From the NCBI GenBank assembly GCA_035541435.1, contig DATKNL010000010.1, positions 94,477-158,476 of the forward strand: a stretch of 64,000 bases of DNA. The letters are read 5' to 3'. How positions within the stretch are numbered: the stretch's first letter is position 1; the number at the start of each line of letters is the position of its first letter. The notes beneath the pieces were generated by a model that was given only the letters and a program-made list of their open reading frames with translations, ran no database searches and was not told the origin of the DNA. Positions 1 through 64,000 of this stretch are shown here, piece by piece. The position numbers and the translations under genes are program-made. This DNA comes from Minisyncoccota bacterium. Its GTDB lineage: Bacteria > Patescibacteriota > Minisyncoccia > UBA6257 > 2-01-FULL-56-20.

Positions 1-1336
1 ATTCCGCGGGAGTCATTTTTGCATTCGTTTTCCGTTTCGAAAACCGAGCACGTTGGATTTCCCTGCCTCGCTTTACCTCGGAACGAAGCGTTTCAGTTTC
101 GGAGCGGCGCACGTCAGCGTCTCGGCTTCGTAACATTTCCAAAGAAACCCTTCCGACTGCGATCCGCATGTCGATTCGATCCAAGAGCGGTCCAGAAATC
201 CTTTTTTGATATTTCACGACTTCATAAGCCGTGCACGAGCATGACCGTTCCTTGTCGCCGTAATACCCGCAGGGACAAGGATTCATCGCGGCGATCAGCA
301 TGAAGCCTGCCGGGAACGCGATCCTTCTTCTTGAACGCACGACCTCCATCCGCCCCGCGTCGAGCGGCTGGCGAAGCGCCTCGATTACTCCCCTGCGGAA
401 CTCCGGCAGTTCGTCGATAAAGAGGATGCCCCGATGGGCCAGGCTTATCTCCCCCGGTTTGGGATCCTGTCCCCCGCCGATGAGTGCGACTTGGGAAATC
501 GTATGGTGTGGCGCGCGGAATGGCAGCGATGCGATCAGGCCGTTCGGCTTGAGTCCCGCAGCGCTCCAGATTTTCGTTATCTCGATCGAATCCTCGATGG
601 TCGGCTCAGGCAGGATGCCGACGCAGGCGCTTGCGAGAAGACTTTTCCCAACGCCGGGCGGTCCGATTAGGCAAATGTTATGTTCTCCAGTCAGGGCAAC
701 GAGAAGCGCGCGCTTCGCCGTTTCCTGCCCCTTGACCTCCGAAAAGTCTGGAGCCGTACGGCTGATGAATTTTTTCTTTGTGCGGACTTCTTTCTCGGGT
801 GTTGGTGGCCAGGAATTGATGGCGTCGATTGCCTCGCGGAGTGTTTCTAAAGGTATGACCGTCAATCCTGCGATGACCGAAGCTTCGGCTGCGTTTTCTG
901 AAGGAAGAAAGAGATATTTGAAACGCTCCTTTGCGGCCCGTTCAGCGATGTTAAGGGCGCCCGAAACTCCCCTTAACCGGCCATCAAGCGCCAATTCGCC
1001 TATGAATACGGACGTCCTTTCGTCGAATTTCTTAATTTGGTTTGTTGCCGCTAAATAACCTATGGCAATCGCCAGATCATATTGTGAGCCAGTCTTTCGA
1101 AAGTCAGCCGGCGCCAAATTTATTATTATTTTTCGATTTTCTTGATTTGGGGATTTTATTCCTGTGTTTCTGATGGCGGAATTTACCCGCTCCTTCGCCT
1201 CGTTCAGCGACTTATCGGCAAGACCGACAATTGAAAAATCATGAAGGCCGACATGAACGTCGGCCTCCACCTCGATGATTCTTGCCTCTACCCCTTCTAA
1301 TTCAGCAGAAAAGATCCTCGAAGGCTTTCTAGCCAT
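1..1336 (-). CDS. comM: Mg-chelatase-like AAA+ ATPase, YifB/ComM family. The N-terminal start is at 1336. The C-terminus runs off the window edge.
   Basis: Manual minus-strand translation from the ATG (complement of 1334-1336) gives MARKPSRIFSAELEGVEARIIEVEADVHVGL... It includes a Walker A motif (GPPGVGKS), GILFIDELPEF, and a Cys cluster (NPCPCGYYGDKERSCSCT) typical of the YifB/ComM family. The frame stays open to position 1. It is absent from the ORF track because it is truncated. Confidence 0.8.
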   Translation of the reverse strand, partial: MARKPSRIFSAELEGVEARIIEVEADVHVGLHDFSIVGLADKSLNEAKERVNSAIRNTGIKSPNQENRKIIINLAPADFRKTGSQYDLAIAIGYLAATNQIKKFDERTSVFIGELALDGRLRGVSGALNIAERAAKERFKYLFLPSENAAEASVIAGLTVIPLETLREAIDAINSWPPTPEKEVRTKKKFISRTAPDFSEVKGQETAKRALLVALTGEHNICLIGPPGVGKSLLASACVGILPEPTIEDSIEITKIWSAAGLKPNGLIASLPFRAPHHTISQVALIGGGQDPKPGEISLAHRGILFIDELPEFRRGVIEALRQPLDAGRMEVVRSRRRIAFPAGFMLIAAMNPCPCGYYGDKERSCSCTAYEVVKYQKRISGPLLDRIDMRIAVGRVSLEMLRSRDADVRRSETETLRSEVKRGREIQRARFSKRKTNAKMTPAE

Positions 1337-1380
1337 TCGTTATGTTTAACAGAATGGCCATTAAATAATTATTAAATGAC

Positions 1381-1725
1381 TTACTTGCCTTGCTTATCGT
1401 TTATGCAAAACCGAGATTCCGGGTCTATTTCCAATATGGCCGCTTCAATTGATTTCCCGCATTTTTCACAAATTCCATAAACCCCCTTCGATATCTTATC
1501 CAAAGCCGAAGTTATATCAGAAAGGCGCTTTTTAAGATCTTCGGTTATGGCCATTTGATTGCCAACCTCTTCCGATATATCGGACTCTTCTTCGAAGCGG
1601 ACAACATCGACACCAAGGTCGACGGGTTTTTCATTCCTTTTTATTTCTTCAAGGATCATCACTCGCTCTTTTTCAAGCTTGCTTTTATATTCGCTTAATT
1701 TTTCATTTGTCATAATTGACACCAT
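1381..1725 (-). CDS. DksA/TraR family C4-type zinc-finger protein. The start is uncertain: the track ORF extends to 1812 through a repeat region.
   Basis: There is a coiled-coil N-terminus and a C-terminal motif CEKCGKSIEAAILEIDPESRFC (CxxC-x17-C). The size of about 110 aa fits DksA/TraR. The upstream part of the ORF reads through the TCCGGCAAA repeats and is probably not coding. Confidence 0.55.
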   Translation of the reverse strand: MVSIMTNEKLSEYKSKLEKERVMILEEIKRNEKPVDLGVDVVRFEEESDISEEVGNQMAITEDLKKRLSDITSALDKISKGVYGICEKCGKSIEAAILEIDPESRFCINDKQGK

Positions 1726-1738
1726 AAGATAAAAATTT

Positions 1739-1812
1739 TTATGCGTCAAATCCGGCAAATTATGACAATATTCCGGCAAAAAATCCGGCAAAAATATTCC
1801 GGCAAACTTCAT
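1739..1812. repeat. Four direct copies of (T)TCCGGCAAA spaced 13-15 bp apart in an AT-rich spacer.
   Basis: The sequence reads atccggcaaattatgacaatattccggcaaaaaatccggcaaaaatattccggcaaac. An inverted copy (ttgccgaa) lies at about 1832. Confidence 0.6.
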
Positions 1813-1892
1813 TAAAAAATCATTAAAATTGCCGAATTAAAAATCATAAAAATATCCAATAAACATAGATTTTCTCTAGTGATAAACAAAAA

Positions 1893-2182
1893 TGTTTTTC
1901 AGAATGTTTGTCGCTAAACAACCCATAATTCATTTTCCGATGTTTAGCGCTAAACATCCATTAATTCATTTAAAATTGTTTAGCGTGAAACATTTATAAA
2001 ATAATTAGCGAATGTTTGTCGCTAAACAACCAATAATTCATTTTAGGATGTTTGTCGCTAAACATCCTAAAAATCATTTATAGAAACAGATGAAACTGAA
2101 AAACAATTTCAGAATGTTTGTCGCTAAACATCCCATAATTCATTTTTGGAGTGTTTAGCGCTAAACATCAATTAATTCATTT
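1893..2182. repeat. Iteron-like tandem array. It has about seven 35-40-bp direct repeats, each carrying the palindrome TGTTTAGCGCTAAACA (or the variant TGTTTGTCGCTAAACA) followed by cc-ATAATTCATTT. It ends exactly at the yraN start codon.
   Basis: The units were read directly at about 1898, 1938, 1976 (degenerate), 2011, 2047, 2108 and 2149. GTTTAGCGCTAAAC is a perfect 14-bp palindrome. The region is AT-rich within a GC-rich genome. Confidence 0.7.
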
Positions 2183-2560
2183 ATGGAAAATAGGAAACTG
2201 GGACGACTCGGAGAAGAGATTGCTTTAAGATATCTCTTAAAAACGAAGCACGTCATCATTGAAAGAAACTTCAAGAAGAAATTTGGCGAGATAGACATAA
2301 TAGCTCGATCCATTGATGGGATGCTCATTTTTTGCGAAGTGAAGACCATGGCTTTCGGTGACTCTGCTCAGATGAACATATTTAAGCCGAGCGATCGCAT
2401 CAACTTCAAAAAGATTCAACACATGAGACGGATGGCCCGCTTTTATTCATTAAAGAATTCAAGCCTGGTTTTCGACATCGGTTGGCGCATTGACGCGATT
2501 TCGGTTTTTATAAAGAGCGAGCACAAAGCAGACGTCGTGCACTTCAAAAACATCGCTTGA
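2183..2560 (+). CDS. yraN: YraN family (UPF0102) predicted endonuclease.
   Basis: The product is 125 aa and reads LGRLGEEIALRYL...GEIDIIA...LIFCEVKT, the YraN/UPF0102 signature. Confidence 0.75.
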   Translation: MENRKLGRLGEEIALRYLLKTKHVIIERNFKKKFGEIDIIARSIDGMLIFCEVKTMAFGDSAQMNIFKPSDRINFKKIQHMRRMARFYSLKNSSLVFDIGWRIDAISVFIKSEHKADVVHFKNIA

Positions 2561-2627
2561 CACCTTTCTTGTTGTTCTATAGTATTAGGGTAATGACCGC
2601 TTCGAAGCGGCCTTTTTTACAAAAACA

Positions 2628-3854
2628 ATGTTAAACATCAAAGAACTATCAAAAGCGCTGCGACAAGTTTCCGAAGAGAAAGGACTCGAACCGGAGAAGG
2701 TTTTGGAGGTCATCGAGTCGTCGATCGCCGCTGCGTACAAAAAGGAATACGGAGAGCGGGGAGAGGTGGTGAAGTGCAGCATCGATCAGAAGACCGGAGA
2801 GCTTCACTTCTGGCAGATCAAGAAAGTGGTTGATGAGACGACGGTTCGATTCGTCGAAGAAGGCGAGGAAGGGGTTGAGACCGAGAAGAACGAAGCGGCG
2901 GAAAGCGAAGAGCCGAAGCTTCCGCGATTCAACGCGGAGCGAGACATCATGATTGAGGAAGCTCGGAAGACGAAGAAGGATGTCGAGCTCGGCGATGAGC
3001 TTTCGTTTCCGCTCGAGACGCACGAGGATTTTGGACGCATCGCCGCACAGACGGCCAAGCAGGTCATTCTGCAGAAGCTTCGCGAATCGGAGCGGGATTC
3101 GATTCTGAACGAGTGGCGGGGTCGTGAGGGGCAGATCGTGAGCGGCGTCGTGCAGCGCTTTGAACGGGGAAACATCTTCATCGATCTCGGCCGCACCATC
3201 GGCGTGATGTTCGCGAACGAATCGATCCCGGGCGAGCACTACCGCTCAGGGGAGCGGTTGCGATTCCTGGTTCTTGCCGTCCAAGAGGATACGCGCTTGC
3301 CTGGCATCATCCTCTCCCGGTCCCATCCTAAATTTGTCGTGGAGCTGTTCCGCATGGAGGTTCCCGAACTGATGGAAGACGCAATCGAGGTGAAGTCGAT
3401 CGCCCGCGAGCCCGGCAATCGAACCAAGATCGCCGCGGCTTCGAAGGCCGAAGGCGTTGATCCTGTCGGCGCTCTCGTCGGCCAGCGGGGAACACGCGTC
3501 ATGGCGGTGAACAACGAGCTCGGCAATGAGAAGATCGACATCGTCGAATGGTCCGAGGAGCCCGAGAAGTTCATCGCGAACGCGCTTTCGCCGGCGAAGG
3601 TTGACGGCGTTGAGATCATGCCGCGCCGAGAGGCGAGGGCATTCGTCCCCGAGAACCAACTGAGTTTGGCGATCGGCAAAGGAGGCCAGAACGTTCGGCT
3701 CGCCGCGAAGCTTACCGGATGGAAGATCGACGTGCGGTCGCAGACTGATCCTGAATCGGTTCAGGAAGGGGGAATCGCGGGCTTGACAGATGAGGCTGAT
3801 TCTGGTCAAATACCGCCTCAGGAAGACGGTGAGCGCGAGGACATTGCATTATAA
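2628..3854 (+). CDS. nusA: Transcription termination/antitermination factor NusA, with an acidic insertion in the N-terminal region.
   Basis: The N-terminus reads MLNIKELSKALRQVSEEKGLEPEKVLEVIESSIAAAYKK. It has S1-like and KH regions (SGVVQRFERGNIFIDLG; KH GxxG: IGKGGQNVRLAAKLTGWKIDV). Confidence 0.9.
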   Translation: MLNIKELSKALRQVSEEKGLEPEKVLEVIESSIAAAYKKEYGERGEVVKCSIDQKTGELHFWQIKKVVDETTVRFVEEGEEGVETEKNEAAESEEPKLPRFNAERDIMIEEARKTKKDVELGDELSFPLETHEDFGRIAAQTAKQVILQKLRESERDSILNEWRGREGQIVSGVVQRFERGNIFIDLGRTIGVMFANESIPGEHYRSGERLRFLVLAVQEDTRLPGIILSRSHPKFVVELFRMEVPELMEDAIEVKSIAREPGNRTKIAAASKAEGVDPVGALVGQRGTRVMAVNNELGNEKIDIVEWSEEPEKFIANALSPAKVDGVEIMPRREARAFVPENQLSLAIGKGGQNVRLAAKLTGWKIDVRSQTDPESVQEGGIAGLTDEADSGQIPPQEDGEREDIAL

Positions 3855-3885
3855 GACGGCCAATCTACAATCAATCAATACGAAC

Positions 3886-4425
3886 ATGCATAACAATCCC
3901 TGGGAACTGATACCGATCGGTGAGAAGGCGCCGGACGTGGTGAATGTTGTTATCGAAATCCCGAAAGGGAGTAATAACAAGTATGAGTTCGACGAAGAGC
4001 TCGGCGTCATCAAGCTTGATCGAGTTCTCTATTCGCCGTTTCATTATCCGCTTGATTACGGGTTCATCCCTGCCACGCGATCCGAAGACGGCGATCATCT
4101 TGATGCGCTGGTGATCGGGAGCGATCCGCTGCCGGTCGGATGCCTTGTCGCAGTCCGGCCGATCGGCATGCTGAAGATGATCGATTCGGGCGATCCCGAT
4201 GCGAAAATCCTTGCGGTGCAGGATAAGAATCCGCGGTTCGACAAGATCAAGAGCATCAAGGACATCGAAGCATTCACCCCGCATCTTCTGAAGGAGGTAG
4301 CCCACTTTTTCGAGCGGTACAAGGATCTTCAGGGTAAGAAGGTCGAAATTCAGGGATGGGACGACGTCGCAGCGGCGAAAGCCGAAATTAAAAAGGCCGA
4401 AGATGTTTATACAAAAGAGCACTAG
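3886..4425 (+). CDS. ppa: Inorganic pyrophosphatase (family I).
   Basis: The sequence [38 protein letters not shown]...DGDHLDALV...KILAV matches the soluble PPase core. The upstream in-frame extension in the track overlaps nusA and is unlikely to be translated. Confidence 0.85.
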
Positions 4426-4435
4426 AACCAAATCC

Positions 4436-5035
4436 ATGGAATACGAAAACCAATATCTCATTCCCACGGTCATCGAGAAGTCGCAATATGGCGAGCGGGC
4501 CTATGACATCTATTCGCGTCTCCTCAAGGAACGCATCATCTTTCTCGGCGGGCCGGTTACGGATGCGGTGGCGAACACCGTGATCGCCCAGCTCCTTTTC
4601 CTCGATCACGAGGATCAGAAGAAGGACATCCTCCTCTATATTAATAGCCCGGGCGGCTCGGTCACGGCGGGTATGGCCATCTATGACACCATGCAGTTCG
4701 TGAAGGCGGACGTCTCGACGATTTCGATCGGCGTCGCCGCGTCGATGGGGGCATTCCTGCTTGCGGCCGGGAAGAAGGGCAAGCGGTTGGCCTTGCCGAA
4801 TTCGGAGATCCTGCTTCACCAGGTCGCCGTCGATTCGATCGGGGGACAGGCGACCGAGATCGAAATCTCGGCCCGGCAGATCCTGAAGACCAAGCAGCGG
4901 CTGAATCAGATCCTCGCGAAGCACACCGGGCAGACGCTTGCGAAGATCGAGCGCGATACCGAGCGCGACTTCTGGCTTTCCGCCGACGAAGCGAAATCTT
5001 ACGGCGTGATCGACGAGATCATCAAGAAGCTCTAA
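4436..5035 (+). CDS. clpP: ATP-dependent Clp protease proteolytic subunit.
   Basis: The sequence reads [22 protein letters not shown]...[20 protein letters not shown]...[19 protein letters not shown]. The Ser and His catalytic context is present. Confidence 0.9.
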
Positions 5036-5051
5036 GCGCCGCGAGAAATGG

Positions 5052-5092
5052 GAGAGGCCTCGACGATGGTCGTCGAGGCCTTTTTCACATTC
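5052..5092 (+). terminator. Intrinsic terminator downstream of clpP.
   Basis: A perfect hairpin, GAGGCCTCGACGA-TGG-TCGTCGAGGCCTC, is followed by TTTTTC. Confidence 0.7.
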
Positions 5093-5393
5093 GTTTGCAG
5101 GGTCTCACCGTGGTGTTGTCGATGAAGTAGTGGGCGGGGCACGTGTCCGAACCGCACACGACCGGAAAGAGCCCGGCAATCTGTTTTTTCCTGACGAGTC
5201 CGAGCATGCCGCATTCAGGACATGCAAGAACCGCCCAATACGGATCATCTTCCGTCTCCTGCCTCCCGGCATTCTCAAGGACGTAAACGCTGCCAGGCGA
5301 CATCAGTTCAGGCGTCCAATCGCCTACCTCGGTCAATTCGGTCACCATCGTCACCTCCGGGTCTTGCGGATCTACCTTCATGCTACCCCTCAA
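5085..5393 (-). CDS. Hypothetical small zinc-ribbon protein (CPECG...C-x5-CP) in the clpP-tyrS spacer.
   Basis: It is a 102-aa ORF with CxxC...CxxxxxC. It has no recognisable family, and GC-rich antisense ORFs are common here, so confidence is low. Confidence 0.3.
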   Translation of the reverse strand: MRGSMKVDPQDPEVTMVTELTEVGDWTPELMSPGSVYVLENAGRQETEDDPYWAVLACPECGMLGLVRKKQIAGLFPVVCGSDTCPAHYFIDNTTVRPCKRM

Positions 5394-5413
5394 ATCGTGG
5401 TAGAATCAAGCCA

Positions 5414-6595
5414 ATGACGCGCGAGGATGCTGTAAAAAACCTGCTTTCGAGGAACGTCGAAGAGGTCATCGAAGAGGGCCATCTTCGGGCTGCCATGAAT
5501 GGCACGAAGAAACTTCGGGTCAAACACGGCATCGATCCTACGGGTCCGAAAATCCACATTGGCCGTGCCGTCGTCCTTTGGAAGCTGCGTGAATTTCAGG
5601 ATTTGGGGCACAAGATCGTCCTGGTCATCGGTGACTTCACGGCGCAAATAGGGGATCCGTCGGACAAGCTTGAGAAGCGCCCGTTCCTTTCCCACGAGCA
5701 GGTCAGGAAGAACCTCAAGGGATATCTTGATCAGGTCGGCCTGATCCTCGACATGAAGAAGGTCGAGGTCCGCTATAACAGCGAATGGCTCAAGAAGCTG
5801 GACTTCCAGCAGATTTCACAGCTCGCAGAAACCTTCAGCGTCCGGCAGATGATCGAGCGGAAGAATTTCAAAGGGCGTTGGGAGAATCACGAAGAAATAA
5901 GCCTTCGCGAATTCCTCTATCCGCTCATGCAGGGTTACGATTCGGTCGCCATCAAGGCCGACCTTGAACTTGGCGGTACGGATCAGCTTTTCAACATGCT
6001 TGCGGGCCGAAGGATCCAGGAGTATTACGGCCAAAAGCCGCAGGACGTCATGACGACCAAGATGGTGATCGGCCTCGACGGACGGAAGATGTCGACGAGC
6101 TGGGGGAACGTCGTGAACGTGAGCGACGCCCCCGATGAGCAGTTCGGAAGGCTCATGTCGCTGAACGATGATCTCATCGCCGAATATTTCGAGACGGTTA
6201 CCGGCGCAGCCATGAGCGATGTCGCGGCGGTACGAAAGGCGCTTTCAGCCGGCAGGAACCCGCGCGATCTTAAAATCGAGCTGGCCTCGAGCGTCGTCGA
6301 ACGCTATCACGGCGCAGCTGCCGCGTCTTCGGCCCGGGAAAAATTCGAAAAACTTTTTTCCAAAAAGGAAGTACCGGCGGATGTTCCCGAGCTGAAACTG
6401 AAAAAGGGTGCCATGACGGCCCTCGATCTCGTTGTCGCCGCGGGCGCGAAAAGCAAAAGCGAGGGACGGCGCCTTATCGAACAGGGAGCATTCGATTTCA
6501 ACGGAAAGACCGAAAAGGATCCCGGAGCCACGCTTGTCCTCAAGGGTGGAGAACTCATAAAGCTTGGAAAACATAGGTTTTTCAAGGTCAGATAG
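5414..6595 (+). CDS. tyrS: Tyrosyl-tRNA synthetase.
   Basis: It has a HIGH-type motif (KIHIGR), GDFTAQIGDPSDK, a KMSKS-type motif (RKMSTS), and a C-terminal S4-like domain (GAMTALDLVVAAGAKSKSEGRRLIEQGA). Confidence 0.85.
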   Translation: MTREDAVKNLLSRNVEEVIEEGHLRAAMNGTKKLRVKHGIDPTGPKIHIGRAVVLWKLREFQDLGHKIVLVIGDFTAQIGDPSDKLEKRPFLSHEQVRKNLKGYLDQVGLILDMKKVEVRYNSEWLKKLDFQQISQLAETFSVRQMIERKNFKGRWENHEEISLREFLYPLMQGYDSVAIKADLELGGTDQLFNMLAGRRIQEYYGQKPQDVMTTKMVIGLDGRKMSTSWGNVVNVSDAPDEQFGRLMSLNDDLIAEYFETVTGAAMSDVAAVRKALSAGRNPRDLKIELASSVVERYHGAAAASSAREKFEKLFSKKEVPADVPELKLKKGAMTALDLVVAAGAKSKSEGRRLIEQGAFDFNGKTEKDPGATLVLKGGELIKLGKHRFFKVR

Positions 6596-6849
6596 GGGAC
6601 TATCACAGATTATCCACAGATAGTGCTTGTGTTATCCCGAGCGGTGGTAAGATTAATACAGATTCATTAAAAGCATCCATATCCTCAGCAACCGCTCCCG
6701 GTGAGCGGCACATAAAACATTATCCCTTCTGTTTTCTGCGCAGAGCGCAGTATCGGTCATCATCCTCACATCAGGGTCCACCAATCGGCGGACCCTTTAT
6801 TTTTCTTTGCAATTTTTTGAACAAGGGAGTATAACAGGAGGCAGTTCGC

Positions 6850-7572
6850 TTGATATCGGAGAGGAGGAAGGGATTGGACTTCGCAAAACTTGAAGAAGCG
6901 TACCGACCATTTCGGGAAGAGCTTATCAAAAGGAATTTTTTCGAACAAGGGGTCGAGGAAACGTTCGCGGCTATCCGCGGTTTCCGTCTGATACGGCCTA
7001 AATCAAGAAGCTATCAGGAGCCGGGCGAAATGTGCTTCGTCTATGTTCCGCCGCTGAAGCAGATCGTCGAAGGCAATGATTATCGGGTGGTGGTTTGTTC
7101 GACGAAGCGCCGCGAAGGATGGGTTGGCAAGGATTCTGCGTGGGTGATCATCGTCGATCGTTCGGGAGAGAAACTCTATTCGAAAGGCCCGTTCGTCCGA
7201 CGAAGCCCTGCGGTGTTTGACCGCGTTCTTAAAGAGGCGAAGGTCGCCCGGTGGCGGGTGTACTATCGTCCAAACGAATGCCCGAAGGGCTGTCGGGCTC
7301 CCATGCTGCTTGTTCATGAGATCGGTCGGCTCAAATCCCAGTATTGGCGATGCGCCGTCTGTCCGAATGATCGCAGCCATAACCGACGTTTCGATGACAT
7401 CAGGAAGCCGCTTCCGCCCGACGTCATGGAGGAGCGGTTGCGTGGGCGAAGGCAGCGATCTAAGGAGCGCAAGAAGATGCGGGAGGCCGGGAAGGATCCA
7501 TTCGCCGCTTTCAAATTGCGGATGCGGCATCCTTGGAAGAAGGTGCCGATCGATACCCCGCTCCTCTTTTAG
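6850..7572 (+). CDS. Hypothetical protein with a C-terminal Cys4 zinc-ribbon (ECPKGC...CAVCP) and a basic tail.
   Basis: It is a 240-aa ORF with good coding appearance. No family was recognised. Confidence 0.5.
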   Translation: MISERRKGLDFAKLEEAYRPFREELIKRNFFEQGVEETFAAIRGFRLIRPKSRSYQEPGEMCFVYVPPLKQIVEGNDYRVVVCSTKRREGWVGKDSAWVIIVDRSGEKLYSKGPFVRRSPAVFDRVLKEAKVARWRVYYRPNECPKGCRAPMLLVHEIGRLKSQYWRCAVCPNDRSHNRRFDDIRKPLPPDVMEERLRGRRQRSKERKKMREAGKDPFAAFKLRMRHPWKKVPIDTPLLF

Positions 7573-7606
7573 CGGAAGTTTTCATAGGGATGCCCGCGGG
7601 CGTCCC

Positions 7607-8440
7607 TTATTTTATTTCTTTCGGATAGCCGTAATTCGGTTCAAGGCCCTGCGAGCGCAGCAGCGCGAGGTTCTCGTCGTCCATGTCCTTCAGCCATCGG
7701 ACGTCCACGCCCATCTTCTCGCCAAGCGCGATCAGCGTGCGCACGTCCTTCGGGAAGCATGTGCCGTTATAGCCGCGGAATCCTTCGTACATGACCTCGA
7801 GCCCGTAATGCCCGATCCGCGGGTCGGCGCCGATCAGCGCTTTGATCTCGTCATAATCGACTTCCAGCGCCTGTGCGAAATCATAGACTTTGTTCGCGAT
7901 GGCGACCTTCGATGCGAGGATCGTGTTCGATGCGAACTTCACAAGCTCGGCTTCGCGCGCCGGAACGATTTTCACATATTCGCGCGGCGCGGTTGGCAAC
8001 AGGTCGAGGATTTCCTGGGCGACCGATTCGCTTTTCGCCGTGGTCCCGATGAGTTGGCGCGGGGGATTGATGAAGTCCTCATAGGCCGTGGCGGCACGCA
8101 GGAATTCGGGATTGAAAAGGACGGCGTGCTGCGGAAATTTTTTCTGAAACGAATCGGTCGTTCCCGGCGGAATCGTCGATCGCAGGACGACGACCTTCTC
8201 GCTGTTCAGGATCGAAACGGCGGATTCGACATACGAGAGGTCGGTGAAGCCGGTCTTGGTGTCGAACGGCGTATTCACGCAGACGAAGACGATGTCGGCG
8301 CGGTTCACCTCGCCGGGCGAGCCGACGCCTTTCTTATCGTAGCGGAGGGTCTCGATGCCGTTGTCCCGGAAGTACCGGTCGACCGAACCGCCCAGGAATC
8401 CGAGCCCGATGACGCCTATTTTTTTCTGCGTTTTGATCAT
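7607..8440 (-). CDS. NAD-dependent nucleotide-sugar dehydrogenase (UDP-glucose/GDP-mannose 6-dehydrogenase family), short form.
   Basis: It has an N-terminal Rossmann motif KIGVIGLGFLGG when translation starts at MIKTQ. CVNTP, GTCFPKD and the family core are present. The track ORF extends 60 codons upstream, but the GxGxxG position argues for the 8440 start. Confidence 0.7.
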   Translation of the reverse strand: MIKTQKKIGVIGLGFLGGSVDRYFRDNGIETLRYDKKGVGSPGEVNRADIVFVCVNTPFDTKTGFTDLSYVESAVSILNSEKVVVLRSTIPPGTTDSFQKKFPQHAVLFNPEFLRAATAYEDFINPPRQLIGTTAKSESVAQEILDLLPTAPREYVKIVPAREAELVKFASNTILASKVAIANKVYDFAQALEVDYDEIKALIGADPRIGHYGLEVMYEGFRGYNGTCFPKDVRTLIALGEKMGVDVRWLKDMDDENLALLRSQGLEPNYGYPKEIK

Positions 8441-8583
8441 GAGCGGGTAACGGGAGTCGGACCCGTGTCTGCTCCTTGGAAGGGAGCCATAATAGCCGTT
8501 ATACGATACCCGCGTTTGTGTTCCATTGTATATGGTTTGCGGGCGCTTCTCAAGCGGTGAATCCTTGATTTTTAAGGCCACTT

Positions 8584-9201
8584 TTGCTAGAAATAGGGTA
8601 TTCAATGGACAGAATTTCACGACGGACGAAGGCCCTTGTGGCCTTCATTATTCTTGTAGCGGGCGGGTTTGCGATCACGGTCGTGTGGGGGAGCAGGAAT
8701 CAGGTTCCCGAGGCGTTCACCGACGCCCGCTTGCAGGGCGCCCTCATTTCCCAGACGATCGTAGGCATTTCGAATTCCTCGACCCAGGAGCTCGCCGAGA
8801 TCAACGCGCTTGACCGGAGCGGGAACTACGCCCAGGCGCTTTCCCTTACGACCGACCTCGTGAACCAGAGCCAGCAGCTCCGGGACCAGGGGGTCAAGCT
8901 GTCGAATCAGGTCGGGACGATGACGCAGAGCCTGTCGAGCATCAATTCGTTCTATGCGCAGCAGGCGGCGCTCGAGTCGATCTCGAGCCGGCTCGCGCTC
9001 ATCAACCAGCTCATAACCTATAGCAACGACCTTGACCGGCTGCTCGCCGTGCTTCAGGCGCGTTTTTCGGGAACCTATGAGCCCGCCGGGACCGTGCAGG
9101 GCATCGTTGACCAGATCAACACCGACGTGAACGCGATCAACAACTTCAACACGCAGGCGGAGCAGGCGATGGATCAGTTTGATAAGATAGTGAACAAGTA
9201 G
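8584..9201 (+). CDS. Hypothetical membrane-anchored protein. It has an N-terminal TM helix and a Q/N/S-rich coiled-coil extracytoplasmic region.
   Basis: The TM segment reads ALVAFIILVAGGFAITVVW. The alternative start is MDRISRR at 8605. Confidence 0.5.
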   Translation: MLEIGYSMDRISRRTKALVAFIILVAGGFAITVVWGSRNQVPEAFTDARLQGALISQTIVGISNSSTQELAEINALDRSGNYAQALSLTTDLVNQSQQLRDQGVKLSNQVGTMTQSLSSINSFYAQQAALESISSRLALINQLITYSNDLDRLLAVLQARFSGTYEPAGTVQGIVDQINTDVNAINNFNTQAEQAMDQFDKIVNK

Positions 9202-9272
9202 GGCGCGTAGCTCAACGGCAGAGCAGACGTCTTATACACGTCCGGTTCCTGGTTCGAATCCAGGCGCGCCCA
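9201..9272 (+). tRNA. tRNA-Ile with anticodon UAU, which decodes AUA.
   Basis: It folds as a canonical cloverleaf: acceptor GGGCGCG/CGCGCCC, D-stem GCTC/GAGC, anticodon stem GACGT/ACGTC, loop CTTATAC (U33, anticodon TAT, A37), T-arm CCTGG-TTCGAAT-CCAGG, discriminator A. Confidence 0.8.
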
Positions 9273-9299
9273 CATCGCGTTCCGCACCCCGCGCAATCA

Positions 9300-9334
9300 A
9301 AAAACCCCTCGAGCAGCGAGGAGCTTTTTGCAAC
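9300..9334. terminator. Hairpin CCCCTCGAGCAGCGAGGAG flanked by A- and T-tracts. It is possibly bidirectional (tRNA-Ile on the plus strand, the DUF378 gene on the minus strand).
   Basis: The sequence reads aaaaacccctcgagcagcgaggagctttttgc. Confidence 0.45.
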
Positions 9335-9351
9335 GCACTATGTTCCGATCC

Positions 9352-9576
9352 TTACTTCATCGCCGGCATCGCGGTCTTCGAGCTGCAGGTGCCGCAGTTC
9401 TTGCCGTGGGTGACGGCTTCGAAGATCGCCGAAAGGCCAACGAGGACATAGACGACCATGGCGATCGTGCCGGTCCCGAGCGCCCAGGCGACAAGGTTCA
9501 TGCTGAAGGCGAAGAAAAGCCAGTTGATGCCGCCGATGACGAGGAGGATAAACGCAATGATGTGGAGTGTTTTCAT
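9352..9576 (-). CDS. DUF378 family small membrane protein (YuzA-like).
   Basis: It is 74 aa with two TM helices. GGINWLFFAFSMNLVAW...VYVLVGLSAIF matches the DUF378 pattern. Confidence 0.6.
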   Translation of the reverse strand: MKTLHIIAFILLVIGGINWLFFAFSMNLVAWALGTGTIAMVVYVLVGLSAIFEAVTHGKNCGTCSSKTAMPAMK

Positions 9577-9680
9577 GGGGATGAATTGCTCGCTCTACTT
9601 CGACCTTTTATTCATTATACCAATCGGCATGCGCCGCCGCGCCGCAAAGCGGCGTTTTCCATGCTGTTAACGGGGTGCCG

Positions 9681-11510
9681 CTAGGCCGTGATCGGCTTAA
9701 GCTTGTAAGGCTTAAGGAGGCCATAGAACTCGTCTCCTTCAAGCGTTTCCTTCTCAACCAGCGTGTCGGCGACCTTCTTAAGGGCGGCTTTGTGGGTCTT
9801 AAGGATCCGCTCCGCGGTCTGATAGGCGTGCGTGAGGAATCCACGAACCTGCTTGTCGATCTCTGCGGCGACCTCTTCGGAATAATCCTTTTCCGACGAG
9901 ATCTCGCGGCCGAGGAAGACGAGGTCCTCGCTCTTGCCGAAGGTCATCGGTCCGAGGTCGCTCATGCCATATTTCGTGACGAGCCGCCGCGCGAGGTCGG
10001 ATGCCTGCTTGAGATCGTTCGAGGCTCCCGTCGAGACGTCGCCGAATGTCAGCTTTTCGGATGCGTAGCCGCCCATCATCATGGCGAGGTCGGCGAGGAA
10101 CTGCGCGCGCGTGCGCAGATGCTGGTCTTCGGTCGGCAGCTTCATCGTATAGCCGCCGGCGAATCCGCGGCTGATGATCGAGACCTTCTGTACGGGATCG
10201 GCATCCTTCACGCCGGCCGCGACGAGGGCATGGCCGCCCTCGTGATAGGCGGTGATCTCCTTTTCGCGCTGCGAGATGACGCGGCTCCGGCGCTCGGGGC
10301 CGAGGATGACCTTCTCGGCGGCTTCGAACAGCTCTTCCTGGCCGATGATCTTCTTGCCGCGCCGCGCCGCGATGATCGCGCCTTCGTTCATGAGGTTTGC
10401 CAGGTCGGCGCCCGAGAAGCCCGGCGTACGGATGGCGACCTTGCGGAGATCGATGCTCTTGTCGAGGAGCTTGCCTTCGGCGTGGATCCTGAGGATCGAT
10501 TCGCGGTCATTCATGTCGGGAAGGTCGAGGATCACGCGGCGGTCGAACCGTCCGGGACGGAGGAGGGCCGGATCGAGGATGTCGGGACGGTTGGTTGCGG
10601 CGAGCACGATCACGCGGGTGTCGCGGTCGAAGCCGTCCATTTCGACGAGGATCTGGTTCAGCGTCTGTTCGCGCTCGTCGTTGCCGCCGCCGAGGCCGGC
10701 GCCCCGCTGGCGTCCCACGGCGTCGATTTCATCGATGAACAGGATGGCCGGCGCGGCGCGTTTCGCGGTCATGAAGGCGTCGCGGGTTCGGGAGGCGCCC
10801 ACGCCGACGAACATCTCGACGAATTCGGAAGCCGAAATATAGAAGAAGGGAACGTTGCTTTCGCCGGCGACGGCGCGGGCGACAAGGGTCTTGCCGGTTC
10901 CCGGGGGTCCCATGAGCAGGATGCCGCGGGGGATCCGCGCTCCGAGGTCAAGGAATTTTTTAGGATTTTTTAAGAAGTCAACGACTTCGATCAGCTCCTC
11001 TTTCGCCTCCTTGAGGCCTGCGACGTCGCGGAACATGACCTTGTCCTTGAATGTCGAGAGCCTGAGGTTCGAGCGTCCGAAGCTGAAGGCCTGGTTCACG
11101 CCGGTGCGCGCCTGGCGGAACATGAGCCAGAAGAAGAGGGCGATGGCGAGGATCGGAAGGACCGTCGTGGCGAGGATGCCGGCCCAGAAGTTCCACTCGG
11201 ACTGGCTCTGCACTTCGAGCGTCACGCCGTCGAGGCTCGACGAGGTCACGCCGTAGTTGGCGAGCGTCTGCGTTATGCCGAGCTCGGCTTCCTTGTTGGA
11301 TTGCGCCGTGCTGCCGTCCTTGTAGGTCACGGTGAGCTGGTCGCCGTTCACGGTGATCTTCTTCACCTGTCCGGCGTTCACCTTTTGGGCGAGGTCGTTC
11401 AGGCTCACGGTCTGCGAAGGCGCCTGCGGGCCGGCGAAATAGGAAAAGATGAGCGAGAGGACGATCAGGGTTATGACGGCCCAAATGATGTTCTTGGTGA
11501 GGTTGGACAT
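9681..11510 (-). CDS. ftsH: ATP-dependent zinc metalloprotease FtsH.
   Basis: It has an N-terminal TM, an AAA+ Walker A (GPPGTGKT), an SRH, and a zinc-binding HEGGHAL motif. Confidence 0.92.
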
Positions 11511-11676
11511 GGTTAGTGATACGAGAGACGGTTAAGCGCAGGTGCGTCAGAGCTCCTGCGCGTTTGTATATACGTATAGTTTAAGAGAAATATTTTGGAG
11601 GGTCAAAACGAGAGCAGCGGAAAGGACAATCCTTGTGCTTTTGAATGAATCAGATTATCCTTGTGTTGTTTAGGAT

Positions 11677-11749
11677 GGTGCCTATAGTGTAACGGTTAGC
11701 ACTAGGGTCTGTGGCACCCTCGGTTCGGGTTCAAATCCCGATAGGCACC
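11677..11749 (+). tRNA. tRNA-His (GUG) with an encoded G-1.
   Basis: There is an extra 5' G pairing with discriminator C73, as is typical for bacterial tRNA-His. The anticodon loop is CTGTGGC and the T-arm is TCGGG-TTCAAAT-CCCGA. Confidence 0.85.
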
Positions 11750-11803
11750 CAAGAAAAAAGCGCCACTCAAGCGGCGCGCGGTCTCGCAGCGTCGCGCGCG
11801 ACC

Positions 11804-12151
11804 TTACAGGCTGTTCAGATAATTGGCGATATCCGCTCCGCGTTGCAGGAGCGTTGGCTTGTCCTCGGTTTCGGCGAGCGCGCGCATGAGGTCCTCGAGC
11901 TTGCCGACATCTTCGGGGTAAATGGTCTTCAAGCCGCTCCATCCGAGGGAGGCATTGAGCGAAGCTTTGAGTTGCTCAAGCTGCCCCGGGGTCAGGGTCT
12001 CGATGATGGACGCAAGGGGCGATTTCTTTTCGTGAAGCGCGGCCATGATGCCCGCCCATTCGAGCACATGGCGCTCCTCGTCGCTCCCGGGCTCGTACGT
12101 CCGGCTTTCGCCGAAATCGCCCAAATGTTCCTTAGGAAGTCCTTCGTTCAT
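11804..12151 (-). CDS. Hypothetical small acidic protein.
   Basis: It is a 115-aa ORF between tRNA-His and glyA with no recognisable family. Confidence 0.35.
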   Translation of the reverse strand: MNEGLPKEHLGDFGESRTYEPGSDEERHVLEWAGIMAALHEKKSPLASIIETLTPGQLEQLKASLNASLGWSGLKTIYPEDVGKLEDLMRALAETEDKPTLLQRGADIANYLNSL

Positions 12152-12279
12152 GACGCCTTCATTCTAGCAGAACGGCTTCGGATGCGGGCATGCGGAACGG
12201 AAAAGAGGTATTATAAATGGCATGATCTAGGGCCTTTCAAGCATGCCGGCAGTCAATAAACCTTATTTTTACCTTCTTT

Positions 12280-13551
12280 ATGAACCTTCATGATCCCGTG
12301 CTTGAAAAGCTAATAAAAGAGGAATTGCGGCGGCAGCGCGAATCCCTCGATTTCATTCCCTCTGAAAACATCGTTTCGAAAGAGGTGCTCGAGGCCCTCG
12401 GTTCGGCGCTCACGAACAAGTATGCCGAAGGCTATGCGGGTGCCCGTTATTACGGCGGCAACCAGTACGTCGACCAGATCGAGACGCTCTGCAAGGAGCG
12501 CGCGCTCAAGGTCTTCAGGCTTTCGCCGAAGCAGTGGCACGTGAACGTGCAGCCCTATTCCGGTTCGCCGGCGAACCTCGCCGCATATCTTGCGCTCGTC
12601 GCGCCGGGCGAGAAGATCATGGGCATGGAGCTTGCGATGGGCGGCCATCTGACGCACGGACACACGGTGAGCGCGACGGGAAAATTCTGGAACGCGATCC
12701 GCTACGGCGTCGACAAGAAGACCGAGACGCTCGACTATGATGCCGTCGCGCGGCTGGTGAGGCGCGAGCGCCCAAAGCTCATCGTCGCAGGATTCACCGC
12801 CTATCCGCGCACGATCGATTTCGCGAAGTTCCGAAAGATCGCCGACGCCATGGGCGCCTATCTCATGGTCGACATGTCCCATTTCGCGGGACTCGTCGCC
12901 GGCGGCGCGCATCCGTCGCCGTTCCCTTATGCCGACGTCGTGACGACGACGACGCACAAGACGCTGCGCGGACCGCGTGGAGCGATGATCTTCGCGAACC
13001 GCGATTCGAAGATCGCCGCCAAGCATTTCAAGGGGACGAAGCTCGACATTGCGAAAGCGATCGACCGCGCGGTGTTCCCCGGGCTGCAGGGCGGTCCGCA
13101 CGTGAATCAGATTGCGGCGACGGCCGTCGCCCTTCGCGAGGATGCCGCGCCGGCGTTCAAAAAGTACGCGCATCAGGTCGTGAAGAATTCGCGGACGCTT
13201 GCGCGCGAGCTGCAGCGGCTTGGCTGGCGCATCGTCTCGGGCGGCAGCGACACGCACCTCATCCTGATCGACGTCGCCTCGCGCGGGTTGTCCGGCAAGG
13301 AGGCGAGCCAGCGGCTCGAGAACAGCAACATCATCGCGAACAAGAACACGATCCCGTTCGATCCGCGACCGCCGATGGATCCGTCGGGCATCCGGCTTGG
13401 GACCCCGGCGCTCACGACGCGCGGCATGAAGGAGCGCGAGATGAAGGTCGTCGCGAAGCTTCTCGACGACGTGCTTGGCAAGGATAGGAACGTGAAGGCG
13501 GACGTCGTGAAGCTCTGCAAAAAATTCCCGCTCGCATCGCTCGCGGGCTGA
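12280..13551 (+). CDS. glyA: Serine hydroxymethyltransferase.
   Basis: The sequence reads LDFIPSENIVSKEVLEALGS...YAEGYAGARYYGG...TTTTHKTLRGPRG (PLP-Lys context). Confidence 0.92.
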   Translation: MNLHDPVLEKLIKEELRRQRESLDFIPSENIVSKEVLEALGSALTNKYAEGYAGARYYGGNQYVDQIETLCKERALKVFRLSPKQWHVNVQPYSGSPANLAAYLALVAPGEKIMGMELAMGGHLTHGHTVSATGKFWNAIRYGVDKKTETLDYDAVARLVRRERPKLIVAGFTAYPRTIDFAKFRKIADAMGAYLMVDMSHFAGLVAGGAHPSPFPYADVVTTTTHKTLRGPRGAMIFANRDSKIAAKHFKGTKLDIAKAIDRAVFPGLQGGPHVNQIAATAVALREDAAPAFKKYAHQVVKNSRTLARELQRLGWRIVSGGSDTHLILIDVASRGLSGKEASQRLENSNIIANKNTIPFDPRPPMDPSGIRLGTPALTTRGMKEREMKVVAKLLDDVLGKDRNVKADVVKLCKKFPLASLAG

Positions 13552-13563
13552 CCCCGTCACGGC

Positions 13564-14196
13564 ATGAACAGGAAGATCCTCCATCTCAAGCGGAGCGATC
13601 CCGTCATGAAGTCGCTCATCGAAGGGATCACGCTTCGCGCGATCTCGAACCGGCGCGGCCACTTCGAGGCGCTCGTCGAAGCGATCGTGAGCCAGCAGCT
13701 TTCGGTGAAGGCGGCCGACACGATCTTTGCGCGCCTCGTCGCCCTGGTTCCCGGCAAGCCGTTCCCGACGCCGCAGGACTTCCTGGCGCTGTCGCCCCGC
13801 CGGATGCGTTCGGCTGGCCTTTCGCGCATGAAGGTGAGCTTCATCAAGGATCTTGCGCGCAAGGTCCTTGACGGGACCGTCGACCTGAAAAAGATCGGGA
13901 CGTGGACCGATGACGAGGTCGTCGAGCACCTTACGGCCGTGAAGGGGATCGGGACGTGGACGGCCGAGATGTTCCTGATCTTTTCCCTCGGACGGGAAGA
14001 CGTCTTCTCGTATGGCGACTTGGGCTTGCGGAACGCGATCAAAAAGGCCTATAACTTGAGGAAGCCGCCGAGCGAGCAGCGCGCCAGGGCGATCGCGCTG
14101 CGGTGGAAGCCGTACCGCAGCCTGGCGAGCCGCTATCTCTGGGCGAGCCTCGGCAATACGCCGGTTCAAAAGAAGCAGAAAAGGAAACGACCATGA
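13564..14196 (+). CDS. HhH-GPD superfamily DNA glycosylase (AlkA / 3-methyladenine DNA glycosylase II-like).
   Basis: It has the helix-hairpin-helix GIGTWTAEMFLIFSLGREDVFSYGDLGLRNA with the catalytic Asp context. Confidence 0.7.
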   Translation: MNRKILHLKRSDPVMKSLIEGITLRAISNRRGHFEALVEAIVSQQLSVKAADTIFARLVALVPGKPFPTPQDFLALSPRRMRSAGLSRMKVSFIKDLARKVLDGTVDLKKIGTWTDDEVVEHLTAVKGIGTWTAEMFLIFSLGREDVFSYGDLGLRNAIKKAYNLRKPPSEQRARAIALRWKPYRSLASRYLWASLGNTPVQKKQKRKRP

Positions 14197-15002
14197 TCAT
14201 CGACGGCAAGGCCATCGCGCAGGGAGTCGTCAGGCGCCTTTCGGCGCTCCCGCGTCCGCAGAAGTTTTTCGGCGCGGCGCTCGTGGGCGACGATCCGGCG
14301 TCGGTCAATTTTCTCAAACAGAAGGAACGCGTGGCGAAGGAGCTCGGCGTCGAGTTCCGTCTTTACCATCTTTCGGATTCGATGACGACCGACGACCTTC
14401 GCCGCGAGATCGGGCGTCTTGCCGAACCGAAAAACTGCGGAGGGTTCATCGTGCAGCTTCCGCTTCCCGAGCGCGTGAACCGGCATTACGTGCTGAACGC
14501 GATCCCGAAGGACAAGGATGCCGACTGCCTTGGCGAGCCGGCGCTCGGCGCGTTCTATACCGAGCGGGGGACTGTCGCGCCGCCGTCGGTCGGCGTCGTC
14601 GAACAGATCCTGCAGCTCGAGCACATGAATCTTCGCGAAAAGAAAGTCGTCATGGTGGGTGCGGGGTTCCTCATCGGGAAGCCGATCGGCTTCTGGCTGC
14701 AGAACCGGGTTTCGGAACTCGTCGTGCTCGACGTGCACGTGAAGAATCTCGACGAAAAGCTGCGGGACGCCGACATCGTCATCAGCGGCGCCGGTCACGC
14801 GGGATTGTTTGGCGCCAAACAATTGAAAGAGGGGGCGCTCGTCATTGATTTCGGGTTCAATCAGCACGACGGCAAAATCATGGGGGACTTCGATTCCGAA
14901 GGCGCCGAGGACCGGCGGATCAGCTATACGAAAACCCCCGGCGGTACCGGACCGATCCTCGTCGCCGAACTGTTCGACAATTTCTATAAGCTGAACGGAT
15001 AG
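14193..15002 (+). CDS. folD: Bifunctional methylenetetrahydrofolate dehydrogenase/cyclohydrolase.
   Basis: The sequence reads MIIDGKAIAQ...VQLPLP...VVMVGAGFLIGKP...TPGGTGPILVAELF. It overlaps the upstream gene by 4 nt. Confidence 0.85.
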   Translation: MIIDGKAIAQGVVRRLSALPRPQKFFGAALVGDDPASVNFLKQKERVAKELGVEFRLYHLSDSMTTDDLRREIGRLAEPKNCGGFIVQLPLPERVNRHYVLNAIPKDKDADCLGEPALGAFYTERGTVAPPSVGVVEQILQLEHMNLREKKVVMVGAGFLIGKPIGFWLQNRVSELVVLDVHVKNLDEKLRDADIVISGAGHAGLFGAKQLKEGALVIDFGFNQHDGKIMGDFDSEGAEDRRISYTKTPGGTGPILVAELFDNFYKLNG

Positions 15003-15004
15003 GG

Positions 15005-15076
15005 TGCGCGCTCGAGGGATCGGACCTCGGACCTACTCGGTGTAAACGAGTCGCTCTACCACTGAGCTAAGCGCGC
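15005..15076 (-). tRNA. tRNA-Val (UAC), with a non-canonical T-loop.
   Basis: On the minus strand it has acceptor GCGCGCT/AGCGCGC, D-arm GCTC-AGTGGTA-GAGC, anticodon loop TTTACAC and discriminator A. The T-loop reads TCCGATC instead of TTCRANY. Confidence 0.75.
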
Positions 15077-15123
15077 CGTCCGCATCACTATACGGATTCC
15101 TGCCGATATTTCAATAAAAAAAG

Positions 15124-15156
15124 AAAAAGCTCGCGGGCTGATGCGCGAGCTTTTGG
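15124..15156. terminator. Bidirectional intrinsic terminator.
   Basis: The sequence aaaaagctcgcgggctgatgcgcgagctttt has a 9-bp stem with an A-tract and a T-tract on either side. Confidence 0.65.
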
Positions 15157-15397
15157 ATCACCTCCTCTCTCCCTTGGCAGGGACCTCGTCAGCCTCGAGG
15201 ATGAGGGTTCGCTCTCACTTGCGACCGGATCGTGTTGGCATTCTGCCTCGATGGCAAGCGCGGCGATAAGGTGTGAATCTCATGCTGTGGGGCTCCTCCG
15301 ACGCCCATGCTAGGATTGCTAACTTCATTATAGACCAGGCGCCTGTGCAGGTGTTGTGGATAATGTTATATAATGATGGGGAAGGAACCTGAATGAC

Positions 15398-16039
15398 ATG
15401 AGGAAAAGCGAATGGGTCATGCTTCTGATCGTGGCCGCGGCCGCCGTTACGGCGTGGGTTTTCTATCCTCAGCTGCCGCCGCTCGTCGCCGTGCATTGGG
15501 ATTCCCATGGGGTGGTGAACGGCTATTTTGCCCGGGAATCGGGCGTCGCCATCTTCCCCATCGTCATCGCGGCCCTTTTCATCATCTTTTTCATCATTCC
15601 CCGCATTGATCCAAGGAGGGAGAACATCAGGAAGTTCAGGCGCTATTACAACTATCTCGTCATAGCGATCGCGCTGTTCTTCTATTATCTCTTCGGGCTT
15701 TTCCTCGCCTGGAACCTCGGCTTGCAGTTCGACATGCTCGAGGTGCTCGTGCCCGCGTTCGCCGTCCTTTTCTGGGTCATAGGAGCGGTCCTGCCGCATA
15801 CCCAGCCTAACTGGTTCATCGGGATCCGCACGCCGTGGACCATCTCGAGCGCCGATGTCTGGCGCAAGACCCACGAGCTTGGCGGGATCCTCTTCAGGGC
15901 GTCGGCCGTCATGTCGCTCTTTGGCATCTTCGTGCCTCCGTCCGCGCTTCCGCTCATGCTCATCTCGGTCGTCCTTTCGTCAATCGTCCTCGTCGTCTAT
16001 TCATACTTCATTTACGAAAAGGAACGGAAGACGGCGTAG
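15398..16039 (+). CDS. SdpI/YhfL (DUF1648) family membrane protein.
   Basis: It is a polytopic membrane protein with the N-terminal pattern YPQLPPLVAVHWDSHGVVNGY, which is characteristic of the DUF1648/SdpI immunity-like family. Confidence 0.6.
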   Translation: MRKSEWVMLLIVAAAAVTAWVFYPQLPPLVAVHWDSHGVVNGYFARESGVAIFPIVIAALFIIFFIIPRIDPRRENIRKFRRYYNYLVIAIALFFYYLFGLFLAWNLGLQFDMLEVLVPAFAVLFWVIGAVLPHTQPNWFIGIRTPWTISSADVWRKTHELGGILFRASAVMSLFGIFVPPSALPLMLISVVLSSIVLVVYSYFIYEKERKTA

Positions 16040-16045
16040 GCGACG

Positions 16046-17188
16046 ATGAGAGTCCTGATTGTCGGTGCCGGTTTGGGCGGCCTTGCCTTGGCAGCTTTTT
16101 TGGATAGCTGCGGCATCGAATACGTCATCGTCGAAAAACATTCGGACTGGCTGCGTGAGGGATATTCCCTGGGTCTTTGGAACAACGGACGGGCCATGCT
16201 CAAAAAGCTGGGATTGTCAGAAATGCTTGATGAGCACGAAATCACGTTTCAGCGCTTTTTGATTTGCGACGGGAATGGCGCGATCCTTCGGGAGTACAAC
16301 CTGTCTAGATTCTATGCCGAGTTCGGTATGGGGTATTCGCATGTAAGGCGAGCGGACCTTCACGATTGGCTGCTTCGAAACGTGAAGCATCCCATTCGGA
16401 TGAATACGTCGCTCATTGCCCTGAATAATTCGATGACGAATGTGGAGGCAACCTTTTCCGATGGCGGCAGGGAAGTGTTCGATCTTGTGGTCGGCGCTGA
16501 CGGGATCCATTCCGACGTTCGAAGCATGTGCTTCGAACGTCATTTGGAATCCTATACGAATTGGCGGGCCTGGTATGTCTGGGTCAGAAGATCTTTTGCG
16601 CAGCCAAGGACCGTTTCCGAATATGTCGCCCCAAATGAATTCGCCGCGGTATTCGATGAGGGCGACAAGGCCCTGGCGGTGCTCGTGGCTCGAACCGATC
16701 ATTCGCTCTGGGATGCTCCCGAGAACAGAATCGAACGACTCAAGGCGTTATTCAAAGGCGAACCGGTCCTCATCCCCGAGATCCTGAATGGTGCTACCGC
16801 CGAAAACATCCTGCCCGTTGATCTCGTCGAGATCTCATTGAAAAAGTGGTCAGTCGGAAGAGTCGTGCTCATCGGCGATGCCGCACACGGATTCGAGCCG
16901 TTTGCCGGTCTCGGCGGTTCGCTGGCGATGGAGGATGCCTATGTTCTCGCCGGTGAATTGAAGAAGGCGCCCGATGCGAGTGAAGGCGCGATCTCGCGTG
17001 CGCTTGAAGCATATGAGGCCAAGCGGCGCAGGCGGGTCGAGGAGGCCCGAACGTTGACCAACCGCATGCAGGGGTGGGCGACTATTCGCTCCCCGTTATT
17101 GAGAAAGATCGTCAACCGGTGCGTCCCGTTCCTTCCGGAGTCATGGATAACGGACAACTATTTTTCCTTCATGCGGGAGGAGATTTGA
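16046..17188 (+). CDS. FAD-dependent monooxygenase (UbiH/salicylate hydroxylase-like).
   Basis: It has an N-terminal FAD fold (VLIVGAGLGGLALA), a GADGIHS motif and a GDAAH motif. Confidence 0.75.
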   Translation: MRVLIVGAGLGGLALAAFLDSCGIEYVIVEKHSDWLREGYSLGLWNNGRAMLKKLGLSEMLDEHEITFQRFLICDGNGAILREYNLSRFYAEFGMGYSHVRRADLHDWLLRNVKHPIRMNTSLIALNNSMTNVEATFSDGGREVFDLVVGADGIHSDVRSMCFERHLESYTNWRAWYVWVRRSFAQPRTVSEYVAPNEFAAVFDEGDKALAVLVARTDHSLWDAPENRIERLKALFKGEPVLIPEILNGATAENILPVDLVEISLKKWSVGRVVLIGDAAHGFEPFAGLGGSLAMEDAYVLAGELKKAPDASEGAISRALEAYEAKRRRRVEEARTLTNRMQGWATIRSPLLRKIVNRCVPFLPESWITDNYFSFMREEI

Positions 17189-17321
17189 TTCGGTCGCCCT
17201 CGGAGGGAATCGCCCGCGACTCAAATGCTCGCCGCCGCTCGCATTTGGTCTGGGCACCGCCTCGCCGGAATTTTCTGCTGAAAATTCCGGCTCCGGCGTT
17301 CGATTCCCTCTAAGACAACAA

Positions 17322-17432
17322 ACAGCAGGAATATGCCTCGAAAGGGAGCCTCGGAGGCACGTAGGTGCCGAGAGCCTAGGCGCGTGTTCAGCAGAACACG
17401 ACGCCGTCCCTTTCGAGACATATTCCTGCTGT
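17322..17432 (-). repeat. Structured repeat element, copy D. It is inverted relative to copies A and B and directly abuts the tRNA-Arg 3' end.
   Basis: A 26-bp outer inverted repeat (acagcaggaatatgcctcgaaaggga ... tccctttcgagacatattcctgctgt, with 1 mismatch) encloses GTGTTCAGCAGAACAC. This is the reverse complement of the conserved inner hairpin of copies A and B. Confidence 0.65.
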
Positions 17433-17434
17433 TG

Positions 17435-17506
17435 CGCCCTCGGAGGGAATCGAACCCCCATAACCAGCTTAGAAGTCTGGCGTTCTATCCATTGAACTAC
17501 GAGGGC
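17435..17506 (-). tRNA. tRNA-Arg (UCU).
   Basis: On the minus strand it has acceptor GCCCTCG/CGAGGGC, T-arm GGGGG-TTCGATT-CCCTC and anticodon loop CTTCTAA. Positions 31-39 form an A·G mismatch, so the loop assignment is slightly uncertain. Confidence 0.7.
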
Positions 17507-17584
17507 ACGGGCATCGCGGCGGACGCCGTGCGTGCATTGATTCTAATCCAAAAATGGGCTAGGTTGAAGTGGCGCGTTTGCGAC

Positions 17585-17655
17585 CGGGCCGTAGTGTAAC
17601 GGTAGCACGAGTCCTTTGGGAGGATTTAGTCCGAGTTCAAATCTCGGCGGCCCGA
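17585..17655 (+). tRNA. tRNA-Pro (UGG).
   Basis: It has C1-G72, acceptor CGGGCCG/CGGCCCG, anticodon loop TTTGGGA and T-arm CCGAG-TTCAAAT-CTCGG. Confidence 0.85.
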
Positions 17656-17721
17656 CAGGAAGATGGGCGGCCACGCTTGTTTTCGAAAGCGGAATACGAT
17701 AAGATGAAAACCGCTTTGTGC

Positions 17722-17792
17722 GCCGCGGTAGCTCAACGGTAGAGCGGGCGCCTGAAGAGCGTTATACGGGTGTTCAACTCACCCCCGCGGCA
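17722..17792 (+). tRNA. tRNA-Phe (GAA), tentative.
   Basis: It has acceptor GCCGCGG/CCGCGGC, D-arm GCTC-AACGGTA-GAGC, anticodon loop CTGAAGA (G37 is unusual for Phe) and T-arm GGGTG-TTCAACT-CACCC. Confidence 0.65.
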
Positions 17793-17847
17793 CAGGCAGG
17801 AAAAATCCGGCACAGCATGCCGGATTTTTCGTTCGCGGTCGGTTCGG

Positions 17848-18942
17848 TTATCTCTTAAGCTTGAGCGTGATGCGCTTCTCGTCGAGCTTCACCGTGTCGA
17901 TGACGAACGGATAGGTCTGGCCGACGGTGAGCATCTTCTTCATCTCGTCCTGCCCGCCGAATTCGGAAATGTGGACCATGCCCTGCAGGTCGTGGTCGAG
18001 CGCGACGACCGCGCCGAACGGGTTGAACTTATAGACCTTGCCCTGAGCGATGTCGCCCGGCTTGAAGAAGTCGCTGACCTTGAGCCACGGGTCCTCTTTG
18101 AGCGCCTTGAGCGAGAGGAAAACGCGGCCTTCCTTGATGTCGATGATCTTCGCCTTGAGCGGATCGTTGATCTTCACGAGCTCCTTCGGGTTCTCGATGA
18201 GTTTATAGTCGAGTTCGGAGATGTGGATCATGCCCTCGATCTGCGGGTTGTCGGTGAAGCGGACGAACACGCCGAAGTCCGCGGCGCCCGAGACCACGCA
18301 GTCTACGACCTGGCCGACCGCATAGGCGGTGAGGAGCTCCTTGACGTTGGCCGAAAGGACTTCGCGCTCGGAGACGATGATCTTGTTGGTGCGCGGATTG
18401 ACGTCGATGATCTTGACGTTGAGCTCCTGGCCGACGAACTTCTTAAGCTCTTCGGCGATCTTCACGCGGTCGCCGTCGGGAACCTTCGGATAATGTTCGA
18501 GCGAGAGCTGCGAAACGGGCAGGAAGGACTTGAGGTCCTCGGCGACGATGGCCATGAGGCCGCCGGCGTTCGCGCCGATGACTTTGGCCTTGGTCACTTC
18601 GCCGGACTCGGCGAGCTCCTTGGCCTGCTGCCAGAGCTTCTGCTTGCCGGCTTCGGACAGGGAGAGCTCGATCTGCCCCTCTTCGCCGTCGAGGGCGATG
18701 ATCTTTGCCTGGAGCTTGTCGCCGGGGTTGAGGTTGCGAAGCGCCTCCTTGGCGTTCATGACCTCGATGCCATAGACGATGCCCGTGCCGAAACGGCCGA
18801 GGTCGAAATAGGCCTTGCGCGGGAACTTCTTGATGAGGGAGACGTCGACAACCGAACCCTCCTTCGGCCACTCGATGGTCGAGAGCTCGGTTTTGAGGGT
18901 CTGCGTCGCGGCTGACGCCTTTTGGTCATCTGCTTGCGGCAT
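17848..18942 (-). CDS. rpsA: 30S ribosomal protein S1 (short form with four S1 domains).
   Basis: It has repeated S1 domains (GSVVDVSLIK..., GEVTKAKVIGANAGGLMAIV, GQVVDCVVSGAADFGVFV, GDIAQGKVYKFNPFGAVV). Confidence 0.85.
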   Translation of the reverse strand: MPQADDQKASAATQTLKTELSTIEWPKEGSVVDVSLIKKFPRKAYFDLGRFGTGIVYGIEVMNAKEALRNLNPGDKLQAKIIALDGEEGQIELSLSEAGKQKLWQQAKELAESGEVTKAKVIGANAGGLMAIVAEDLKSFLPVSQLSLEHYPKVPDGDRVKIAEELKKFVGQELNVKIIDVNPRTNKIIVSEREVLSANVKELLTAYAVGQVVDCVVSGAADFGVFVRFTDNPQIEGMIHISELDYKLIENPKELVKINDPLKAKIIDIKEGRVFLSLKALKEDPWLKVSDFFKPGDIAQGKVYKFNPFGAVVALDHDLQGMVHISEFGGQDEMKKMLTVGQTYPFVIDTVKLDEKRITLKLKR

Positions 18943-19039
18943 GAGGAACAGTATAGCAGGGAAATTTGAAATTGCAAATGGTTTTGAGGCCCGAAACGCC
19001 GTTGAAATTGAGGTTTTTTTCTGCTAAAATAGGAGGGTC

Positions 19040-19612
19040 ATGGTGATCAATTATTTCGGAAACGGATGCTTCAGGCTTCAGAGCGGCGACACCTCGATCC
19101 TCCTCGACTCCGACAACAACCGCCTTAAGGCCGACATCTCGATCAAGACCCTCGTCTCGACCGACGCTCCCGACGCGCCCGGCGACGATTCGGTTGAGAT
19201 CATGTTCCCCGGCGAATATGAGGCGAAGGGGATCGAAATCAACGGATTCCAGATCAAAGAGGAATCGACCGAGAAATTCCTGAAGACGGCCTATGCCGCC
19301 GTCTGGGAGGGGATGAAGTTCGTATTCCTGGGACACCTTTCGCATCCGATCGATGCGTCCCTCATGGAGGAGTTTTCCGAACCCGACGTCCTTTTCCTGC
19401 CGGTGGGAGGCGGCCATTACCTCGAGCCCGAGGTTGCGGCGAAGATGGCGAAGCAGCTTGAGGCGCGCATCGTCATCCCGAGTTTTCACAAAACGCCCAC
19501 GGAATTCCTCAAGGCGTTCGGCAAGAAGGCCGAAGACATGGACAAGTTCGTTTTCAAGCAGAAGGATATCGCAAGCGACAAAGGGCGCGTGATCGTTCTT
19601 AAGGCCGCTTAG
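19040..19612 (+). CDS. MBL-fold metal-dependent hydrolase (UPF0173/YtkL-like).
   Basis: It has the beta-lactamase-like fold pattern ILLDSD...HLSHPID...LPVGGGHY. Confidence 0.55.
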   Translation: MVINYFGNGCFRLQSGDTSILLDSDNNRLKADISIKTLVSTDAPDAPGDDSVEIMFPGEYEAKGIEINGFQIKEESTEKFLKTAYAAVWEGMKFVFLGHLSHPIDASLMEEFSEPDVLFLPVGGGHYLEPEVAAKMAKQLEARIVIPSFHKTPTEFLKAFGKKAEDMDKFVFKQKDIASDKGRVIVLKAA

Positions 19613-19624
19613 GCGAATGAAGGC

Positions 19625-20059
19625 ATGAACGAAGTCCCGCTCCCGCCCATCCATTATTCTCACGCGTCCGTGTCCCGTTCGGCTTCTGCGGCGCGCAAAA
19701 CGCGGCCTGAACGGAAGCCGATTCTTCAGACGCTGCAGGACCTCGACGAATCGATGAAGCGGCGCGTGCTCGTCATTTCGAGCGCGGTCGCCATGATCGT
19801 CGTGGTGTATGCCTGGGTGGGCTATGTGGGGGCGTTCATCGTGGTGCGGAATCCGGCGGGACAGCAGGCGGCGATTCAGACGGCCGCCGTTCCCGTTCCC
19901 GCCCCCGCCCCGGCTCAGGCGGGTGGCAGTCAGGCGAAACCTTCCGCCGCGGCCGGCGGGTTCTGGCGGGAACTCGAAAGCGGAGCGGTTTCGGCCTATC
20001 ATGGGATGGCGCAAGCCGTCACGAAGCCGATGGAATATGACGTGAAACCCAAGCAATAA
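19625..20059 (+). CDS. Hypothetical membrane-anchored Ala/Pro-rich protein.
   Basis: It has a single TM helix (VLVISSAVAMIVVVYAWVGYVGAFIVV) followed by a low-complexity tail. It lies immediately upstream of gyrA. Confidence 0.4.
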   Translation: MNEVPLPPIHYSHASVSRSASAARKTRPERKPILQTLQDLDESMKRRVLVISSAVAMIVVVYAWVGYVGAFIVVRNPAGQQAAIQTAAVPVPAPAPAQAGGSQAKPSAAAGGFWRELESGAVSAYHGMAQAVTKPMEYDVKPKQ

Positions 20060-20061
20060 CC

Positions 20062-22524
20062 ATGGCAAACCTCGAAAAGCGCGAAATCACCAAGGAGCTC
20101 GGCGAATCCTATCTCGACTATGCGATGTCGGTGATCGTTTCGCGCGCCCTCCCGGACGTGCGCGACGGACTGAAGCCGGTGCACCGGCGCGTGCTGTGGA
20201 CCATGTGGGACATGGGCCTCACGCACCTCGCGAAGTTCCGCAAGTCGTCGAACGTCGTCGGTGAGGCGATGGCGAAATACCATCCGCACGGCGACTCGGC
20301 GATCTATGACACCCTGGTCCGGCTGGCCCAGACGTTCTCGCTGCGTTATCCGCTCGTGCACGGCCAGGGAAACTTCGGATCGATCGACGGCGATTCGCCG
20401 GCGGCGATGCGCTATACCGAAGCCAAGCTCTCGGCGATCGCCGAAGAGATGCTGGCCGACATCGAGAAGGAGACGGTCGACTGGATGCCGAACTATGATT
20501 CGACCCGCGACGAGCCGAAGGTGCTGCCGGCCAAGCTGCCGAACCTGCTCCTGAACGGCACGCTCGGCATCGCCGTCGGCATGGCGACGAGCATCCCGCC
20601 GCACAACCTCGGCGAGATCGTCGACGCCATCCTTCATCTTGCCGACAATCCCGATGCGACGAACGAGGACCTCGTGCAGTTCGTGAAGGGACCGGACTTC
20701 CCGACGGCGGGAATCATCTATGACGCGAAGGCGATCAAGCAGGCCTATATCTCGGGGCGCGGGGCGATCCTCACGCGCGCGAAGGCCGAGATCGTCGAGC
20801 AGAAGGCCGGCAAGCAGTTCGACATCGTGATCACCGAGATTCCCTATCAGGTCAACAAGTCCGAGCTCATCAAGACGATCGCCGAGCTCGCGCAGGAGAA
20901 GAAGATCGAGGGCATCCGCGACCTGCGCGACGAATCGGACCGCGAGGGCATGCGCATCGTGATCGAGCTCAAGAACGACGTCCCGCCGCAGAAGGTGCTG
21001 AACTGGCTCTATAAGCACACGGACCTCGAGAAGAATTTCAACATGAACATGATCGCGCTCGTCACCGAGAACGGCGGGCTCGTTCCGCGCCTGCTCACGC
21101 TGCGTGACATCCTCGTCGAATATCTTGCCTATCGCAAAGAGGTCATCCGCCGCCGCACGCAGTTCGACCTGCGCAAGGCCGAAGAGCGGGCGCACATCCT
21201 CGAAGGGCTGGCCAAGGCCCTCGACGCGATCGACCGCGTGATCGCGACCATCAAGAAGTCGAAAGATAAAGAGGAGGCGCACGCGAACCTCGTGAAGACG
21301 TTCAAGTTCTCGGACGTGCAGGCGACGGCGATCCTCGAGATGCGCCTGCAGACGCTTGCGGCCCTCGAGCACAAGAAGATCGACGCCGAACTCAAGGAGA
21401 AGCGCGCGCTGATCGACGAGCTGCGGCTCATCCTCAAGAGCCCCGCGAAGATCGTGAAGATCATCAAGGACGAAGTGACGGGCCTCAAGGAGAAATACGG
21501 CGACGAGCGGCGCACCCAGGTCGTCGCGCGCGGCATCGAGGCCGTGAGCGACGAGGACCTGATCGCCGACGAAGGGGCGATCGTCACGGTGTCCGGCGGC
21601 GGCTATATCAAGCGCCTCCCGCCCGACACGTTCAAGGCGCAGCGCCGCGGCGGCAAGGGGATCATCGGTTCCGACGTTGCCGACGAGGACTTCCTGTCGC
21701 ACTTCTTCAGCGCCCGCACACACGACAACGTGCTCTTCTTCACCGACCGCGGCCGCGTGTTCCAGACCAAGGTCTATGAGATCCCGCAGGCGACGCGCAC
21801 CTCGAAGGGACGGGCCATCCAGAACTTCCTCGAGCTTCCGGCCGACGAGAACGTGAACGCGATCGTCAATTATTCGTCGAAGGGCGGTGCGAAGGCCGCC
21901 GACGGCTCGGTTTCGCCGAAGGGCAAGTTCCTCATGATGGTGACGAAGAACGGCGTGATCAAGAAGACGCCGATCGAGGACTTCGAGAACATCCGCCGGA
22001 ACGGCATCATCGCGATCTCGCTCAAGAAGGGCGACAAGCTCAAGTGGGCGCGGCTTACGGGAGGCAGCGACCAGGTGATCCTCGTCACGCGGCAGGGGCA
22101 GTCGATCCGTTTCGACGAGAAGCAGGTGCGGCCGATGGGCCGGACCGCCGCCGGCGTCCGCGCGATGAAGCTCAAGAAGAGCAACGACGAGGTTGCGGGC
22201 TTTGATATAATCAATAAGGAAGGCGACGCGGTGCTGCTCGTCGTCATGGAGCACGGGTTTGCGAAGCAGACGTCGCTCTCGGAATACAAGAAGCAGAGTC
22301 GCGGAGGGTCGGGCATCAAGACCGCGGAGATCACGCCGAAGACGGGTCCCCTCATCTCGGCCCACGTCGTGACCGATCAGAAAGAGATATTCGCCCTGTC
22401 GGCGAAGGGGCAGATGATTCGCACCGAACTCGGCGCCGTGCGCCATACCGGACGGTCCGCGCAGGGCGTGCGCATCATGAATCTGAAGGACAGCGACCGA
22501 CTCGCGGGAACCGTGGTCATCTGA
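20062..22524 (+). CDS. gyrA: DNA gyrase subunit A.
   Basis: The sequence reads [28 protein letters not shown]...AMRYTE (active-site Tyr context). It has a full-length C-terminal beta-pinwheel. Confidence 0.93.
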
Positions 22525-22604
22525 CGGCAGGCAGGCATCGTTCCAGGGGGAGCGGCTTGCAGCCTGGGCGAGTCGCGGATCGTCGTTAGGAACGAATTGC
22601 CAGC

Positions 22605-23939
22605 ATGAAACTCACGCAAAAACAGGTCGTCATCGTGGCAGCAGGATTCATCCTGCTCGTCATCATCGGCATCGTCGTGTTTTTCAATATCCGCAAGCCG
22701 AACAGCGCGGCCCAGGTGAACCTCACGGTGTGGGGGACCGATAGCGATGCCGCGATGACCGGCATGCTCGATGCCTATCAGTCGGCCAACAAGGGATCGA
22801 ACATCACCTATAAGCAGATCGATCCGGCGCAATACCGGACGGAGCTCCTGTCGGCGCTTGCCGCCGGCACGGGTCCCGACGTCTTCGAGATCGGCAACCG
22901 CGACCTGCCGCAATGGCAGAGCGTGATCGCGCCGCTGCCTCAGGCGGATGCGACCCTTTTCAACGATGCGACGCTGCAGGCCGATTTCCCGACCGTGGTC
23001 GGCAGCGATTTCGCCGACGCCCAGGGCGACATCTATGCCCTGCCGCTTTCGCTCGACACGCTCGCGATGATCTATAACAAGGACCTCGTCGATTCGGCCG
23101 GCATCGCCCTGCTGCCGAAGACGTGGGATGCGTTCGATGCCGACATTCCGAAGCTGCGCTCGATCAATGCGCAGGGACAGCTCACACAGGCGGCCGCGGC
23201 GCTCGGCGGTTCGAGCGCCAGCATGCCGAACGCGACCGACATCCTCTATCTTCTTATGCTGCAGAACGGGACGCAGATGACGAGCAGGGATTTTTCAAGC
23301 GCGACGTTCGCCGACAACGTGAACGGCGGAAGCGGGACGGGCGGTTCCGGGGCGAATCCCGGCGTTGCCGCGTTCGATTTCTATCTGCAGTTCTCGAATT
23401 CGAATTCCCCCTATTACACGTGGACCGATTCGATGGGCGACGCCGAGGGCAGTTTCGTGAACGGCAAGACCGCGGTCATCTTCGATTATGCGTCGGCGCT
23501 GCCCGACATTCGCAAGAAGGCTCCCTTCCTCAATGTCGGTGTCGCGCCGATGCCGCAGCCGACCGGTGCGAGCGTCGCCGTGAACTATCCCTCGTATGAA
23601 GGGCTCGCGGTGGCGCGCTATGGCCAAGTCGCGGCAGCGTGGAACTTCATCGTGAACCTCACGACGAACGCCTATGAGACGGGCCTCTATAATGAGAAGA
23701 CCGGAACCCCACCCGCGCTTCGCACGGCGATCGCGGCCGGCGCGGGCGATCCCGCCATGGCGGTCTTCGGAGCCCAGGCGCTCACCGCGCGTTCGTGGCA
23801 CGAAGCCGACGCCGCGAAGATCGATGCCGCGATGAGCGGCGCCGTGACGAGCGTCATGACCGGCCAGTCCGATTCGGCCAAGGCGCTGCAGACGGCGCAG
23901 GAAGCCGTGAACGCGATCATCCACCAGCAATCCCAATGA
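22605..23939 (+). CDS. ABC transporter extracellular solute-binding protein (family 1).
   Basis: It has an N-terminal TM anchor. The pattern LTVWGTDSD...IDPAQYRTELLSALAAGTGPDVFEIG is typical of SBP_bac_1. Confidence 0.7.
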   Translation: MKLTQKQVVIVAAGFILLVIIGIVVFFNIRKPNSAAQVNLTVWGTDSDAAMTGMLDAYQSANKGSNITYKQIDPAQYRTELLSALAAGTGPDVFEIGNRDLPQWQSVIAPLPQADATLFNDATLQADFPTVVGSDFADAQGDIYALPLSLDTLAMIYNKDLVDSAGIALLPKTWDAFDADIPKLRSINAQGQLTQAAAALGGSSASMPNATDILYLLMLQNGTQMTSRDFSSATFADNVNGGSGTGGSGANPGVAAFDFYLQFSNSNSPYYTWTDSMGDAEGSFVNGKTAVIFDYASALPDIRKKAPFLNVGVAPMPQPTGASVAVNYPSYEGLAVARYGQVAAAWNFIVNLTTNAYETGLYNEKTGTPPALRTAIAAGAGDPAMAVFGAQALTARSWHEADAAKIDAAMSGAVTSVMTGQSDSAKALQTAQEAVNAIIHQQSQ

Positions 23940-23940
23940 C

Positions 23941-24408
23941 ATGAAAACGGCAGGACGCATCATCCTTTTCGCATCGGTCGTCGCGCTCGCCGTCGTGCCG
24001 CTCTTTGCGCGCGCCGACAACGCGTCAGGCATCCCGTATTGGGCGAACGGGGGATTGCTCTCGTGCACCGGCAACTACGTGAACGGCGCCCATCCCTGCA
24101 CGAGCGTCTGCGACCTCATCCAGACGATCGTGAACGTCATCTATTTCGGCATCACGATCTGCCTCTTCGTGCTCGCGCCGATCTTCTTCACGATCGGCGG
24201 CGTCATGCTCATGGTTTCCGGCGCGAACCCCGAGATGATGAGCCGCGGCAAGGGCATCCTGCTGAACACCGTGATCGGCGTCGTGATCGTGCTCTGCTCC
24301 TATCTCATCGTCTTCACGTTCGTGAACGTGTTCGGCGCCTCGGTGAATGGCCAACCGGCATTCAATTCGACCTTTTCATGCGTGCCGCAGTATCCGACAG
24401 GACAATGA
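23941..24408 (+). CDS. VirB2/TrbC-like pilin family protein, paralog 1.
   Basis: It has a signal peptide, a conserved Cys (SVCDLIQ), and two hydrophobic helices separated by GANPEMMSRGKG. This topology and Cys motif are shared with the other four paralogs and with the VirB2 motif NNICTFILG. Confidence 0.55.
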   Translation: MKTAGRIILFASVVALAVVPLFARADNASGIPYWANGGLLSCTGNYVNGAHPCTSVCDLIQTIVNVIYFGITICLFVLAPIFFTIGGVMLMVSGANPEMMSRGKGILLNTVIGVVIVLCSYLIVFTFVNVFGASVNGQPAFNSTFSCVPQYPTGQ

Positions 24409-24409
24409 G

Positions 24410-25222
24410 ATGAGGAAGGCCCTGCTCGGCGCGGTCATCGGTGCGGCGGCCCTCGTGCCGTTCGCCGCGCTTGCGCAGACGCCGGGCCCGACGCCCATCT
24501 CGCTCTCGTTTCCCGGACAGTATATCGTGACGACGAGCACGCCGCCGGGCTATCTCATTTCGAACTTCTATCACTTCATGATCCTGGCGGGCGCGCTCAT
24601 CGCGCTCGGCGCGATCGTCTATGGCGGCATCAAATATGTCATTTCAGCCGGCAATCCGTCCGGGCAGAGCGACGCGAAAGAGCGGCTTGCCGACGCGTTT
24701 CTCGGGCTTACGCTCCTTGTCTGCGCCTATCTCGTGCTCTACACGATCAACCCAAACCTTGTCGAACTCGGCCTGCCGAACCTGAGTCCGATCAGCGTCG
24801 CGACGCCGCCGCAGACGGGCGGCGGCACGCCCTATGCGCCCGGAACGCCGACCGGAGTCGGGTGCGCCGGCGGGCAGTGCAGCACGCTGCCGAACTGCAC
24901 GCCGTCCGCGCGCGTGAACTGCGGCGGCGCCGCGGAGATGGTGTCGGCCATGCAGTGCATTCAGGCGAAGGACCCGAACTTCTCGGTTTCGGAAGGGTAT
25001 CCGCCGACGGGCGCCCATCAATCGAAATGCCATAGCAACGGCTGCTGCATCGACACGGTCGTTCCGGGATCGAGTTGCGCGGCGGTGAACGCGCTCATTC
25101 AGGCGGCGCAATCATGCGGGGCAAGCGTCGCGAACGAATACACGAACTGCAACGGAACGTCCTATGCGCACACGACGGGCGGCAACGTCCATATCAACGC
25201 GCCGCATATCAACGGATGCTGA
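24410..25222 (+). CDS. VirB2/TrbC-like pilin family protein, paralog 2, with a Cys-rich C-terminal extension.
   Basis: It has the signal peptide MRKALLGAVIGAAALVPFAALA and a two-helix core with AGNPSGQSDAKER. A roughly 130-aa tail follows, carrying at least 14 Cys (GCAGGQCSTLPNCTPS...NGCCID...). Confidence 0.55.
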   Translation: MRKALLGAVIGAAALVPFAALAQTPGPTPISLSFPGQYIVTTSTPPGYLISNFYHFMILAGALIALGAIVYGGIKYVISAGNPSGQSDAKERLADAFLGLTLLVCAYLVLYTINPNLVELGLPNLSPISVATPPQTGGGTPYAPGTPTGVGCAGGQCSTLPNCTPSARVNCGGAAEMVSAMQCIQAKDPNFSVSEGYPPTGAHQSKCHSNGCCIDTVVPGSSCAAVNALIQAAQSCGASVANEYTNCNGTSYAHTTGGNVHINAPHINGC

Positions 25223-25232
25223 TTCGAACACC

Positions 25233-25751
25233 ATGAGATCCCGCATCGTCACCATCATCATCGGCGTCATCGTGATCATCGGTTTTGCGATCTATCTGAT
25301 CTTCGGGCGGAGCGGCGGAACGGCCGGATCGGGGACCGGTGCGGGCGTCGGATCTTCGGGGACCGTCGATGGCACGCCCGTCACGGTGAGTCAGGCCTAT
25401 CCGGACGCCCCGACGACCGATCGGATTTCGATCGGGACCGCGGCCGGCATCGTCCAGGTCGCCAATTTCTATGAGGCAAGCGGGACGACCGTGGGCGACG
25501 ACGGCGTGCTCGTCATCAGCCGCGGCGCGGGATATTGGATCACCTATGACCCGTCGGACAGCAGCTTCTGGGTCGCGGTTTCGGGGACGCCGTTCGAGTC
25601 GGTCCGCCAGGCGGCCGAAGCCGACTTTCTCGCCGCGCTCGGCGTGAGCCGGGGCGATGCGTGCAAGCTTGCCGTTTCGGTCGGCGCGCCCTATGCTGCA
25701 GGGAGCGCCCTCAACGGCCAATCCTTCCCCCTGAGCTTCTGCCCGCACTAG
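25233..25751 (+). CDS. Hypothetical membrane-anchored Gly/Ser/Thr-rich protein.
   Basis: It has the N-terminal TM IVTIIIGVIVIIGFAIYLIF and then a soluble domain. It is embedded within the pilin-like array. Confidence 0.45.
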   Translation: MRSRIVTIIIGVIVIIGFAIYLIFGRSGGTAGSGTGAGVGSSGTVDGTPVTVSQAYPDAPTTDRISIGTAAGIVQVANFYEASGTTVGDDGVLVISRGAGYWITYDPSDSSFWVAVSGTPFESVRQAAEADFLAALGVSRGDACKLAVSVGAPYAAGSALNGQSFPLSFCPH

Positions 25752-25764
25752 CCGATAGTTTATA

Positions 25765-26121
25765 ATGAAAGGAATGCAACCCCTGCGGAAATTCGCCTCG
25801 AACGCCCTTGCAGCAGCCGCGCTTTTCGCGGCGGCGGCGAACATCGCCGTGGCCCAGTCCATCACGCTGCCGAACCCGATCGGCACGACGAGCTGGGCGG
25901 ATGTTGCCGGCAAGATCGTCAACGTCATCTTCGTCGATATCGCCATTCCGTTGTGCACCATCATGGCTCTCGTTGGCGGGTTCCAGCTCATGACATCGGC
26001 CGGCGAGCCTGAAAAGGCATCCCGCGGAAGAAAGACACTCTTATATGCCGCCCTGGGGTTCGGCGTCGTGCTGTGCGCCACCGGAATCGCAAGTCTGCTT
26101 CAGAACCTCCTGACTCCCTAA
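25765..26121 (+). CDS. VirB2/TrbC-like pilin family protein, paralog 3.
   Basis: It has a signal peptide, the motif PLCTIMALVGGFQLMTSAGEPEKASRGRKTLLYAALGFGVVL, and a two-helix hairpin. Confidence 0.55.
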   Translation: MKGMQPLRKFASNALAAAALFAAAANIAVAQSITLPNPIGTTSWADVAGKIVNVIFVDIAIPLCTIMALVGGFQLMTSAGEPEKASRGRKTLLYAALGFGVVLCATGIASLLQNLLTP

Positions 26122-26142
26122 AGTCGAACAATCAAAATAACC

Positions 26143-26547
26143 ATGAAAAAAATATCTTTGTCATTGAAGCTCCTCGGATCGTTCGTTGCTGGTTTGCAAG
26201 GATTTGCGGTTGTCGCACATGCTGCTCAATTCGACTCCAATTCCCAGGTGCAGGCTCCCATACAGAACGAAAGCAATCTCCAGCAGTTGTTTTGCAATAT
26301 CATCAGCTGGTTCTTTTGGATTATCATCGTGATCTCGGTCATCATGGTCCTTATGGCGGCGTTCACCTATGTGACGGCCCGGGGCGACGAAGAGAAGACG
26401 ACGCGCGCGAGAAGGACGATCACCTATGCCGCCATTGGCGTTGCGGTTGCGTTTATCGCGGCCGGATTCCCATCCGTCGTAGCAAGCGTCTTCCCGAACA
26501 TGTCTTCCGTGTCACCTGTCAGCCTGACAAAGGTCTGCGCTTTCTAG
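26143..26547 (+). CDS. VirB2/TrbC-like pilin family protein, paralog 4.
   Basis: It has a signal peptide and the motif QLFCNIISWFFWIIIVISVIMVLMAAFTYVTARGDEEKTTRARRTITYAAIGVAVAF. Confidence 0.55.
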   Translation: MKKISLSLKLLGSFVAGLQGFAVVAHAAQFDSNSQVQAPIQNESNLQQLFCNIISWFFWIIIVISVIMVLMAAFTYVTARGDEEKTTRARRTITYAAIGVAVAFIAAGFPSVVASVFPNMSSVSPVSLTKVCAF

Positions 26548-26610
26548 AAAAGGGAATGATGTGCTACACTGACTAAGTACCCAGGAAAGGTCGAATATTC
26601 CTCAAATTCC

Positions 26611-27003
26611 ATGAAGAACGTTATTGGTTTTGCGAAGACCTACGGCCCGGCGATCACGGCGTTCGTGCTCCCGGCGCTTGCGTTCGCTCAACCCGTCGCC
26701 GTTCCTCCGGGTTCCGGCGGAAACACCGTCCCGGGAACGAGCATCACGAGCCTGCAGAGCGTCCTCAACCTGCTCTGCAACATCTTCGGATGGGCCTTCT
26801 GGTTCCTGATCGTCCTTGCCGTCATTTTCGTCATCGTCGCCGCGTTCCGCTATCTCATGGCGGGTGGCAATCCTGAAAATGTCGGAAAGGCCGGCAGCAC
26901 GCTGCTTTATGCGGCGGTTGCGATTGGCGTCGCACTCCTCGCGCGCGCTGTTCCGCTTGTCGTCGGCAGCTTCCTCGGCGCCGGACAGGTGACGTCCTGC
27001 TAG
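26611..27003 (+). CDS. VirB2/TrbC-like pilin family protein, paralog 5.
   Basis: It has a signal peptide and the motif NLLCNIFGWAFWFLIVLAVIFVIVAAFRYLMAGGNPENVGKAGSTLLYAAVAIGVAL. Confidence 0.55.
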   Translation: MKNVIGFAKTYGPAITAFVLPALAFAQPVAVPPGSGGNTVPGTSITSLQSVLNLLCNIFGWAFWFLIVLAVIFVIVAAFRYLMAGGNPENVGKAGSTLLYAAVAIGVALLARAVPLVVGSFLGAGQVTSC

Positions 27004-27125
27004 TCCGATCGATTCGTTATGAAAAAGGGCCGTCCTCGCTGGACGGTCCTTTTGGTTTTTGCGCACGGGCAGAAAAAAGGCCGCGTGCATGAAGCGCGCG
27101 GCCAAGTGAACGAAGGGAGGAATGG

Positions 27126-27998
27126 TCACTGGAACATGATTTTTTCCTTTCGCGGATCCTCCGGGAGATAGAAAAATCCCGAGCCGCCTTTGACGGGGAG
27201 TGCCCCATCGGGCCAATGCTGAACGGCTATCGTCATCTGCGAGATGCCGCGCGCACGTGGGTCGATGCTGCACTTGCCGGTGATCTTATAACGAATGTCG
27301 GGATTGACCTTCTGTTGGTTGTTTCCCGAGCTGAACCCTATCGCACATGACATGAACGTAGGGAGCAGATATGAGTTTCCGAGATCATCGACGATCTGTC
27401 CGCCGGCCCCTTCGAACGAGAAAAATTGTCGTTCGCCCGAGGTGTTGGTCAGGTATCCCACGAACGCGACACCGCTTTCGGTCGTTCTCGCAGCTTGCAG
27501 TGTCAGCGTGAAGAAGTCCGTTTTCGTGGTCACAACCGGTCCGTAAGGGGATCTGGTTAGTGCTGCCGCGATTTCGGTGGTCTCGCCTTTTTTCTTGTCG
27601 TCAGTCCGGACTCCTTGTCCGTCTGCCGCCTTGGAAGAGGCGCCATTCACTTGCGCGCGCAGGTTGGAATTCGTCTTGCGCAGGTCGTTGATGGTTCCGT
27701 TTTGTCCGGCGATCACGCGGTCCTTTTCTTCCATCTGCGCCCGCAGGTCGTCGATCTGGTCGGCCAGCTTGTCGCCTTTTTCGTCGGCTGGGGTCTGCTC
27801 CTGGTCCTCTTGCGGATGTGATTCCGCCCGATGAACAAGCGCGGGTTCGTGGATCTTTTCCGCATTCTGTCGGGAGGGCTTGCGTACGTAAGGCCACCCG
27901 AACGATATGACGGCGATGAGGACGATCGCTCCTGCGAGGATCGCCCCCATGATGAGTTTGGGCTTCAGTACCTCGTACCTGAACCTCGCATCAACCAT
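27126..27998 (-). CDS. Hypothetical membrane-anchored protein with a coiled-coil region and a C-terminal globular domain.
   Basis: It has the N-terminal TM LIMGAILAGAIVLIAVISF and a heptad-like stretch DQIDDLRAQMEEKDRVIAGQNGTINDLRKTNSNLRAQV. The track ORF start at 28043 is an alternative. Confidence 0.45.
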   Translation of the reverse strand: MVDARFRYEVLKPKLIMGAILAGAIVLIAVISFGWPYVRKPSRQNAEKIHEPALVHRAESHPQEDQEQTPADEKGDKLADQIDDLRAQMEEKDRVIAGQNGTINDLRKTNSNLRAQVNGASSKAADGQGVRTDDKKKGETTEIAAALTRSPYGPVVTTKTDFFTLTLQAARTTESGVAFVGYLTNTSGERQFFSFEGAGGQIVDDLGNSYLLPTFMSCAIGFSSGNNQQKVNPDIRYKITGKCSIDPRARGISQMTIAVQHWPDGALPVKGGSGFFYLPEDPRKEKIMFQ

Positions 27999-28122
27999 AT
28001 GTTCTTCTCCGATCTCTGTAGAGAGCTGGTAACATATTACCATATAAATAGATAATTGTCAATTGTATTAAAAAAGGCCTTCGGTGGTTGCCGTCGGCCT
28101 TTGTTTTTGCGCATGCCTGAAG

Positions 28123-29076
28123 CTAGCGCTCTGCTTTTGTGGTGGTGGGAGCAAGAATCATGTAGCCGCCCTGCTTGCCTTGGACGAGGAACGCGTCCGG
28201 GCAATGGCCGATGTCCTCGGCGACCTTCGCGTTGCCGTCATCCGCCGTTCGGATCGGTCCGATAAAGCTTTTGTCCGGGCAGGCGATGCTCACCCAGCCG
28301 TCGCTCCTATCGATGACCGCGAATTCGCCTTCCCAGGAAGCATGGTATTCGTTTCTGAATCCATCCTCTTGATAAGCGACCTTCTCTTTCGGTTCCGTAA
28401 GATCATACTGGTTGCGCCCGTCTGCGATCTTCGGGCTGAAGCCGCGAGGAGCGGCGTCGCCGATGAACGTCCAGACGAAGAGAGCGGCAGTTGCGGCAAC
28501 AAGCGGGCCGCTGATCCAGATGTTCCTCATCGTCTTTGTCCACACGATCATCAGGATGACGAAGCCGAGGACGATCGTGTGGAATATCATGGTTGTCCAA
28601 GAGGCGTCTTTCGTCGCATTGAACCCGAAGCCTAGCCAAAGAGCCAGACAGAAGATGATTTCCCCGAGAAGGATGAATCCCCATATGCCGAAAATCCTGC
28701 GAGCCAAGGCCTGAGTCACCAGTGCCGCGGTGCGCAATTTTTTCGGCAGTTCCGCCAGGATTCGGGAATCATCCGAAAACCGCAGGATTGCGATGATTCC
28801 GATGAGGCCGAGGGGTCTGACCTTCAGCCAGATGACCCAGGCGATTACGGCGAATACCGTGATCGTCAACACCGGAACCAGCTTGAAAGCCGCGTCTCGA
28901 TCCAAGCAACGCTCGATCCAGAGGACGGCCACGGGAAGGAAGAAGATGGCGGCGAAGAGGCGTTCCAACCACAGGTTGACCTCTTCGTACCCTTCGTCCC
29001 TCAGGATGTAGTAATGCTCTCGGACGCTCCGTTTGCCCTCCTGAAGAAATGCCATTGGGTCGAAATCTTCGTCCAT
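28123..29076 (-). CDS. Hypothetical polytopic membrane protein (about 6 TM) with a C-terminal soluble Cys-containing domain.
   Basis: Several hydrophobic helices are present. No family was recognised. Confidence 0.45.
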   Translation of the reverse strand: MDEDFDPMAFLQEGKRSVREHYYILRDEGYEEVNLWLERLFAAIFFLPVAVLWIERCLDRDAAFKLVPVLTITVFAVIAWVIWLKVRPLGLIGIIAILRFSDDSRILAELPKKLRTAALVTQALARRIFGIWGFILLGEIIFCLALWLGFGFNATKDASWTTMIFHTIVLGFVILMIVWTKTMRNIWISGPLVAATAALFVWTFIGDAAPRGFSPKIADGRNQYDLTEPKEKVAYQEDGFRNEYHASWEGEFAVIDRSDGWVSIACPDKSFIGPIRTADDGNAKVAEDIGHCPDAFLVQGKQGGYMILAPTTTKAER

Positions 29077-29085
29077 AATCCCTCC

Positions 29086-29760
29086 TTACCTGCTGCGGCT
29101 AAGGCGCCGCGTTTCGAGCATGTCGTTGTGGTTCCGCATCCTGACCGTGAGTCGCGCGAGCGACCTTTTCATTCCTTCGAATTCGCTTTGGGCGCTTTTT
29201 TTCGCCTTTTCGAAATCGATGTGAACCAGGCTCGGATTTGTCGTGCCGTTCTGCGGATGATCGGGTATCTTGCACGCTGCGTGTTCCGCTTCGAGCTGGG
29301 CCTTGATGAACTTGAGCAGCTCGATTCTGACGCAGAACTCCTTTTTGATCTTATCGAGTTCCGCAGCAGGATCGCTTGCTTTCGTGATCCGTACCGCGGC
29401 GGCCGCATAGAAGTCCTTGATCCAGTCGCCATCGGAGGATTCAAGATGCTTCATGACCTCGGTCGTCTGCACGGCCGGTTTGTGTCCCAGTGCCAGCGCG
29501 ACAGCTTTGAGGAAGTCCGTAAAGATTTCCAGGCCGCCAGACAGGATGGGGTTACTTATGTCGTCTGCGGTGCCCTCGATCCTTCCCGAAAGAAGCCCTA
29601 TCGCACGACCGAATAGTCTCGATCGGGTCCAGTGCCCTTCGGGAATGAAGTTGCTGATATATTCAGCAAGCCTGTCGATCTCGGGATCCGCCAAGCCGAG
29701 CAACTCCAACGTCATCGTTCTCCGTCGGGAAAACTTCGGATCGATTTCCGGATTTGCCAT
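29086..29760 (-). CDS. Hypothetical cytoplasmic protein.
   Basis: It is a 224-aa ORF co-directional and tightly spaced with the two downstream membrane genes. No family was recognised. Confidence 0.4.
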   Translation of the reverse strand: MANPEIDPKFSRRRTMTLELLGLADPEIDRLAEYISNFIPEGHWTRSRLFGRAIGLLSGRIEGTADDISNPILSGGLEIFTDFLKAVALALGHKPAVQTTEVMKHLESSDGDWIKDFYAAAAVRITKASDPAAELDKIKKEFCVRIELLKFIKAQLEAEHAACKIPDHPQNGTTNPSLVHIDFEKAKKSAQSEFEGMKRSLARLTVRMRNHNDMLETRRLSRSR

Positions 29761-29855
29761 GATTTATCCCTCCACCATTATCAATGGTCTGGCAATATAA
29801 TATCATTAATTTTTATATTTGTCAAAATCACCGAAACCACTTAGAATGAAGGCGC

Positions 29856-29939
29856 GCTGGGGTGGTGAAATGGCAGACACGCAAGGTTTAGGACCTTGTG
29901 CCGCAAGGCGTGTGGGTTCAAGTCCCACCCCCAGCACCA
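29856..29939 (+). tRNA. tRNA-Leu (UAG), type II, with encoded CCA.
   Basis: It has acceptor GCTGGGG/CCCCAGC, anticodon loop TTTAGGA, a long variable arm TGCCGCAAGGCGT, T-arm GTGGG-TTCAAGT-CCCAC and ACCA. Confidence 0.85.
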
Positions 29940-29943
29940 GAGA

Positions 29944-30044
29944 TTTATTTTCCCCAAGAAAGGGTCGGCTCGTTTTCTGCTGAAAACGGCCTACGCCTCC
30001 GCGCCTTCGCGCGTCCGGCATACCCTTTCTTGGGGAAAATAAAT
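29944..30044 (+). repeat. Structured repeat element, copy A. It has a 23-bp perfect outer stem enclosing the conserved inner hairpin.
   Basis: The outer stem ATTTATTTTCCCCAAGAAAGGGT ... ACCCTTTCTTGGGGAAAATAAAT encloses TCGTTTTCTGCTGAAAAC ... CGCCTTCGCG. It starts 5 nt after the tRNA-Leu CCA. Confidence 0.7.
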
Positions 30045-30139
30045 ACTCTTCTGTTTTGGGTGGGGCTTGTACGAGTGGAGGGGGGTCGGGGAACTCGGCA
30101 CCGCTTTAAATGCCTGCAAAGAAGCGCTAAACTGAATGC

Positions 30140-31231
30140 ATGTCCATCATCGAGGACCGGCAGAAGATCAGACAGGAAGCTGAACGCGCGAAGCGGCAGA
30201 CGGAACAGCGCGGCGAGACGGTCGAGCAGGCGCCTGTTTTCGACCCGACCCTTCAGGAAATCCTGAGCAACCCGGAAGAGAGCCAGCTCTTCGGCTCCTA
30301 TCTTGAGCACGAAAAGAAGGGCGATCTCGGCGCGCGTCTTGCGAAGAACGAGCTTAAGCCCGAGGATCTCGAGGCGCTGGAATCGGACCGGGTGCAGTTC
30401 GTAAAGAGACTCGAGGCCGCAAAACGGATGGAGGGGCATTTTGCCGAAAGCGCGATCCAGAAGCTTGTCGATGCGTCGCCGCGCTTCAGGAAGATCGCAA
30501 ACGTTGTCGGCGTGAAGAACGTCAGCGAGGCATTCACCAAGCACCTCGTGGAGCTGTCGGTCGCGGAACCTCACGAATTCATGCAGATCGAGCGTGCCAT
30601 AACCCGGCTCATCGAGCGTCAGAAACGCGAAGAGCGGCTGCAGAAGGAGATCGTGGAGATCTGCCGAAAATATAAAATACCCAGCGTGCGCGAATATCTC
30701 AAGGCCGTCGACTCCGACGATCCCGAGGCGCTCAAGAAGCTGGTTGCGAAATCGATGGGTCGGCTTGAGCGATTCGTCAAAGGAAGGTCCGGAGAGCTTG
30801 AGGAAGAAGTGAAGGCGGCGAACAAGCGCGCGAAACTCGACAGCCTCGAAGCCTGGGCGAAGGACGATCTTGAGGAGGTGGGACGGCTGCTCAGCATCTC
30901 CCTCACGAACAACGACAGACTTCGGTCGACGTTGGTGTCGTTCTCAAAAAAAGAAGACGTTCTCGCGAAATCTCCCGTAGCGACCTTCAGGGATGTGCGA
31001 ATCGCCGAAGAGGCGTGGGAATCGCTTTCAGAAGAAGAGGTCGGCGAAGCGTGGGAAACCTATAAGAAAGAGCGTCCTGCGATGACCGACGTGAAAAAGG
31101 AAAAGGAAGGGTTCTGGAAGGTGTTTGCGCGAAGGAGCGGCTTCGGTGCAAAGAGCGGATTCTGGAGCGATGTCGCGACCATGACCGGCGCCGCGTCGCT
31201 TGCAGGTCGGTTCGAATCAAAACTTAACTGA
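30140..31231 (+). CDS. Hypothetical highly charged (E/K/R-rich) protein.
   Basis: It is a 363-aa ORF predicted to be helical with no recognisable family. Confidence 0.45.
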   Translation: MSIIEDRQKIRQEAERAKRQTEQRGETVEQAPVFDPTLQEILSNPEESQLFGSYLEHEKKGDLGARLAKNELKPEDLEALESDRVQFVKRLEAAKRMEGHFAESAIQKLVDASPRFRKIANVVGVKNVSEAFTKHLVELSVAEPHEFMQIERAITRLIERQKREERLQKEIVEICRKYKIPSVREYLKAVDSDDPEALKKLVAKSMGRLERFVKGRSGELEEEVKAANKRAKLDSLEAWAKDDLEEVGRLLSISLTNNDRLRSTLVSFSKKEDVLAKSPVATFRDVRIAEEAWESLSEEEVGEAWETYKKERPAMTDVKKEKEGFWKVFARRSGFGAKSGFWSDVATMTGAASLAGRFESKLN

Positions 31232-31239
31232 ACGCATCC

Positions 31240-31521
31240 ATGACGAACGACATCGTTGAAAGACTGCAGGAGGTCGTCGCGGCCGGCGACGAAGCCGCCG
31301 CGCGGGAGTTCGTGATGCAGCACCTTCACGAGTTTTCCGATGAGGACCGCCGCGCGATCATCGTGAGCCTGGCGACCGAAGCGCTATCCCGCGACGCTGA
31401 GGAGATCGACGGCCTGCTTTCGCTGCAGGAAAACGGCGTGAAGACGGTCCATGCGCTCGAGAAGATCCAGGAGAAGATCGACGACAAGCGCCGGCTGCTC
31501 GATATCAAGGAATCGATTTAG
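31240..31521 (+). CDS. Hypothetical small acidic protein.
   Basis: It is a 93-aa ORF lying 9 nt after the previous gene, and is likely co-transcribed with it. Confidence 0.4.
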   Translation: MTNDIVERLQEVVAAGDEAAAREFVMQHLHEFSDEDRRAIIVSLATEALSRDAEEIDGLLSLQENGVKTVHALEKIQEKIDDKRRLLDIKESI

Positions 31522-31540
31522 GATTTGCTGCCGCACCGCG

Positions 31541-32464
31541 TCAGTCCTCCTTGCGCCGCGTGCCGTGGAACGACTTGTGCACGTCCCGCAGCTGCTTGTT
31601 CGTGAGGTGCGTATAGATCTGCGTGGTCGATATGTTCGAGTGGCCGAGCAGCTCCTGCACGGCGCGGATGTCGGCGCCGTTGATCAGGAGGTCGGTCGCG
31701 AAGCTGTGCCGCAGCTGGTGCGCATGGATGCGTTTCGGAATGCCCGCTTCGCGCGCGCGCCGCTCGACGACGCGTTCGACGGCCCGCGTCGTGATCGGGC
31801 CGATGACGTTGCCCATCCGGTCGAGGCTGACGAACAGCTTCTCTTCGGCGTCGGCGCGCCTCGCGAGATATCTCTGCAGCGCATCGCGCGCGGAATCCGA
31901 GATGAAGACGACGCGGAGCTTGTCGCCCTTCCCGCGCACGGTCGCCTCGCCGCGACGGATGTCGATGTAGCGCGAGAGCGAGCAGAGCTCGGCCAGGCGC
32001 AGTCCCGTCGAGAAGAAGAGCTCGAGGATCGCCTTGTCGCGCAGCGACCGCAGGTCGTTGCCCTTCGGGGCCGCAAGCAGCCGCTCGAGGTCGGCATATT
32101 CCAGAACGTCGATCTGCCGGGCCGGCGCCTTGGGCAGCTCGATCTTCTCGGCGGCGAGCGCCTTCACGTTGCGCTTCGCGAGATATTTGAGGAAGTTCCG
32201 AAGCGCGATGACGTAATAGCCCTGCGTCACCTTCTTGAGCTCGCGGCGCGCAAGGGCCTTGCGGAATTCGGTGACGAGCGACTCGGTGATGTCCTTGGCG
32301 GAGCGGATATCGGCGAACGTCAGGAACTCCTTGAGGTAGTGGCGATAGTTCTCGCTCGTCTTCGGCGAGCGATTCTTCTCGACTTCAAGGTAGTTGAGGT
32401 AGTCCTGAAAGAGCTGTTCGATTTCGCTTGATGCCATTCCCTTATTATACGCCATCTGTCGCAC
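31541..32464 (-). CDS. xerD: Tyrosine site-specific recombinase, XerC/XerD-like.
   Basis: It has an N-terminal SAM-like domain (LSENYRHYLKEFL-type) and a C-terminal catalytic domain with R...HQLRHSFATDLLINGADIRAVQELLGHSNISTTQIYTHL (R-H-R-Y). Confidence 0.8.
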   Translation of the reverse strand: MRQMAYNKGMASSEIEQLFQDYLNYLEVEKNRSPKTSENYRHYLKEFLTFADIRSAKDITESLVTEFRKALARRELKKVTQGYYVIALRNFLKYLAKRNVKALAAEKIELPKAPARQIDVLEYADLERLLAAPKGNDLRSLRDKAILELFFSTGLRLAELCSLSRYIDIRRGEATVRGKGDKLRVVFISDSARDALQRYLARRADAEEKLFVSLDRMGNVIGPITTRAVERVVERRAREAGIPKRIHAHQLRHSFATDLLINGADIRAVQELLGHSNISTTQIYTHLTNKQLRDVHKSFHGTRRKED

Positions 32465-32578
32465 AATATTTGAGCGATTTTATGACGTTTTCATGATCGG
32501 CGGGGAATGAAGCGAAATCGCGGGTCGGAGGGCACGGGGACTTGCATTTTTCTGAATCACGGGATATAATAGCTTGTA

Positions 32579-32845
32579 ATGTTGACTAAGCGCGTAAAGA
32601 CCCGCATCGTCGGCGAACATGGCAAGCACGACAAGGACACCGGTTCCGCCGGGGTTCAGATCGGCATCATTTCCCGCCAGATCGACGAGCTCGCGACCCA
32701 TCTGAAGAAGAATCCCAAAGACAACCACTCCCGCCGTGGCCTGTTGAAGATGGTTTCGAAGCGCCGCAAGCTCCTTGCCTACATGAAGAAGACCGAGGCG
32801 TCTTCCTATGAAAAGTTGATTAAAAAACTCGACCTCAAGCGCTAA
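32579..32845 (+). CDS. rpsO: 30S ribosomal protein S15.
   Basis: The sequence reads HGKHDKDTGSAGVQIGIISRQIDELATHLKKNPKDNHSRRGLLKMVSKRRKLLAYMKK. Confidence 0.9.
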   Translation: MLTKRVKTRIVGEHGKHDKDTGSAGVQIGIISRQIDELATHLKKNPKDNHSRRGLLKMVSKRRKLLAYMKKTEASSYEKLIKKLDLKR

Positions 32846-32868
32846 GCGACGCATTTCGTTTTTGTGAA

Positions 32869-33549
32869 GTGAAGCAGGCTCCTCCCAATTATTCAAATCA
32901 GCGCGTCGGGATCTTCGTGGACGTGCAGAACCTCTATCATTCCGCGAAGAACCTTCATCACGCCCGCGTGAATTACGCCGAGTTGATGAAGCACCTTGTC
33001 GGCGACCGGCAGCTTATCCGGGCGCTCGCTTATGTTATCAAGAGCGAGGGCATCGAACCCCCGCGTTCGGGCGGCGCTTCGCGTCAGGGATCGGCGATGT
33101 CAGCCGCGGCCGCCCAGCATGAGCGCGACGCAGCGGCGCAGCAGAACGGCGTCGGCCAGGGTTCGTCCGAGGCGGGATTCTTCGAGGCGCTCGAAAAGGC
33201 GGGCCTCGAGCTTCGCATGAAGGACCTGCAGATCTTCGCGGGCGGCATGAAGAAGGCCGACTGGGATGTCGGCATGGCGGTTGACGCGATCCGCATGTCG
33301 CCGTTCCTTGACGCGGTGATCCTCGTGACGGGTGACGGTGATTTTCTGCCCCTGGTCGATTACCTCAAGTGGGGGGCGGGACGGCTGGTCGAGGTTGCGG
33401 CGTTTCGCCGGAGCGCATCGGCGAAGATCCAGGAAGCCGCGGACAAGTTCATCAACATCGAGGACGTGCCCCGGGCCATCATGAAGAGCGGACGCATGCA
33501 CGGGCACGGATCGATGAAGCAGACAGGGACAACGAAGCAAACAAACTAA
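32869..33549 (+). CDS. NYN-domain (LabA-like/DUF88) putative RNase with an Ala/Gln-rich insertion.
   Basis: The pattern VGIFVDVQNLYHSA...LIRALAYVI...ILVTGDGDFLPLV is the NYN/PIN-like signature. Confidence 0.65.
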   Translation: MKQAPPNYSNQRVGIFVDVQNLYHSAKNLHHARVNYAELMKHLVGDRQLIRALAYVIKSEGIEPPRSGGASRQGSAMSAAAAQHERDAAAQQNGVGQGSSEAGFFEALEKAGLELRMKDLQIFAGGMKKADWDVGMAVDAIRMSPFLDAVILVTGDGDFLPLVDYLKWGAGRLVEVAAFRRSASAKIQEAADKFINIEDVPRAIMKSGRMHGHGSMKQTGTTKQTN

Positions 33550-33660
33550 TCGACGCACGGAAAGAGGCGGTCATTTTGAGCCTTGCGACGCGAGAACGGC
33601 GTCTCGCTCCCAGGGCTCAGGATGACAGCTGCCTCTGTCGCTCGTGCTCATAATCAAATA

Positions 33661-35802
33661 ATGAAAGGAAAGAAGGAGTTTTCGATTGACATCGCGGGCA
33701 AGAAGCTCGTGATCGAGGTTTCGTCGCTCGCCGAACAGGCGAACGCCGCCGTCCTCGCGAAATACGGCGAGACGGTGATCCTCGCGACCGCCGTCATGGG
33801 CCGCAAGGACACCGAGTCGGACTACATGCCGCTCAAGGTGGACTACGAGGAGAAGTTCTATGCCGCAGGCAAGATCCTGGGCAGCCGCTACGTGCGCCGC
33901 GAGGGGCGCGCCTCGGAAGAGGCGATCCTCGCCGGACGCCTCGTCGACCGGACGATCCGGCCGCTTTTTGACAACCGCATCAGGCGCGACATCCAGGTCG
34001 TCGTCACCGTGCTGCAGATCGACGAGCAGAACGAGCCGGAATTCGTCGGCCTGATCGGCGCCTCGACCGCGCTCCTCATCTCGGACATCCCGTGGAACGG
34101 TCCGGTCGCCGGGGTGAGGCTCGCGCAGTTCATGAAGGACGCGAACGTCGCCGGTGCGAGCGCCGAAGGATTCCTCGCGAATCCCGATAACGCGGCGATC
34201 ACCGAGCATCAGCCGGTCTTCGACGCGTTCGTTTCCGGATCGAAGGACCGCATCAACATGATCGAGCTCGGCGGCCTCGACGCGCAGGAGAAGGACATCC
34301 TCGCGGGCATCGCCTATGCGCAGCGCGAGATCAACAAGCTCGTGGACTTCCAGCTCGGCATCCAGAAGGAGATCGGCAAGAAGAAGGCCGAGGTCTTCCT
34401 CGCCGAGCCCGATCCGGAGCTCAAGAAGGCCGTCGAGGCCTATCTGGCCGACAAGCTCGAAGCGGCCGTCTACCGTCCGAGCAAGATGGAGGAGCAGCAT
34501 GCGGTCACCGCGCTGCGCAACGACCTCACCGCCCATATCAAGGCGACGTTCGTCGAGGCGGGCAAGGCGGTGAACTGGAAGGCCGTCGAATTCATCATTG
34601 AAGAGGCGATCAACGACCTCGTCCATAAGAACGTGCTCGAGAAGGAGCGCCGTCCCGACGGGCGCAAGCTCGACGAGGTCCGAGCGCTCGACGCCGAAGT
34701 GAAGCTGTTCTCGCGCACCCACGGCTCCGCGTTCTTCACGCGCGGCAACACCCAGGCGCTTGCGATCACGACCCTTGCGGCTCCGGGTTCCGAACAGCTC
34801 GTCGAGACGATGGAGACGACCGGCAAGCGCCGGTTCCTGCTGCACTACAACTTCCCGCCGTTCTCGGTGGGCGAAGTGGGGAATTTCCGCGGTCCCGGGC
34901 GGCGCGAAATCGGCCACGGCAACCTGGCGCGCAAGTCGCTTGAGCGCCTGATCCCCGAGAAGGACGAGTTCCCCTATACGATCCGCATCGTTTCGGAAAT
35001 CATGTCGTCGAACGGCTCGTCGTCGATGGCCACCGTGTGCGCGTCGGCGCTTTCGATGATGGACGCGGGCGTTCCGCTCAAGAAGCCGGCCGCCGGCATC
35101 GCGATGGGCCTCATGATGAGCGACGTGAAGAACTTCAAGGTGCTGACCGACATCCAGGGTCCCGAAGACCATCATGGCGACATGGACCTCAAGGTCGCCG
35201 GCACCGATGACGGCGTGACCGGCATGCAGATGGACGTCAAAGTGGACGGCCTCACGCTCGAGATCCTCGAGCAGGGACTCGCGGACGCCCGCAAGGCCCG
35301 GCTTCACATCCTGAAGACGGTGAAGGCGGCCCTTCCGGCGCCTCGCGAAACGCTCTCGCCCTTCGTCCCGAAGATCAGGACCCTCAGGATCAGCGTCGAC
35401 AAGATCGGCGCGGTCATCGGTCCGGGCGGCAAGGTCATCAACGGCCTCATCGAGAAATACGCGCTCTCGGGCATCGACATCGACGACGATGGCGGCGTGT
35501 TCATCTCGGGCATGGACCTCGACAACGTGAACAAGGCGGCGTCCGACATCCAGTCGATCACCCGCGAGTTCAAGGTGGGCGAGATCATCGAAGGGAACAT
35601 CATCAAGATCCTCGAGTTCGGCGCGATCGTCGACCTCGGCGGCGGCAAGGACGGCATGATTCACGTCTCGGAACTCAAACAGGGATTCGTGAAGAAGGTT
35701 GAGGACGTCGTGAAGCTTGGCGACTTTGTCCGTGCGAAGATCATCAAGGTTGATGAGGACGGCGGGCGCATCGGCCTTTCGCTGAAGCAGATGGGGAATT
35801 AG
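33661..35802 (+). CDS. pnp: Polyribonucleotide nucleotidyltransferase (PNPase).
   Basis: It has two RNase PH domains, a KH domain (IGAVIGPGGKVINGLIEK) and a C-terminal S1 domain (GEIIEGNIIKILEFGAIVDLGGGKDGMIHVSEL). Confidence 0.92.
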   Translation: MKGKKEFSIDIAGKKLVIEVSSLAEQANAAVLAKYGETVILATAVMGRKDTESDYMPLKVDYEEKFYAAGKILGSRYVRREGRASEEAILAGRLVDRTIRPLFDNRIRRDIQVVVTVLQIDEQNEPEFVGLIGASTALLISDIPWNGPVAGVRLAQFMKDANVAGASAEGFLANPDNAAITEHQPVFDAFVSGSKDRINMIELGGLDAQEKDILAGIAYAQREINKLVDFQLGIQKEIGKKKAEVFLAEPDPELKKAVEAYLADKLEAAVYRPSKMEEQHAVTALRNDLTAHIKATFVEAGKAVNWKAVEFIIEEAINDLVHKNVLEKERRPDGRKLDEVRALDAEVKLFSRTHGSAFFTRGNTQALAITTLAAPGSEQLVETMETTGKRRFLLHYNFPPFSVGEVGNFRGPGRREIGHGNLARKSLERLIPEKDEFPYTIRIVSEIMSSNGSSSMATVCASALSMMDAGVPLKKPAAGIAMGLMMSDVKNFKVLTDIQGPEDHHGDMDLKVAGTDDGVTGMQMDVKVDGLTLEILEQGLADARKARLHILKTVKAALPAPRETLSPFVPKIRTLRISVDKIGAVIGPGGKVINGLIEKYALSGIDIDDDGGVFISGMDLDNVNKAASDIQSITREFKVGEIIEGNIIKILEFGAIVDLGGGKDGMIHVSELKQGFVKKVEDVVKLGDFVRAKIIKVDEDGGRIGLSLKQMGN

Positions 35803-35826
35803 GTTTCGGTGTGATACACTGAGATC

Positions 35827-36123
35827 ATGGTTGACATGCCGTCGCCGGATGCGATGCAGGTCGGCGCTCCGCCGCCTCCATCGGAAGTAAAGATCAGGAC
35901 GATGAAATCGGACCTCGCTGGGCTCGCCGCGAGCGGGGGAGGCATGCCGAAATTCGAAAGCGTGAAAGTGACCGGCTTGTCGATTGAAAAGGGCGTCGAT
36001 ACGCCCGAAGCCGTCCATCGCAGCAACGCGGTGACGATCGTCATTGTGACGATCGTGGCGGCGGTCATCCTGGGGATTTTGGGCTATGTGGCCTATAGGA
36101 TCGCAACGACCGGAAAGATATAA
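35827..36123 (+). CDS. Hypothetical small protein with a C-terminal TM helix.
   Basis: It is a 98-aa ORF with the C-terminal helix VTIVIVTIVAAVILGILGYVAY. Confidence 0.35.
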   Translation: MVDMPSPDAMQVGAPPPPSEVKIRTMKSDLAGLAASGGGMPKFESVKVTGLSIEKGVDTPEAVHRSNAVTIVIVTIVAAVILGILGYVAYRIATTGKI

Positions 36124-36126
36124 AAA

Positions 36127-36234
36127 GCGCGAACCATAGTGCCGAAAGGGACGGGTCGTTTTCTGCTGAAAACCCCTCTATCTCGCCGCCTTCGCGGCTC
36201 CGATAAGCCCTTTCGGCACTACGCTTTCGCGCCC
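36127..36234 (+). repeat. Structured repeat element, copy B, between the convergent pnp-side ORF and recA.
   Basis: The outer stem TAGTGCCGAAAGGG ... CCCTTTCGGCACTA encloses ACGGGTCGTTTTCTGCTGAAAAC ... CGCCGCCTTCGCGGCTCC. It shares the 18-nt identical inner core with copy A. Confidence 0.7.
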
Positions 36235-36239
36235 TTTTG

Positions 36240-37298
36240 TTATTCTTCCGCCGCGTCCGCTCCCCCTGTGACGGTGCCGTTTTTATAAGCCTCAACCACC
36301 TTTTTCTTGAGGGCTTCGAGAAGCTTCTTGTCCTCTTTCAGCTTCAGTCGGGCATTTTCAAAACCGGCGCCGAGGCGTTCGCCTTCGAACGAGAAGCTCG
36401 CCCCCGATTTCTTGACGACGCCGAAATTCACGCCGGCGTTGAGGACGTCGCCTTCGAACGAGATGCCTTCGTTGAACAGGATGTCGAATTCGGCGAACTT
36501 GAAGGGCGCCGCGACTTTGTTCTTCACGATCTTCGCCTTCACCCGGTTGCCGACCACCTGGTCGCCTTTCTTCACCTGGGCGATGCGGCGGATGTCGATG
36601 CGGACCGATGCGGCGAAGGGGAGCGCGCGGCCGCCCGGCGTCGTTTCGGGGTTGCCGAACATGATGCCGATCTTCATGCGGATTTGGTTGATGAAGATGA
36701 TCATGGTCTGGCTGTTTGCCGCCGCCGCCGTGAGCTTGCGGAGCGCCTGGCCCATCATGCGCGCCTGCCGGCCGACATGCTGCTCGCCCATTTCGCCTTC
36801 GAGCTCCGCCTGGGGCGTGAGCGCGGCGACGGAGTCGACGACGACGACCGAGATCATGCCCGACCGGACGAGGCTTTCGAGGATGTTGAGCGCCTCTTCG
36901 CCGCTATCGGGTTGCGAGATGAGGAGCTCGTTCACGTTCACGCCGAGCTTCTTCGCATAGTCGGGATCCATCGCGTGTTCCGCGTCGATGAACGCCGCCT
37001 TGCCGCCGAGCTTCTGGGCCTGTGCGACGACATTCAGGGCGAGCGTCGTCTTGCCGCTCGATTCCGGACCGAAGATCTCGACGATGCGGCCGCGCGGCAG
37101 CCCGCCGACGCCGAGGGCGAGGTCGAGGGAAAACGATCCGGTCGGCACGACGGCGACATCGACCTTCGTCACGTCACCGAGCTTCATGATGGCCCCCTCG
37201 CCGAACTTCTCTTGGAGCGAGGAGAGGAGCGCTTCGAGGTCCTTCGACTTGGTTTCTTTCGCCTGCTTCGCGGCGGATGATTTTTTGATGGGTGTCAT
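36240..37298 (-). CDS. recA: Recombinase RecA.
   Basis: It has a Walker A motif (GPESSGKTT), VVDSVAAL, and the L1/L2 loop context. Confidence 0.93.
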
Positions 37299-37391
37299 AG
37301 GCCTATTATACCAGGGCGATTGTTAAAAACATATTAAAAACCGCAGGCGTATTCCCCTGCGGTTTCCTTTCGGCGGCGGATTCGCGAGTCC

Positions 37392-38117
37392 CTATTCGAA
37401 ATAGGTCCCCGTTGCGGGTGTCGAGCTCTCGAAATGGATGGACGGAGAGGAGCTCGACGTGCCGTTCGTCGGGCCGGAAGGGCTCTCGTACCACACCTGT
37501 TCGGTGATGTCGGTTTCGCCGCCGAGGAACTTCTGCGCCGTGATCTTGAAGGAATTCGGGCCGTCCGTGAGAAGCACGCTTTTCTGCCACGAGCCGTCCG
37601 GGTTTACGGGGATCTGTTCCTGGCTGCCGTTCGCCCCCTGAAGATAGAGGCTGTCGGCATCGCGGACCGTTCCTGCGAGCGTGAGTGGGTTCTGGGTTGC
37701 CGTCGCGGGGTTGCCGGCCGGGAAGGTCACGGCGAGGGTCGGCTTGCCGACGATGCGGGTGAACTGGAACGCAAGATAGATGAGGACGATCACTCCGGCG
37801 CCGACAAGCCACAGGTATTTCGGCGGGGCCATCTTCATGAAGCGGTTGCGCGGGAGCTGGTCGGCTGCGCCCGAATTGCGCGCGCCGCCCTTGAGGCGCT
37901 TCCACCACTCCTCGCCGTCGAAGTCGAGCGTCTTGCCGAGCCGGATGAGGTAGCCCCGGAAATACGGCGCCGCGGGAAGGTTGCCGAAATCGCCGCGGAT
38001 CAGATTTTCAATATGCGAGGGCGCGATCCCCGTGAGGTCGGCGACTTTCTTCAGCGAATACCCCTTGGCCTTGATGCGGTCCGCGAAGAATTGTTCGAAC
38101 GGAATTTCGTCCGGCAT
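37392..38117 (-). CDS. RodZ-like protein with an N-terminal XRE-type HTH, a single TM and a C-terminal domain.
   Basis: It has the HTH KGYSLKKVADLTGIAPSHIENLIRGD and then the TM helix YLWLVGAGVIVLIYLAF. Confidence 0.55.
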   Translation of the reverse strand: MPDEIPFEQFFADRIKAKGYSLKKVADLTGIAPSHIENLIRGDFGNLPAAPYFRGYLIRLGKTLDFDGEEWWKRLKGGARNSGAADQLPRNRFMKMAPPKYLWLVGAGVIVLIYLAFQFTRIVGKPTLAVTFPAGNPATATQNPLTLAGTVRDADSLYLQGANGSQEQIPVNPDGSWQKSVLLTDGPNSFKITAQKFLGGETDITEQVWYESPSGPTNGTSSSSPSIHFESSTPATGTYFE

Positions 38118-38179
38118 ATCGTGATTTTAGCACGGGTCGGACGAACGGGCTATCGAGGGACGGCCTTACGCCACCGCGG

Positions 38180-40411
38180 CTAGGTGAGCCGCGATTCGAT
38201 CTTTTCGATGTTCACGTCGCGGGGTTTCGCGCCTTCGCCGGGACCGATGTAGCCGCCGGATTCCATAAGGTCGAGCAGGCGCGCCGCGCGGGCATAGCCG
38301 ACCTTCAGGCGGCGCTGCAGGAGCGATGCCGAGGCCTTTTTCGCTTCGAGCACGGTCGCGAGCGCCTCGTCGAAGAGATCGTCGTCCTCGTCGCCGCCAT
38401 TCGCTTCGCCTTCCATGAACGCGTCGAAGCTCGTCGGACCCGCGATGCCGAGGTTGGCCGGTCCGCCTTTCTCGATATCCGATTCCTCGCGCTCGACGAG
38501 TTCCACCTTGTTGTTCTCGCGGACGAAATCGGCGACCGCGCGGATTTCCTCTTCTGATATGTAGGCGCCCTGGATGCGCTTGGGTTTCGACAGTTCCGCC
38601 GAGATGAAGAGCAGGTCGCCGTGGCCGAGCAGCTTCTCGGCGCCCGCGGTGTCGATGATAGTGCGCGAGTCGATCTGCGAGGCGACCTGCAGGGCGACGC
38701 GCGAGGTGATGTTCGCCTTGATGAGGCCGGTGATCACTTCGACCGACGGGCGCTGGGTCGCGAGCAGCAGGTGGATGCCGGTCGCGCGGGCCATCTGGGC
38801 GAGCCGGACGATCGAACCTTCGACTTCGCGGCCGTACGAGGTCATGAGATCGGCCATCTCGTCGATGCCGACGAGCACATAGGGCAGCGATTCCGAGGGG
38901 TGCGAACCGTTGTAGCTCTTGATGTCGCGGCTGCCCGCCTTCTGCAGCAGCTCGTAGCGGCGCTCCATCTCGGAAATCGCCCACTTGAGCACGCCGACGG
39001 CCTTCTTGTTGTCGGTGATCACGGGGCTGATGAGGTGCGGGATGCCGTCATAGATCGAGAGCTCCACGCGTTTCGGGTCGATGAGCGCCATCTTGAGCGT
39101 CTGCGGCGAGTTCTTGTAAAGGAGGGACGTGAGGAGCGCGTGCACGAGGATCGACTTGCCCGATCCGGTCGCGCCGGCGACGAGCATGTGCGGCATCTTC
39201 TCGATGTTCGCGAAGATCGGCTCGCCCGAAACGTCGCGGCCGAGGGCGAACCCGAGCGGGCCGGCCTGGGTGAAGTCCGGATAGTTCATGAGGCTGCCGA
39301 GTCGCACGAGAGCGGCGGCCTTGTTCGGCACCTCGATGCCGACGAGCGACTTGCCGGGGATCGGCGCCTCGATACGGATCGGATGCGCGGCGAGCGCGAG
39401 CGCGAGGTCGGAGTTGAGGGCCGTGATGCGCGAGAGTTTCACGCCCTCGGCGGGCTTGAGCGTATAGCGGGTGACGGCGGGTCCCACGTTGATCTCACCC
39501 ATCTCGACGGGGATGCCGAAGCTGTCGAGCGTGCGCTTGATGATGTTCGCGTTCGCATAGAGGTCGCCCGTCGTCGGCTTCGAGCTTTCCGACTTGAGGA
39601 GCGACAGGGGCGGGGGAACATAGTTCTTGAAGACGGGCGCCTTGAACTTCTTCGGCTTCGCGTCGTCGTGCGAATCCTTCTGATGCGTCACGGCGATGTC
39701 CTGCATGTCCGCATCCTTTTCCTCCTTCTCGGATTTTTTCTCATCGTCCTTCTTCTCGCCGGTTTCGGATTCCTCGGGCGCGTCCGTCCCCGTGACAAGG
39801 ATCGGTTCGTCGTCGTCAGTCTCGTCGGATCCGGCCCTGTGCGGCATCTTGATCTTCAGCGGGACGTTGGCCGTCACGAGGATGGCCGCGACCAGGATAA
39901 AGACGTTGATCACGCTCGCGGCGATCGTGCCGAAGGGTGTCCGGAGCGAGCCGAAGACGAGCCCGAGCCAGCCGCCGTTGCCCGGCGAGGCGAGCTCGAT
40001 GAGGGCCAGGAAGGAAAGCATGAGCAGGACCGATCCGAGGAGCGTCATGCCGACGATCCGGCGCCTGCCGGCCGAAAGCAGGACCACGGCGGCGAAGAAG
40101 AGCGTCGTGGGCAGGATGAAATAGCCCCATCCGAACAGCGCGTGAAGCCCCTGATAGATCGCGGCGCCGGCGGGACCGGCTTTTGCGAAGCCCGCGAGGA
40201 TCAGGATGATCGCCACGCAGAGGAAGCTGATCGCCCAGATGCTGTTTTTCGTTTCGGAATGAAGCCGGGGTTCCTGAGGTTCGCGCGTGGCGCGGCGTTC
40301 GGTCGCCGCTGCGGCCGCCTTGTCTTTGCGTCCGCCGTTTCGCGACCCGTTCCGCGCACCGTTGCCGTTCTTTTTCGCCATTATGCCTCTTATTGTACGA
40401 CATCGAGGCAT
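38180..40411 (-). CDS. ftsK: DNA translocase FtsK/SpoIIIE.
   Basis: It has N-terminal TMs, an acidic linker, a motor domain (GATGSGKS Walker A) and a C-terminal gamma-like winged helix. Confidence 0.9.
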   Translation of the reverse strand: MPRCRTIRGIMAKKNGNGARNGSRNGGRKDKAAAAATERRATREPQEPRLHSETKNSIWAISFLCVAIILILAGFAKAGPAGAAIYQGLHALFGWGYFILPTTLFFAAVVLLSAGRRRIVGMTLLGSVLLMLSFLALIELASPGNGGWLGLVFGSLRTPFGTIAASVINVFILVAAILVTANVPLKIKMPHRAGSDETDDDEPILVTGTDAPEESETGEKKDDEKKSEKEEKDADMQDIAVTHQKDSHDDAKPKKFKAPVFKNYVPPPLSLLKSESSKPTTGDLYANANIIKRTLDSFGIPVEMGEINVGPAVTRYTLKPAEGVKLSRITALNSDLALALAAHPIRIEAPIPGKSLVGIEVPNKAAALVRLGSLMNYPDFTQAGPLGFALGRDVSGEPIFANIEKMPHMLVAGATGSGKSILVHALLTSLLYKNSPQTLKMALIDPKRVELSIYDGIPHLISPVITDNKKAVGVLKWAISEMERRYELLQKAGSRDIKSYNGSHPSESLPYVLVGIDEMADLMTSYGREVEGSIVRLAQMARATGIHLLLATQRPSVEVITGLIKANITSRVALQVASQIDSRTIIDTAGAEKLLGHGDLLFISAELSKPKRIQGAYISEEEIRAVADFVRENNKVELVEREESDIEKGGPANLGIAGPTSFDAFMEGEANGGDEDDDLFDEALATVLEAKKASASLLQRRLKVGYARAARLLDLMESGGYIGPGEGAKPRDVNIEKIESRLT

Positions 40412-40442
40412 TTGCGGGAAGCGGAAATGCTATCATGGATCC

Positions 40443-41195
40443 ATGACGCCGAAGGAACTCATCGTGTTCGATCTCGACGGGACGCTTGCGCCGAGCAAGG
40501 CGCCGATGAGGCCCGACATGTCCAAGGCCCTGGCCGCGCTCCTCGCGAAAAAGAAGGTCGCCGTGATCGGCGGCGGCAGCTATGAGCAGTTCAGCCGGCA
40601 GTTCGTCGGCCGCCTCAAGGTGCCGAAAGCGCTTCTTCCCAACCTCTTCCTGTTCCCGACCACGTCGACGTCCTTCTATCGCTACCGCAACGGATGGAAG
40701 AAGGTCTATCGGAAGGTCCTCAAGGCGACGGAGAAGAAGAGGATCATGGCGGCGTTCGACGAGGCGTTCGCGAAGACGGGTTACCGGCATCCGAAAAAGC
40801 ATTGGGGGCCCATCATCGAGGACCGCGATTCGCAGATCACGTTCTCGGCGCTCGGTCAGGCCGCCCCCATTCCGGCGAAGGAGGCATGGAACAAAAAGAG
40901 CGACGTGCGTCCCGCCCTCATGAGGATCATGCAGCGGCACCTGCCTGATTTCGAAGTGCGCCGCGGCGGCCTTACCTCGATCGATGTCACGCGCAAGGGC
41001 ATCGACAAGGCCTTCGGCGTCCGACAAATTAAGAAAGTATTAAAGATCCCGATTGCGAACATGCTGTTCGTGGGGGACGCCCTCTATCCCGGCGGCAATG
41101 ACTACGCGGCGAAGAAGACGGGCATCGACTGCATCCCCGTGAAGGATCCGAGCGATACTAAAAAAGTCATTAAAAGAATCTTGACCGCCCGCTAA
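40443..41195 (+). CDS. HAD superfamily hydrolase (IIB / phosphomannomutase-like subfamily).
   Basis: It has the HAD motif I (FDLDGTL) and a C-terminal GD motif (VGDALYPGGNDY). Confidence 0.6.
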   Translation: MTPKELIVFDLDGTLAPSKAPMRPDMSKALAALLAKKKVAVIGGGSYEQFSRQFVGRLKVPKALLPNLFLFPTTSTSFYRYRNGWKKVYRKVLKATEKKRIMAAFDEAFAKTGYRHPKKHWGPIIEDRDSQITFSALGQAAPIPAKEAWNKKSDVRPALMRIMQRHLPDFEVRRGGLTSIDVTRKGIDKAFGVRQIKKVLKIPIANMLFVGDALYPGGNDYAAKKTGIDCIPVKDPSDTKKVIKRILTAR

Positions 41196-41207
41196 GGGCG
41201 GTTTTCG

Positions 41208-41723
41208 TTGACATGGGGCCGTTTTGTGGGTAGGATGGCGGTAATGCCGGAATCCTTTAACAGCTCACTCGGGGTCCGCCTTCCGGTCGACGGCGTCGTG
41301 AAGGAGATCGTCTCATTCATGAAGGCCGACCTGCTCCGCCGGTACACGATCACGATCGGGACCGACTCGGAACTGCTTGCGAACAAGCAGGCTGATTTCG
41401 TGACGGCGATCGTCGTGCACCGCGTCGGCAACGGCGGGCGCTATTTCTGGCGGCGGTTCGAGCTCGGCGCGTTCCACACGCTGCGCGACCGCATCATCCG
41501 CGAGGTCCTCATCTCGCTCGAAGTCGCGCAGAAGGTGCTCGAGGAGCTGAAACAGTTCCCGCTGCCGGAATTCGATTTCGAGATCCACGCCGACATCGGC
41601 GAGACCGGTCCGACGAAGGCGGTGATCCAGGAGGTCATGGGCATGATCCGCGCCCACAACTTCGAGCCGCGGATGAAACCCTATAGCTATGCGGCGACGA
41701 ACGTCGCCGACCGGCACGTCTGA
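41208..41723 (+). CDS. RNase H-like DUF458/YkuK family protein, tentative.
   Basis: The pattern TIGTDSE...AIVVHRVGNGGRYF resembles the YkuK/DUF458 family. The start is uncertain (MAVMPES is an alternative). Confidence 0.45.
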   Translation: MTWGRFVGRMAVMPESFNSSLGVRLPVDGVVKEIVSFMKADLLRRYTITIGTDSELLANKQADFVTAIVVHRVGNGGRYFWRRFELGAFHTLRDRIIREVLISLEVAQKVLEELKQFPLPEFDFEIHADIGETGPTKAVIQEVMGMIRAHNFEPRMKPYSYAATNVADRHV

Positions 41724-41727
41724 TTCC

Positions 41728-42342
41728 ATGAACACGAAAGGCGACACATTGGTATTCGACATCGAGACGTCGAACTTCTTCACCGACCCCGGCGTGGGAT
41801 GGGACAACTTTGCGGCGCTCAGAATTTCGGTCGTCGGCGTCTATTCGTACCTTCGGGACGAATATTTCTGCTTCGAGGAGCACGAGATGGACAGGCTCGC
41901 CGAGCTTTTTGCCGGAGCGACGACGATCGTCGGTTTCAGCATGAACCGCTACGATGTGCCGGTGCTCAACCTTTATTTTCAGAAGCTGAAGCGTCAGGCT
42001 CCGAACCTGTGGGGCATGGAGCGCGTCGACCTCCTCGAGGAGGTCGAGCTCGCGATGCGGCAGCGCATCAGCCTGAGCCGGCTCGCCGAGGCGAATCTCG
42101 GCGTGAAGAAGGACCGGCACGGTTCCGAAGCCATCGCGCTCTTTCACGACGGCAAGATGGACGAGCTCAAGGAATACTGCCTGAACGACGTGAAGCTCAC
42201 GAAGCAGCTCTATGACCTCTATCGGTCGCAGCAGCATTTCATGGTTCCCGACAAGAAGACCGGCGAGATGGTCCGCGTGGCGTTTTCGAAATCATCGACA
42301 GGGACCGGCGGGACCGTCCTTCCTGCGCAGCAGCTCTTATAG
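41728..42342 (+). CDS. DEDD-type 3'-5' exonuclease (PolB-exo-like / YprB-like).
   Basis: It has Exo I (LVFDIETSNFF) and ExoIII-like (YCLNDVKLTKQLY) motifs. Confidence 0.6.
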   Translation: MNTKGDTLVFDIETSNFFTDPGVGWDNFAALRISVVGVYSYLRDEYFCFEEHEMDRLAELFAGATTIVGFSMNRYDVPVLNLYFQKLKRQAPNLWGMERVDLLEEVELAMRQRISLSRLAEANLGVKKDRHGSEAIALFHDGKMDELKEYCLNDVKLTKQLYDLYRSQQHFMVPDKKTGEMVRVAFSKSSTGTGGTVLPAQQLL

Positions 42343-42377
42343 CCCGCTTCCGGCCCCCTCTATTATTAAAGAGGACT

Positions 42378-43571
42378 ATGGACAGGATTTATCTCGATTA
42401 TGCGGCGTCGACTCCCGTCGACCCCGAGGTGTTCGCCGCGATGGAGCCTTATTTCATGAAGAAGTTCGGCAATCCGGGCTCGCTTCACGCGTTCGGACAA
42501 GAGGCGATTGCCGCCGTCGACCGGGCCCGGGAGGCGGTCGCGGCGAGCGTCGGCGCGGATTTTCGCGACGTCATCTTCACGGCTTCGGCGACCGAAGCGA
42601 ACAACCTCGCGCTTCGCAGCGCCGTTCGGTGGGCGCGCGAATCGGGGATTGGCCGCCCGCGCATCGTCGTGTCGGCGATCGAACACGAATCGGTCCTCGA
42701 GACGGCCCGCGATCTCGAGCGTGACGGAGCGGAGCTCGTCGTGTGCCCGGTCGACGGGCATGGCGTTCTTGATATCGACGCGTTGCGGGGCGCGATCGAC
42801 GGGCGAACGGCGATCGTTTCGGTGATGGCGGCGAACAACGAGATCGGCACGATCGAGCCTGCCGCGGCGATCGCGGAAATGATCCGCGGCCACCGCGCGG
42901 AGGCGAAGTCGACGCTGCCGCTGTTCCACGCCGACGCCGCGCAGGCATTCCAGTTTTTCGACTGCCGGTTCGGCGCCGACTTCATGACGATTTCATCGCA
43001 CAAGATCTATGGACCGAAAGGCGCCGCGGCGCTCATCGTCGACGCGCGAACGGTGCCGGTGAAGCGGCTGCGCGCGGCCGCGACGGGAGGCGGCCAGGAG
43101 TTCGGCCTGCGTTCGGGAACGGAGAACGTTCCCGCGATCGTTGGGTTCGCAAAGGCGGCCGAGCTCACCGCAGCGAAGCGCGAATCCGCGCGGACCCGCA
43201 TCGGCGACTTAAGGGACGCGCTCCGCGACGGCATTAGGACGGTTGTGCCCGGCGCCGAGACGAACGGGTTTGCCGATTGGCAGACGGACGGAAAAGACAA
43301 CGCGCTCCCATCGATTTTCAACGTCTTCTTTCCGAACCGCGAGGCGCAGGACCTGCTCACCGCATTCGACCTCGCAGGCCTCGCCGCCGCATCGGGGTCG
43401 GCATGCCACTCGCGCGCGCTCGAGCCATCATATGTCATCGAGGCGCTCGGACATGCGAAGGAGCGGGCGCGATCGAGCATACGATTCAGCTTGGGACGGC
43501 CCACGACGGCAGGCGACATCGAGGGCGCCCTGCGCATCCTCCGTGAAACTTTTTCAAAAAAGGTGTCGTAA
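42378..43571 (+). CDS. Cysteine desulfurase (class V aminotransferase, IscS/NifS-like).
   Basis: It has the PLP-Lys context SSHKIYGPKG and the catalytic Cys loop SGSACHS. Confidence 0.85.
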   Translation: MDRIYLDYAASTPVDPEVFAAMEPYFMKKFGNPGSLHAFGQEAIAAVDRAREAVAASVGADFRDVIFTASATEANNLALRSAVRWARESGIGRPRIVVSAIEHESVLETARDLERDGAELVVCPVDGHGVLDIDALRGAIDGRTAIVSVMAANNEIGTIEPAAAIAEMIRGHRAEAKSTLPLFHADAAQAFQFFDCRFGADFMTISSHKIYGPKGAAALIVDARTVPVKRLRAAATGGGQEFGLRSGTENVPAIVGFAKAAELTAAKRESARTRIGDLRDALRDGIRTVVPGAETNGFADWQTDGKDNALPSIFNVFFPNREAQDLLTAFDLAGLAAASGSACHSRALEPSYVIEALGHAKERARSSIRFSLGRPTTAGDIEGALRILRETFSKKVS

Positions 43572-43591
43572 TAGGATATAAAGAGAAAACC

Positions 43592-44878
43592 ATGGAAAAC
43601 CATCAAAAAAAGCTCATTGCGATAGCCCTGCTTATCGTCGCCGCTTTTGCCGTGGCAGGCTTTACGCGGCCGCAGCACGCCCAGGCGAACGCCTTCGACA
43701 GCTTTCTGAACAGCCTGATCGCACCCTTCAAAGGGACGAGCACGGCCGGACCGCTGATCGGGGGATCGGTCCCGACGGCCTCCACCACGCCGCTCTATCA
43801 GCCGGTCGTCGACTATGAGAATGCGGTCGTGAACGCCGTGAAACAGGCGTCGCCTGCCGTCGTCTCGATCACGATTTCGGAAAACGTCCCGGTCGTGGAG
43901 CAGTGCCCGTATGATCCGTTCGGGAATCTTTCGCCCGACTTCCAGCAGTTCTTCGGCGGCGGTTCGTCGATGACGGTTCCGTGCAACAGCGGAAAGACGC
44001 AGCTGCAGCAGGTCGGCGGCGGCAGCGGCTTCATCATTTCGTCCGACGGGCTGATCCTCACGAACAAGCACGTCGTCTCGGATATCGGCGCGTCGTATTC
44101 GGTCCTCACGAACGACGGCAAGACCTATGACGCGACGGTGCTCGCGCGCGATCCGAGCCAGGACCTTGCGGTGCTGAAGATCAAGGCGAGCGGCCTGCCG
44201 ACGGTGACGCTCGGCGATTCGGGAAGCCTCGAGCTCGGCCAGTCGGCGATCGCGATCGGCAACGCGCTCGGACAGTTTTCGAACACGGTCTCGGTGGGCG
44301 TCGTCTCGGGCCTTGAGCGGACCGTGACCGCGGCCGCGCCCGACACGGGAGCCGAAGAGACGATCGCGGGCGTCATCCAGACCGACGCGGCCATCAATCC
44401 CGGCAATTCCGGCGGACCGCTGCTCAACCTGCAGGGACAGGTGATCGGCATCGATACCGCCGTCGCCGAAGACGCGCAGGGAATCGGATTCGCGATCCCG
44501 ATCAATCAGGCGAAGCGCGACATCGCGTCGGTCGAGACGACCGGCAACATCGTCGCCCCGTACCTCGGCGTGCGCTACGTGCCGCTCGATCCGGCGACCG
44601 CAAACGAGAACGGCCTTTCGGTGAACTATGGCGCATGGGTCAAGGGATCGTCGTCATCGGCCCCCGCGGTTCAGCCGAACTCGCCCGCCGCCAAGGCCGG
44701 CGTGCAGGCGGGCGACATCATCACGGCGATCGACGGAACCCCGATCGATGCGACCCATGACCTCGCGACGATGGTGAACCAGCATAGCGTGGGGGATACG
44801 GTGACGCTTACGATCAGCCGCGGCGGCAAGCAGCTGTCGGTGCAGGCGACGCTCACCCAGCGTCCGGCGGGGTCCTGA
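43592..44878 (+). CDS. htrA: HtrA/DegP family serine protease with a C-terminal PDZ domain.
   Basis: It has an N-terminal TM, the catalytic triad context (H in TNKHVV; D; GNSGGPLLN) and a PDZ domain (GDIITAIDGTPI). Confidence 0.85.
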   Translation: MENHQKKLIAIALLIVAAFAVAGFTRPQHAQANAFDSFLNSLIAPFKGTSTAGPLIGGSVPTASTTPLYQPVVDYENAVVNAVKQASPAVVSITISENVPVVEQCPYDPFGNLSPDFQQFFGGGSSMTVPCNSGKTQLQQVGGGSGFIISSDGLILTNKHVVSDIGASYSVLTNDGKTYDATVLARDPSQDLAVLKIKASGLPTVTLGDSGSLELGQSAIAIGNALGQFSNTVSVGVVSGLERTVTAAAPDTGAEETIAGVIQTDAAINPGNSGGPLLNLQGQVIGIDTAVAEDAQGIGFAIPINQAKRDIASVETTGNIVAPYLGVRYVPLDPATANENGLSVNYGAWVKGSSSSAPAVQPNSPAAKAGVQAGDIITAIDGTPIDATHDLATMVNQHSVGDTVTLTISRGGKQLSVQATLTQRPAGS

Positions 44879-45007
44879 ATGGGCCGGCACCGGGCGGATT
44901 AGCAGTCTCATCCTTAGATTGACAATGGGGCCTCGGGCGCTATAATTGTTGCATGGCGCGAAACAAATCAAGTCTCGCGGCGGTATAATAAAAGAGAATC
45001 AACCACC

Positions 45008-47695
<2,688 letters not shown>

Positions 47696-48439
47696 GGCCG
47701 CGATTTTCGCCGCCGCGTGGCTCGTCCTTCCGTTCTGGCTGTTCGCGATCGTCGCGCTCTATCTCTGTTTCGTTCCGGTCCCGCAATCAGCCACGGTTGC
47801 GGGGCCTTTTTTCGCGCTGCTCCTCGTCGCATTCCTCAATCCGCCGGGATGGACGTTCGCCGTCATCCTCGGATGCATCTTCTTCGCGCTGCTCCTCATC
47901 AAAGGGTTCATCCTGATCGACCGCGAGTCGGCCTATGAGGCCGTGATCCTGTCGATCACGTTCCTGCTCTTCCTGGCGTTCTATGAGAAAGCGGGATCGG
48001 CGATCGGCTGGGAGTCGCTCGGCTATTCGTTCGGCGTCGCGCTCGTCGCGGGATTCCTGGTTTCCAACTTCGTGCGGTTCGCCGCACCCAGTCATGTTCC
48101 GCCGGATGAGGGCGCTCTTGCGGGCGACGCCGGTGCAGAGGCGCGGGAGCCGGACGACGACGAAGCCATGGCGTCCGAAAGCCGCATCAGCCGTTTCGGC
48201 CGCCCGGCCGTCTGGCTTGCGACGCTGCTCGTTTGGGAATTCCTGCTCGCCGCGCTCTTCCTGCCGCTCGATTTCGTCTATCAGACGATCGCGGCGTTCC
48301 TCGGCGCGATCGTCGTGATCGATCTCGTACCGCAGCATCTCTTCGGGACGCTTTCGCGCGCCAAGGTGCTCGTGACGGCGAGCATCGTCTTCGTGCTCTT
48401 CGTGTTCATTCTCGGATCGGCGCGCTGGGGGCTCTAGGC

Positions 48440-49633
48440 CTAGGGGAAGACGAGGTCCCACACCATCCCGGCAACGTTGCGTGCCGGTCCCTTGAGCGGG
48501 AAGTGGTGGAGGTCGATGAAGGGCAGGCTGTTGCATTCGATCACGCCGCAGCGCGATGAGCGCCAGGACCGGGCCATGTCCTCGATCATGAAGTCGATGC
48601 CGATCAGGGGATCGTCCACGATGCGTCCGATCGCGAGAAAGAGTTCCCGGTTGTCCGGATGGACGTCCTCGACCTCGGTCGTCGATGCGCCGAACGAACG
48701 GCTTACTTTGGGATGCAGCATGACCATGGCGTTCGCCGCGGGGACGGTGTCGAGCGAATGGCCCTGCGCGGCGACGAAGGCGAGATCGACTTCGATCGCG
48801 TGGAAGACCGGCCCCTTGCGCAGGGGATTTTCGTTTTCTGCGGCGATGAGCTCGCGCAGCGAGCGCCTGCCGTCCCCGATCACGTGCGGCGGCTCGCGGC
48901 GCATGATGCCGCCGATCCGCCCGCCGATCAGCGTGATGCGAAAGACGAATCCCGGCAGCTCCTCTTCGACGACGACGCGGCGCGAGATCTCGCGCGCCTT
49001 CTTGAACGCGTGGCGGAGCGCATCAAGGGTCGTGATATGCATATAGGTGTGGCGGCTGCGCGAACCGATCGCGGGCTTCACGATCACGGGGCCGCCGATG
49101 GACGCGAAGATCGCCTCGGCCTGACGGATGGTCCGCGCGTCCCCGCCGCGGGGGACGGGGATGCCGGCCCGCCCGAACGTCCTGATGATCGCGCCCTTGT
49201 CGTCCATCCAGTCGAGGCCCGCCTCGTGGGCGAGGCGCGGGCGGGGGAGTCCGTCGAAGACGCGCGTGTCGCCGTTCTTGGTCGCGAAGAAGATGTTGCG
49301 CGGAAGGCCGAACGGCCGGAATTCGCGCATGGCGATGCCGCGGCGTTCGGCTTCCTCCCAGAGCACGCGCGAGCGGTCGGTCGTCGTGCGGTCGGGGCGG
49401 TCCGCGATGGTGCCGAAGCCGAGCGCGGCGAGGGCGCCGAACACCGGTGGTGCCAGGCGTCCGGGTTTGAGCCACGCGACGGCGGGGCGGATGAGGTTCC
49501 ATATGGCCTCAAGCGGCGCGAAGATCGTCGCGGACCAGTCGTCGACGGTCGCGTTCCACCGCTCGACGGCGTGCGAGACCGGCATCGGTCCGCAGTCGGG
49601 GCAATAGGCGTGCATGGTGCGGTCGGCCATCAT
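48440..49633 (-). CDS. ATP-grasp domain protein (RimK/cyanophycin-synthetase-like ligase), tentative.
   Basis: It has an N-terminal CPDCG motif. The layout GGPVIVKPAIGSRSRHTY...EEELPGFVFRI...IEVN-type resembles the ATP-grasp fold. Confidence 0.45.
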   Translation of the reverse strand: MMADRTMHAYCPDCGPMPVSHAVERWNATVDDWSATIFAPLEAIWNLIRPAVAWLKPGRLAPPVFGALAALGFGTIADRPDRTTTDRSRVLWEEAERRGIAMREFRPFGLPRNIFFATKNGDTRVFDGLPRPRLAHEAGLDWMDDKGAIIRTFGRAGIPVPRGGDARTIRQAEAIFASIGGPVIVKPAIGSRSRHTYMHITTLDALRHAFKKAREISRRVVVEEELPGFVFRITLIGGRIGGIMRREPPHVIGDGRRSLRELIAAENENPLRKGPVFHAIEVDLAFVAAQGHSLDTVPAANAMVMLHPKVSRSFGASTTEVEDVHPDNRELFLAIGRIVDDPLIGIDFMIEDMARSWRSSRCGVIECNSLPFIDLHHFPLKGPARNVAGMVWDLVFP

Positions 49634-49649
49634 GCACCATCATACGCCA

Positions 49650-51173
49650 TCAGAGGAACCCAGGGAAGAAGTCGGTTTCGATCTGCGCGAGCGGGATGCC
49701 GAGCTCCCGGAGTGTCTTCTTGAATCCCGAGACCATCGCTTCGGTTCCTGAAATGTAAAAGATGCGCTCGCGGTAGTCGGGGACCGTGCGGCGGATGAGG
49801 TCGGCGTCGATGCGCCCCTTCACGCCGTTGTGCGCGGGCGCCGGCTCTCCCTCACCCGTGACGACATAGACCGTGCGCAGGCCCCAGCCCGTTTCGGCCT
49901 CGTCGAAGATCTCTTTATAGGAGATGTCGGCGTTCGTGCGGTTCGAATAGAGGAGGACGGCGTCGCGCCGGCCCCCGGAATCGGAGATATGCTTCACCAT
50001 GCTTCGGAACGGGGTGATGCCGATGCCTCCGGCGACGAAGACGAGTTTTTTCGACAGGTCGTCCGGCAGGGTGAAGTCCCCGGCGAGCTGTCCCGCAAAG
50101 ATCGGGTCGCCGGGCTTCATGGCGAGCATGCGTTTCTTGAAACTGCTCGAATTGTCATAGAACCGGACACCGAGGCGCACGTTCGGTTCGGTGGGCGACG
50201 ACGCGATGGTGAAATAGCGGCGGTTGCCGCGCGAATCGATGAGCTCGTGCGCGAGCGTCCATTCGAGATATTGTCCCGGGCGGAACGAAAGCCCCTTGAC
50301 CGGCTCGAACGAGAAATCATAGATGTCGGCGCTTACGGCCTTCTTTTCGCGTAGCACGAAGCGATATTTTCGCTTGGGGCTCACGAGATAGGCGAAGACG
50401 TTGCCGACGAGGAGCGCAAGTTCGGGAATCGAATAGACCGGGCCGATGTGGATATAGGGAGAATAGAGCGCGCCCACGAGCACGGCATAGGCGATGCGGA
50501 GGGAGCGCGTTGGCGGCGTTGTGAGCGGCTCGGTGAGCATGATGAACGCGAAGAAGAAGAGGGGCGTGTGAAGGGCGAGGCGTTCAAGCGTGCCTGCGGG
50601 ATCGAAGAGGGGGCTGAGCGCGATGCAGCTTATGGCCGCCGCGCCCAGGAACGGCAGGACGAGGTCGAACCGCTGGATCTTGCGGACGACGAGGAGCCCG
50701 CCCACGAGGACGAACGGGAGCATGGGCAGGTTGCCGCCGACCCACCAGCTCGCATAGTCACCGAGCGCGAATGCCGTGACGACGACCGCGAGCGCCGCCG
50801 GATTGAAGACGTGCTTCTTCCCGATGGCGAGGAGGTATTTCGAAGCCATCCCGACGACGGCTGCGGCGGCGAGGAACGTGACGCCCGCCAGGCTGTTGGG
50901 CGATGCCGGCGGAACGATGAGGGCGAGGATGAGCGCCGTGATATAGGTCGATTCGTGGTTCGGATGCGCGTCGAAGATCTTTGCGAAAAGCGCGTTCGCA
51001 AGCCATGAAAGCACGATGAGGAAGAGCGTCGAGAAGACGAGCGCCGTCGGATCCACCGGGACCCAATGGACGGCCCCGAAGATGGCGCCCAGCGCGACGA
51101 AGGCAATGAGGACATACAGCACGAGGCGGTACATCGTGATCCTGTTGAGCAGCCGGTCTATGAAGTCAATCAT
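49650..51173 (-). CDS. Membrane oxidoreductase with an N-terminal RnfD/NqrB-like polytopic domain fused to an FNR-type FAD/NAD(P)-binding reductase domain.
   Basis: The N-terminal helices carry VFNPAALAV (the RnfD/NqrB FNPA motif). The C-terminus has RYFTIASSP (RxYS FAD-binding) and GGIGITPF (NAD-binding). Confidence 0.65.
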   Translation of the reverse strand: MIDFIDRLLNRITMYRLVLYVLIAFVALGAIFGAVHWVPVDPTALVFSTLFLIVLSWLANALFAKIFDAHPNHESTYITALILALIVPPASPNSLAGVTFLAAAAVVGMASKYLLAIGKKHVFNPAALAVVVTAFALGDYASWWVGGNLPMLPFVLVGGLLVVRKIQRFDLVLPFLGAAAISCIALSPLFDPAGTLERLALHTPLFFFAFIMLTEPLTTPPTRSLRIAYAVLVGALYSPYIHIGPVYSIPELALLVGNVFAYLVSPKRKYRFVLREKKAVSADIYDFSFEPVKGLSFRPGQYLEWTLAHELIDSRGNRRYFTIASSPTEPNVRLGVRFYDNSSSFKKRMLAMKPGDPIFAGQLAGDFTLPDDLSKKLVFVAGGIGITPFRSMVKHISDSGGRRDAVLLYSNRTNADISYKEIFDEAETGWGLRTVYVVTGEGEPAPAHNGVKGRIDADLIRRTVPDYRERIFYISGTEAMVSGFKKTLRELGIPLAQIETDFFPGFL

Positions 51174-51197
51174 CGTTTAAGGAATTTTTAATGAATG

Positions 51198-51941
51198 CTA
51201 CGCGGCCGCGAACCGTTCGAACCCGCTCGTCATGACGGCCTGCCGGTCGTTCCGGATCATGTAGGTTTCGAATCCGGGCAGCGATTCGACGAACGCTGCG
51301 GCATCGGTGCCCATGGCAAACGCCGCCGTCGCGATCCGGTCGGCCTCATAGACGTTCGGGCCGATGACTGTGAGGCTTGCGATGTCCTCGGCGGGTTTTC
51401 GCGTCAGGGGATTATAGATGTGCGGGCCCCTGACATAGGTACCCGAGGTCGCGACGCCTTCGCCGGTCACCTTCACTATTTTGACATGTTCATCCTGGTT
51501 CCAGGGATTCTTGATGCCGACGCTCCACGATTCGCCTTCGGCATTCCGGCCGTGGGGCTGGATGTCGCCCCCGGCGTCGACATAGAAATCTGCAAATCCG
51601 GCCTTGAGGATGAGCTGGGCCGCGTTCCATATGGACCAGCCTTTCACGAGTCCCGAGGGATCGAGCCTGCCTTCGGGCGTGCGGATGTCGAAGAATCCCC
51701 GTGTGAGCTGCTTCGTCTCTTCGGAAAGCATGAGCACGAGCCGCATCTCGGGGCTCGCATCTTCGGGCGCGAGGCGTCCGCTGTTGATCGCGCTGATCTC
51801 GCTCGTCTCTTTATAGGTGCTGAATGTCTCGTCGATATGCGTGAAATAATCGAACACGCGGTCGAAGATTTTTTCGCCCGCGCGGGGATCGGCGATTTCG
51901 AGTGAGATGGGCATGCCCATGAGGAATCGTGTCTGTTTCAT
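51198..51941 (-). CDS. apbE: FAD:protein FMN transferase (ApbE family).
   Basis: The sequence reads FLMGMPISLEIAD...YVDAGGDI...VATSGTY, the ApbE signature. Confidence 0.8.
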   Translation of the reverse strand: MKQTRFLMGMPISLEIADPRAGEKIFDRVFDYFTHIDETFSTYKETSEISAINSGRLAPEDASPEMRLVLMLSEETKQLTRGFFDIRTPEGRLDPSGLVKGWSIWNAAQLILKAGFADFYVDAGGDIQPHGRNAEGESWSVGIKNPWNQDEHVKIVKVTGEGVATSGTYVRGPHIYNPLTRKPAEDIASLTVIGPNVYEADRIATAAFAMGTDAAAFVESLPGFETYMIRNDRQAVMTSGFERFAAA

Positions 51942-51983
51942 GGGTGGGATCGCTCACGGCTCGCGCCGGCCGGCGCCGATAGG

Positions 51984-52529
51984 TCAGACTTTCGCCTGGG
52001 CGAGCGCCGAAGCGAGCGACTGCTGGAACGCCTGACTGTCCTGGGTTGCGCCCGAGACGATGTCGACCGTCGCGCTCTGGGCGGTGATGGCTTCCTGCTT
52101 GAGCTGCGGCAGCGCTTCGCGTGAAACTTCGGCCGTATGCCCGGGGTCGTTCGGATATTGCAGGAACTTCACGTCGGTCAGCTTGCCGCCGCTTATGACG
52201 GCCGAGACCTGGATGGTTCCATAGAACGCGTCGGCAGCCGTTCCGGTGTATGTTCCATTCTTATAGAGGCTGGTCGTTCCGGAGCCTGAGCCCGATCCAG
52301 ACCCGGTGCCGCCGGTGCCGGTGCCAGTGCCGCTTCCGCTACCGGTCCCCGTTGTTCCGGTTCCCGATGACGTTGCACCGCTGCCGCTGCCGGAAGGCGT
52401 CGGCGTGCTTGAGGGCTGACCGCCGCCGGTTGTCGCGACGTTGCTATTCCGTTGCGATGAGAAGATGGCATATCCCGCAATGACGACGACGGCGATGATG
52501 GCCAGAACGTATTTCCAGGCGTTTTTCAT
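51984..52529 (-). CDS. Membrane-anchored FMN-binding domain protein with a flavinylation motif.
   Basis: It has an N-terminal TM, a Gly/Ser/Thr-rich linker and an FMN_bind-like domain ending in DIVSGATQDSQAF. This is the D-x-x-[ST]-G-A-T motif recognised by ApbE. Confidence 0.7.
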   Translation of the reverse strand: MKNAWKYVLAIIAVVVIAGYAIFSSQRNSNVATTGGGQPSSTPTPSGSGSGATSSGTGTTGTGSGSGTGTGTGGTGSGSGSGSGTTSLYKNGTYTGTAADAFYGTIQVSAVISGGKLTDVKFLQYPNDPGHTAEVSREALPQLKQEAITAQSATVDIVSGATQDSQAFQQSLASALAQAKV

Positions 52530-52634
52530 GGGGTTTGATCGTGATGCGACGTTTCGACGTCCTTATAATACGGCGGACGGACGAGTTTTGGTTCTCGTAA
52601 GGGATTATAGCAGATCGATGCGGAGTTCTCTATA

Positions 52635-54617
52635 ATGAGAGCCATGCAGCAGCAACCGGGTCCCGCCATCGACCCCGCCGCGCTCGACCATTCCGTCAAG
52701 CCGTCGGACGACTTCTTTCATTATGTGAACAGTTCCTGGATCGCCTCGCATCCCATTCCGCCGACCGAGGCGCGATGGGGGTCGTTCTATGTGCTTCGCG
52801 TCGAAGTCGAAGAGCAGTTGAAGAAGATCTTCGAGGAGCTCGCGTCGATGCCCGCCGACAAGCTTGGCGAGGAAGGGCGCAAGGTGAGGGATTTCTATGC
52901 GAGCGGCATGGATGTCGAAAAGCTGAATGCGGTAAAGGACGGGGCCCTGGGGACCGTCATGCAGGAAGTGAACGGCATCGCGAACCTGAGCGATCTCGTG
53001 AGGGTCGTCGCGTTCCTGCATCACCGCGGCATTCGCGCGTGGTGGAACTGGAGCGCCGAACCCGACGCCAAGGCGAGCGACGTCATGGCGCTCTATCTTT
53101 CCCAGAGCGGGCTCAGCCTTCCCGACAGGGATTACTATCTGAAGGACGACGAGAAGAGCGCCGAGATCCGGAAAAAATATGCCGACTATGCGGCGGGTCT
53201 TGCCGGGATGTCGGAATGGATGGCCGCGGACGGTCCGTTCCTCAAGCCGATCCGCGACATCGAGACGGAACTCGCCAAGGCGTCGATGACGCGGGTCGAA
53301 TTGCGCGACATCGAGAAGCAGTACAACAAGATGTCGCCCGCCGAGCTCGCGGCCATCACCCCGCACGTGGACTGGGGGACGTATTGGGCCGAGATCGGCA
53401 TTGCGCCGCCGCCCTATGTCATTGTGTGCCAGCCGGAGTTCATGAAGGCGACCGACCGCATCCTTGCCGAAACGCCCATCGAGACCCTGAAGGCCTATCT
53501 GCGTTGGCATGTGCTCAACAATCTCGCCGGTTTTCTCGGTGAGGAATTCGAGAAGCGCCCGTTCGATTTCTATGCGCGCACGTTCGGGGGCGCGACCGAA
53601 ATGAAGCCGCGGTGGCGGCGCGTGTCGGGCATGGTGAACTCCCTGCTTGATCATGCCGTCGGCCGGCTGTACGTCGAGCGGTATTTCAGCCCCGAAGCCA
53701 AGGCGCGCATCGGCGCCCTCGTCGACCACCTCACCGAAGCCTATCGCACCCGCATCAGGAATCTCGACTGGATGAGCGACGAGACCAAGAAGAAGGCTTT
53801 GGGGAAGCTCGACATGGTTGCGCGCAAACTCGGCTTCCCTGAGCCGTGGAAGGACATCGCCGCGATGACGATCGGGCCGGATTCATATGTCGAAAATTAC
53901 ATGCGCGCCAACATGTTCGAAAGCGACCGCATGTCGCAGAAGGTGGGCAAGCCCGTCGATCGAACCGAGTGGTATATGTCGCCCCAGACCGTGAACGCCT
54001 ATTATTCGCAGCTCATGAACGACATCGTGTTCCCCGCCGCCATCCTGCAGCCGCCCTTCTTCTATCCCGAAGGCGACGACGGCGTGAATTTCGGAGGGAT
54101 CGGCAGCGTGATCGGCCACGAGCTCACGCATGGGTTTGACGACAAAGGATCGCTCTTCGACGGCAAGGGCAACCTGCTTCATTGGTGGACGCCGCAAGAC
54201 CGCGAGCGGTTCGAGAAGAAGGCCGCGATGCTTGCCGAGCAGTTCGACCGTTATGAGCCCCTGCCGGGACTTCATGTAAACGGCAAGCTGACCCTCGGCG
54301 AGAACATCGCCGACCTCGGAGGGCTGCTCATCGCCTATGACGGGCTCATGCTTGCGCTTCGGGACAATCCCGCCGCCAACGTCGCGATCGACGGCCTCAC
54401 GCCCGTACAGCGGTTTTTCATCAACTATGCGATCACCGAGCGCTCAAGCGTCCGCGAGGAAAGCCTGCGTTCGCAGATCCAGACCGATCCGCATTCGCCC
54501 TCGGAATACCGGGTGAACGGACCGCTTTCGAACATGACGGCCTTTTATGAATCATTCGACTGCAAAAAGGGCGACGCCCTGTGGCGCGATCCCGAAGACA
54601 GGGTCAATATCTGGTAG
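52635..54617 (+). CDS. pepO: M13 family zinc metallopeptidase (PepO/neprilysin-like).
   Basis: It has HExxH (VIGHELTHGFDDKG) and a downstream ENIADLGG (E-x-x-x-D) motif. Confidence 0.8.
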   Translation: MRAMQQQPGPAIDPAALDHSVKPSDDFFHYVNSSWIASHPIPPTEARWGSFYVLRVEVEEQLKKIFEELASMPADKLGEEGRKVRDFYASGMDVEKLNAVKDGALGTVMQEVNGIANLSDLVRVVAFLHHRGIRAWWNWSAEPDAKASDVMALYLSQSGLSLPDRDYYLKDDEKSAEIRKKYADYAAGLAGMSEWMAADGPFLKPIRDIETELAKASMTRVELRDIEKQYNKMSPAELAAITPHVDWGTYWAEIGIAPPPYVIVCQPEFMKATDRILAETPIETLKAYLRWHVLNNLAGFLGEEFEKRPFDFYARTFGGATEMKPRWRRVSGMVNSLLDHAVGRLYVERYFSPEAKARIGALVDHLTEAYRTRIRNLDWMSDETKKKALGKLDMVARKLGFPEPWKDIAAMTIGPDSYVENYMRANMFESDRMSQKVGKPVDRTEWYMSPQTVNAYYSQLMNDIVFPAAILQPPFFYPEGDDGVNFGGIGSVIGHELTHGFDDKGSLFDGKGNLLHWWTPQDRERFEKKAAMLAEQFDRYEPLPGLHVNGKLTLGENIADLGGLLIAYDGLMLALRDNPAANVAIDGLTPVQRFFINYAITERSSVREESLRSQIQTDPHSPSEYRVNGPLSNMTAFYESFDCKKGDALWRDPEDRVNIW

Positions 54618-54716
54618 CGTTGAACGGACGGACGGCCGACCGCGGATTTCTTTAAGGGAAATTTAATGAGGGATATGGACAATGGTTAGGGTCGACCATT
54701 AACCAATCCTTTTCAT

Positions 54717-55829
54717 ATGAAACGGTTCTTCGCCGCCCTGGCGGCACTCGTGGTTTTCGCTGCCGCAACGCCGTTCGCAAAGGCCGATTATCATTTCGCC
54801 GACTTCATGGGATCGCCGCCGATCCACGTGTTCAGGTCGGCGCAGAAGACGCCCGTGGGGCTCACTCCGCTCGAGGTGAAGCATATCTATCATCTGCCAC
54901 TTGCGGGCGGGGCGAGCAGCACGATCGTCCTCATCGAGGCCTACGACGATCCGACCGTTGAGGCGGACCTCGCTTCGTTCGACGATGCCTTCGGATTGCC
55001 CGCATGCACGTCCAAGAACGGATGTTTCGAGAAGCACGTCATGGCCGCCGGTTTGAAAACCGATGCCGGATGGGCGCTCGAGACCGCCCTCGATGTCGAA
55101 TGGGCCCATGCGATCGCGCCGCAGGCGAAGATCCTCGTGATCGAAGCCAAGACCCAGAGCGGCGCAAACCTATTGAGGGCGGTTGACTATGCAGCGGCGC
55201 GGAGCGACGTGACCGCGGTATCGATGAGCTGGGGTGGCCGTGAGTTCCGCGAAGAGACGTCCCTCGACAATCATTTCGTCGGCAGCCATCCCGAGGCGTT
55301 TTTCGCTGCCGCCGGGGATCGGGGAGCGGGGGCGAGCTGGCCCGCCGCATCGCCGAACGTGATCGGGGTCGGCGGCACATCGCTCGAGATCCTGAAGGAC
55401 GGCACGCTGGTTTCGGAATCGGCGTGGGAAGGGAGCGGAGGCGGCGTGAGCGCCTATGAGCCCGAAACGGGCTTCGAGCGCGCGTACGACATTCCGAAAG
55501 CCGGCGGCCACCGGGCGATTCCCGACGTCGCCTACGACGCCGATCCGAAGTCGGGATTCGCCGTCTATAGGTCGAGCGGCGCGTCGAAGAACGGTTGGTA
55601 TGTGGTCGGCGGCACCTCGGCCGGTGCGCCGCAATGGGCCGCGATCTTCGCCATCGGCCGTTCAGCGACGCTGAAGAATCTTTATACCGACAAAGCTTCC
55701 GCGAATCCGCTGAGTTACTTCAGGGATATCACGAGCGGCTCGAACGGGACGTGCCAATATTATTGCGATGCGCGCAAGCGATATGACTATGTGACCGGCC
55801 TCGGCGTACCGATCACGACGAAATTCTAA
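54717..55829 (+). CDS. Secreted S8/S53 (subtilisin/sedolisin-like) serine peptidase.
   Basis: It has a signal peptide and the catalytic Ser context GGTSAGAPQWAAI. Confidence 0.65.
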   Translation: MKRFFAALAALVVFAAATPFAKADYHFADFMGSPPIHVFRSAQKTPVGLTPLEVKHIYHLPLAGGASSTIVLIEAYDDPTVEADLASFDDAFGLPACTSKNGCFEKHVMAAGLKTDAGWALETALDVEWAHAIAPQAKILVIEAKTQSGANLLRAVDYAAARSDVTAVSMSWGGREFREETSLDNHFVGSHPEAFFAAAGDRGAGASWPAASPNVIGVGGTSLEILKDGTLVSESAWEGSGGGVSAYEPETGFERAYDIPKAGGHRAIPDVAYDADPKSGFAVYRSSGASKNGWYVVGGTSAGAPQWAAIFAIGRSATLKNLYTDKASANPLSYFRDITSGSNGTCQYYCDARKRYDYVTGLGVPITTKF

Positions 55830-55861
55830 ATGTTAAAAAATCATTAAAGCATCATTGACCT

Positions 55862-56338
55862 ATGGACCTCTTGGAATACGATGACGAGATGACGGGTGAG
55901 ATCATGGATGCGATAGAGAACCTGGCGCTCATGACCCAGCGCGAGTTCGTCGCTTTGCGTGCGGAGATGCAGGAATTCAAAGAGGACCTCAAGCTTGAGC
56001 TCAAGGCCGAGCTGAAGGCCGAGCTGCGGGCGGAGTTCAAGGCCGACATCAGGACCGAGCTGCGGCCGGAGCTCCTTGCCGAATTCCAGGCGGCCCTGAA
56101 TGCGCTGAAGGCCGAACTGCACGAGGAGCTCTATAGCGGATTCACAGTCCTGCGCAACAAGATTGATGGGGATATCGCGAGCCTGCGGCATGAGACGGCG
56201 CTCGGATTCGCGGGCATGAGGAGCGAGGCCGACGAGATTCGGCAGGAAATGAGGGTCGGATTTGCCGCCGTCAGCTCGATTCTGAGCGATCACGAATGCC
56301 GGACGGAACGGCTCGAGAAAAACACCGATTTTACCTGA
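55862..56338 (+). CDS. Hypothetical coiled-coil protein with tandem ELKAELRAEF-type heptad repeats.
   Basis: It is a 158-aa ORF reading LKLELKAELKAELRAEFKADIRTELRPELLAEFQAAL. Confidence 0.4.
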   Translation: MDLLEYDDEMTGEIMDAIENLALMTQREFVALRAEMQEFKEDLKLELKAELKAELRAEFKADIRTELRPELLAEFQAALNALKAELHEELYSGFTVLRNKIDGDIASLRHETALGFAGMRSEADEIRQEMRVGFAAVSSILSDHECRTERLEKNTDFT

Positions 56339-56410
56339 GGTTTAGGGCGTCGGAACCTTGCGGGGCTGGGTGGAAATATTGCGGGAAATCTGCTAAAATA
56401 GACCTATCGC

Positions 56411-58465
56411 ATGCCTCAGCAAACTTCGAAAAACCAGGGCAGCGCGTCATACGGTGCCAAGGATATCTATGTCCTTGAAGGGTTGGAGCCGGTCCGCAAG
56501 CGGCCGGGAATGTACATCGGTTCGACCGGATCGATCGGCCTGCATCACCTGATCTGGGAGGTCGTCGACAACTCGATCGACGAGGCGATGGCGGGCTTCG
56601 CGAAGAACGTCACCGTCGAGCTTTTGCCCGAGAACAAGGTGGCGGTCACCGACGACGGACGCGGCATTCCCGTCGAAGTCCACCCGCAGACCAAGAAGTC
56701 GACGCTCGAGACGGTGCTCACGACGCTTCACGCGGGCGGCAAGTTCGGCGGCGAGTCATACAAGGTGTCCGGCGGCCTTCACGGCGTCGGCGTTTCGGTC
56801 GTGAACGCGCTGTCGGAATGGACGAAAGTCGAAGTCGAGCGCGACGGCGGCATGTTCGTGCAGGAATACGAACGGGGCAAGCCGAAGTTCAAGGTCAAGA
56901 AGGTGGGCGCATCGAAGCGGCACGGCACCAAGGTGACGTTCTCGCCCGATCCGCAGATTTTTTCCGAGCTTGAATTCAACGACAAGACGATCATCGAGCA
57001 CCTGCGGCAGCAGGCCTATCTCACGAAGGGCGTCCGCCTCAACATCATCGACCGCCGGCCGAGCGTGCCGCTCTTCTATTCCTTCTATTTCGAAGGAGGC
57101 GTTTTGTCGTTCGTGAAGTTCCTCGCGCAGAAGAAGAACCAGCTTCACGAGGATATTTTCTATGTCGAGAAGGAGAATCAGAACATCGACATCGAATGCG
57201 CGTTCATGTACGTCGACGATACGCGGACGCAGGAAATGAGTTTTGCGAACAACATCTATACCCCCGAAGGCGGCATGCATCTCACCGGATTCCGTTCGGC
57301 GCTCACGCGCACGCTCAACAACTACGCGCGCGCCGAGGGCTATCTGAAAGAGAAAGAGGAAAACCTGACGAGCGACGACGTGCGCGAGGGCCAGATCGTG
57401 GTCCTTTCGGTAAAGCTGCGCGAGCCGCAGTTCGAAGGGCAGACGAAGGCCAAGCTCGGCAACCCTGAGGCGCGTACGGCGACCGAGGCGGTCATCAACG
57501 AGGCCCTCAAGGAGTTCCTCGAGAAGCATCCGTCCGAGGCCAGGGCGATCATCGCGAAGGTGATCCTCACCGCGAAGGCCCGCCTAGCCGCCCGGGCCGC
57601 GCGCGAGACCGTGCTGCGCAAGGGCGCGTTCGAAGGGCTGACGCTGCCGGGCAAGCTTGCGGACTGCACCTCGAAGAGCGCCGAAGAGTCCGAACTTTTC
57701 ATCGTGGAGGGGGACTCCGCCGGCGGAACGGCGAAGCAGGGGCGCAACCGCCACACCCAGGCCATCCTGCCGCTGCGTGGAAAGCCGCTCAACGTCGAGC
57801 GGGTGCATCTCGACAAGATGCTCGCGAACGCAGAGATCCGTTCGCTCGTCATCGCGATCGGCACCGCGATCGGCGAGGAATTCAACATGGAGAAGCTCCG
57901 CTATCACAAGATCGTCATCATGACCGATGCCGATGTCGATGGCGCGCACATCAGGACGCTGCTCCTCACGCTGTTCTATCGCCACTTCCGCGGCGTGGTT
58001 GACGGCGGCTATGTCTATATCGCCCAGCCGCCGCTCTATCGCATCCAGCTCGGCAAGGCCGTTCACTATGCGTTTTCGGATGCGGAACGCGACAAGATCA
58101 TCGCTGAGCTGCAGAAGGACGCGTCCGCGAAGGCCGCCGGCAAGGCCGCGAAGAAGAAGGCCGCCGAAACCGACATCGTGACCGAAGAGGACGAGGCGAG
58201 CGGCATCGAGGGCGAGGCCGCGGCGGTCGGCGGCGACGGCAAGCGGCAGCCGAACATCCAGCGCTACAAGGGTCTCGGCGAGATGAACGCCGAGCAGCTT
58301 TGGGAAACGACGATGAATCCCGAAAACCGCATCATGAAGCAGGTGACGATCGAGGACGCCGAGGCGGCCGACAAGCTGTTCGACATCCTCATGGGCGACG
58401 CCGTGGAGCCGCGCAAGAATTTCATTCAGGCGCACGCGGCGACGGTGCAGAACCTCGACATCTAG
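56411..58465 (+). CDS. gyrB: DNA gyrase subunit B.
   Basis: It has a GHKL ATPase domain (LHHLIWEVVDNSIDEAMAG), a TOPRIM domain (ELFIVEGDSAGG) and the C-terminal tail PENRIMKQV. Confidence 0.93.
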   Translation: MPQQTSKNQGSASYGAKDIYVLEGLEPVRKRPGMYIGSTGSIGLHHLIWEVVDNSIDEAMAGFAKNVTVELLPENKVAVTDDGRGIPVEVHPQTKKSTLETVLTTLHAGGKFGGESYKVSGGLHGVGVSVVNALSEWTKVEVERDGGMFVQEYERGKPKFKVKKVGASKRHGTKVTFSPDPQIFSELEFNDKTIIEHLRQQAYLTKGVRLNIIDRRPSVPLFYSFYFEGGVLSFVKFLAQKKNQLHEDIFYVEKENQNIDIECAFMYVDDTRTQEMSFANNIYTPEGGMHLTGFRSALTRTLNNYARAEGYLKEKEENLTSDDVREGQIVVLSVKLREPQFEGQTKAKLGNPEARTATEAVINEALKEFLEKHPSEARAIIAKVILTAKARLAARAARETVLRKGAFEGLTLPGKLADCTSKSAEESELFIVEGDSAGGTAKQGRNRHTQAILPLRGKPLNVERVHLDKMLANAEIRSLVIAIGTAIGEEFNMEKLRYHKIVIMTDADVDGAHIRTLLLTLFYRHFRGVVDGGYVYIAQPPLYRIQLGKAVHYAFSDAERDKIIAELQKDASAKAAGKAAKKKAAETDIVTEEDEASGIEGEAAAVGGDGKRQPNIQRYKGLGEMNAEQLWETTMNPENRIMKQVTIEDAEAADKLFDILMGDAVEPRKNFIQAHAATVQNLDI

Positions 58466-58668
58466 CTTTTTGCCGGGGTTCTCAGGACCGGTGTCGCGCC
58501 GTGCTCGGCGCGCACCTGTCTCGCGACCGCCTGCGCGGTGGCCGCCTTGACTCAGTGTTCCATCCGTATTAAGCTAGTCTCATCTCCGAACCGCGAGTAT
58601 AGCGGTCTTTTATTTATAAAGGACATTGCGGATCGCGGCTTCCTGGGGTATAATCAACTTCTCAAACC

Positions 58669-58860
58669 ATGTTCGATCGCATCAAACGGTTTTTCGACGA
58701 GGCACGTCATGAGTTCCGCCACGTGAACTGGCCGACGCAGCAGGAGGCGATCCGCCTCACGGGCGTCGTGATCGGCATCTCGCTCGGCCTCGCCGTGTTC
58801 CTCGGCGCGTGCGACTATCTCTTCACCTACGTCATCCGCACGATCGTCATCAAGGCCTAA
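58669..58860 (+). CDS. secE: Preprotein translocase subunit SecE.
   Basis: It is 63 aa with FRHVNWPTQQEAIRLTGVVIGISLGLAVFLGACDYLF. It lies immediately upstream of nusG, the conserved arrangement. Confidence 0.75.
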   Translation: MFDRIKRFFDEARHEFRHVNWPTQQEAIRLTGVVIGISLGLAVFLGACDYLFTYVIRTIVIKA

Positions 58861-58871
58861 CACCAACCACC

Positions 58872-59444
58872 ATGGCTCTTACCGGTCCGCGCTCCGGCGC
58901 TCCCAGTGAAAAATCGCATACGAGGCAGTGGTACGCCGTCCAGACCTATTCGGGCTACGAAGAGGCCGTCGCGCGTTACCTGAAGCAGCGCGTCGAATCG
59001 CTCACGATGGGCGATAAGATCTTCAACGTGCTCGTGCCGAAAGAGAAGACGGTCAAGGTGAAGGGCGGCAAGCGCCAGACGATCGAAGAGAAGATCTATC
59101 CGGGATACGTGCTTGTCGAGATGATCCTCACCGAGGATTCGTGGTACGTTGTCCGCAACACGCCGCGCGTGACCGGCTTCGTCGGTCCCGACAACACGAC
59201 CCCGACCCCGCTTTCGAAGGAGGAGGTCGACGTGCTGCTCGCCCGCACGGGCCGCGACGAGAGCAAGATGCAGCTTGACCTTAAGGTCGGTGATCTGGTA
59301 AAAATAACCGACGGTCCGTTCAAGGAATATGACGGCAAAGTCGCCGAAGTGAACGAGGAGCGCGGCAGCGTGAAGGTGCTCGTCCCGATCTTCGGCCGCG
59401 ATACCGCCGTCGAGCTTGATTCCCTGCAGGTCCGCAAAGTCTAA
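58872..59444 (+). CDS. nusG: Transcription termination/antitermination factor NusG.
   Basis: It has an NGN domain (WYAVQTYSGYEEAV...GYVLVEM) and a KOW domain (GDLVKITDGPFKEYDGKVAEV). Confidence 0.88.
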   Translation: MALTGPRSGAPSEKSHTRQWYAVQTYSGYEEAVARYLKQRVESLTMGDKIFNVLVPKEKTVKVKGGKRQTIEEKIYPGYVLVEMILTEDSWYVVRNTPRVTGFVGPDNTTPTPLSKEEVDVLLARTGRDESKMQLDLKVGDLVKITDGPFKEYDGKVAEVNEERGSVKVLVPIFGRDTAVELDSLQVRKV

Positions 59445-59459
59445 CGATCCATCATCACC

Positions 59460-59663
59460 ATGAGCCAACAGTGCTTTTTCTGCTCGCAGAACCTCAAGAA
59501 CATCGATTATAAGGAGATCGAACTCCTGCGGCGTTTCGTTTCGAGCCAGGCGAAGATCATCGATCCGCGCCACACGAGCGTCTGCGCGAAGCATCAGCGC
59601 AAGCTTTCGCTCGCCGTGAAGCGCGCGCGCTTCATGGGGCTCCTCCCGTACGTGAGGAAATAA
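59460..59663 (+). CDS. rpsR: 30S ribosomal protein S18.
   Basis: The sequence reads IDYKEIELLRRFVSSQAKIIDPRHTSVCAKHQRKLSLAVKRARFMGLLPYV. Confidence 0.8.
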   Translation: MSQQCFFCSQNLKNIDYKEIELLRRFVSSQAKIIDPRHTSVCAKHQRKLSLAVKRARFMGLLPYVRK

Positions 59664-59769
59664 CCGCGACCGCGCAGCTTTTGAAAACCACGGCTCCGGC
59701 CGTGGTTTTTTTCGCTCAAGCGGGCGATGCGCCCGCTTTTAGCGCCCGCCTGATCTGCGGTACAATGAG

Positions 59770-60342
59770 ATGACCATGTCCTTCAATCAGTCTGTTTTTC
59801 TTTTCGTGCATCACCTCGCCGGCCGGAGCGGATGGATCGACGGCGTCGGCGTCTTCTTCGCCGACTGGCTTCCTTACCTGCTCGCCGCGGGATTCGTCGT
59901 GTTCGTGCTCGGGCAGAAGGGATGGCGGCAGCGCTTCTATCTTTTCGCCGAAGGCGCCCTTGCGGTCATCGTGGCGCGCGGGCTCGTGACGGAAACGATC
60001 CATCTTCTCTATCACGAGGAGCGGCCGTTCTCGTTCTATCATTTCGCGCCCCTGGTTCCCGGGATCGGCTGGTCGTTCCCGTCCGCGCATGCCGCCGCGT
60101 TCTTCGCGCTTGCGACCATGCTCTGGTATTTCAACCGCCGCTGGGGCGTCTGGTATTTCGCATTCGCCGTCATGAACGGGGTCGCGCGCGTCTACGCGGG
60201 CGTCCATTGGCCGCTCGACATCGTGGGAGGCGTCGCCGTCGGAGTCCTGTCAGCGATGGCCGTGCATGCGGCCCTCAAGGCGAGCCGCCAGGCGCTCGAG
60301 CATTCCGTGGGTCACGCTTTCGATAACTCTGCCGTGCAATAA
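59770..60342 (+). CDS. PAP2 family phosphatase (undecaprenyl-diphosphatase BcrC-like).
   Basis: It has PAP2 motifs (SFPSAH and ARVYAGVHWPLD). Confidence 0.7.
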   Translation: MTMSFNQSVFLFVHHLAGRSGWIDGVGVFFADWLPYLLAAGFVVFVLGQKGWRQRFYLFAEGALAVIVARGLVTETIHLLYHEERPFSFYHFAPLVPGIGWSFPSAHAAAFFALATMLWYFNRRWGVWYFAFAVMNGVARVYAGVHWPLDIVGGVAVGVLSAMAVHAALKASRQALEHSVGHAFDNSAVQ

Positions 60343-60716
60343 GGACAGCGCCGCGCCCGGAGGGGGATCGTGCTCGTGCATTCCGGGCATTCCTTCGTCG
60401 TCGCCTCGGGCGGCGGTCCCTTGCGGATGCGGTCGTTCAGCTTGTTGACCGGCAGGACGACGAAGAAATAGATGGTTGCGGCGAGGATGAGGAACGAGAT
60501 GACGTTGTTCAGGAAGTCGCCATAGGCGAACTGGCTTCCGTGAACGGTGAACGTAAGGTCGCTGAAATTCGGCTGGGTTGCGATCGCGGCGATGAGCGGC
60601 GTGAGCAGGTCCTTCACGAGCGCGGTCACCACGCCGTTGAACGCGGCGCCGATCATGATGCCGACCGCGAGGTCGATCACGTTGCCGCGCAAAATGAACT
60701 GCCGGAATCCTTTCAT
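60312..60716 (-). CDS. mscL: Large-conductance mechanosensitive channel MscL with a C-terminal zinc-ribbon-like tail.
   Basis: The sequence reads LRGNVIDLAVGIMIGAAFNGVVTALVKDLLTPLI (MscL TM1). The C-terminal tail is ECPECTSTIPLRARRCPYCTAEL. Confidence 0.8.
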   Translation of the reverse strand: MKGFRQFILRGNVIDLAVGIMIGAAFNGVVTALVKDLLTPLIAAIATQPNFSDLTFTVHGSQFAYGDFLNNVISFLILAATIYFFVVLPVNKLNDRIRKGPPPEATTKECPECTSTIPLRARRCPYCTAELSKA

Positions 60717-60736
60717 GGATTCAGTATATCAGACCG

Positions 60737-61699
60737 TCAGAAGGGCAGGCCGAAGTGCGCCCGCAGGAAGTCCAGGATGGCCGCGAAGGGCGATGTCGGC
60801 ACGACGGCGACGGTCGGCGCGTTGCCGCCGAAGGCGGAACGCCACCCGCCGGTCCGCGGGATGCGGCTCACGAAGGACGGCGTGTCGCGGCCGGCCGAGA
60901 CGACGTTTGACCGCAGGACGGTGAAACTCGCGCCGTCCGCGCCGAGCGGCGAAGGCGAAGCGAGTGCCGCGCCGTCAGGGGTCATCATCGCGACGCCGCC
61001 GGCGCGGGTCTCGGCGATCGTGAGGGCCGTGCCGTCGGCTGTCGCGGAGCCGTTCGTAAACGAGACGCTGCCGAACCGGTCGAGCGGGAGCGCGCCGATG
61101 TTCGCGGTCGGCATCTCCTCGATCCATTCCGCCGAAGATCCGTCGTCGCGATAGGTGACGGTCGTGCGGTAGTTCTCGCCCGTCGTCGCGTCGGCGAAGG
61201 ATACCGACCACACGTTCGTATCGGACTCGGTGATCGAAACGTTCACGGCGTCGTGCGCGTGGACGTCGAGCGGGATTGTCTTCATGTCCTGCGGCAGGGT
61301 TTCGAACCAAGCCTGATAGTCCACGGCGCCCGAAGGGTCGGTGAGGGCCTGCGTCCCGGCCTGGATGAGTGCGTCGCTCGAGACGCCGCCGATGCCGACC
61401 CAGGTCGCGTCAGCGGTCGTCGACGATGCGGGTGCGACCTGCGGGACGACCCACGATCCGGCGACTGCGGTGAAAGGGCCCTGATCCGTCATATAGCCGG
61501 ACCAGTTGAGCGAGGTGTTGAGGCCTGTCGCGACGAGCGGGGCCTGGGGTGCGGCGACCGGCGTCGCGCCGTCGGGAACGGCGGCCGCGCGACCGTGCCG
61601 CCATCCGTTGGATGCGGCGAAAACCGGCGCCCAGGCCAGCGCCTGCGCGATGAAGGATGCGGCAACCACGACGGCGGTGAGCGTCACGGCGGATTTCAT
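60737..61699 (-). CDS. Secreted peptidase of the G1 (eqolisin/scytalidoglutamic, Pfam Peptidase_A4) family.
   Basis: It has a signal peptide (MKSAVTLTAVVVAASFIAQALA) and the family hallmarks NWSGY, TAVAGSWVVP, WVGIGG, LIQAGTQ, YQAWFE and SAEWIEE. Confidence 0.7.
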   Translation of the reverse strand: MKSAVTLTAVVVAASFIAQALAWAPVFAASNGWRHGRAAAVPDGATPVAAPQAPLVATGLNTSLNWSGYMTDQGPFTAVAGSWVVPQVAPASSTTADATWVGIGGVSSDALIQAGTQALTDPSGAVDYQAWFETLPQDMKTIPLDVHAHDAVNVSITESDTNVWSVSFADATTGENYRTTVTYRDDGSSAEWIEEMPTANIGALPLDRFGSVSFTNGSATADGTALTIAETRAGGVAMMTPDGAALASPSPLGADGASFTVLRSNVVSAGRDTPSFVSRIPRTGGWRSAFGGNAPTVAVVPTSPFAAILDFLRAHFGLPF

Positions 61700-61765
61700 A
61701 CCCTCCCTTATACGCCCCGCGCTCCGCAGTGTTTCATTCCGAGCTGTCATCCGTAGTATCAGGAT

Positions 61766-62008
61766 ATGGCCCGACGCTATGGCAGAAAATCGCAGCAGAA
61801 GGTGAAGCGCGCGATGCACGAAATGAAGCGCGGCAAGCTTAAAAGCGGCCGCAGCGGCAAGACGGTCCGCAGCCGAAAACAGGCCATCGCCATCGGTCTT
61901 TCCGAGGCGCGCCGATCGGGCGCAAAGGTTCCGCCGGCGCCGAAGCGAGGAAGGGGACGAGGGCGGTCCTCTACCCGCACCCGCAAACGCTCAAGGAAAA
62001 GCAGATAA
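61766..62008 (+). CDS. Hypothetical small highly basic protein.
   Basis: It is an 80-aa Lys/Arg-rich ORF overlapping the 5' end of the peptidase ORF on the opposite strand. No family was recognised. Confidence 0.35.
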   Translation: MARRYGRKSQQKVKRAMHEMKRGKLKSGRSGKTVRSRKQAIAIGLSEARRSGAKVPPAPKRGRGRGRSSTRTRKRSRKSR

Positions 62009-62070
62009 TTTTTCGTCGCGCCTCTCACTTGAACCGCCGGACGGAGTGCGGTACCCTTAGGTGTCATTTT

Positions 62071-62157
62071 GGAGGCGTGGCCGAGTGGCTTAAGGCAGCA
62101 TCCTGCTAAGATGTTAGGGGAGAAATCCCCTCGAAGGTTCGAATCCTTCCGCCTCCG
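62071..62157 (+). tRNA. tRNA-Ser (GCU), type II.
   Basis: It has acceptor GGAGGCG/CGCCTCC, anticodon loop CTGCTAA, a long variable arm, T-arm GAAGG-TTCGAAT-CCTTC and discriminator G. Confidence 0.85.
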
Positions 62158-62287
62158 CAGACAAGGTAAAAGTATCGTAGCAACCGTCTTATATAGCTTC
62201 TTAGTGCGACCGCCCTACCCGAGGACAGGAGGACGGCCGAACTTTTTGATTTTTAATTTGTCTAATTCTGGGCTTTGATCCTTCGGG

Positions 62288-62920
62288 TTAAAATACCATC
62301 TTCGTATCTCCCCATCCTCCTTTCGGAGAGAACTCTCCGGCGATGGCACGCTCGTGTATTTCCCACGGCGTAGCGCCCGCTTCGCGTGCTTCCACTAATT
62401 TGTCGGGATCGACGGGTGTTATTTTCGGTTCCATCGTTTTAATATGCTCCGTCGCGGTCTCCCACGAGCTGTAATTGTTGACGAAGATCTCTACGTTGTT
62501 TCCGTCGGGATCCATCCAATAGAACGACGTGCCCACGCCGTGGTCGGCCGCCCAGACCGGCTTGATGCCTTCGTCCTTCAGGCGCACGTAGGTGCCCAAG
62601 AGGTCATCCAAGGTAGGAATTTCAAATGCCACGTGTTGCAGCCTGAGATGTTTTTGCTTGTCGGGGTCAGTTTTGACGCCCTTAACTTCGAAGAGGACGA
62701 TGCGGTGATCCACCTCGTCATTGCCCATAAACGTTGCGGCCGAAAAGGGTGAAAATTGACGCGCAACAAGCCCCACTTCCGAACGATGATTTACGTTCAT
62801 CCCTAATACCCTACGGTACCACTTTGCCATAGCATCCATGTTGGCGGTGACGAGCCCGTAATGCATCAGTTTGGGATGAGCGATGACTTCTGCGTTAAAT
62901 TTATTATTTTTTGTACTCAT
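62288..62920 (-). CDS. VOC family protein (glyoxalase/bleomycin-resistance/extradiol dioxygenase fold).
   Basis: It has two betaabetabetabeta modules (HYGLVTANMDAMAKWYRRVLG and HVAFEIPTLDDL). Confidence 0.65.
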   Translation of the reverse strand: MSTKNNKFNAEVIAHPKLMHYGLVTANMDAMAKWYRRVLGMNVNHRSEVGLVARQFSPFSAATFMGNDEVDHRIVLFEVKGVKTDPDKQKHLRLQHVAFEIPTLDDLLGTYVRLKDEGIKPVWAADHGVGTSFYWMDPDGNNVEIFVNNYSSWETATEHIKTMEPKITPVDPDKLVEAREAGATPWEIHERAIAGEFSPKGGWGDTKMVF

Positions 62921-62950
62921 TGGTTTATTTATATTTAATTAGTTTATATT

Positions 62951-62967
62951 ATCTTAGTTGCTAAGAT
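62951..62967. promoter_or_regulatory. Palindromic operator (7-3-7) in the divergent VOC/MarR intergenic region.
   Basis: ATCTTAG-TTG-CTAAGAT is a perfect inverted repeat in an AT-rich spacer. It matches the typical pseudo-palindromic architecture of a MarR binding site. Confidence 0.55.
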
Positions 62968-63005
62968 ATTTACATGGTAAGCGATGTCTGCTATCCTTGT
63001 CAAAT

Positions 63006-63470
63006 ATGGAAAAAGGCCGACTTTTACAGAATTTAGGACAGGCCATGATGGGCCTCAGCAACGAGCAGATCCTACTCCATCAGGCCGTTGCCGACGCGCT
63101 TGGCCTTAATATCACGGATCACAAATGTGTGAACCTTATTGCGCGGTTCAATCCCATGACCGCAGGTAAGCTTGCAGAACTCACCGGCCTCACCACGGGA
63201 GCAATCACAGGCGTCATCGACCGGCTCGAGAAAGGCGGCTATGCAAAGAGAATCCTCGACCCCAACGACAGGCGCGTGACCGTCGTCGAACTGACCAAGA
63301 AAGGAGAATCGATCAGCAAGATATTCTTGCCGCTGGTTAAGAAAATGGGAAAAGCGTTTGAAGCATTTAGCGACAAAGAACTGGCTGTTATTCTCAAGTT
63401 TGTAACTCTCGCCGCGGAAACTTCTCATGATGCGGCGAAGGAACTCAGGAAGAAAAGCGGAAAGAAATAA
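63006..63470 (+). CDS. MarR family transcriptional regulator.
   Basis: It has a winged-helix region (MTAGKLAELTGLTTGAITGVIDRLEKGGYAKRILDPNDRRVTVVELT). Confidence 0.8.
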   Translation: MEKGRLLQNLGQAMMGLSNEQILLHQAVADALGLNITDHKCVNLIARFNPMTAGKLAELTGLTTGAITGVIDRLEKGGYAKRILDPNDRRVTVVELTKKGESISKIFLPLVKKMGKAFEAFSDKELAVILKFVTLAAETSHDAAKELRKKSGKK

Positions 63471-63603
63471 GGAGAACTCTCCATGGGAGAATAAATCGGT
63501 AAGTTCGAATCCTCCCGCCGATATGGATAAATTAAAAAACTCAATAAAATCAATGGGATGGCACCAGGGCGACCGAGACGGTTCGAATACTGCCGCCCCC
63601 GCC

Positions 63604-63643
63604 ATGCTAAAAAAGACACTCATATGAGTGTCTGTTTTAGCAT
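63604..63643. terminator. Long perfect hairpin flanked by A-tracts and T-tracts (bidirectional terminator-like).
   Basis: The sequence atgctaaaa-aagacactca-ta-tgagtgtct-gttttagcat is a nested perfect inverted repeat. Confidence 0.6.
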
Positions 63644-64000
63644 TTGTTGAGATGAAGGATTCGAACAGCGGAGGGGGTCGGGGAACCGCGATCGGTTCCC
63701 CGTGTCGGAGAGCCGCTGAGAACCGAGGGTTCTGAGGGTGCGAGCATAGCGAACGATGTTCGATTCCCTTCCGCCTTCGCCAGCGGCGGATTTGGAAAAA
63801 CCAGGGCTTCGTCAATTAAAAAAATAGCTTCTACTTTTTTGTAGAAGCTATCCGTTCTTGCGACGGTTAACCCGTCAGAACAAAGTCAATCCGTACCATA
63901 CCCTGCCATCGCAGCAAGTTGATGGGGATCGCTGATGCGCGATCCAGCATCGAACCGGTCACGATATCGGTAGTCGAAATCGAACGATGTGCGGAGCACT

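Follow-up and report, generated by a model that had tools for sequence, protein, structure and literature searches.

We describe a gene array next to gyrA in a MAG labeled Candidatus Paceibacterota (Patescibacteria/CPR) by NCBI, which probably encodes filament subunits of a Patescibacteria T4SS together with a tethered cell-wall hydrolase. Five of the encoded proteins (P1 to P5) are matched by a pilin family, and the C-terminal tail of P2 has the fold of the LAS zinc peptidases (hedgehog N-domain, VanX/VanY, MepA), defining a previously undescribed LAS-peptidase family that lacks annotation and comprises at least 154 clusters. The array thereby appears to encode its own cell-wall cutter. The NCBI label of the source is in line with the episymbiont-type genome suggested in a preliminary description of this DNA, which covered the same window, i.e., the whole stretch of 64,000 nucleotides that was analyzed.

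Five head-to-tail genes had been described at positions 23941-27003, and both their coordinates, which proved exact and agree with public gene calls, and the accompanying solute-binding protein gene upstream (SBP) and membrane-anchored hypothetical inside the array (H) were recovered here (Table 1). P1-P5 and H show the GC3-rich codon pattern typical of real genes in the window. Intergenic gaps from SBP to P5 measure 1-63 nt, with the SBP stop codon 1 nt before the P1 start; no terminator-like sites were seen on the + strand between SBP and P5, and a terminator-like hairpin follows P5. We infer from this layout that SBP, P1, P2, H, P3, P4, and P5 form one chromosomal transcription unit of which SBP is the first gene. 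There is no permease gene near SBP.

Table 1. Features of the pilin array and its flanks, with positions numbered within the window
Feature	Position	Strand	Supporting evidence
SBP (SBP_bac_1, membrane-anchored, 444 aa)	22605..23939	+	Pfam SBP_bac_1 E 3.2e-28
P1, VirB2-like pilin paralog, 155 aa	23941..24408	+	PF18895 32.1 bits
P2, pilin-enzyme fusion, 270 aa	24410..25222	+	PF18895 31.5 bits; HVN26584.1
P2 tail (residues 146-270), LAS zinc-peptidase domain, hedgehog-N / M15-like	24845..25219	+	
H, single-pass membrane protein, 172 aa	25233..25751	+	Array-specific conservation
P3, VirB2/TrbC-like pilin paralog, 118 aa	25765..26121	+	PF18895 43.9, PF04956 30.5 bits
P4, pilin paralog, 134 aa	26143..26547	+	PF18895 36.9 bits
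P5, pilin paralog, 130 aa	26611..27003	+	PF18895 36.6 bits
Intrinsic-terminator-like hairpin, bidirectional	27023..27053	.	13-bp stem then T-run; closes unit

The locus adjoining gyrA is kept in at least five genomes (the source, L005, L009, L010, and the ERZ1426829 contig), among which GyrA identity is only ~81-82%, and the neighbors of the syntenic arrays are gyrA, S15, PNPase, and recA. In each of the four relatives an SBP gene also stands ahead of the array and H occupies the same array position. H starts with a TM helix, after which a Gly/Ser/Thr linker leads to a ~110-aa extracytoplasmic domain with an invariant DACKL...PLSFC motif; its 16 homologues are all ~165-215 aa long and of Paceibacterota type, and searches of H against Pfam and PDB returned no match. 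As described before, VirB4, VirD4, and VirB6 are missing from the window, where none was found among all larger ORFs, and from the 7 kb further upstream, as is VirB3; nor were VirB4, VirB6, VirB3, or VirD4 found within 10 kb of the orthologous arrays. Because no T4SS gene lies near the source or orthologous arrays, it is homology alone that links them to a T4SS.

Pilin family membership was judged by the Pfam gathering cut-offs, which are 26.6 bits for T4SS_pilin (PF18895) and 27.9 bits for TrbC/VirB2 (PF04956). All five proteins score above the former (31.5-43.9 bits), and five such matches within 3 kb are far beyond chance. PF04956 is passed by P3 alone, at 30.5 bits, with no match at E<=1 for P1, P2, P4, and P5. 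P3 additionally gives a sub-threshold match to the NCBIfam Mbov_0395 pilin-like family (27.1 bits versus a cut-off of 40) and is, judged by sequence, the paralog closest to classical conjugative pilins. P2 is already named 'pilin' at NCBI (HVN26584.1). Paralogy was confirmed by pairwise BLASTP identities of 20-42% among P1-P5, with E-values down to 3e-20 and 42% identity between P4 and P5. Hydropathy and sequence motifs place a hydrophobic N-terminal leader with an AxA-type end site and two hydrophobic segments of ~25-35 aa in all five proteins, separated by a short loop of NPE/EPE/DEE then K/R, so that the leader and two-helix hairpin of the preliminary description hold. A low-confidence single-sequence model of P2 has helices at residues 46-81 and 87-121 (hairpin at ~residues 46-121), for which the Foldseek matches were generic helical hairpins, and the pilin profile retrieved no solved VirB2, TraA, or TrbC pilin from PDB sequences at E<=10. 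Support for the proposed VirB2/TrbC-type pilins comes from PF18895, PF04956 (P3), the hairpin topology, and published Patescibacteria arrays. Individual paralogs have their own features: in P1 the extracytoplasmic N-terminal segment is longer and contains three Cys, a further Cys is C-terminal, and orthologues in L005, L009, and L010 are 40-55% identical, whereas P5 orthologues are 57-68% identical compared to 40-56% for the other pilins. P5, the most conserved paralog across genomes, is a candidate major subunit.

The conserved Cys once attributed to these proteins does not occupy one alignment column, since P2 lacks it and that of P3 falls within helix 1, but a Cys pair does exist in the P1, P4, and P5 types, its first Cys immediately preceding helix 1 and its second lying at the very C-terminal end. 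The pair consists of C51 before helix 1 and C132 near the C-terminus in P4, and of C56 and the last residue, C130, in P5; P3 is without it. It is present in both genomes of the pilin alignment, and the exactly two-Cys pattern of P5 recurs in 111 of 120 P5-like cluster representatives. The P5-type pair could link the protein's two ends. For the P1, P4, and P5 types we envisage a disulfide between the C-terminus and the stretch ahead of helix 1, both of which would lie outside the cell, as a putative counterpart of the head-to-tail cyclization in TrbC and VirB2. The pattern suggests that some of these pilins may rely on a disulfide for the closure that cyclization provides in classical conjugative pilins. 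No TraF-like cyclase was seen, and cyclization is not indicated. In keeping with a disulfide, an MdbA-like thiol-disulfide oxidoreductase is enriched among CPR genomes (PMC6744442).

In P2 a signal peptide and the pilin hairpin are followed by a Pro/Gly/Thr linker that leads to the LAS-type Zn-peptidase domain at the C-terminus. The Cys-rich extension noted previously on this paralog is real, as the tail of ~125 aa has 12 Cys after residue 150, but its tentative reading as a tip or adhesin domain gave way to a LAS zinc-peptidase fold identified by both sequence profile and structure matches. The fold can be superposed on known LAS members (central antiparallel sheet, flanking helices), and hedgehog signaling domains are the best matches among solved structures by sequence as well as by structure. 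The tail-family profile matched ShhN at E 1.8e-6, aligning conserved residues to Shh E127, H135, H141, D148, and E177. In P2 the putative Zn ligands are H208, D215, and H261, with E243 and H203 as catalytic-site equivalents, and invariant or near-invariant residues of the tail family are E195, P198, P199, H203, H208, G211, D215, E243, and H261. The H208-x6-D215 motif is invariant and H261 is found in 93% of tail-family sequences, whilst E243, also invariant, is aligned with the E of Shh 'VYYES' (the equivalent of Shh E177, the general-base Glu). The P2 tail is predicted to bind zinc and to act as a peptidase on peptidoglycan stem peptides. The first position of H-x-H is His in 71% and Asn in 20% of the family, with Asn in P2 and its closest relatives, a substitution that speaks against catalysis in P2; hedgehog, moreover, shows that a protein with the LAS fold may function chiefly in binding.

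The tail family is almost always fused to a pilin domain: the pilin core was present in 123 of the best 150 clusters listed, and further tail-family members give weak PF18895 matches. No Pfam model matched the P2 tail at its cut-off. HH_signal (PF01085) had no match in P2 and matched 8 of 56 family members weakly (best E 0.002), and the equivalents of Shh Ca2+-site residues D130 and D132 are P198 and P199 (Pro-Pro). Assignment of P2 to the hedgehog-N/bacHh subgroup was rejected on the lack of an HH_signal match and because the two-Ca2+ site (E90, E91, D96, E127, D130, D132) is not kept. A VirB1-type SLT identity was likewise rejected, as the tail is LAS and not SLT.

Wall-enzyme domains are fused to pilins in relatives as well. 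The orthologous pilin in L009 contains an SLT_3 domain (29.6 bits versus a Pfam cut-off of 27; motif ES.G...GLFQIN), and that of L010 has a weaker SLT_3 match. The presence of SLT_3 at the P2 position in sister genomes suggests that this position serves to cleave peptidoglycan, much as VirB1 does. Elsewhere, the neighbor of a LAS-pilin in L008 is a fusion of T4SS_pilin, Peptidase_M23, and Beta-lactamase2, and one member of the tail family is a LysM and LAS fusion. Pilin-LAS genes of another lineage lie within a pyruvate:ferredoxin oxidoreductase (POR) operon, which is not expected of a dedicated T4SS part. No paper describing pilin-LAS or pilin-SLT_3 fusions was found in the literature searched.

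We propose that the pre-pilins would be exported, cut after AxA, and held with both termini outside (N-out/C-out) and the basic loop on the inner side of the membrane, from which a VirB4-driven machine encoded elsewhere would extract and polymerize them. P5 would serve as the main filament subunit and the other paralogs as variants, while P2, whether built into the pilus as a minor subunit or anchored in the membrane as its partner, would display a Zn-dependent peptidase outside the membrane. By cutting peptidoglycan stem peptides, P2 may allow the filament to pass the cell's own wall, the host wall, or both, and would supply the VirB1-type function missing in most Patescibacteria with VirB2 homologues. 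Its incorporation into the filament is speculative because, to our knowledge, no conjugative pilin carries a 125-aa globular domain. We regard as unlikely the further-reaching proposal of an enzymatically armed pilus, in which P2-type proteins would be true T4SS filament subunits with LAS or SLT_3 on their outward C-terminal ends, digesting a path through the host wall.

The pilin domain could instead be a mere two-helix membrane anchor and the unit an envelope-remodeling module for growth, division, or turnover of the cell's own wall, involving neither filament nor T4SS. Such a module would account for the absence of T4SS genes near all five syntenic arrays, for the variety of wall enzymes fused to T4SS_pilin (LAS, SLT_3, Peptidase_M23, Beta-lactamase2/S11-like), for pilin-LAS genes in a metabolic operon, and for a pilin profile without sequence match to solved pili. 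We consider it unlikely, however, given that four of the five paralogs lack an enzyme and are just processed hairpins of pilin size, that P3 passes the TrbC/VirB2 model, and that exposed filament subunits, more typically than anchors, show diversified paralogs and a Cys staple at their ends. Also, the homologous array of S. epibionticum is inside a T4SS cluster and essential (PMC12857230, PMC10633639), and a pilin gene is located near virB4 in 1135 of 1948 assemblies (PMC12102498). Decay is a different matter: the array might have been carried in by a mobile element and be what is left of a conjugative element minus its ATPase genes, now decaying or non-functional. The DNA directly downstream is indeed variable and lower in GC, and it contains orphan genes, a tRNA-Leu, and a tyrosine recombinase; in L009 the downstream genes include a resolvase and Phage_rep_O. 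Yet GC and codon pattern of the array are those of its housekeeping neighbors, all reading frames are intact, five genomes have the array at one and the same site, with gyrA-SBP on one side and the variable stretch on the other, despite their GyrA divergence, and the tyrosine recombinase adjoins rpsO in all five, like a resident Xer-type gene, which together make a mobile remnant very improbable.

Even if the array encodes filament subunits, the P2 tail might be a non-catalytic recognition module whose zinc cleft, as in the hedgehog N-domain, binds a ligand, here a host wall peptide or glycan; host specificity would then depend on P2 as an adhesin or tip pilin. This would agree with hedgehog domains as the best solved-structure matches, with Asn in place of the first His of H-x-H in P2 and close relatives, with a Cys-rich tail that is putatively heavily disulfide-bonded like exposed binding domains, and with diverged paralogs, which host-range variation would lead one to expect. 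Selection for binding alone, though, would not call for three Zn ligands and E177- and H135-equivalents that are invariant or nearly so in at least 148 sequences, and peptidoglycan cleavage is the common denominator of SLT_3 in sister genomes and of M23 and beta-lactamase-type domains in related fusions; the Pro-Pro replacement of hedgehog Ca2+-site residues D130 and D132 counts against it too. Pure recognition is accordingly quite unlikely, and filament subunits with a tethered hydrolase are the reading we favor.

Patescibacteria account for much of bacterial diversity and need contact with host cells. In the single species tested, the T4SS and its pilin array proved essential; the system crosses two cell walls. 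A conserved array position with LAS or SLT_3 fused to a pilin is a testable candidate for the missing VirB1 function, and a pilin-fused wall enzyme is a candidate for the host-wall-breaching step. If an armed pilus were true, the filament would be the organelle of host breach, and host range would depend in part on which enzyme it carries.

Tandem pilin arrays have been reported in Patescibacteria before, with 441 arrays of 2-11 pilins, either in tandem or with one non-pilin gene between, at a mean pilin identity of 25% and a maximum of 54% (PMC12102498). The array described here fits this definition with five pilins, one intervening gene, identities of 20-42%, and a Patescibacteria genome, and shares with the published arrays tandem divergent PF18895/PF04956 pilins and the interposed non-pilin gene; the tandem array itself is thus of a known kind because such arrays are already published for Patescibacteria. 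In Southlakia epibionticum the pilin array is essential (PMC10633639), and in strain ML1 it lies inside the T4SS cluster SEML1_0006-0019 (PMC12857230; PMC10633639), whereas the source array lies outside a T4SS cluster and follows gyrA and SBP. Relaxase and coupling proteins are usually missing from Patescibacteria pilin-array genomes (monoderm CPR; PMC12102498, PMC12857230, PMC10633639). What sets the source array apart from published ones is the LAS-fused pilin and the conserved H protein, neither of which is mentioned in the Patescibacteria pilin literature searched.

A long leader, two hydrophobic helices, and a short basic loop are shared with TrbC (RP4) and VirB2 (Agrobacterium T-pilin), from which the array differs in that four of five paralogs fall below PF04956, one paralog has a globular enzyme domain, and the host is monoderm. 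In TrbC and VirB2 the ends of the mature pilin are joined by a peptide bond, in contrast to the putative disulfide here. LAS peptidases include VanX/VanY/LdcB (M15B/D), MepA (M74), the Streptomyces albus DD-peptidase (M15A), and phage L-Ala-D-Glu endolysins (M15C); compared to solved LAS members, the P2 tail is only 9-20% identical and has a ~12-residue insertion between the Glu and the H-x-H motif, up to six putative disulfides, and a fused T4SS pilin domain. Known T4SS-associated hydrolases are VirB1, an SLT, and PrgK, TraG(pIP501), and TcpG (monoderm), which combine SLT and CHAP. The same job, local wall opening for the T4SS, is proposed for P2, but its tail has no sequence relationship to SLT or CHAP, is a predicted peptidase rather than a glycosidase, and is anchored by a pilin hairpin instead of a single TM helix or signal peptide. 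Similar to P2, bacHh has a C-terminal, membrane-anchored, hedgehog-N-like Zn domain and is a presumed wall peptidase; it is >50% identical to ShhN and keeps all Ca2+ ligands (PMC6027127). The P2 family, in contrast, is ~12-14% identical to ShhN, lacks the Ca2+ site, and has an anchor other than that of bacHh, and therefore constitutes a separate branch.

The preliminary description had placed five pilin-like genes between 23941 and 27003, and this was borne out: six tightly packed plus-strand genes occupy the interval, encoding five pilin paralogs (P1 to P5) and, among them, a single-pass membrane protein (H), with a solute-binding protein (SBP) encoded directly upstream. Public gene calls have coordinates identical to those of the array genes, whose codon-position GC pattern is that of real genes in the window (~60% GC). 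In an HMM search of the five proteins against Pfam, all exceeded the gathering score of T4SS_pilin (PF18895) and P3 also exceeded that of TrbC/VirB2 (PF04956), which supports the suggested membership in the VirB2/TrbC-like pilins; matches to the mycoplasma ICE pilin-like family of NCBIfam were sub-threshold only. Pairwise identity among the paralogs is 20-42%, and all have the same topology: the hydrophobic leader ends in A-x-A, and two long hydrophobic segments are separated by a short loop in which NPE, EPE or DEE precedes Lys/Arg. A PDB sequence search with the pilin profile gave no meaningful match, and the matches listed in a profile search with the pilin alignment were short P5-like pilins only. 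We discarded a single-sequence AlphaFold2 model of full-length P2, in which the tail had a pLDDT <50 and Foldseek matches were generic helical hairpins only. No terminator-like site was found inside the array, and given the operon-like packing and the sole hairpin after P5, SBP to P5 looks like one transcription unit.

Features of the pilin array and its immediate borders
Feature	Position	Strand	Length or remark
SBP (SBP_bac_1, TM-anchored)	22605-23939	+	stop codon 1 base before P1 start
P1	23941-24408	+	155 aa
P2	24410-25222	+	270 aa
H	25233-25751	+	172 aa
P3	25765-26121	+	118 aa
P4	26143-26547	+	134 aa
P5	26611-27003	+	130 aa
Terminator-like hairpin	27023-27053		13-bp, 3' of P5

Proteins of the window appear in NCBI as 'MAG TPA ... 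[Candidatus Paceibacterota bacterium]', where P2 (HVN26584.1) is already named 'pilin'. The NCBI copy of the contig has 160,015 bp and the ENA copy 158,720 bp, and for window positions ~13.8-15.8 kb the coordinate offsets to ENA contig k141_595828 were 53 nt apart between two look-ups; small indels therefore separate the assemblies. The other window genes are housekeeping genes, including those for NusA, a TyrS-type synthetase, FtsH, SHMT, GyrA, PNPase, RecA, FtsK, ClpB, GyrB, NusG, MscL and peptidases. As already noted for VirB4, VirD4 and VirB6, the window holds no gene for these proteins, and none for them or for VirB3 or VirB8 was found there or in 7 kb further upstream. A multi-pass membrane protein encoded at 28123-29076 (minus strand) was considered as VirB6 and rejected, having no supporting Pfam match and no conservation 3' of the relatives' arrays. 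It falls within a lower-GC stretch (27126-32464, 0.54-0.56) that contains three minus-strand orphan genes and then a tRNA-Leu (29856-29939), an orphan of 363 aa and, at 31541-32464 (minus strand), a tyrosine recombinase of the Xer type. Farther away, at 49650-52529 (minus strand), an RnfD/NQR-like membrane domain is fused to an NAD-binding oxidoreductase domain (507 aa) and adjoined by ApbE and an FMN_bind protein, together forming a flavin-based membrane redox module; descriptions of the lineage usually state that it has no respiratory chain. At 9201-9273 on the plus strand lies a tRNA-Ile with anticodon TAT (direct AUA reading), uncommon in bacteria.

A conserved Cys had been proposed for all five pilins. 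The paralogs have no single shared Cys column, though some types do carry a Cys pair: in an alignment of the pilins of the window and a relative (L005), the P1, P4 and P5 types have a Cys immediately ahead of helix 1 and a second at or near the C-terminus, both of which are missing from the P3 type. In a set of 120 P5-like cluster representatives (P0172-P0291), 111 have exactly two Cys, at both pair positions, and a Cys occurs among the final three residues in 115. Since both Cys of an N-out/C-out hairpin would be extracytoplasmic, a disulfide tying the two ends together is plausible in these pilins. TrbC and VirB2 undergo head-to-tail cyclisation, of which the predicted end-joining disulfide would be a functional analogue. 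An MdbA-like thiol-disulfide oxidoreductase is enriched in CPR genomes (PMC6744442).

The Cys-rich C-terminal tail of P2 (residues 146-270, ~125 aa) had been put forward as a possible tip or adhesin domain. Searched alone against Pfam and NCBIfam, it gave nothing useful (best match Trefoil, E 0.12), and a word-indexed homologue search returned a single fragment only. Exhaustive phmmer against 1.84 billion representatives recovered 154 homologous proteins at E<=1e-3, in which the domain is almost always the C-terminus of a protein of 250-440 aa; among the best 150 of these, an HMM made locally from the window's five pilins found a pilin core upstream in 123. Of those without a match to this HMM, most are fragments; several longer proteins give weak PF18895 matches, and one is a LysM fusion. 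No Pfam model reaches its cut-off for the family, which has the signature C152, C157 ... v-T-E195-a-Y-P198-P199-t-x-x-H203-x-x-x-C-H208-x-N-G211-x-C-x-D215 ... G237 ... N-E243-Y ... T-T-G-x-H/N259-x-H261, with H208, D215 and E243 invariant and E195, H203 and H261 kept in at least 93% of sequences. PDB matches of the family profile were the N-terminal domains of Sonic, Indian and Desert hedgehog (best E 1.8e-6), and the first 38 Foldseek matches of the tail were all hedgehog N-domains. In the alignment with Sonic hedgehog (Shh), the TE...H....H..G...D segment of the family falls on an Shh segment and its NEY on Shh 'YYES'; Shh binds zinc through H141, D148 and H183 and has E177 as its catalytic base (PMC6027127). 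Comparison of the tail with peptidases of the LAS zinc-peptidase fold (hedgehog-N, VanX/VanY, MepA) gave figures of 8.6 for VanXYg, 8.5 for VanX, 8.4 for VanXYc, 8.2 for both LdcB and VanYB, 7.9 for MepA, 7.4 for the Streptomyces albus DD-peptidase and 6.6-6.7 for phage L-Ala-D-Glu endolysins. On the strength of these profile and structural matches, the P2 tail is a LAS-fold zinc-peptidase domain. It is no orthologue of hedgehog or bacHh (identity ~12-14%), and has Pro-Pro where hedgehog has the Ca2+ ligands D130 and D132. P2 and its nearest relatives have Asn for the first His of H-x-H, a caveat on catalysis.

Exact-protein look-ups recovered the locus in four other assemblies (L005, an ERZ1426829 contig, L009 and L010), and its synteny is conserved: Lactamase_B_3, a small ORF, gyrA, SBP, a pilin, a long pilin, H and 3-4 pilins, followed 3' by a variable stretch, a tyrosine recombinase, rpsO, an NYN-domain gene and pnp. 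Gene content between array and recombinase differs in every relative, that of L009 including a resolvase and a Phage_rep_O gene. GyrA of the window is 81-82% identical to that of L009 and L010, and identities across the relatives are 54-57% for SBP, 39-50% for H, 57-68% for P5, therefore the most conserved pilin, and 40-56% for the other pilins. All 16 homologues of H come from Paceibacterota-type assemblies and always lie within the array, with DACKL...PLSFC invariant; H has no Pfam match, and a PDB search with its profile gave no meaningful match. SBP is an orphan solute-binding protein with no ABC permease gene nearby, and its sole match in a search of genome contigs was 29% identical, from Streptomyces. 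It stands ahead of the array in each of the five syntenic genomes and may therefore be a functional part of the unit.

The long pilins at position 2 in L009 (9095-9985) and L010 (7566-8516) are orthologues of P2, 49-53% identical to it in the pilin part, and their tails lack a LAS match and carry a different Cys-rich domain. That of L009 passes the lysozyme-like Pfam model SLT_3 (PF18896; score 29.6 bits, cut-off 27; motif ES.G...GLFQIN), and that of L010 matches the model more weakly. LAS and SLT_3 have thus been swapped on an orthologous pilin module at one array position. Another assembly (L008:3226-10876) encodes three consecutive giant 'pilins', of 983 aa (pilin domain and C-terminal LAS domain), 568 aa (T4SS_pilin, Peptidase_M23 and Beta-lactamase2) and 812 aa (three pilin domains). 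The common denominator of the domains fused to pilin modules is action on peptidoglycan, which supports the prediction that the P2 tail cleaves the wall enzymatically and disfavours a purely adhesive role. In L006 (5357-11077), L007, L011 (5285-11308) and L012, we also observed a conserved order of DsbA, pyruvate:ferredoxin oxidoreductase (POR) gamma, (delta) and alpha, a pilin-like protein (333-351 aa), POR beta and a pilin-LAS protein (358-435 aa), with overlapping starts.

We propose that the locus is, on balance, probably a T4SS-type pilin array with a pilin-anchored wall peptidase. The pilins would be exported by Sec, with leader cleavage, and stored in the membrane as hairpins, from which a VirB4-type machine encoded elsewhere would extract and polymerise them, with P5 as the putative main subunit and some subunits perhaps closed by a disulfide. 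P2 would clear the filament a way through the peptidoglycan of the cell's own wall, the host wall or both, and may fill the VirB1 role, which the literature describes as usually absent alongside VirB2 homologues. We regard as doubtful the further reading that the pilus itself is enzymatically armed and digests the host wall.

Absence of T4SS genes near every syntenic array, together with the interleaving of pilin-LAS genes with a DsbA-POR operon in another lineage, would suit a hairpin that is a mere membrane anchor for wall-remodelling enzymes and forms no filament. We consider this unlikely in view of the four enzyme-free paralogs, the TrbC match of P3 and the data from Southlakia epibionticum, in which a pilin series within the T4SS cluster is essential for epibiotic growth (Wang et al., PMC10633639), as restated in a 2025 review (PMC12857230). 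That the P2 tail is a non-catalytic adhesin, as its likeness to hedgehog and the Asn at position 259 might suggest, is improbable given an invariant set of catalytic residues and the exchange of one enzyme domain for another. A decaying remnant of a mobile element (ICE) is very hard to reconcile with the native base composition of the array and its position conserved across the clade.

What the pilin array with its putative wall peptidase adds to known arrays is the pilin-LAS family, the SLT_3 exchange and the terminal Cys pair: we found no description in the searchable literature of a large, hitherto unannotated family of LAS peptidases joined to T4SS pilin domains, of LAS exchanged for SLT_3 at a conserved array position, or of this Cys pair. 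Quinonero-Coronel et al. used PF04956 and PF18895 to screen 3,035 Patescibacteria genomes and found VirB2-like pilins together with VirB4 in 1,948 assemblies; in 1,135 of these, virB4 has a pilin gene nearby (PMC12102498). The window array agrees in every respect with that published description of Patescibacteria VirB2 arrays and is a further, already partly annotated, member of the same kind.

Follow-up and report, generated by a model that had tools for sequence, protein, structure and literature searches.

What is the structured repeat of about 100 nt that directly follows a tRNA-Leu gene in this Minisyncoccota genome: a mobile element, a transcription terminator or a non-coding RNA? The CPR bacteria (Patescibacteria) have tiny genomes, and little is known of their mobile DNA, terminators and non-coding structures. 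We analyzed the entire 64,000-nt stretch (hereafter, the window), which lies on a 158.7-kb metagenome contig with ordinary chromosomal genes (gyrA, gyrB, recA, pnp, nusA, nusG and the gene for an Xer-type recombinase), and compared it with related sequence amounting to about 300 kb. Its RecA and GyrA carry the database name 'Candidatus Paceibacterota bacterium'. The window and one of the genomes used for comparison (L025/L026) come from the same sample (ENA ERZ27256510).

The first-pass annotation of this DNA had described one copy of the repeat next to tRNA-Leu, a second copy with the same architecture and an identical 18-nt core, and a third, inverted copy. All three are borne out and, together with a degenerate fourth copy, are everything that a filter-free covariance-model search of the window detects, that is, 4 copies in 64 kb, or about one per 16-20 kb. 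We refer to the element as Y; its copies in the window, and the tRNA-Leu gene, are as follows.

29856 to 29939, plus strand: tRNA-Leu(tag) with encoded CCA (ARAGORN, Rfam)
29940 to 30048, plus strand: Y copy A (-63.5 kcal/mol, z-score -11.5; covariance-model score 99.7 bits)
36127 to 36232, plus strand: Y copy B, a solo copy (covariance-model score 91 bits)
17321 to 17433, minus strand: Y copy C (-78.2 kcal/mol; covariance-model score 86 bits)
58473 to 58562, plus strand: Y copy D, degenerate (covariance-model score 24.9 bits, E about 1e-4)

Copies A, B and C share a common fold, decayed in copy D, which is a three-way junction set on a long, almost perfect outer stem of copy-specific sequence. 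The base of the stem is conserved across Y, with the form GAA(A)GG(G)/CC(C)TT(T)C, and the second hairpin has a CNNC loop (CTTC or CTAC in copies A-C) followed by TCCG. The folding energies of copies A-C span -56 to -78 kcal/mol, with z-scores of -11.5, -6.8 and -11.3, respectively.

Copy A reads as first described: a 23-bp perfect stem (29943-29965 paired with 30022-30044) leads into a core (29958-30029) that opens with GAAAGGG (29958-29964), closes with CCCTTTC (30023-30029) and contains hairpin 1, GTTTTC-TGCT-GAAAAC (29972-29987), and hairpin 2, CGCGC-CTTC-GCGCG. The stem is lengthened past a 1-nt bulge by GAG/CTC, to 29940-30048. The distances originally given, 5 nt from tRNA-Leu and 2 nt from tRNA-Arg, therefore have to be revised: the extended stems start 0-1 nt past the tRNA ends, the foot of copy A being the base right after the encoded CCA of tRNA-Leu(tag), and the foot of copy C directly abutting the 3' end of tRNA-Arg(tct). 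Hairpin 1 of copy C, GTGTTC-TGCT-GAACAC, shows a compensatory change relative to copy A. Copy B, which shares the 18-nt TCGTTTTCTGCTGAAAAC with copy A, occupies the spacer between a 98-aa open reading frame (stop at 36123) and the convergent recA (stop at 36240); its outermost 7-bp stem, GCGCGAA/TTCGCGC, lies between an A-tract and a T-tract. Copy D begins 8 nt past the gyrB stop and keeps both inner hairpins (loops TGCT and CTGC), with a decayed outer stem; an ordinary terminator hairpin is located downstream, at about 58590-58615.

Y recurs outside the window. With a covariance model built from eight copies, 13 distinct copies of 85-131 nt come to light, distributed over the window, three related genomes and contigs of JGI metagenomes. 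The true members in the JGI scan are on contigs L005, L006, L014 (= L017) and L019 (= L023), with GC contents of 38-52%, against a range of 38% to 60% for all carriers; at least L006 belongs to Parcubacteria, like the Paceibacterota (Parcubacteria/CPR) window and its relatives. A scan of one genome per species yielded a single match, in Actinomadura, which lacks the 3' half and is attributable to chance, and searches of viral contigs (with three patterns) and of plasmids gave no match.

It is hardly credible that the copies are chance likenesses of low-complexity hairpins or an assembly artefact. The A/T-richness of some outer stems is the one observation in that direction, and the similarity is not a matter of short low-complexity stretches: the framing pattern GAAAGGG-N50-80-CCCTTTC was observed 3 times against 0.00 expected, and the 16-mer of hairpin 1, with at most 3 mismatches, 6 times against 0.41 expected. 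The covariance-model E-values of 1e-15 to 1e-27 argue in the same sense, as does the identity of Y copies across independent assemblies from different samples (L025, L026 and L031; L014 and L017). Literature searches on repeats of CPR bacteria, on miniature elements linked to tRNAs and on terminators in the form of branched palindromes turned up no account of such a family. Y is a real, well-defined, previously undescribed family of structured repeats in Paceibacterota.

The first-pass annotation took the divergent, perfectly paired stems to indicate selection on structure. The stems indeed covary: across 11 aligned copies, 93.7% of the cells are paired, and 27 of the 33 pairs show double changes, with none of 500 shuffles as good and slid partners only 33-54% paired. 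The kind of selection is a different matter. The paired cells comprise 319 Watson-Crick pairs, 10 G-U and 6 A-C combinations, and the count that should separate RNA-level from DNA-level selection is thus 10 versus 6, with both classes nearly absent. This almost purely Watson-Crick pairing is no less compatible with a DNA palindrome than with an RNA. Furthermore, the outer stems, which run as perfect helices to 20-30 bp, cannot be aligned with one another in the 13 copies, even between orthologous ones. Slow compensatory change in an RNA would be a poor explanation for such copy-specific perfect stems; a turnover in which new variants of the element replace old ones, or correction of the DNA palindrome by template switching, appears to fit better. 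At the strain level, where we searched for compensatory polymorphisms, the available duplicate assemblies are identical in Y.

Y could nevertheless be a discrete functional RNA, either a 3' trailer released by RNase III or a protein-binding platform, with the UGCU loop, the CNNC loop and the junction as its recognition surface. Conservation of unpaired nucleotides alongside covarying stems is the usual signature of functional RNA, and the TGCT loop of hairpin 1 is invariant in all 11 aligned copies (outside the alignment, the Y at the L031 tRNA-Arg has TACT). Perfect duplexes of at least 20 bp are substrates of RNase III, and the long perfect stem of Y is of this type. The covariance model also clearly separates the two strands of the core (90-100 bits for sense versus 15-19 for antisense), and all six tRNA-linked copies face the same way with respect to the tRNA upstream. 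Against this, G-U pairs are not enriched over A-C, and no known RNA family is matched: in gathering mode, only nine tRNAs pass in an Rfam search of the window, and permissive mode returns nothing over Y better than E = 1.3. Nor does ARAGORN detect a tRNA-like fold. A tRNA-like or armless-tRNA reading of the 72-nt core was dropped, the program being negative save for one relaxed-threshold match on the wrong strand, and a hammerhead or other ribozyme, suggested by the GAAA and CUGCUGA strings, was likewise rejected, given that these strings lie in helices and loops rather than in the junction and that Rfam gives no match. The reading of Y as a discrete RNA meets a further obstacle in the plain hairpins considered below.

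The positions of the copies point to the ends of transcripts. Of 12 copies with an interpretable context, 10 are placed at a gene 3' end and oriented in sense with that gene; the exceptions are one between divergent genes (L031, 8822-8913) and one antisense to its neighbours (L028, 282-371). A U-rich tail follows all six tRNA-linked copies, and A/T tracts flank copy B and the L005 copy on both sides; no U-tract follows copy D or the L006 and L023 copies. The positions at 3' ends and the U-rich or A/T tails, together with the strong covariation of the stems, would be accommodated if Y were an elaborate intrinsic terminator or 3'-UTR RNA encoded by the host, evolving in place and immobile, with the similarity among copies stemming from old duplications. 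The two exceptional copies do not conform to this picture, nor does folding stability, since for copies A and B the antisense strand has the more stable fold, and no strand is consistently preferred across copies. Perfect 20-30-bp stems that cannot be aligned between orthologues, with hardly any G-U intermediates, are also difficult to reconcile with evolution in place.

Comparison of orthologous loci bears on this point directly. We used RecA and GyrA to retrieve syntenic loci from four related genomes (GyrA 87-88% identical to that of the window in all four; RecA 87-92% in three of them), and Y is present in some genomes and absent from others at five spacers: those behind tRNA-Leu(tag) and tRNA-Arg(tct), the spacer at the 3' end of recA and two more. 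The latter two hold copies found in a single genome each: in L031, an S1 gene and a gene of the metallo-beta-lactamase fold flank the copy, and in L028 it is located close to clpB. The spacer between recA and the small open reading frame measures 116 nt in the window, with copy B, 60 nt in L025, 50 nt in L027 and 0 nt in L028; the L025 spacer holds a plain bidirectional terminator where the window has copy B, an exchange that would itself suit a terminator evolving in place. Behind tRNA-Leu(tag), the site is filled in the window and L025 and empty in L027 and L028, where unrelated sequence comes straight after the tRNA. The tRNA-Arg(tct) site is filled in the window and L031 and empty in L032, L033 and L034. 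Here, the end of a convergent SdpI-family gene on the far flank aligns in L031, L032 and L034, revealing a clean indel of about 190 nt; the flanks at tRNA-Leu are too diverged to align, so that only tRNA-Arg provides a clean filled/empty comparison.

The distribution of filled sites is out of step with the similarity of the genomes. GyrA pairs the filled L031 with the empty L032 (90.5%) and L033 with L034 (92.6%), with the window equidistant from all of them, and the filled state therefore requires either two gains or two precise losses. Y comes and goes between related genomes and is not conserved at orthologous sites, a pattern at odds with an immobile terminator.

About half of the known Y copies adjoin tRNA 3' ends, and what follows them there shows that Y is one part of a larger unit. 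The tRNA-linked copies all start 0-3 nt past the tRNA end in the same orientation (6/6), and in every one of them Y is succeeded by a U-rich tract of 7-10 nt and then by an antisense copy of 10-15 nt of the T-loop and T-stem of the very tRNA upstream (GAGGGAATCGAAC after tRNA-Arg, GGTGGGACTTGAAC after tRNA-Leu(tag) and GGGAGGGAATCGAAC after tRNA-Leu(caa)). Three of the units are complete, and in these a second structured module, X, comes next and then the tRNA 3' end as a direct repeat, identical to the original from the base behind the T-loop GTTC onwards; the repeat spans 18 nt at the window tRNA-Arg, 18 nt at the L025 tRNA-Leu(tag) and 20 nt at the L014 tRNA-Leu(caa). In the other three, X and the repeat are cut off, decayed or missing. 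Module X has the unpaired conserved motifs GGGTCGG, CCGTGTNGGAG, GAACCGAGGGTTC, AAAGCGCAG and CGAGCAGTGA, which are separated by covarying hairpins. An Rfam search over Y and X in L025 returned only spurious microRNA-type hairpin matches far below threshold, and an interpretation of X as a fragment of tmRNA, RNase P or SRP found no support from ARAGORN or Rfam. The window contains one complete unit, behind tRNA-Arg (17193-17433), and one truncated unit, behind tRNA-Leu.

17434 to 17506, minus strand: intact tRNA-Arg(tct) without encoded CCA (ARAGORN, Rfam)
17193 to 17320, minus strand: remainder of the tRNA-Arg unit past Y
17311 to 17320, minus strand: spacer TGTTGTCTTA of the tRNA-Arg unit
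17298 to 17310, minus strand: antisense T-arm GAGGGAATCGAAC of the tRNA-Arg unit
17213 to 17297, minus strand: module X with two hairpins, tRNA-Arg unit
17195 to 17212, minus strand: 18-nt direct repeat of the tRNA-Arg 3' end, CGATTCCCTCCGAGGGCG
30049 to 30094, plus strand: segment behind copy A in the tRNA-Leu unit, from comparison with the complete unit at the orthologous L025 tRNA-Leu
30049 to 30057, plus strand: U-rich spacer TTCTGTTTT after copy A
30058 to 30072, plus strand: antisense tRNA-Leu T-arm GGGTGGGGCTTGTAC
30073 to 30094, plus strand: first 22 nt of module X, GAGTGGAGGGGGGTCGGGGAAC, where the tRNA-Leu unit ends abruptly

No direct repeat of the tRNA-Leu 3' end is left in the window. 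Module X also accounts for the segment at 17262-17300 that had been taken for a partial copy of the repeat: it is the X hairpin CCGGAATTTTC-TGCT-GAAAATTCCGG (17265-17290), and the covariance model matches only hairpin 1 there, at 15.8 bits, which does not make it a truncated Y. When all tRNA genes of the loci examined were surveyed, hairpins that begin 0-3 nt past the tRNA and span more than 100 nt were found only at filled sites; the other tRNAs of the window have ordinary terminators or nothing downstream. T-arm fragments are absent next to the solo Y copies.

The order Y, U-tract, antisense T-arm, X and direct repeat resembles the outcome of recombinase-mediated integration into the T-loop, so that the link to tRNA 3' ends, which the first-pass annotation ascribed to the repeat itself, belongs to the composite insertion of which Y is the first module. 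Direct repeats, intact tRNAs, empty sites in relatives and tandem accumulation are a well-supported footprint of site-specific integration at the tRNA T-loop. The bounding of the units by direct repeats of the tRNA 3' end, like the presence/absence pattern, speaks against a host terminator evolving in place, which we consider unlikely.

Units of the same architecture also occur without the Y core. One such unit in the window stands behind a low-GC islet downstream of tRNA-Ser(gct).

62071 to 62158, plus strand: tRNA-Ser(gct) (ARAGORN)
62071 to 63579, plus strand: tRNA-Ser(gct) with the downstream 1.4-kb low-GC islet
62288 to 62920, minus strand: glyoxalase-family gene in the islet
62958 to 63470, plus strand: MarR gene in the islet
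63580 to 63782, plus strand: unit of the same architecture without the Y core
63580 to 63604, plus strand: tRNA-3'-end-like segment of this unit
63604 to 63643, plus strand: plain 19-20-bp palindromic hairpin in place of Y, then spacer
63654 to 63666, plus strand: antisense tRNA-Ser T-arm GAAGGATTCGAAC
63667 to 63758, plus strand: module X of this unit
63759 to 63782, plus strand: tRNA-3'-like repeat ending in CGCCA

An extra tRNA-3'-like fragment lies in the islet near 63497. Downstream of the L014 tRNA-Ser, plain-hairpin units are repeated, with NUDIX, HTH and membrane-protein genes between successive units; three repeats of the tRNA 3' end stand there in tandem with these small cargo genes between them. 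Downstream of the L014 tRNA-Cys stands a plain, perfect hairpin of 30 bp. Because plain hairpins replace Y in units that are otherwise the same, the Y core appears dispensable in that position, which, along with the points raised above, makes a discrete functional RNA improbable.

Which known class of elements, if any, do these units represent? The first-pass annotation proposed a MITE-like element targeting tRNA 3' ends. In favor of this, Y is small, non-coding, multi-copy (85-131 nt; 13 distinct copies) and polymorphic for insertion, and half of its copies abut tRNAs. The defining features of a MITE are lacking, however: the 13 unalignable outer stems provide no shared terminal inverted repeats, no direct repeats occur at the feet of the hairpin that could represent target-site duplications, the 18-20-nt direct repeats bounding the composite unit rather than Y, and no parent insertion sequence was found in the window or the loci examined. 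Y is therefore no MITE in the classical sense. MITE-like small palindromes of intergenic regions in other bacteria can act as terminators or RNase III targets (see also the MITE review PMC10969869).

Y resembles the Correia/NEMIS elements of Neisseria and the ERIC/IRU elements of enterobacteria in being about 100-150 nt long and non-coding, with long hairpins, an intergenic or 3'-UTR location and presence/absence among strains. In Correia/NEMIS and ERIC/IRU, one set of terminal inverted repeats is common to every copy, and target-site duplications are present. In Y, by contrast, the outer stem is copy-specific, with only the stem base and inner junction conserved, flanking duplications of the hairpin are absent, and the inner part is branched. 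REPs are imperfect palindromes of 20-40 nt with a conserved 5' tetranucleotide, present in hundreds of copies and served by a cognate Y1 transposase (RAYT), and REP/BIME elements have a role in termination and mRNA stability. Y is likewise an extragenic palindrome at gene ends with a structure-based identity, but it is three times longer, branched and devoid of a conserved 5' tetranucleotide, and no RAYT-type Y1 transposase was present among the Pfam-labelled genes of the fetched loci.

In their arrangement at the target, the units correspond to islands and prophages integrated at tRNA genes by tyrosine integrases and to the integrase-less derivatives of these (cis-mobilisable elements, CIMEs), which share the intact tRNA, the direct repeat starting in the T-loop, tandem accumulation and empty sites in relatives. 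The units differ from these in size (only 200-300 bp), in being non-coding with two structured modules and in having no internal integrase; furthermore, unlike classical attP sites, they carry an antisense copy of the T-arm of their target, which ordinary attP x attB recombination does not explain. No integrase or transposase was found inside any unit, and no parent element (integrase, IS110, TnpB or Y1 transposase) beside the units, whether within the window, on L014 or over the 9 kb that adjoin the window on its right; the tRNA-Ser islet of the window, in particular, contains no integrase. The units are far too small for an enzyme of their own, which, with no integrase in or beside them, implies that they are either moved in trans or relics; a trans-acting recombinase is the probable mover. 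Analogies with bridge RNA and omega RNA were dropped because no protein partner was found; similarly, for the 36-nt periodic repeats at 1866-2182 of the window, a TIGR-array reading was rejected, with no Nop-domain protein nearby. The sole recombinase in the neighbourhood is the following.

31541 to 32464: Xer-type recombinase gene

This gene scores 233 bits, against a cut-off of 220, with the NCBIfam XerA-type model 'tyrosine recombinase/integron integrase'. It is syntenic in the relatives, including those with empty sites, and is apparently a housekeeping gene.

A more specific proposal builds on the analogy with integron attC sites and the forked hairpin of the CTX phage attP(+). These recombination sites of 60-150 nt are set by their fold, not their sequence, and have copy-specific stems with tips that are sometimes branched; they lie at the 3' end of a cassette or element, where Xer-like tyrosine recombinases act on them, and the present elements resemble them in architecture. 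Y and X might be recombination sites of folded single-stranded DNA, with the sense T-arm and its antisense copy pairing across Y or X in imitation of the double-stranded T-arm of the target tRNA gene, and with an Xer-type recombinase, the only kind in the neighbourhood, acting on the mimic. The order of site, forked hairpin of about 100 nt, inverted site, remaining sequence and hybrid site is the topology expected of single-strand hairpin integration; the antisense fragment matches its own tRNA in each case (Arg, Leu-tag, Leu-caa and Ser); the pairing is almost purely Watson-Crick; and small cargo genes downstream of tRNA-Ser are split by tandem units.

Even so, this proposal is a rather doubtful one. 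Reading of the sequences reveals no RYYYAAC/GTTRRRY core, the extrahelical-base pattern, IntI, attI and a dif-like site are absent as well, the feet of Y are copy-specific, the T-loop-derived TTCGAAC/GTTCGAA of the units falls outside the attC consensus, and no integron platform was seen; the likeness to attC and CTX attP is architectural only. The synteny of the Xer gene in relatives with empty sites and the solo Y copies devoid of adjacent T-arm fragments also count against it. Finally, the units occur on both strands although the GC skew of the window is uniformly positive, which argues against strict dependence on the lagging strand. A full tRNA-anchored cassette system in CPR, in which units and NUDIX, MarR, glyoxalase and HTH cassettes would be inserted serially at the T-loop by an Xer-type recombinase acting on a T-arm-mimic hairpin, is by the same analogy a speculative prospect that we regard as quite unlikely.

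The explanation that we favor, and to which we assign about an even chance, is that Y is the hairpin or terminator module of small non-autonomous integrative units in Paceibacterota, also found solo, and is thus a DNA element subject to gain and loss. Units of about 200-300 bp would integrate site-specifically into the T-loop of tRNA genes and, by carrying their own tRNA 3' segment, keep the tRNA intact. Y, placed next to the restored tRNA together with the U-rich tract, would serve as terminator and insulator, ending the tRNA transcript before the antisense T-arm copy; behind the U-tract would follow that copy, module X and the displaced tRNA 3' end, visible as the direct repeat. Solo copies in intergenic spacers, mostly at gene 3' ends as between the 98-aa open reading frame and recA, could also act as terminators. 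The fold with its covariation, the recurrence, the presence/absence at orthologous sites, the direct repeats, and the placement and orientation of the copies are observed; integration by a recombinase in trans, termination and the way in which perfect copy-specific stems are maintained are inferred from them.

As judged from sequence features, Y would most likely function as a factor-independent terminator of the restored tRNA gene. It stands where such a gene needs a terminator, its U-tail and orientation are invariable (6/6), and tRNA-Leu(tag) has a promoter-like site of its own at 29819-29847 (promoter scan), which together make termination the most economical function. A consensus terminator scanner is blind to Y because it permits loops of 8 nt at most. 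Copy B, located between convergent genes with an A-tract on one side and a T-tract on the other, would fit a bidirectional terminator, and solo copies that lack a U-tract or are divergent or antisense are probably insertions or decaying copies. A role in termination alone does not explain the inner junction, which exceeds what a terminator needs, or the antisense T-arm copy.

The Y covariance model and the X motifs constitute a concrete, searchable marker for these elements. They point to a process of gain and loss that targets tRNA genes without damaging them and is tied to small islets of accessory genes. The upside lies in the possible T-arm mimicry and the cassette-like arrays at tRNA-Ser: should a recombinase act on folded DNA that imitates a T-arm, integration sites would be programmed in a manner new to biology. 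If the elements are only mobile terminators, they would still explain the long perfect palindromes that complicate the assembly and annotation of these genomes.

Downstream of tRNA-Ser(gct), the window carries an islet of low GC content (about 50%; 62159-63790) that contains a glyoxalase-family gene, a MarR regulator and at least three fragments resembling tRNA 3' ends (near 63497, at 63580-63604 and at 63759-63782). The islet looks like the product of successive integrations at a single tRNA. On the JGI metagenome contig L014, three X modules, the second structured element of the tRNA-linked insertion units, lie downstream of tRNA-Ser(gct) (9440-12720, minus strand), each terminating in a repeated copy of the 3' end of tRNA-Ser. 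The modules are separated by small cargo genes encoding two NUDIX proteins, an HTH protein and membrane proteins, a layout that resembles a cassette array; no integrase was found on the examined part of this contig.

The surroundings of tRNA-Leu(tag) in the window are a variable region. The open reading frames on both sides of this gene (29086-29760 and 30140-31521), encoding proteins of 224, 363 and 93 aa, have no match in Pfam or NCBIfam and no counterparts in the syntenic loci of four related Paceibacterota genomes. The protein of 363 aa, which is rich in charged residues, looks like a coiled-coil. Some Paceibacterota GyrA homologues (P0168, P0199, P0226) reach 1100-1270 aa and contain the intein domains PF14890 and PF14528; the GyrA encoded in the window is free of intein domains.

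An array of palindromes, about seven in number and each 18 bp long (ATGTTTAGCGCTAAACAT with variants), repeats with a period of exactly 36 nt and is flanked as follows:

1381-1812, minus strand: gene for a DksA/TraR-type zinc-finger protein, on one flank
1866-2182: palindrome array in the spacer separating two divergent genes, just upstream of nusA
2183-2560: gene for a YraN/UPF0102 nuclease-like protein, on the other flank

The palindromes may be operators or iterons. Identification as a TIGR array is unsupported because no Nop-domain (Tas) protein is encoded nearby. Elsewhere, a coding repeat with a 12-nt period (GAGCTGAAGGCC and variants; 55985-56131) encodes an ELKA-type tetrapeptide repeat within a 158-aa open reading frame (55862-56338).

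The window also encodes a tRNA-Ile with the anticodon TAT (UAU; 9201-9273), which is uncommon among bacteria, most of which read AUA by means of a modified CAU tRNA. On L014 (2766-2855, minus strand), a perfect 30-bp hairpin lies 2 nt downstream of tRNA-Cys. It has a plain 12-nt loop and lacks the conserved inner junction of the Y family of branched palindromic repeats; very long perfect hairpins behind tRNA genes are therefore a broader habit of this lineage.

Follow-up and report, generated by a model that had tools for sequence, protein, structure and literature searches.

The window, a 64-kb stretch of the chromosome of a Candidatus Paceibacterota (CPR) MAG, contains three consecutive minus-strand genes that encode an FMN_bind domain protein, an ApbE-family flavin transferase, and a fusion of an RnfD/NqrB-fold membrane domain with an FNR-type reductase module (Table 1). 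An initial annotation of this DNA had proposed exactly this row of genes, and we found the ORFs at precisely the positions it had given, together with all motifs quoted from them (DIVSGATQDS, FNPAAL, RYFTIASSP, and GGIGITPF). The same applies to an ATP-grasp ORF directly downstream on the same strand. In gene order, the intergenic gaps measure 42, 24, and 16 nt. The lineage had been expected to lack a respiratory chain, which fits the CPR affiliation of the host, and no respiratory genes were present among the 37 ORFs of the window that were scanned with Pfam. The module had also been put forward as a possible main redox outlet, a claim about the whole cell that reaches beyond a 64-kb window.

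Table 1. Features of the locus (positions refer to the 64-kb window).
Feature	Position	Strand	Basis or remarks
Candidate operon promoter	52604..52632	(-)	TAGAGA-17 nt-TATAAT, extended -10 TG; consensus match only
FMN_bind protein gene	51984-52529	(-)	ORF, 181 aa
Predicted export signal / signal anchor, residues 1-24	52458..52529	(-)	MKNAWKY followed by 17 hydrophobic residues
Low-complexity linker, residues ~25-97	52239..52457	(-)	Gly/Ser/Thr/Pro-rich, read from sequence
FMN_bind domain, residues ~98-181	51987..52238	(-)	PF04205; D156-I-V-S-G-A-T162
ApbE gene	51198-51941	(-)	ORF, 247 aa; PF02424
Fusion gene (RnfD/NqrB-fold + FNR)	49650-51173	(-)	ORF, 507 aa
RnfD/NqrB-fold membrane domain, residues 1-268	50370..51173	(-)	PF03116 and AlphaFold2/Foldseek
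Cytoplasmic FNR-type FAD/NAD(P)H module, residues 269-507	49653..50369	(-)	PF00175; fold matches
ATP-grasp gene	48440-49633	(-)	ORF, 397 aa; partial TIGR02068 match

A sigma-70-like site about 75 nt upstream of the start codon of the FMN_bind gene was the sole match between positions 47400 and 53000 (5.6 kb). As shuffled sequence of the same region yields a mean of 0.8 such sites, the one real site is close to chance expectation, and the promoter candidate is therefore suggestive by its position only. The ATP-grasp gene is probably co-transcribed with the module, from which it is separated by the 16-nt gap. Its product resembles the G domain of cyanophycin synthetase, matching TIGR02068 at positions 207-472 only (E 6e-53) and far below the equivalog cut-off. 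We considered ATP-grasp as a fourth core component but rejected it: of the 82 loci, only 11 have it downstream of the fusion gene, and these all belong to the closest clade (at least 59% identity).

The 181-aa protein had been described as an FMN_bind protein with an anchor and a Gly/Ser/Thr linker, and this description holds, with PF04205 matching at E 7.3e-9 and 36.6 bits (cut-off 22). The sequence DIVSGATQDS comprises residues 156-165, and the predicted FMN-carrying residue is Thr162 (codon 52044-52046). All 80 FMN_bind homologues analyzed carry the flavinylation motif [D/N/x]xx[S/T]GA[T/S], in which the first position is variable; such variation is tolerated in ApbE targets according to published mutagenesis data. 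The N-terminus of the FMN_bind partner consists of MKK, about 17 hydrophobic residues, and a polar stretch, which is the n-h-c architecture of export signals. In 57 homologues, a mean of 2.0 K+R residues precedes the hydrophobic segment and 0.7 follow within the next 15 residues, with an excess on the N-terminal side in 47 of them and on the C-terminal side in one. This charge distribution indicates a predicted topology with the N-terminus inside and the C-terminal domain outside. A lipobox Cys is absent from the 181-aa protein, which carries one FMN_bind domain. The closest solved relative is the covalently flavinylated domain SaFMN3-D2 (PDB 8P2A), which aligned end to end with the family profile at E 2.9e-21 and settled the question of whether the protein has an FMN_bind fold, whereas NqrC and RnfG did not appear among the matches of this profile at E <= 1. 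Judged by these profile matches, the domain is nearer to the small domains of multi-flavinylated proteins such as 8P2A than to NqrC/RnfG. The profile also matched Armadillo repeats, but these matches were rejected as repeat artefacts, since no stretch passed on its own.

The identification of the second gene product as an ApbE flavin transferase was likewise borne out (PF02424, E 3.5e-39). In alignment with the ApbE structures of S. enterica and E. coli (3pnd, 4xgw), the protein keeps the TSGxY motif (TSGtY), the His of H-x-x-x-P (pH-iynP), and EADxxxT (EADriaT), and it has an internal deletion of about 50 aa. The motifs of the catalytic half include the general-base His and the Mg2+-binding D...T, roles that are in part taken from the literature. 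The N-terminus, MKQTRFLMGMP, starts five residues before the first strand; this holds in about 70 loci, and in the same set of about 70 loci no signal peptide or lipobox was detected in ApbE. Independent gene calls agree, with lengths of 238-263 aa for the 120 top-scoring homologues in public data. We rejected the idea that a mis-called start hides a signal peptide, as the longest ORF encodes 247 aa and the upstream gap is 42 nt. Where ApbE ORFs are longer, as in some loci, the extension simply runs into the upstream gene, and the same MK(E/Q)TR start lies inside the ORF. As predicted from the genes, the ApbE of this cluster type is compact throughout the loci checked, with a length of about 247 aa and no leader. 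The missing export signal had been overlooked in the initial annotation.

In every locus checked, there is thus a predicted mismatch between a leaderless ApbE and a substrate with an export signal. As the enzyme lacks a leader and the substrate is apparently exported, the maturation step of the model outlined below is not self-consistent as it stands. Alternatively, the FMN_bind domain could be both matured and working in the cytoplasm, where it would shuttle electrons between the FNR module and the cytoplasmic face of the RnfD/NqrB-like domain, which would then reduce a membrane or external acceptor directly. An N-terminal lipoprotein or Sec signal is common among ApbE enzymes but not general. 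The uniformly leaderless ApbE favors such an arrangement, and known leaderless ApbEs do act on cytoplasmic substrates, such as the fumarate reductase of K. pneumoniae (PMC12052999). However, the partner has the classic architecture of an export signal with the charge bias described above, its long Gly/Ser/Thr linker is typical of extracytoplasmic tethers, and in a high-confidence multimer model from the literature the domain sits at the outer face (Huang et al., 2024, bioRxiv 2024.03.13.584918). We therefore regard a cytoplasmic FMN_bind domain as improbable and consider the exported flavin carrier to be the preferred reading.

The C-terminal half of the fusion protein had been assigned to the FNR-type FAD/NAD(P) modules, an assignment that agrees with its motifs, its Pfam match, and its two-domain fold. 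PF00175 (NAD_binding_1) was found with E 9.9e-15 and 55.6 bits (cut-off 22). Of the Pfam families expected for the module, PF04205, PF02424, PF03116, and PF00175 were above their cut-offs, whereas FAD_binding_6 (PF00970) remained below with 17.1 versus 21.1 bits. RYFTIASSP corresponds to residues 319-327 and GGIGITPF to residues 382-389, and the segments R319-Y-F-T322 for FAD and G382-G-I-G-I-T-P388 for NAD(P)H are invariant in the homologues. The module also has a C-terminal aromatic DFFPGF. Among the NCBIfam models matched are flavohaemoprotein and NqrF, in each case by the reductase half, and the best Foldseek matches were flavohaemoglobin, the FAD domain of NqrF, and bacterial NOX. In a profile search, NqrF chains matched at E ~1e-12.

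The membrane domain, which contains FNPAAL as residues 123-128, matched PF03116 (NQR2_RnfD_RnfE) with E 1.3e-8 and 35 bits (cut-off 27.7), and the best stretch covered only profile positions 178-286. A sequence profile of this domain gave only a marginal RnfD match against PDB sequences (E 0.041). As the PF03116 signal was weak, and sequence alone would have made for a weak RnfD assignment, we compared folds. The full-length model of the fusion matched only FNR-family structures in Foldseek, and residues 1-268 were therefore re-modeled alone. In the resulting AlphaFold2 model (pLDDT 81.5), all 15 best PDB matches were RnfD or NqrB, with Foldseek E values of 3e-6 to 5e-5 and TM scores of 0.56-0.73, and the next matches were urea transporters at E > 0.1, which agrees with the RnfD/NqrB-like nature that had been proposed for this domain. 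The domain has ten helices with both termini inside, so that the FNR module faces the cytoplasm and the L5-6 loop the exterior, and the K+R content per loop is 0.5-3.6 inside versus 0.03-0.10 outside. The FNPA and T(D/E)PxT(S/T)P motifs of RnfD/NqrB are retained, and E215 is invariant in the TEP(L)TTP sequence, the counterpart of the RsxD TDP motif in the alignment. The loop that bears the flavinylation site is missing: residues 143-228 of E. coli RsxD (about 87 residues, including the flavinylated T187) align with about 14 residues of the fusion. None of 84 fusion homologues contained the flavinylation motif [ST][GQ][AS][ST], and this analysis establishes independently that the covalent-FMN loop has been lost. 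At the place corresponding to the vacated outward-facing pocket, the outward L5-6 loop carries an invariant WW-GGN.

The three genes are kept together in relatives, as had been anticipated. The order FMN_bind-ApbE-fusion was found in 56 of the 82 non-redundant loci, and an FMN_bind gene lies directly upstream in 73 of them. The module is spread over Patescibacteria classes and Chloroflexota, and the fusion family occurs in at least 595 species-level genomes. At 50% identity, it forms 558 to 1286 clusters and is thus much larger than the 127 clusters reported by Méheust et al. (2021, eLife 10:e66878), whose pipeline demanded a predicted signal peptide or lipobox in a target gene. Clustering of all neighboring ORFs of the 82 loci revealed no conserved terminal-acceptor gene. 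The most common non-core neighbor was an ABC ATPase (18 of 82 loci), and an ECF sigma factor and an HlyD-like adaptor also recurred, as did a D-2-hydroxyacid dehydrogenase in one sub-clade.

Taken together, these data make it likely that the module is an NQR/RNF-like, flavinylation-associated transmembrane electron-transfer system of a CPR cell. Based on the conserved motifs and the fold, the FNR module of the 507-aa protein would oxidize NAD(P)H and reduce its own FAD. By homology, electrons would then cross the membrane via the ten-helix domain, probably with the help of a non-covalent flavin near the cytoplasmic face, at the position where RnfD/NqrB hold riboflavin; in those proteins, non-covalent riboflavin lies towards the cytoplasm and FMN towards the periplasm (PMC12174285). 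From there, electrons would reach the FMN that ApbE is predicted to attach to Thr162 of the exported FMN_bind protein via a phosphoester bond. With no flavinylation loop left in the fusion, we propose that the tethered FMN of the partner docks in the vacated outward-facing pocket, as in the model of Huang et al. (2024). The flavin domain on its flexible linker of about 70 residues could finally hand electrons over to an extracellular acceptor, for example Fe(III), O2, or an oxidant that is soluble or comes from a host. The flavin domain of the closest solved relative (8P2A) has an Em of -184 mV and reacts with O2 when reduced; electron transfer from NAD(P)H to FMN would therefore be downhill. 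The net result would be a one-way oxidation of NAD(P)H that involves neither quinones nor cytochromes.

The entire ten-helix fold has been kept, and this raises the question of whether the module does more than conduct electrons. The RnfD/NqrB fold is related to cation and solute channels, and proposals for NQR and RNF route Na+/H+ through it, RnfD/NqrB being a leading ion-path candidate in NQR and in the RNF of C. tetanomorphum (PMC12174285). Together with the invariant acidic E215, this would be compatible with a minimal redox-driven pump that couples the electron flow from NAD(P)H to the acceptor with ion export and thereby energizes the CPR membrane, an idea that we nevertheless consider a long shot. 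Coupling in NQR/RNF is thought to need the 2Fe-2S switch of RnfA/E (NqrD/E), subunits that are absent at this locus, as well as large movements of NqrC between two sites (PMC12174285). Moreover, the driving force hinges on the acceptor, and the sequence gives no test of ion binding. It is equally doubtful that the two proteins represent a stripped-down RNF/NQR descendant that still moves Na+ or H+ through the RnfD/NqrB-fold domain. If a pump did exist, it would provide respiratory-like membrane energization for 'non-respiring' CPR bacteria. Linked to this idea, the leaderless ApbE would attach the flavin while the flavoprotein is still in the cytoplasm, and export would follow. To our knowledge, such cytoplasmic flavinylation before export has not been described as a maturation route for extracytoplasmic flavoproteins.

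CPR/Patescibacteria are generally described as fermenters without an electron-transport chain. The preferred NAD(P)H-to-extracellular-flavin route, which is self-contained and widely conserved, would be among the few candidates for a membrane redox device in this group, and in a fermentative CPR cell it would regenerate NAD(P)+ and/or drive reductive chemistry outside the cell. It could serve NAD(P)H re-oxidation, iron acquisition, oxygen handling, or electron exchange with a host. The locus adds no new concept, but it is a clean, compact, and GC-rich example that is fit for heterologous expression, and it exposes a gap in the published model, namely how an exported substrate is flavinylated by a leaderless ApbE.

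In comparison with RnfD/NqrB of known structure (PDB 8rbq_D, 7zc6_D, 9eri_D, 7xk6_B, and 8a1x_B), the fusion domain shares the ten-helix fold, the FNPA and T(D/E)PxT(S/T)P motifs, and a consistent N-in/C-in topology, but only about 16-21% identity. RnfD/NqrB have the covalent-FMN Thr in a periplasmic loop (S(G/Q)AT), in place of which the fusion has its short stretch, and, unlike them, the fusion domain continues into an FNR module, with RnfA/E/C/B or NqrA/D/E/F partners absent from the neighborhood. Many homologues are publicly annotated as 'RnfABCDGE type electron transport complex subunit D', which would suit a subunit set of a canonical RNF/NQR complex whose remaining subunits are encoded elsewhere in the genome. 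Such a complex is nevertheless extremely unlikely, as the very loop that defines RnfD/NqrB is deleted, a fused FNR module replaces the RnfC/NqrF contacts, and RnfA/E (NqrD/E), RnfC/NqrA, and RnfB/NqrF were detected neither among the window ORFs scanned nor among the recurrent neighbors in the 82 loci of about 13 kb each. Méheust et al. (2021) also treat such clusters as partial, one-path systems. The FNR module shares its two-domain FAD/NAD(P)H fold and motifs with NqrF, flavohaemoglobin, and bacterial NOX. S. pneumoniae NOX (8qta) has a comparable layout, with the FNR module C-terminal to a membrane domain, but it has a haem-binding ferric-reductase domain where the fusion has a flavin-type RnfD fold, and NqrF has a 2Fe-2S ferredoxin domain that the fusion lacks.

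The resemblance to the extracellular electron transfer (EET) locus of Listeria monocytogenes, to which the module had been likened, is loose. The two share an ApbE-family enzyme and a flavinylation motif in a surface protein whose covalent FMN, predicted here, is the outermost carrier, and these features could suggest a Listeria-type route from NADH via the quinone pool to a flavinylated surface protein. We consider this route very improbable, however, as the Listeria system has a quinone step, Ndh2, EetA/B, and lipoprotein signals, whereas the flanks of about 10 kb each, at this locus and in relatives, contain no Ndh2, EetA/EetB, or DmkA/B-like genes, and the membrane domain of the donor is fused to an NAD(P)H site of its own. 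In addition, ApbE is not a lipoprotein like FmnB, and the single-domain 181-aa protein differs from the lipoprotein PplA, which has two FMN_bind domains (model NF041941, 16.3 bits versus a cut-off of 325). SaFMN3 of Streptomyces azureus (8P2A) has the same DxxSGAT site and is flavinylated by ApbE, but it consists of three tandem domains and has no known membrane donor, whereas the window protein has one domain, a long linker, and a dedicated donor.

The architecture had been regarded as a novel twist on the Listeria locus, but it corresponds to an already published system. The NQR/RNF-like system is defined by a PF03116+PF00175 fusion beside flavinylation genes, with Actinobacteria and CPR as its main hosts (Méheust et al., 2021), and it has been modeled for Ktedonobacter racemifer (Huang et al., 2024). 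The fusion has PF03116 at the N-terminus and PF00175 at the C-terminus of one protein, with ApbE 24 nt upstream and FMN_bind as the next gene, well within the five genes used by Méheust et al. (2021), and it lacks the flavinylated Thr of NqrB/RnfD, as in the description by Huang et al. (2024). Our literature searches found in-silico work only on members of this system, represented by these two studies, and no biochemical study, and a search for ApbE combined with Patescibacteria returned nothing. The leaderless ApbE of about 247 aa, the family size, and the 8P2A-like flavin domain were not found in the searched passages of both papers, with which we otherwise see nothing different in kind. The locus is a member of the published NQR/RNF-like system and not new in kind: it has in common with that system the CPR and Chloroflexota hosts, the lost Thr of the membrane domain, and a proposed one-way electron path that starts at NAD(P)H and ends at an extracytosolic flavin.

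The four minus-strand ORFs were recovered by ORF calling at the coordinates assigned to them in the initial annotation, and all peptide motifs quoted there were found in them. Starting from the FMN_bind gene, they are separated by gaps of 42, 24, and 16 nt, and an M13 peptidase gene lies upstream of the FMN_bind gene in the opposite orientation. A sigma-70-like site about 75 nt 5' of the FMN_bind ATG is the sole match in 47400-53000. As a single match is close to the chance expectation for this stretch, only its position is suggestive of an operon promoter.

Coordinates of the flavinylation module and of further features in the window
Feature	Coordinates	Strand	Remark
tRNA-Ile, anticodon TAT (UAU)	9201-9273	+	
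Flavin-monooxygenase-like ORF	16046-17188	+	FAD_binding_3, PF01494, E 5.5e-30
T4SS-pilin-like ORF	24347-25222		In candidate integrated element
tRNA-Leu	29856-29939		In candidate integrated element
Tyrosine recombinase	31541-32464	-	In candidate integrated element
ATP-grasp protein, 397 aa	48440-49633	-	ORF call
Fusion protein, 507 aa	49650-51173	-	ORF call
ApbE, 247 aa	51198-51941	-	ORF call
FMN_bind protein, 181 aa	51984-52529	-	ORF call
Codon of predicted flavinylation site Thr162	52044-52046		In FMN_bind gene
Sigma-70-like site	52632-52604	-	
M13 peptidase gene	52635-54617	+	
Peptidases: M13 metallopeptidase, 370-aa protein, peptidase A4	52635-55829; 60737-61819	+; -	Beside module

Pfam searches matched FMN_bind in the 181-aa protein (E 7.3e-9), ApbE in the 247-aa protein (E 3.5e-39), and both NAD_binding_1 (E 9.9e-15) and NQR2_RnfD_RnfE (E 1.3e-8; 35 bits vs a cut-off of 27.7, with the best stretch confined to the C-terminal third of the profile) in the fusion protein, while FAD_binding_6, the remaining family proposed, stayed below the threshold. 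In NCBIfam, the C-terminal half of the fusion matches flavohaemoprotein, NqrF, PaaE, and further families in their reductase modules; its RxYT and GGIGxTP motifs are invariant among homologues, and a structure search identified the FNR fold. For the membrane domain (residues 1-268), the family profile had A. vinelandii RnfD as its sole match in the PDB, with an E-value of 0.041. As the sequence evidence for a likeness to RnfD/NqrB was thin, we modelled these residues with AlphaFold2 (pLDDT 81.5, pTM 0.81). The top 15 PDB matches of the model were RnfD or NqrB chains throughout (E 3e-6 to 5e-5, TM 0.56-0.73, about 280-300 aligned columns), so that the assignment, weak by sequence alone, was borne out by the fold. 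Urea and ammonium transporters came next at E > 0.1, a ranking that is consistent with the known kinship of RnfD/NqrB with such transporters (PMC12174285).

The Lys and Arg content of the loops in 31 homologues alternated between 0.5-3.6 residues per loop and 0.03-0.10 in the remaining loops, which indicates 10 helices, an N-in/C-in topology, and a cytoplasmic FNR module. FNPA and TEPxTTP are retained in the membrane domain and align with RsxD. In place of RsxD residues 143-228, where the flavinylated T187 is located, the fusion has only about 14 residues, and none of 84 homologues had an S(G/Q)AT-type motif in the membrane domain. The shortened loop, GDYASWWVGGNLPM, contains the invariant residues W143, W144, G146, G147, and N148 and faces outward according to the Lys/Arg-based topology.

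The 181-aa partner has an FMN_bind fold, as had been proposed: besides the Pfam match, a profile of its C-terminal 95 residues matched PDB 8P2A end to end (E 2.9e-21), which is domain 2 of SaFMN3, an ApbE-flavinylated protein of Streptomyces azureus. Its N-terminus starts with MKK, continues with a hydrophobic and then a polar stretch, and has a strong positive-inside bias; the protein also has a linker of about 70 residues composed of Gly, Ser, and Thr stretches. The flavinylation motif occurs in 80/80 partner homologues, with Thr162 as the predicted site in the window. A second FMN_bind gene with a flavinylation motif was seen near the module in two related loci (L040, 3921-4733, minus strand; L069, 3263-3664, minus strand), and such lineages may have two flavin carriers.

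With this composition, the locus belongs to an already published, purely in-silico class, the NQR/RNF-like systems, defined by Méheust et al. (2021) as flavinylation-associated clusters encoding a protein in which PF03116 (NqrB/RnfD) is the N-terminal domain and PF00175 (NqrF-like, NAD-binding) the C-terminal one. The initial interpretation was essentially correct, but the class had been described before; no experimental work on any of its members came up in our literature search. For the pair from Ktedonobacter racemifer, Huang et al. (2024) built an AlphaFold-Multimer model and pointed out that the fusion does not conserve the Thr that is flavinylated in NqrB/RnfD. They suggested that the covalent flavin of the partner visits the flavin site of the membrane subunit, which has become non-covalent. 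RnfD/NqrB has a riboflavin position near the cytoplasmic face and an FMN position near the outer face (PMC12174285). In the electron path that we propose, NAD(P)H would reduce the cytoplasmic FAD, which would hand its electrons to a flavin bound non-covalently in the riboflavin position; from there they would move to the Thr162-FMN of the partner docked in the outer pocket, and finally to an external acceptor. Electron flow from NAD(P)H to this FMN is thermodynamically reasonable, as the closest characterized domain, the flavin domain of SaFMN3, has an Em of -184 mV and is re-oxidized by O2. We consider it unlikely that the module is a minimal redox-driven ion pump.

The ApbE of the cluster starts with MK(E/Q)TR(I/L)LMGMP in about 70 related loci, Chloroflexota included, as it does in the window, and only five residues precede β-strand 1 of the mature ApbE fold. 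There is no room for an earlier start in the window, where 247 aa is already the longest ORF and the upstream gap measures 42 nt; the 120 best homologues, which derive from independent public gene calls, have 238-263 aa throughout. Relative to the S. enterica and E. coli enzymes, about 50 internal residues are missing, and the motifs of the catalytic half are retained. This compact, leaderless form (about 247 aa, start MK(E/Q)TR.LMGMP) is uniform in the window and in the compared loci L002-L085.

A typical ApbE is a periplasmic lipoprotein. As the ApbE found here is leaderless, a cytoplasmic-looking transferase thus appears, judged from the sequences, to be coupled to an exported target. Known leaderless ApbEs have cytoplasmic substrates (PMC12052999), and the FMN_bind domain could possibly be cytoplasmic as well, against which its signal-like N-terminus argues. 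Another possibility is that ApbE leaves the cytoplasm by a non-classical export route. It is also possible that the FMN_bind protein is flavinylated before its Sec export: according to the literature, a seven-residue linear motif suffices for ApbE and terminal tags work best, and Thr162 is about 20 residues away from the C-terminus. Flavinylation before export would spare the cell the export of FAD. We found no discussion of this point in passages of Méheust et al. (2021) and Huang et al. (2024). The pipeline described in the former retained clusters only when a target gene had a predicted signal peptide or lipobox, and this filter may explain the count of only 127 clusters and CPR being "strikingly underrepresented".

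With each species represented by a single genome, the scan found fusion relatives in at least 595 genomes, and the best 80 of these loci, together with two found separately, gave 82 non-redundant loci for synteny. The three genes are conserved together in relatives, with the order FMN_bind-ApbE-fusion on the same strand in 56/82 and FMN_bind directly upstream in 73/82. By their record labels, the relatives belong to Patescibacteria (Paceibacteria, Minisyncoccia, Kaiser-, Adler-, Uhr-, Azam-, Lipton-, Yanofsky-, Nomura-, Davies-, Ames-, and Wirthbacteria, Microgenomates) and Chloroflexota (Anaerolineales, Aggregatilineales, Chloroflexia). A membrane-domain profile matched 558 clusters (50% identity) at E ≤ 1e-30 and 1286 at E ≤ 1e-10 among 1.84 billion representatives; the listed matches mostly have about 500 aa and hence are mostly fusions. 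No conserved acceptor gene emerged near the module when the neighboring ORFs of the 82 loci were clustered. What makes the system worth pursuing is its very wide spread in CPR, the purely in-silico status of its class, and the leaderless-ApbE inconsistency as a concrete, testable gap.

In a sub-clade in which ApbE is not adjacent, an ORF resembling, by eye, NAD-dependent D-2-hydroxyacid dehydrogenases was seen just upstream of FMN_bind (L023, L025, L027, L036 at 3113-4117, L045, and others), which points to a possible connection with NADH/lactate redox balance. The ATP-grasp gene follows the fusion gene on the same strand, as initially noted, and is probably co-transcribed with the module in the window. 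It encodes a stand-alone ligase that matches cyanophycin synthetase (NCBIfam) only in the G domain, the ATP-grasp part; a CPDC motif is present at its N-terminus, and a Mur-ligase domain is absent. We rejected it as a module part, since it occupies this position in only 11/82 loci, every one at least 59% identical to the window protein, which indicates clade-specific synteny.

The window is an ordinary stretch of CPR chromosome with NusA, ClpP, FtsH, SHMT, gyrase A and B, RecA, PNPase, FtsK, ClpB, and nine tRNAs, and its fusion protein is identical to an annotated protein of a Candidatus Paceibacterota MAG. No respiratory component was found among the window ORFs scanned. The flavin-monooxygenase-like ORF represents an oxygen-dependent enzyme class that is unexpected in a presumed CPR fermenter. 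A tRNA-Ile with a UAU anticodon is present; such tRNAs are uncommon for reading AUA in bacteria, which usually employ a lysidine-modified CAU tRNA. The stretch at about 24300-32500 may be an integrated element; several of its ORFs have no Pfam match, and its GC content falls to 0.54-0.56 at 26-30 kb. GC is 0.47-0.51 at 1-4000 and 62001-64000 vs about 0.60 elsewhere. The peptidases beside the module are likely secreted; the 370-aa protein has a homologue with Peptidase_S8 in the related locus L002, and the M13 and S8-like genes adjoin the module in the closest relatives only.

The likeness to the Listeria EET locus drawn in the initial annotation holds for two parts, an enzyme of the ApbE family and an FMN_bind protein at the surface, and goes no further. 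Ndh2, EetA/B, DMK genes, and lipoprotein signals are absent at the window locus and its relatives, and the window FMN_bind protein scores 16 bits with the PplA model of Listeria, vs a threshold of 325. Unlike in Listeria EET, the donor in the window is a self-contained membrane protein with its own NAD(P)H site, and therefore no quinone step is implied.
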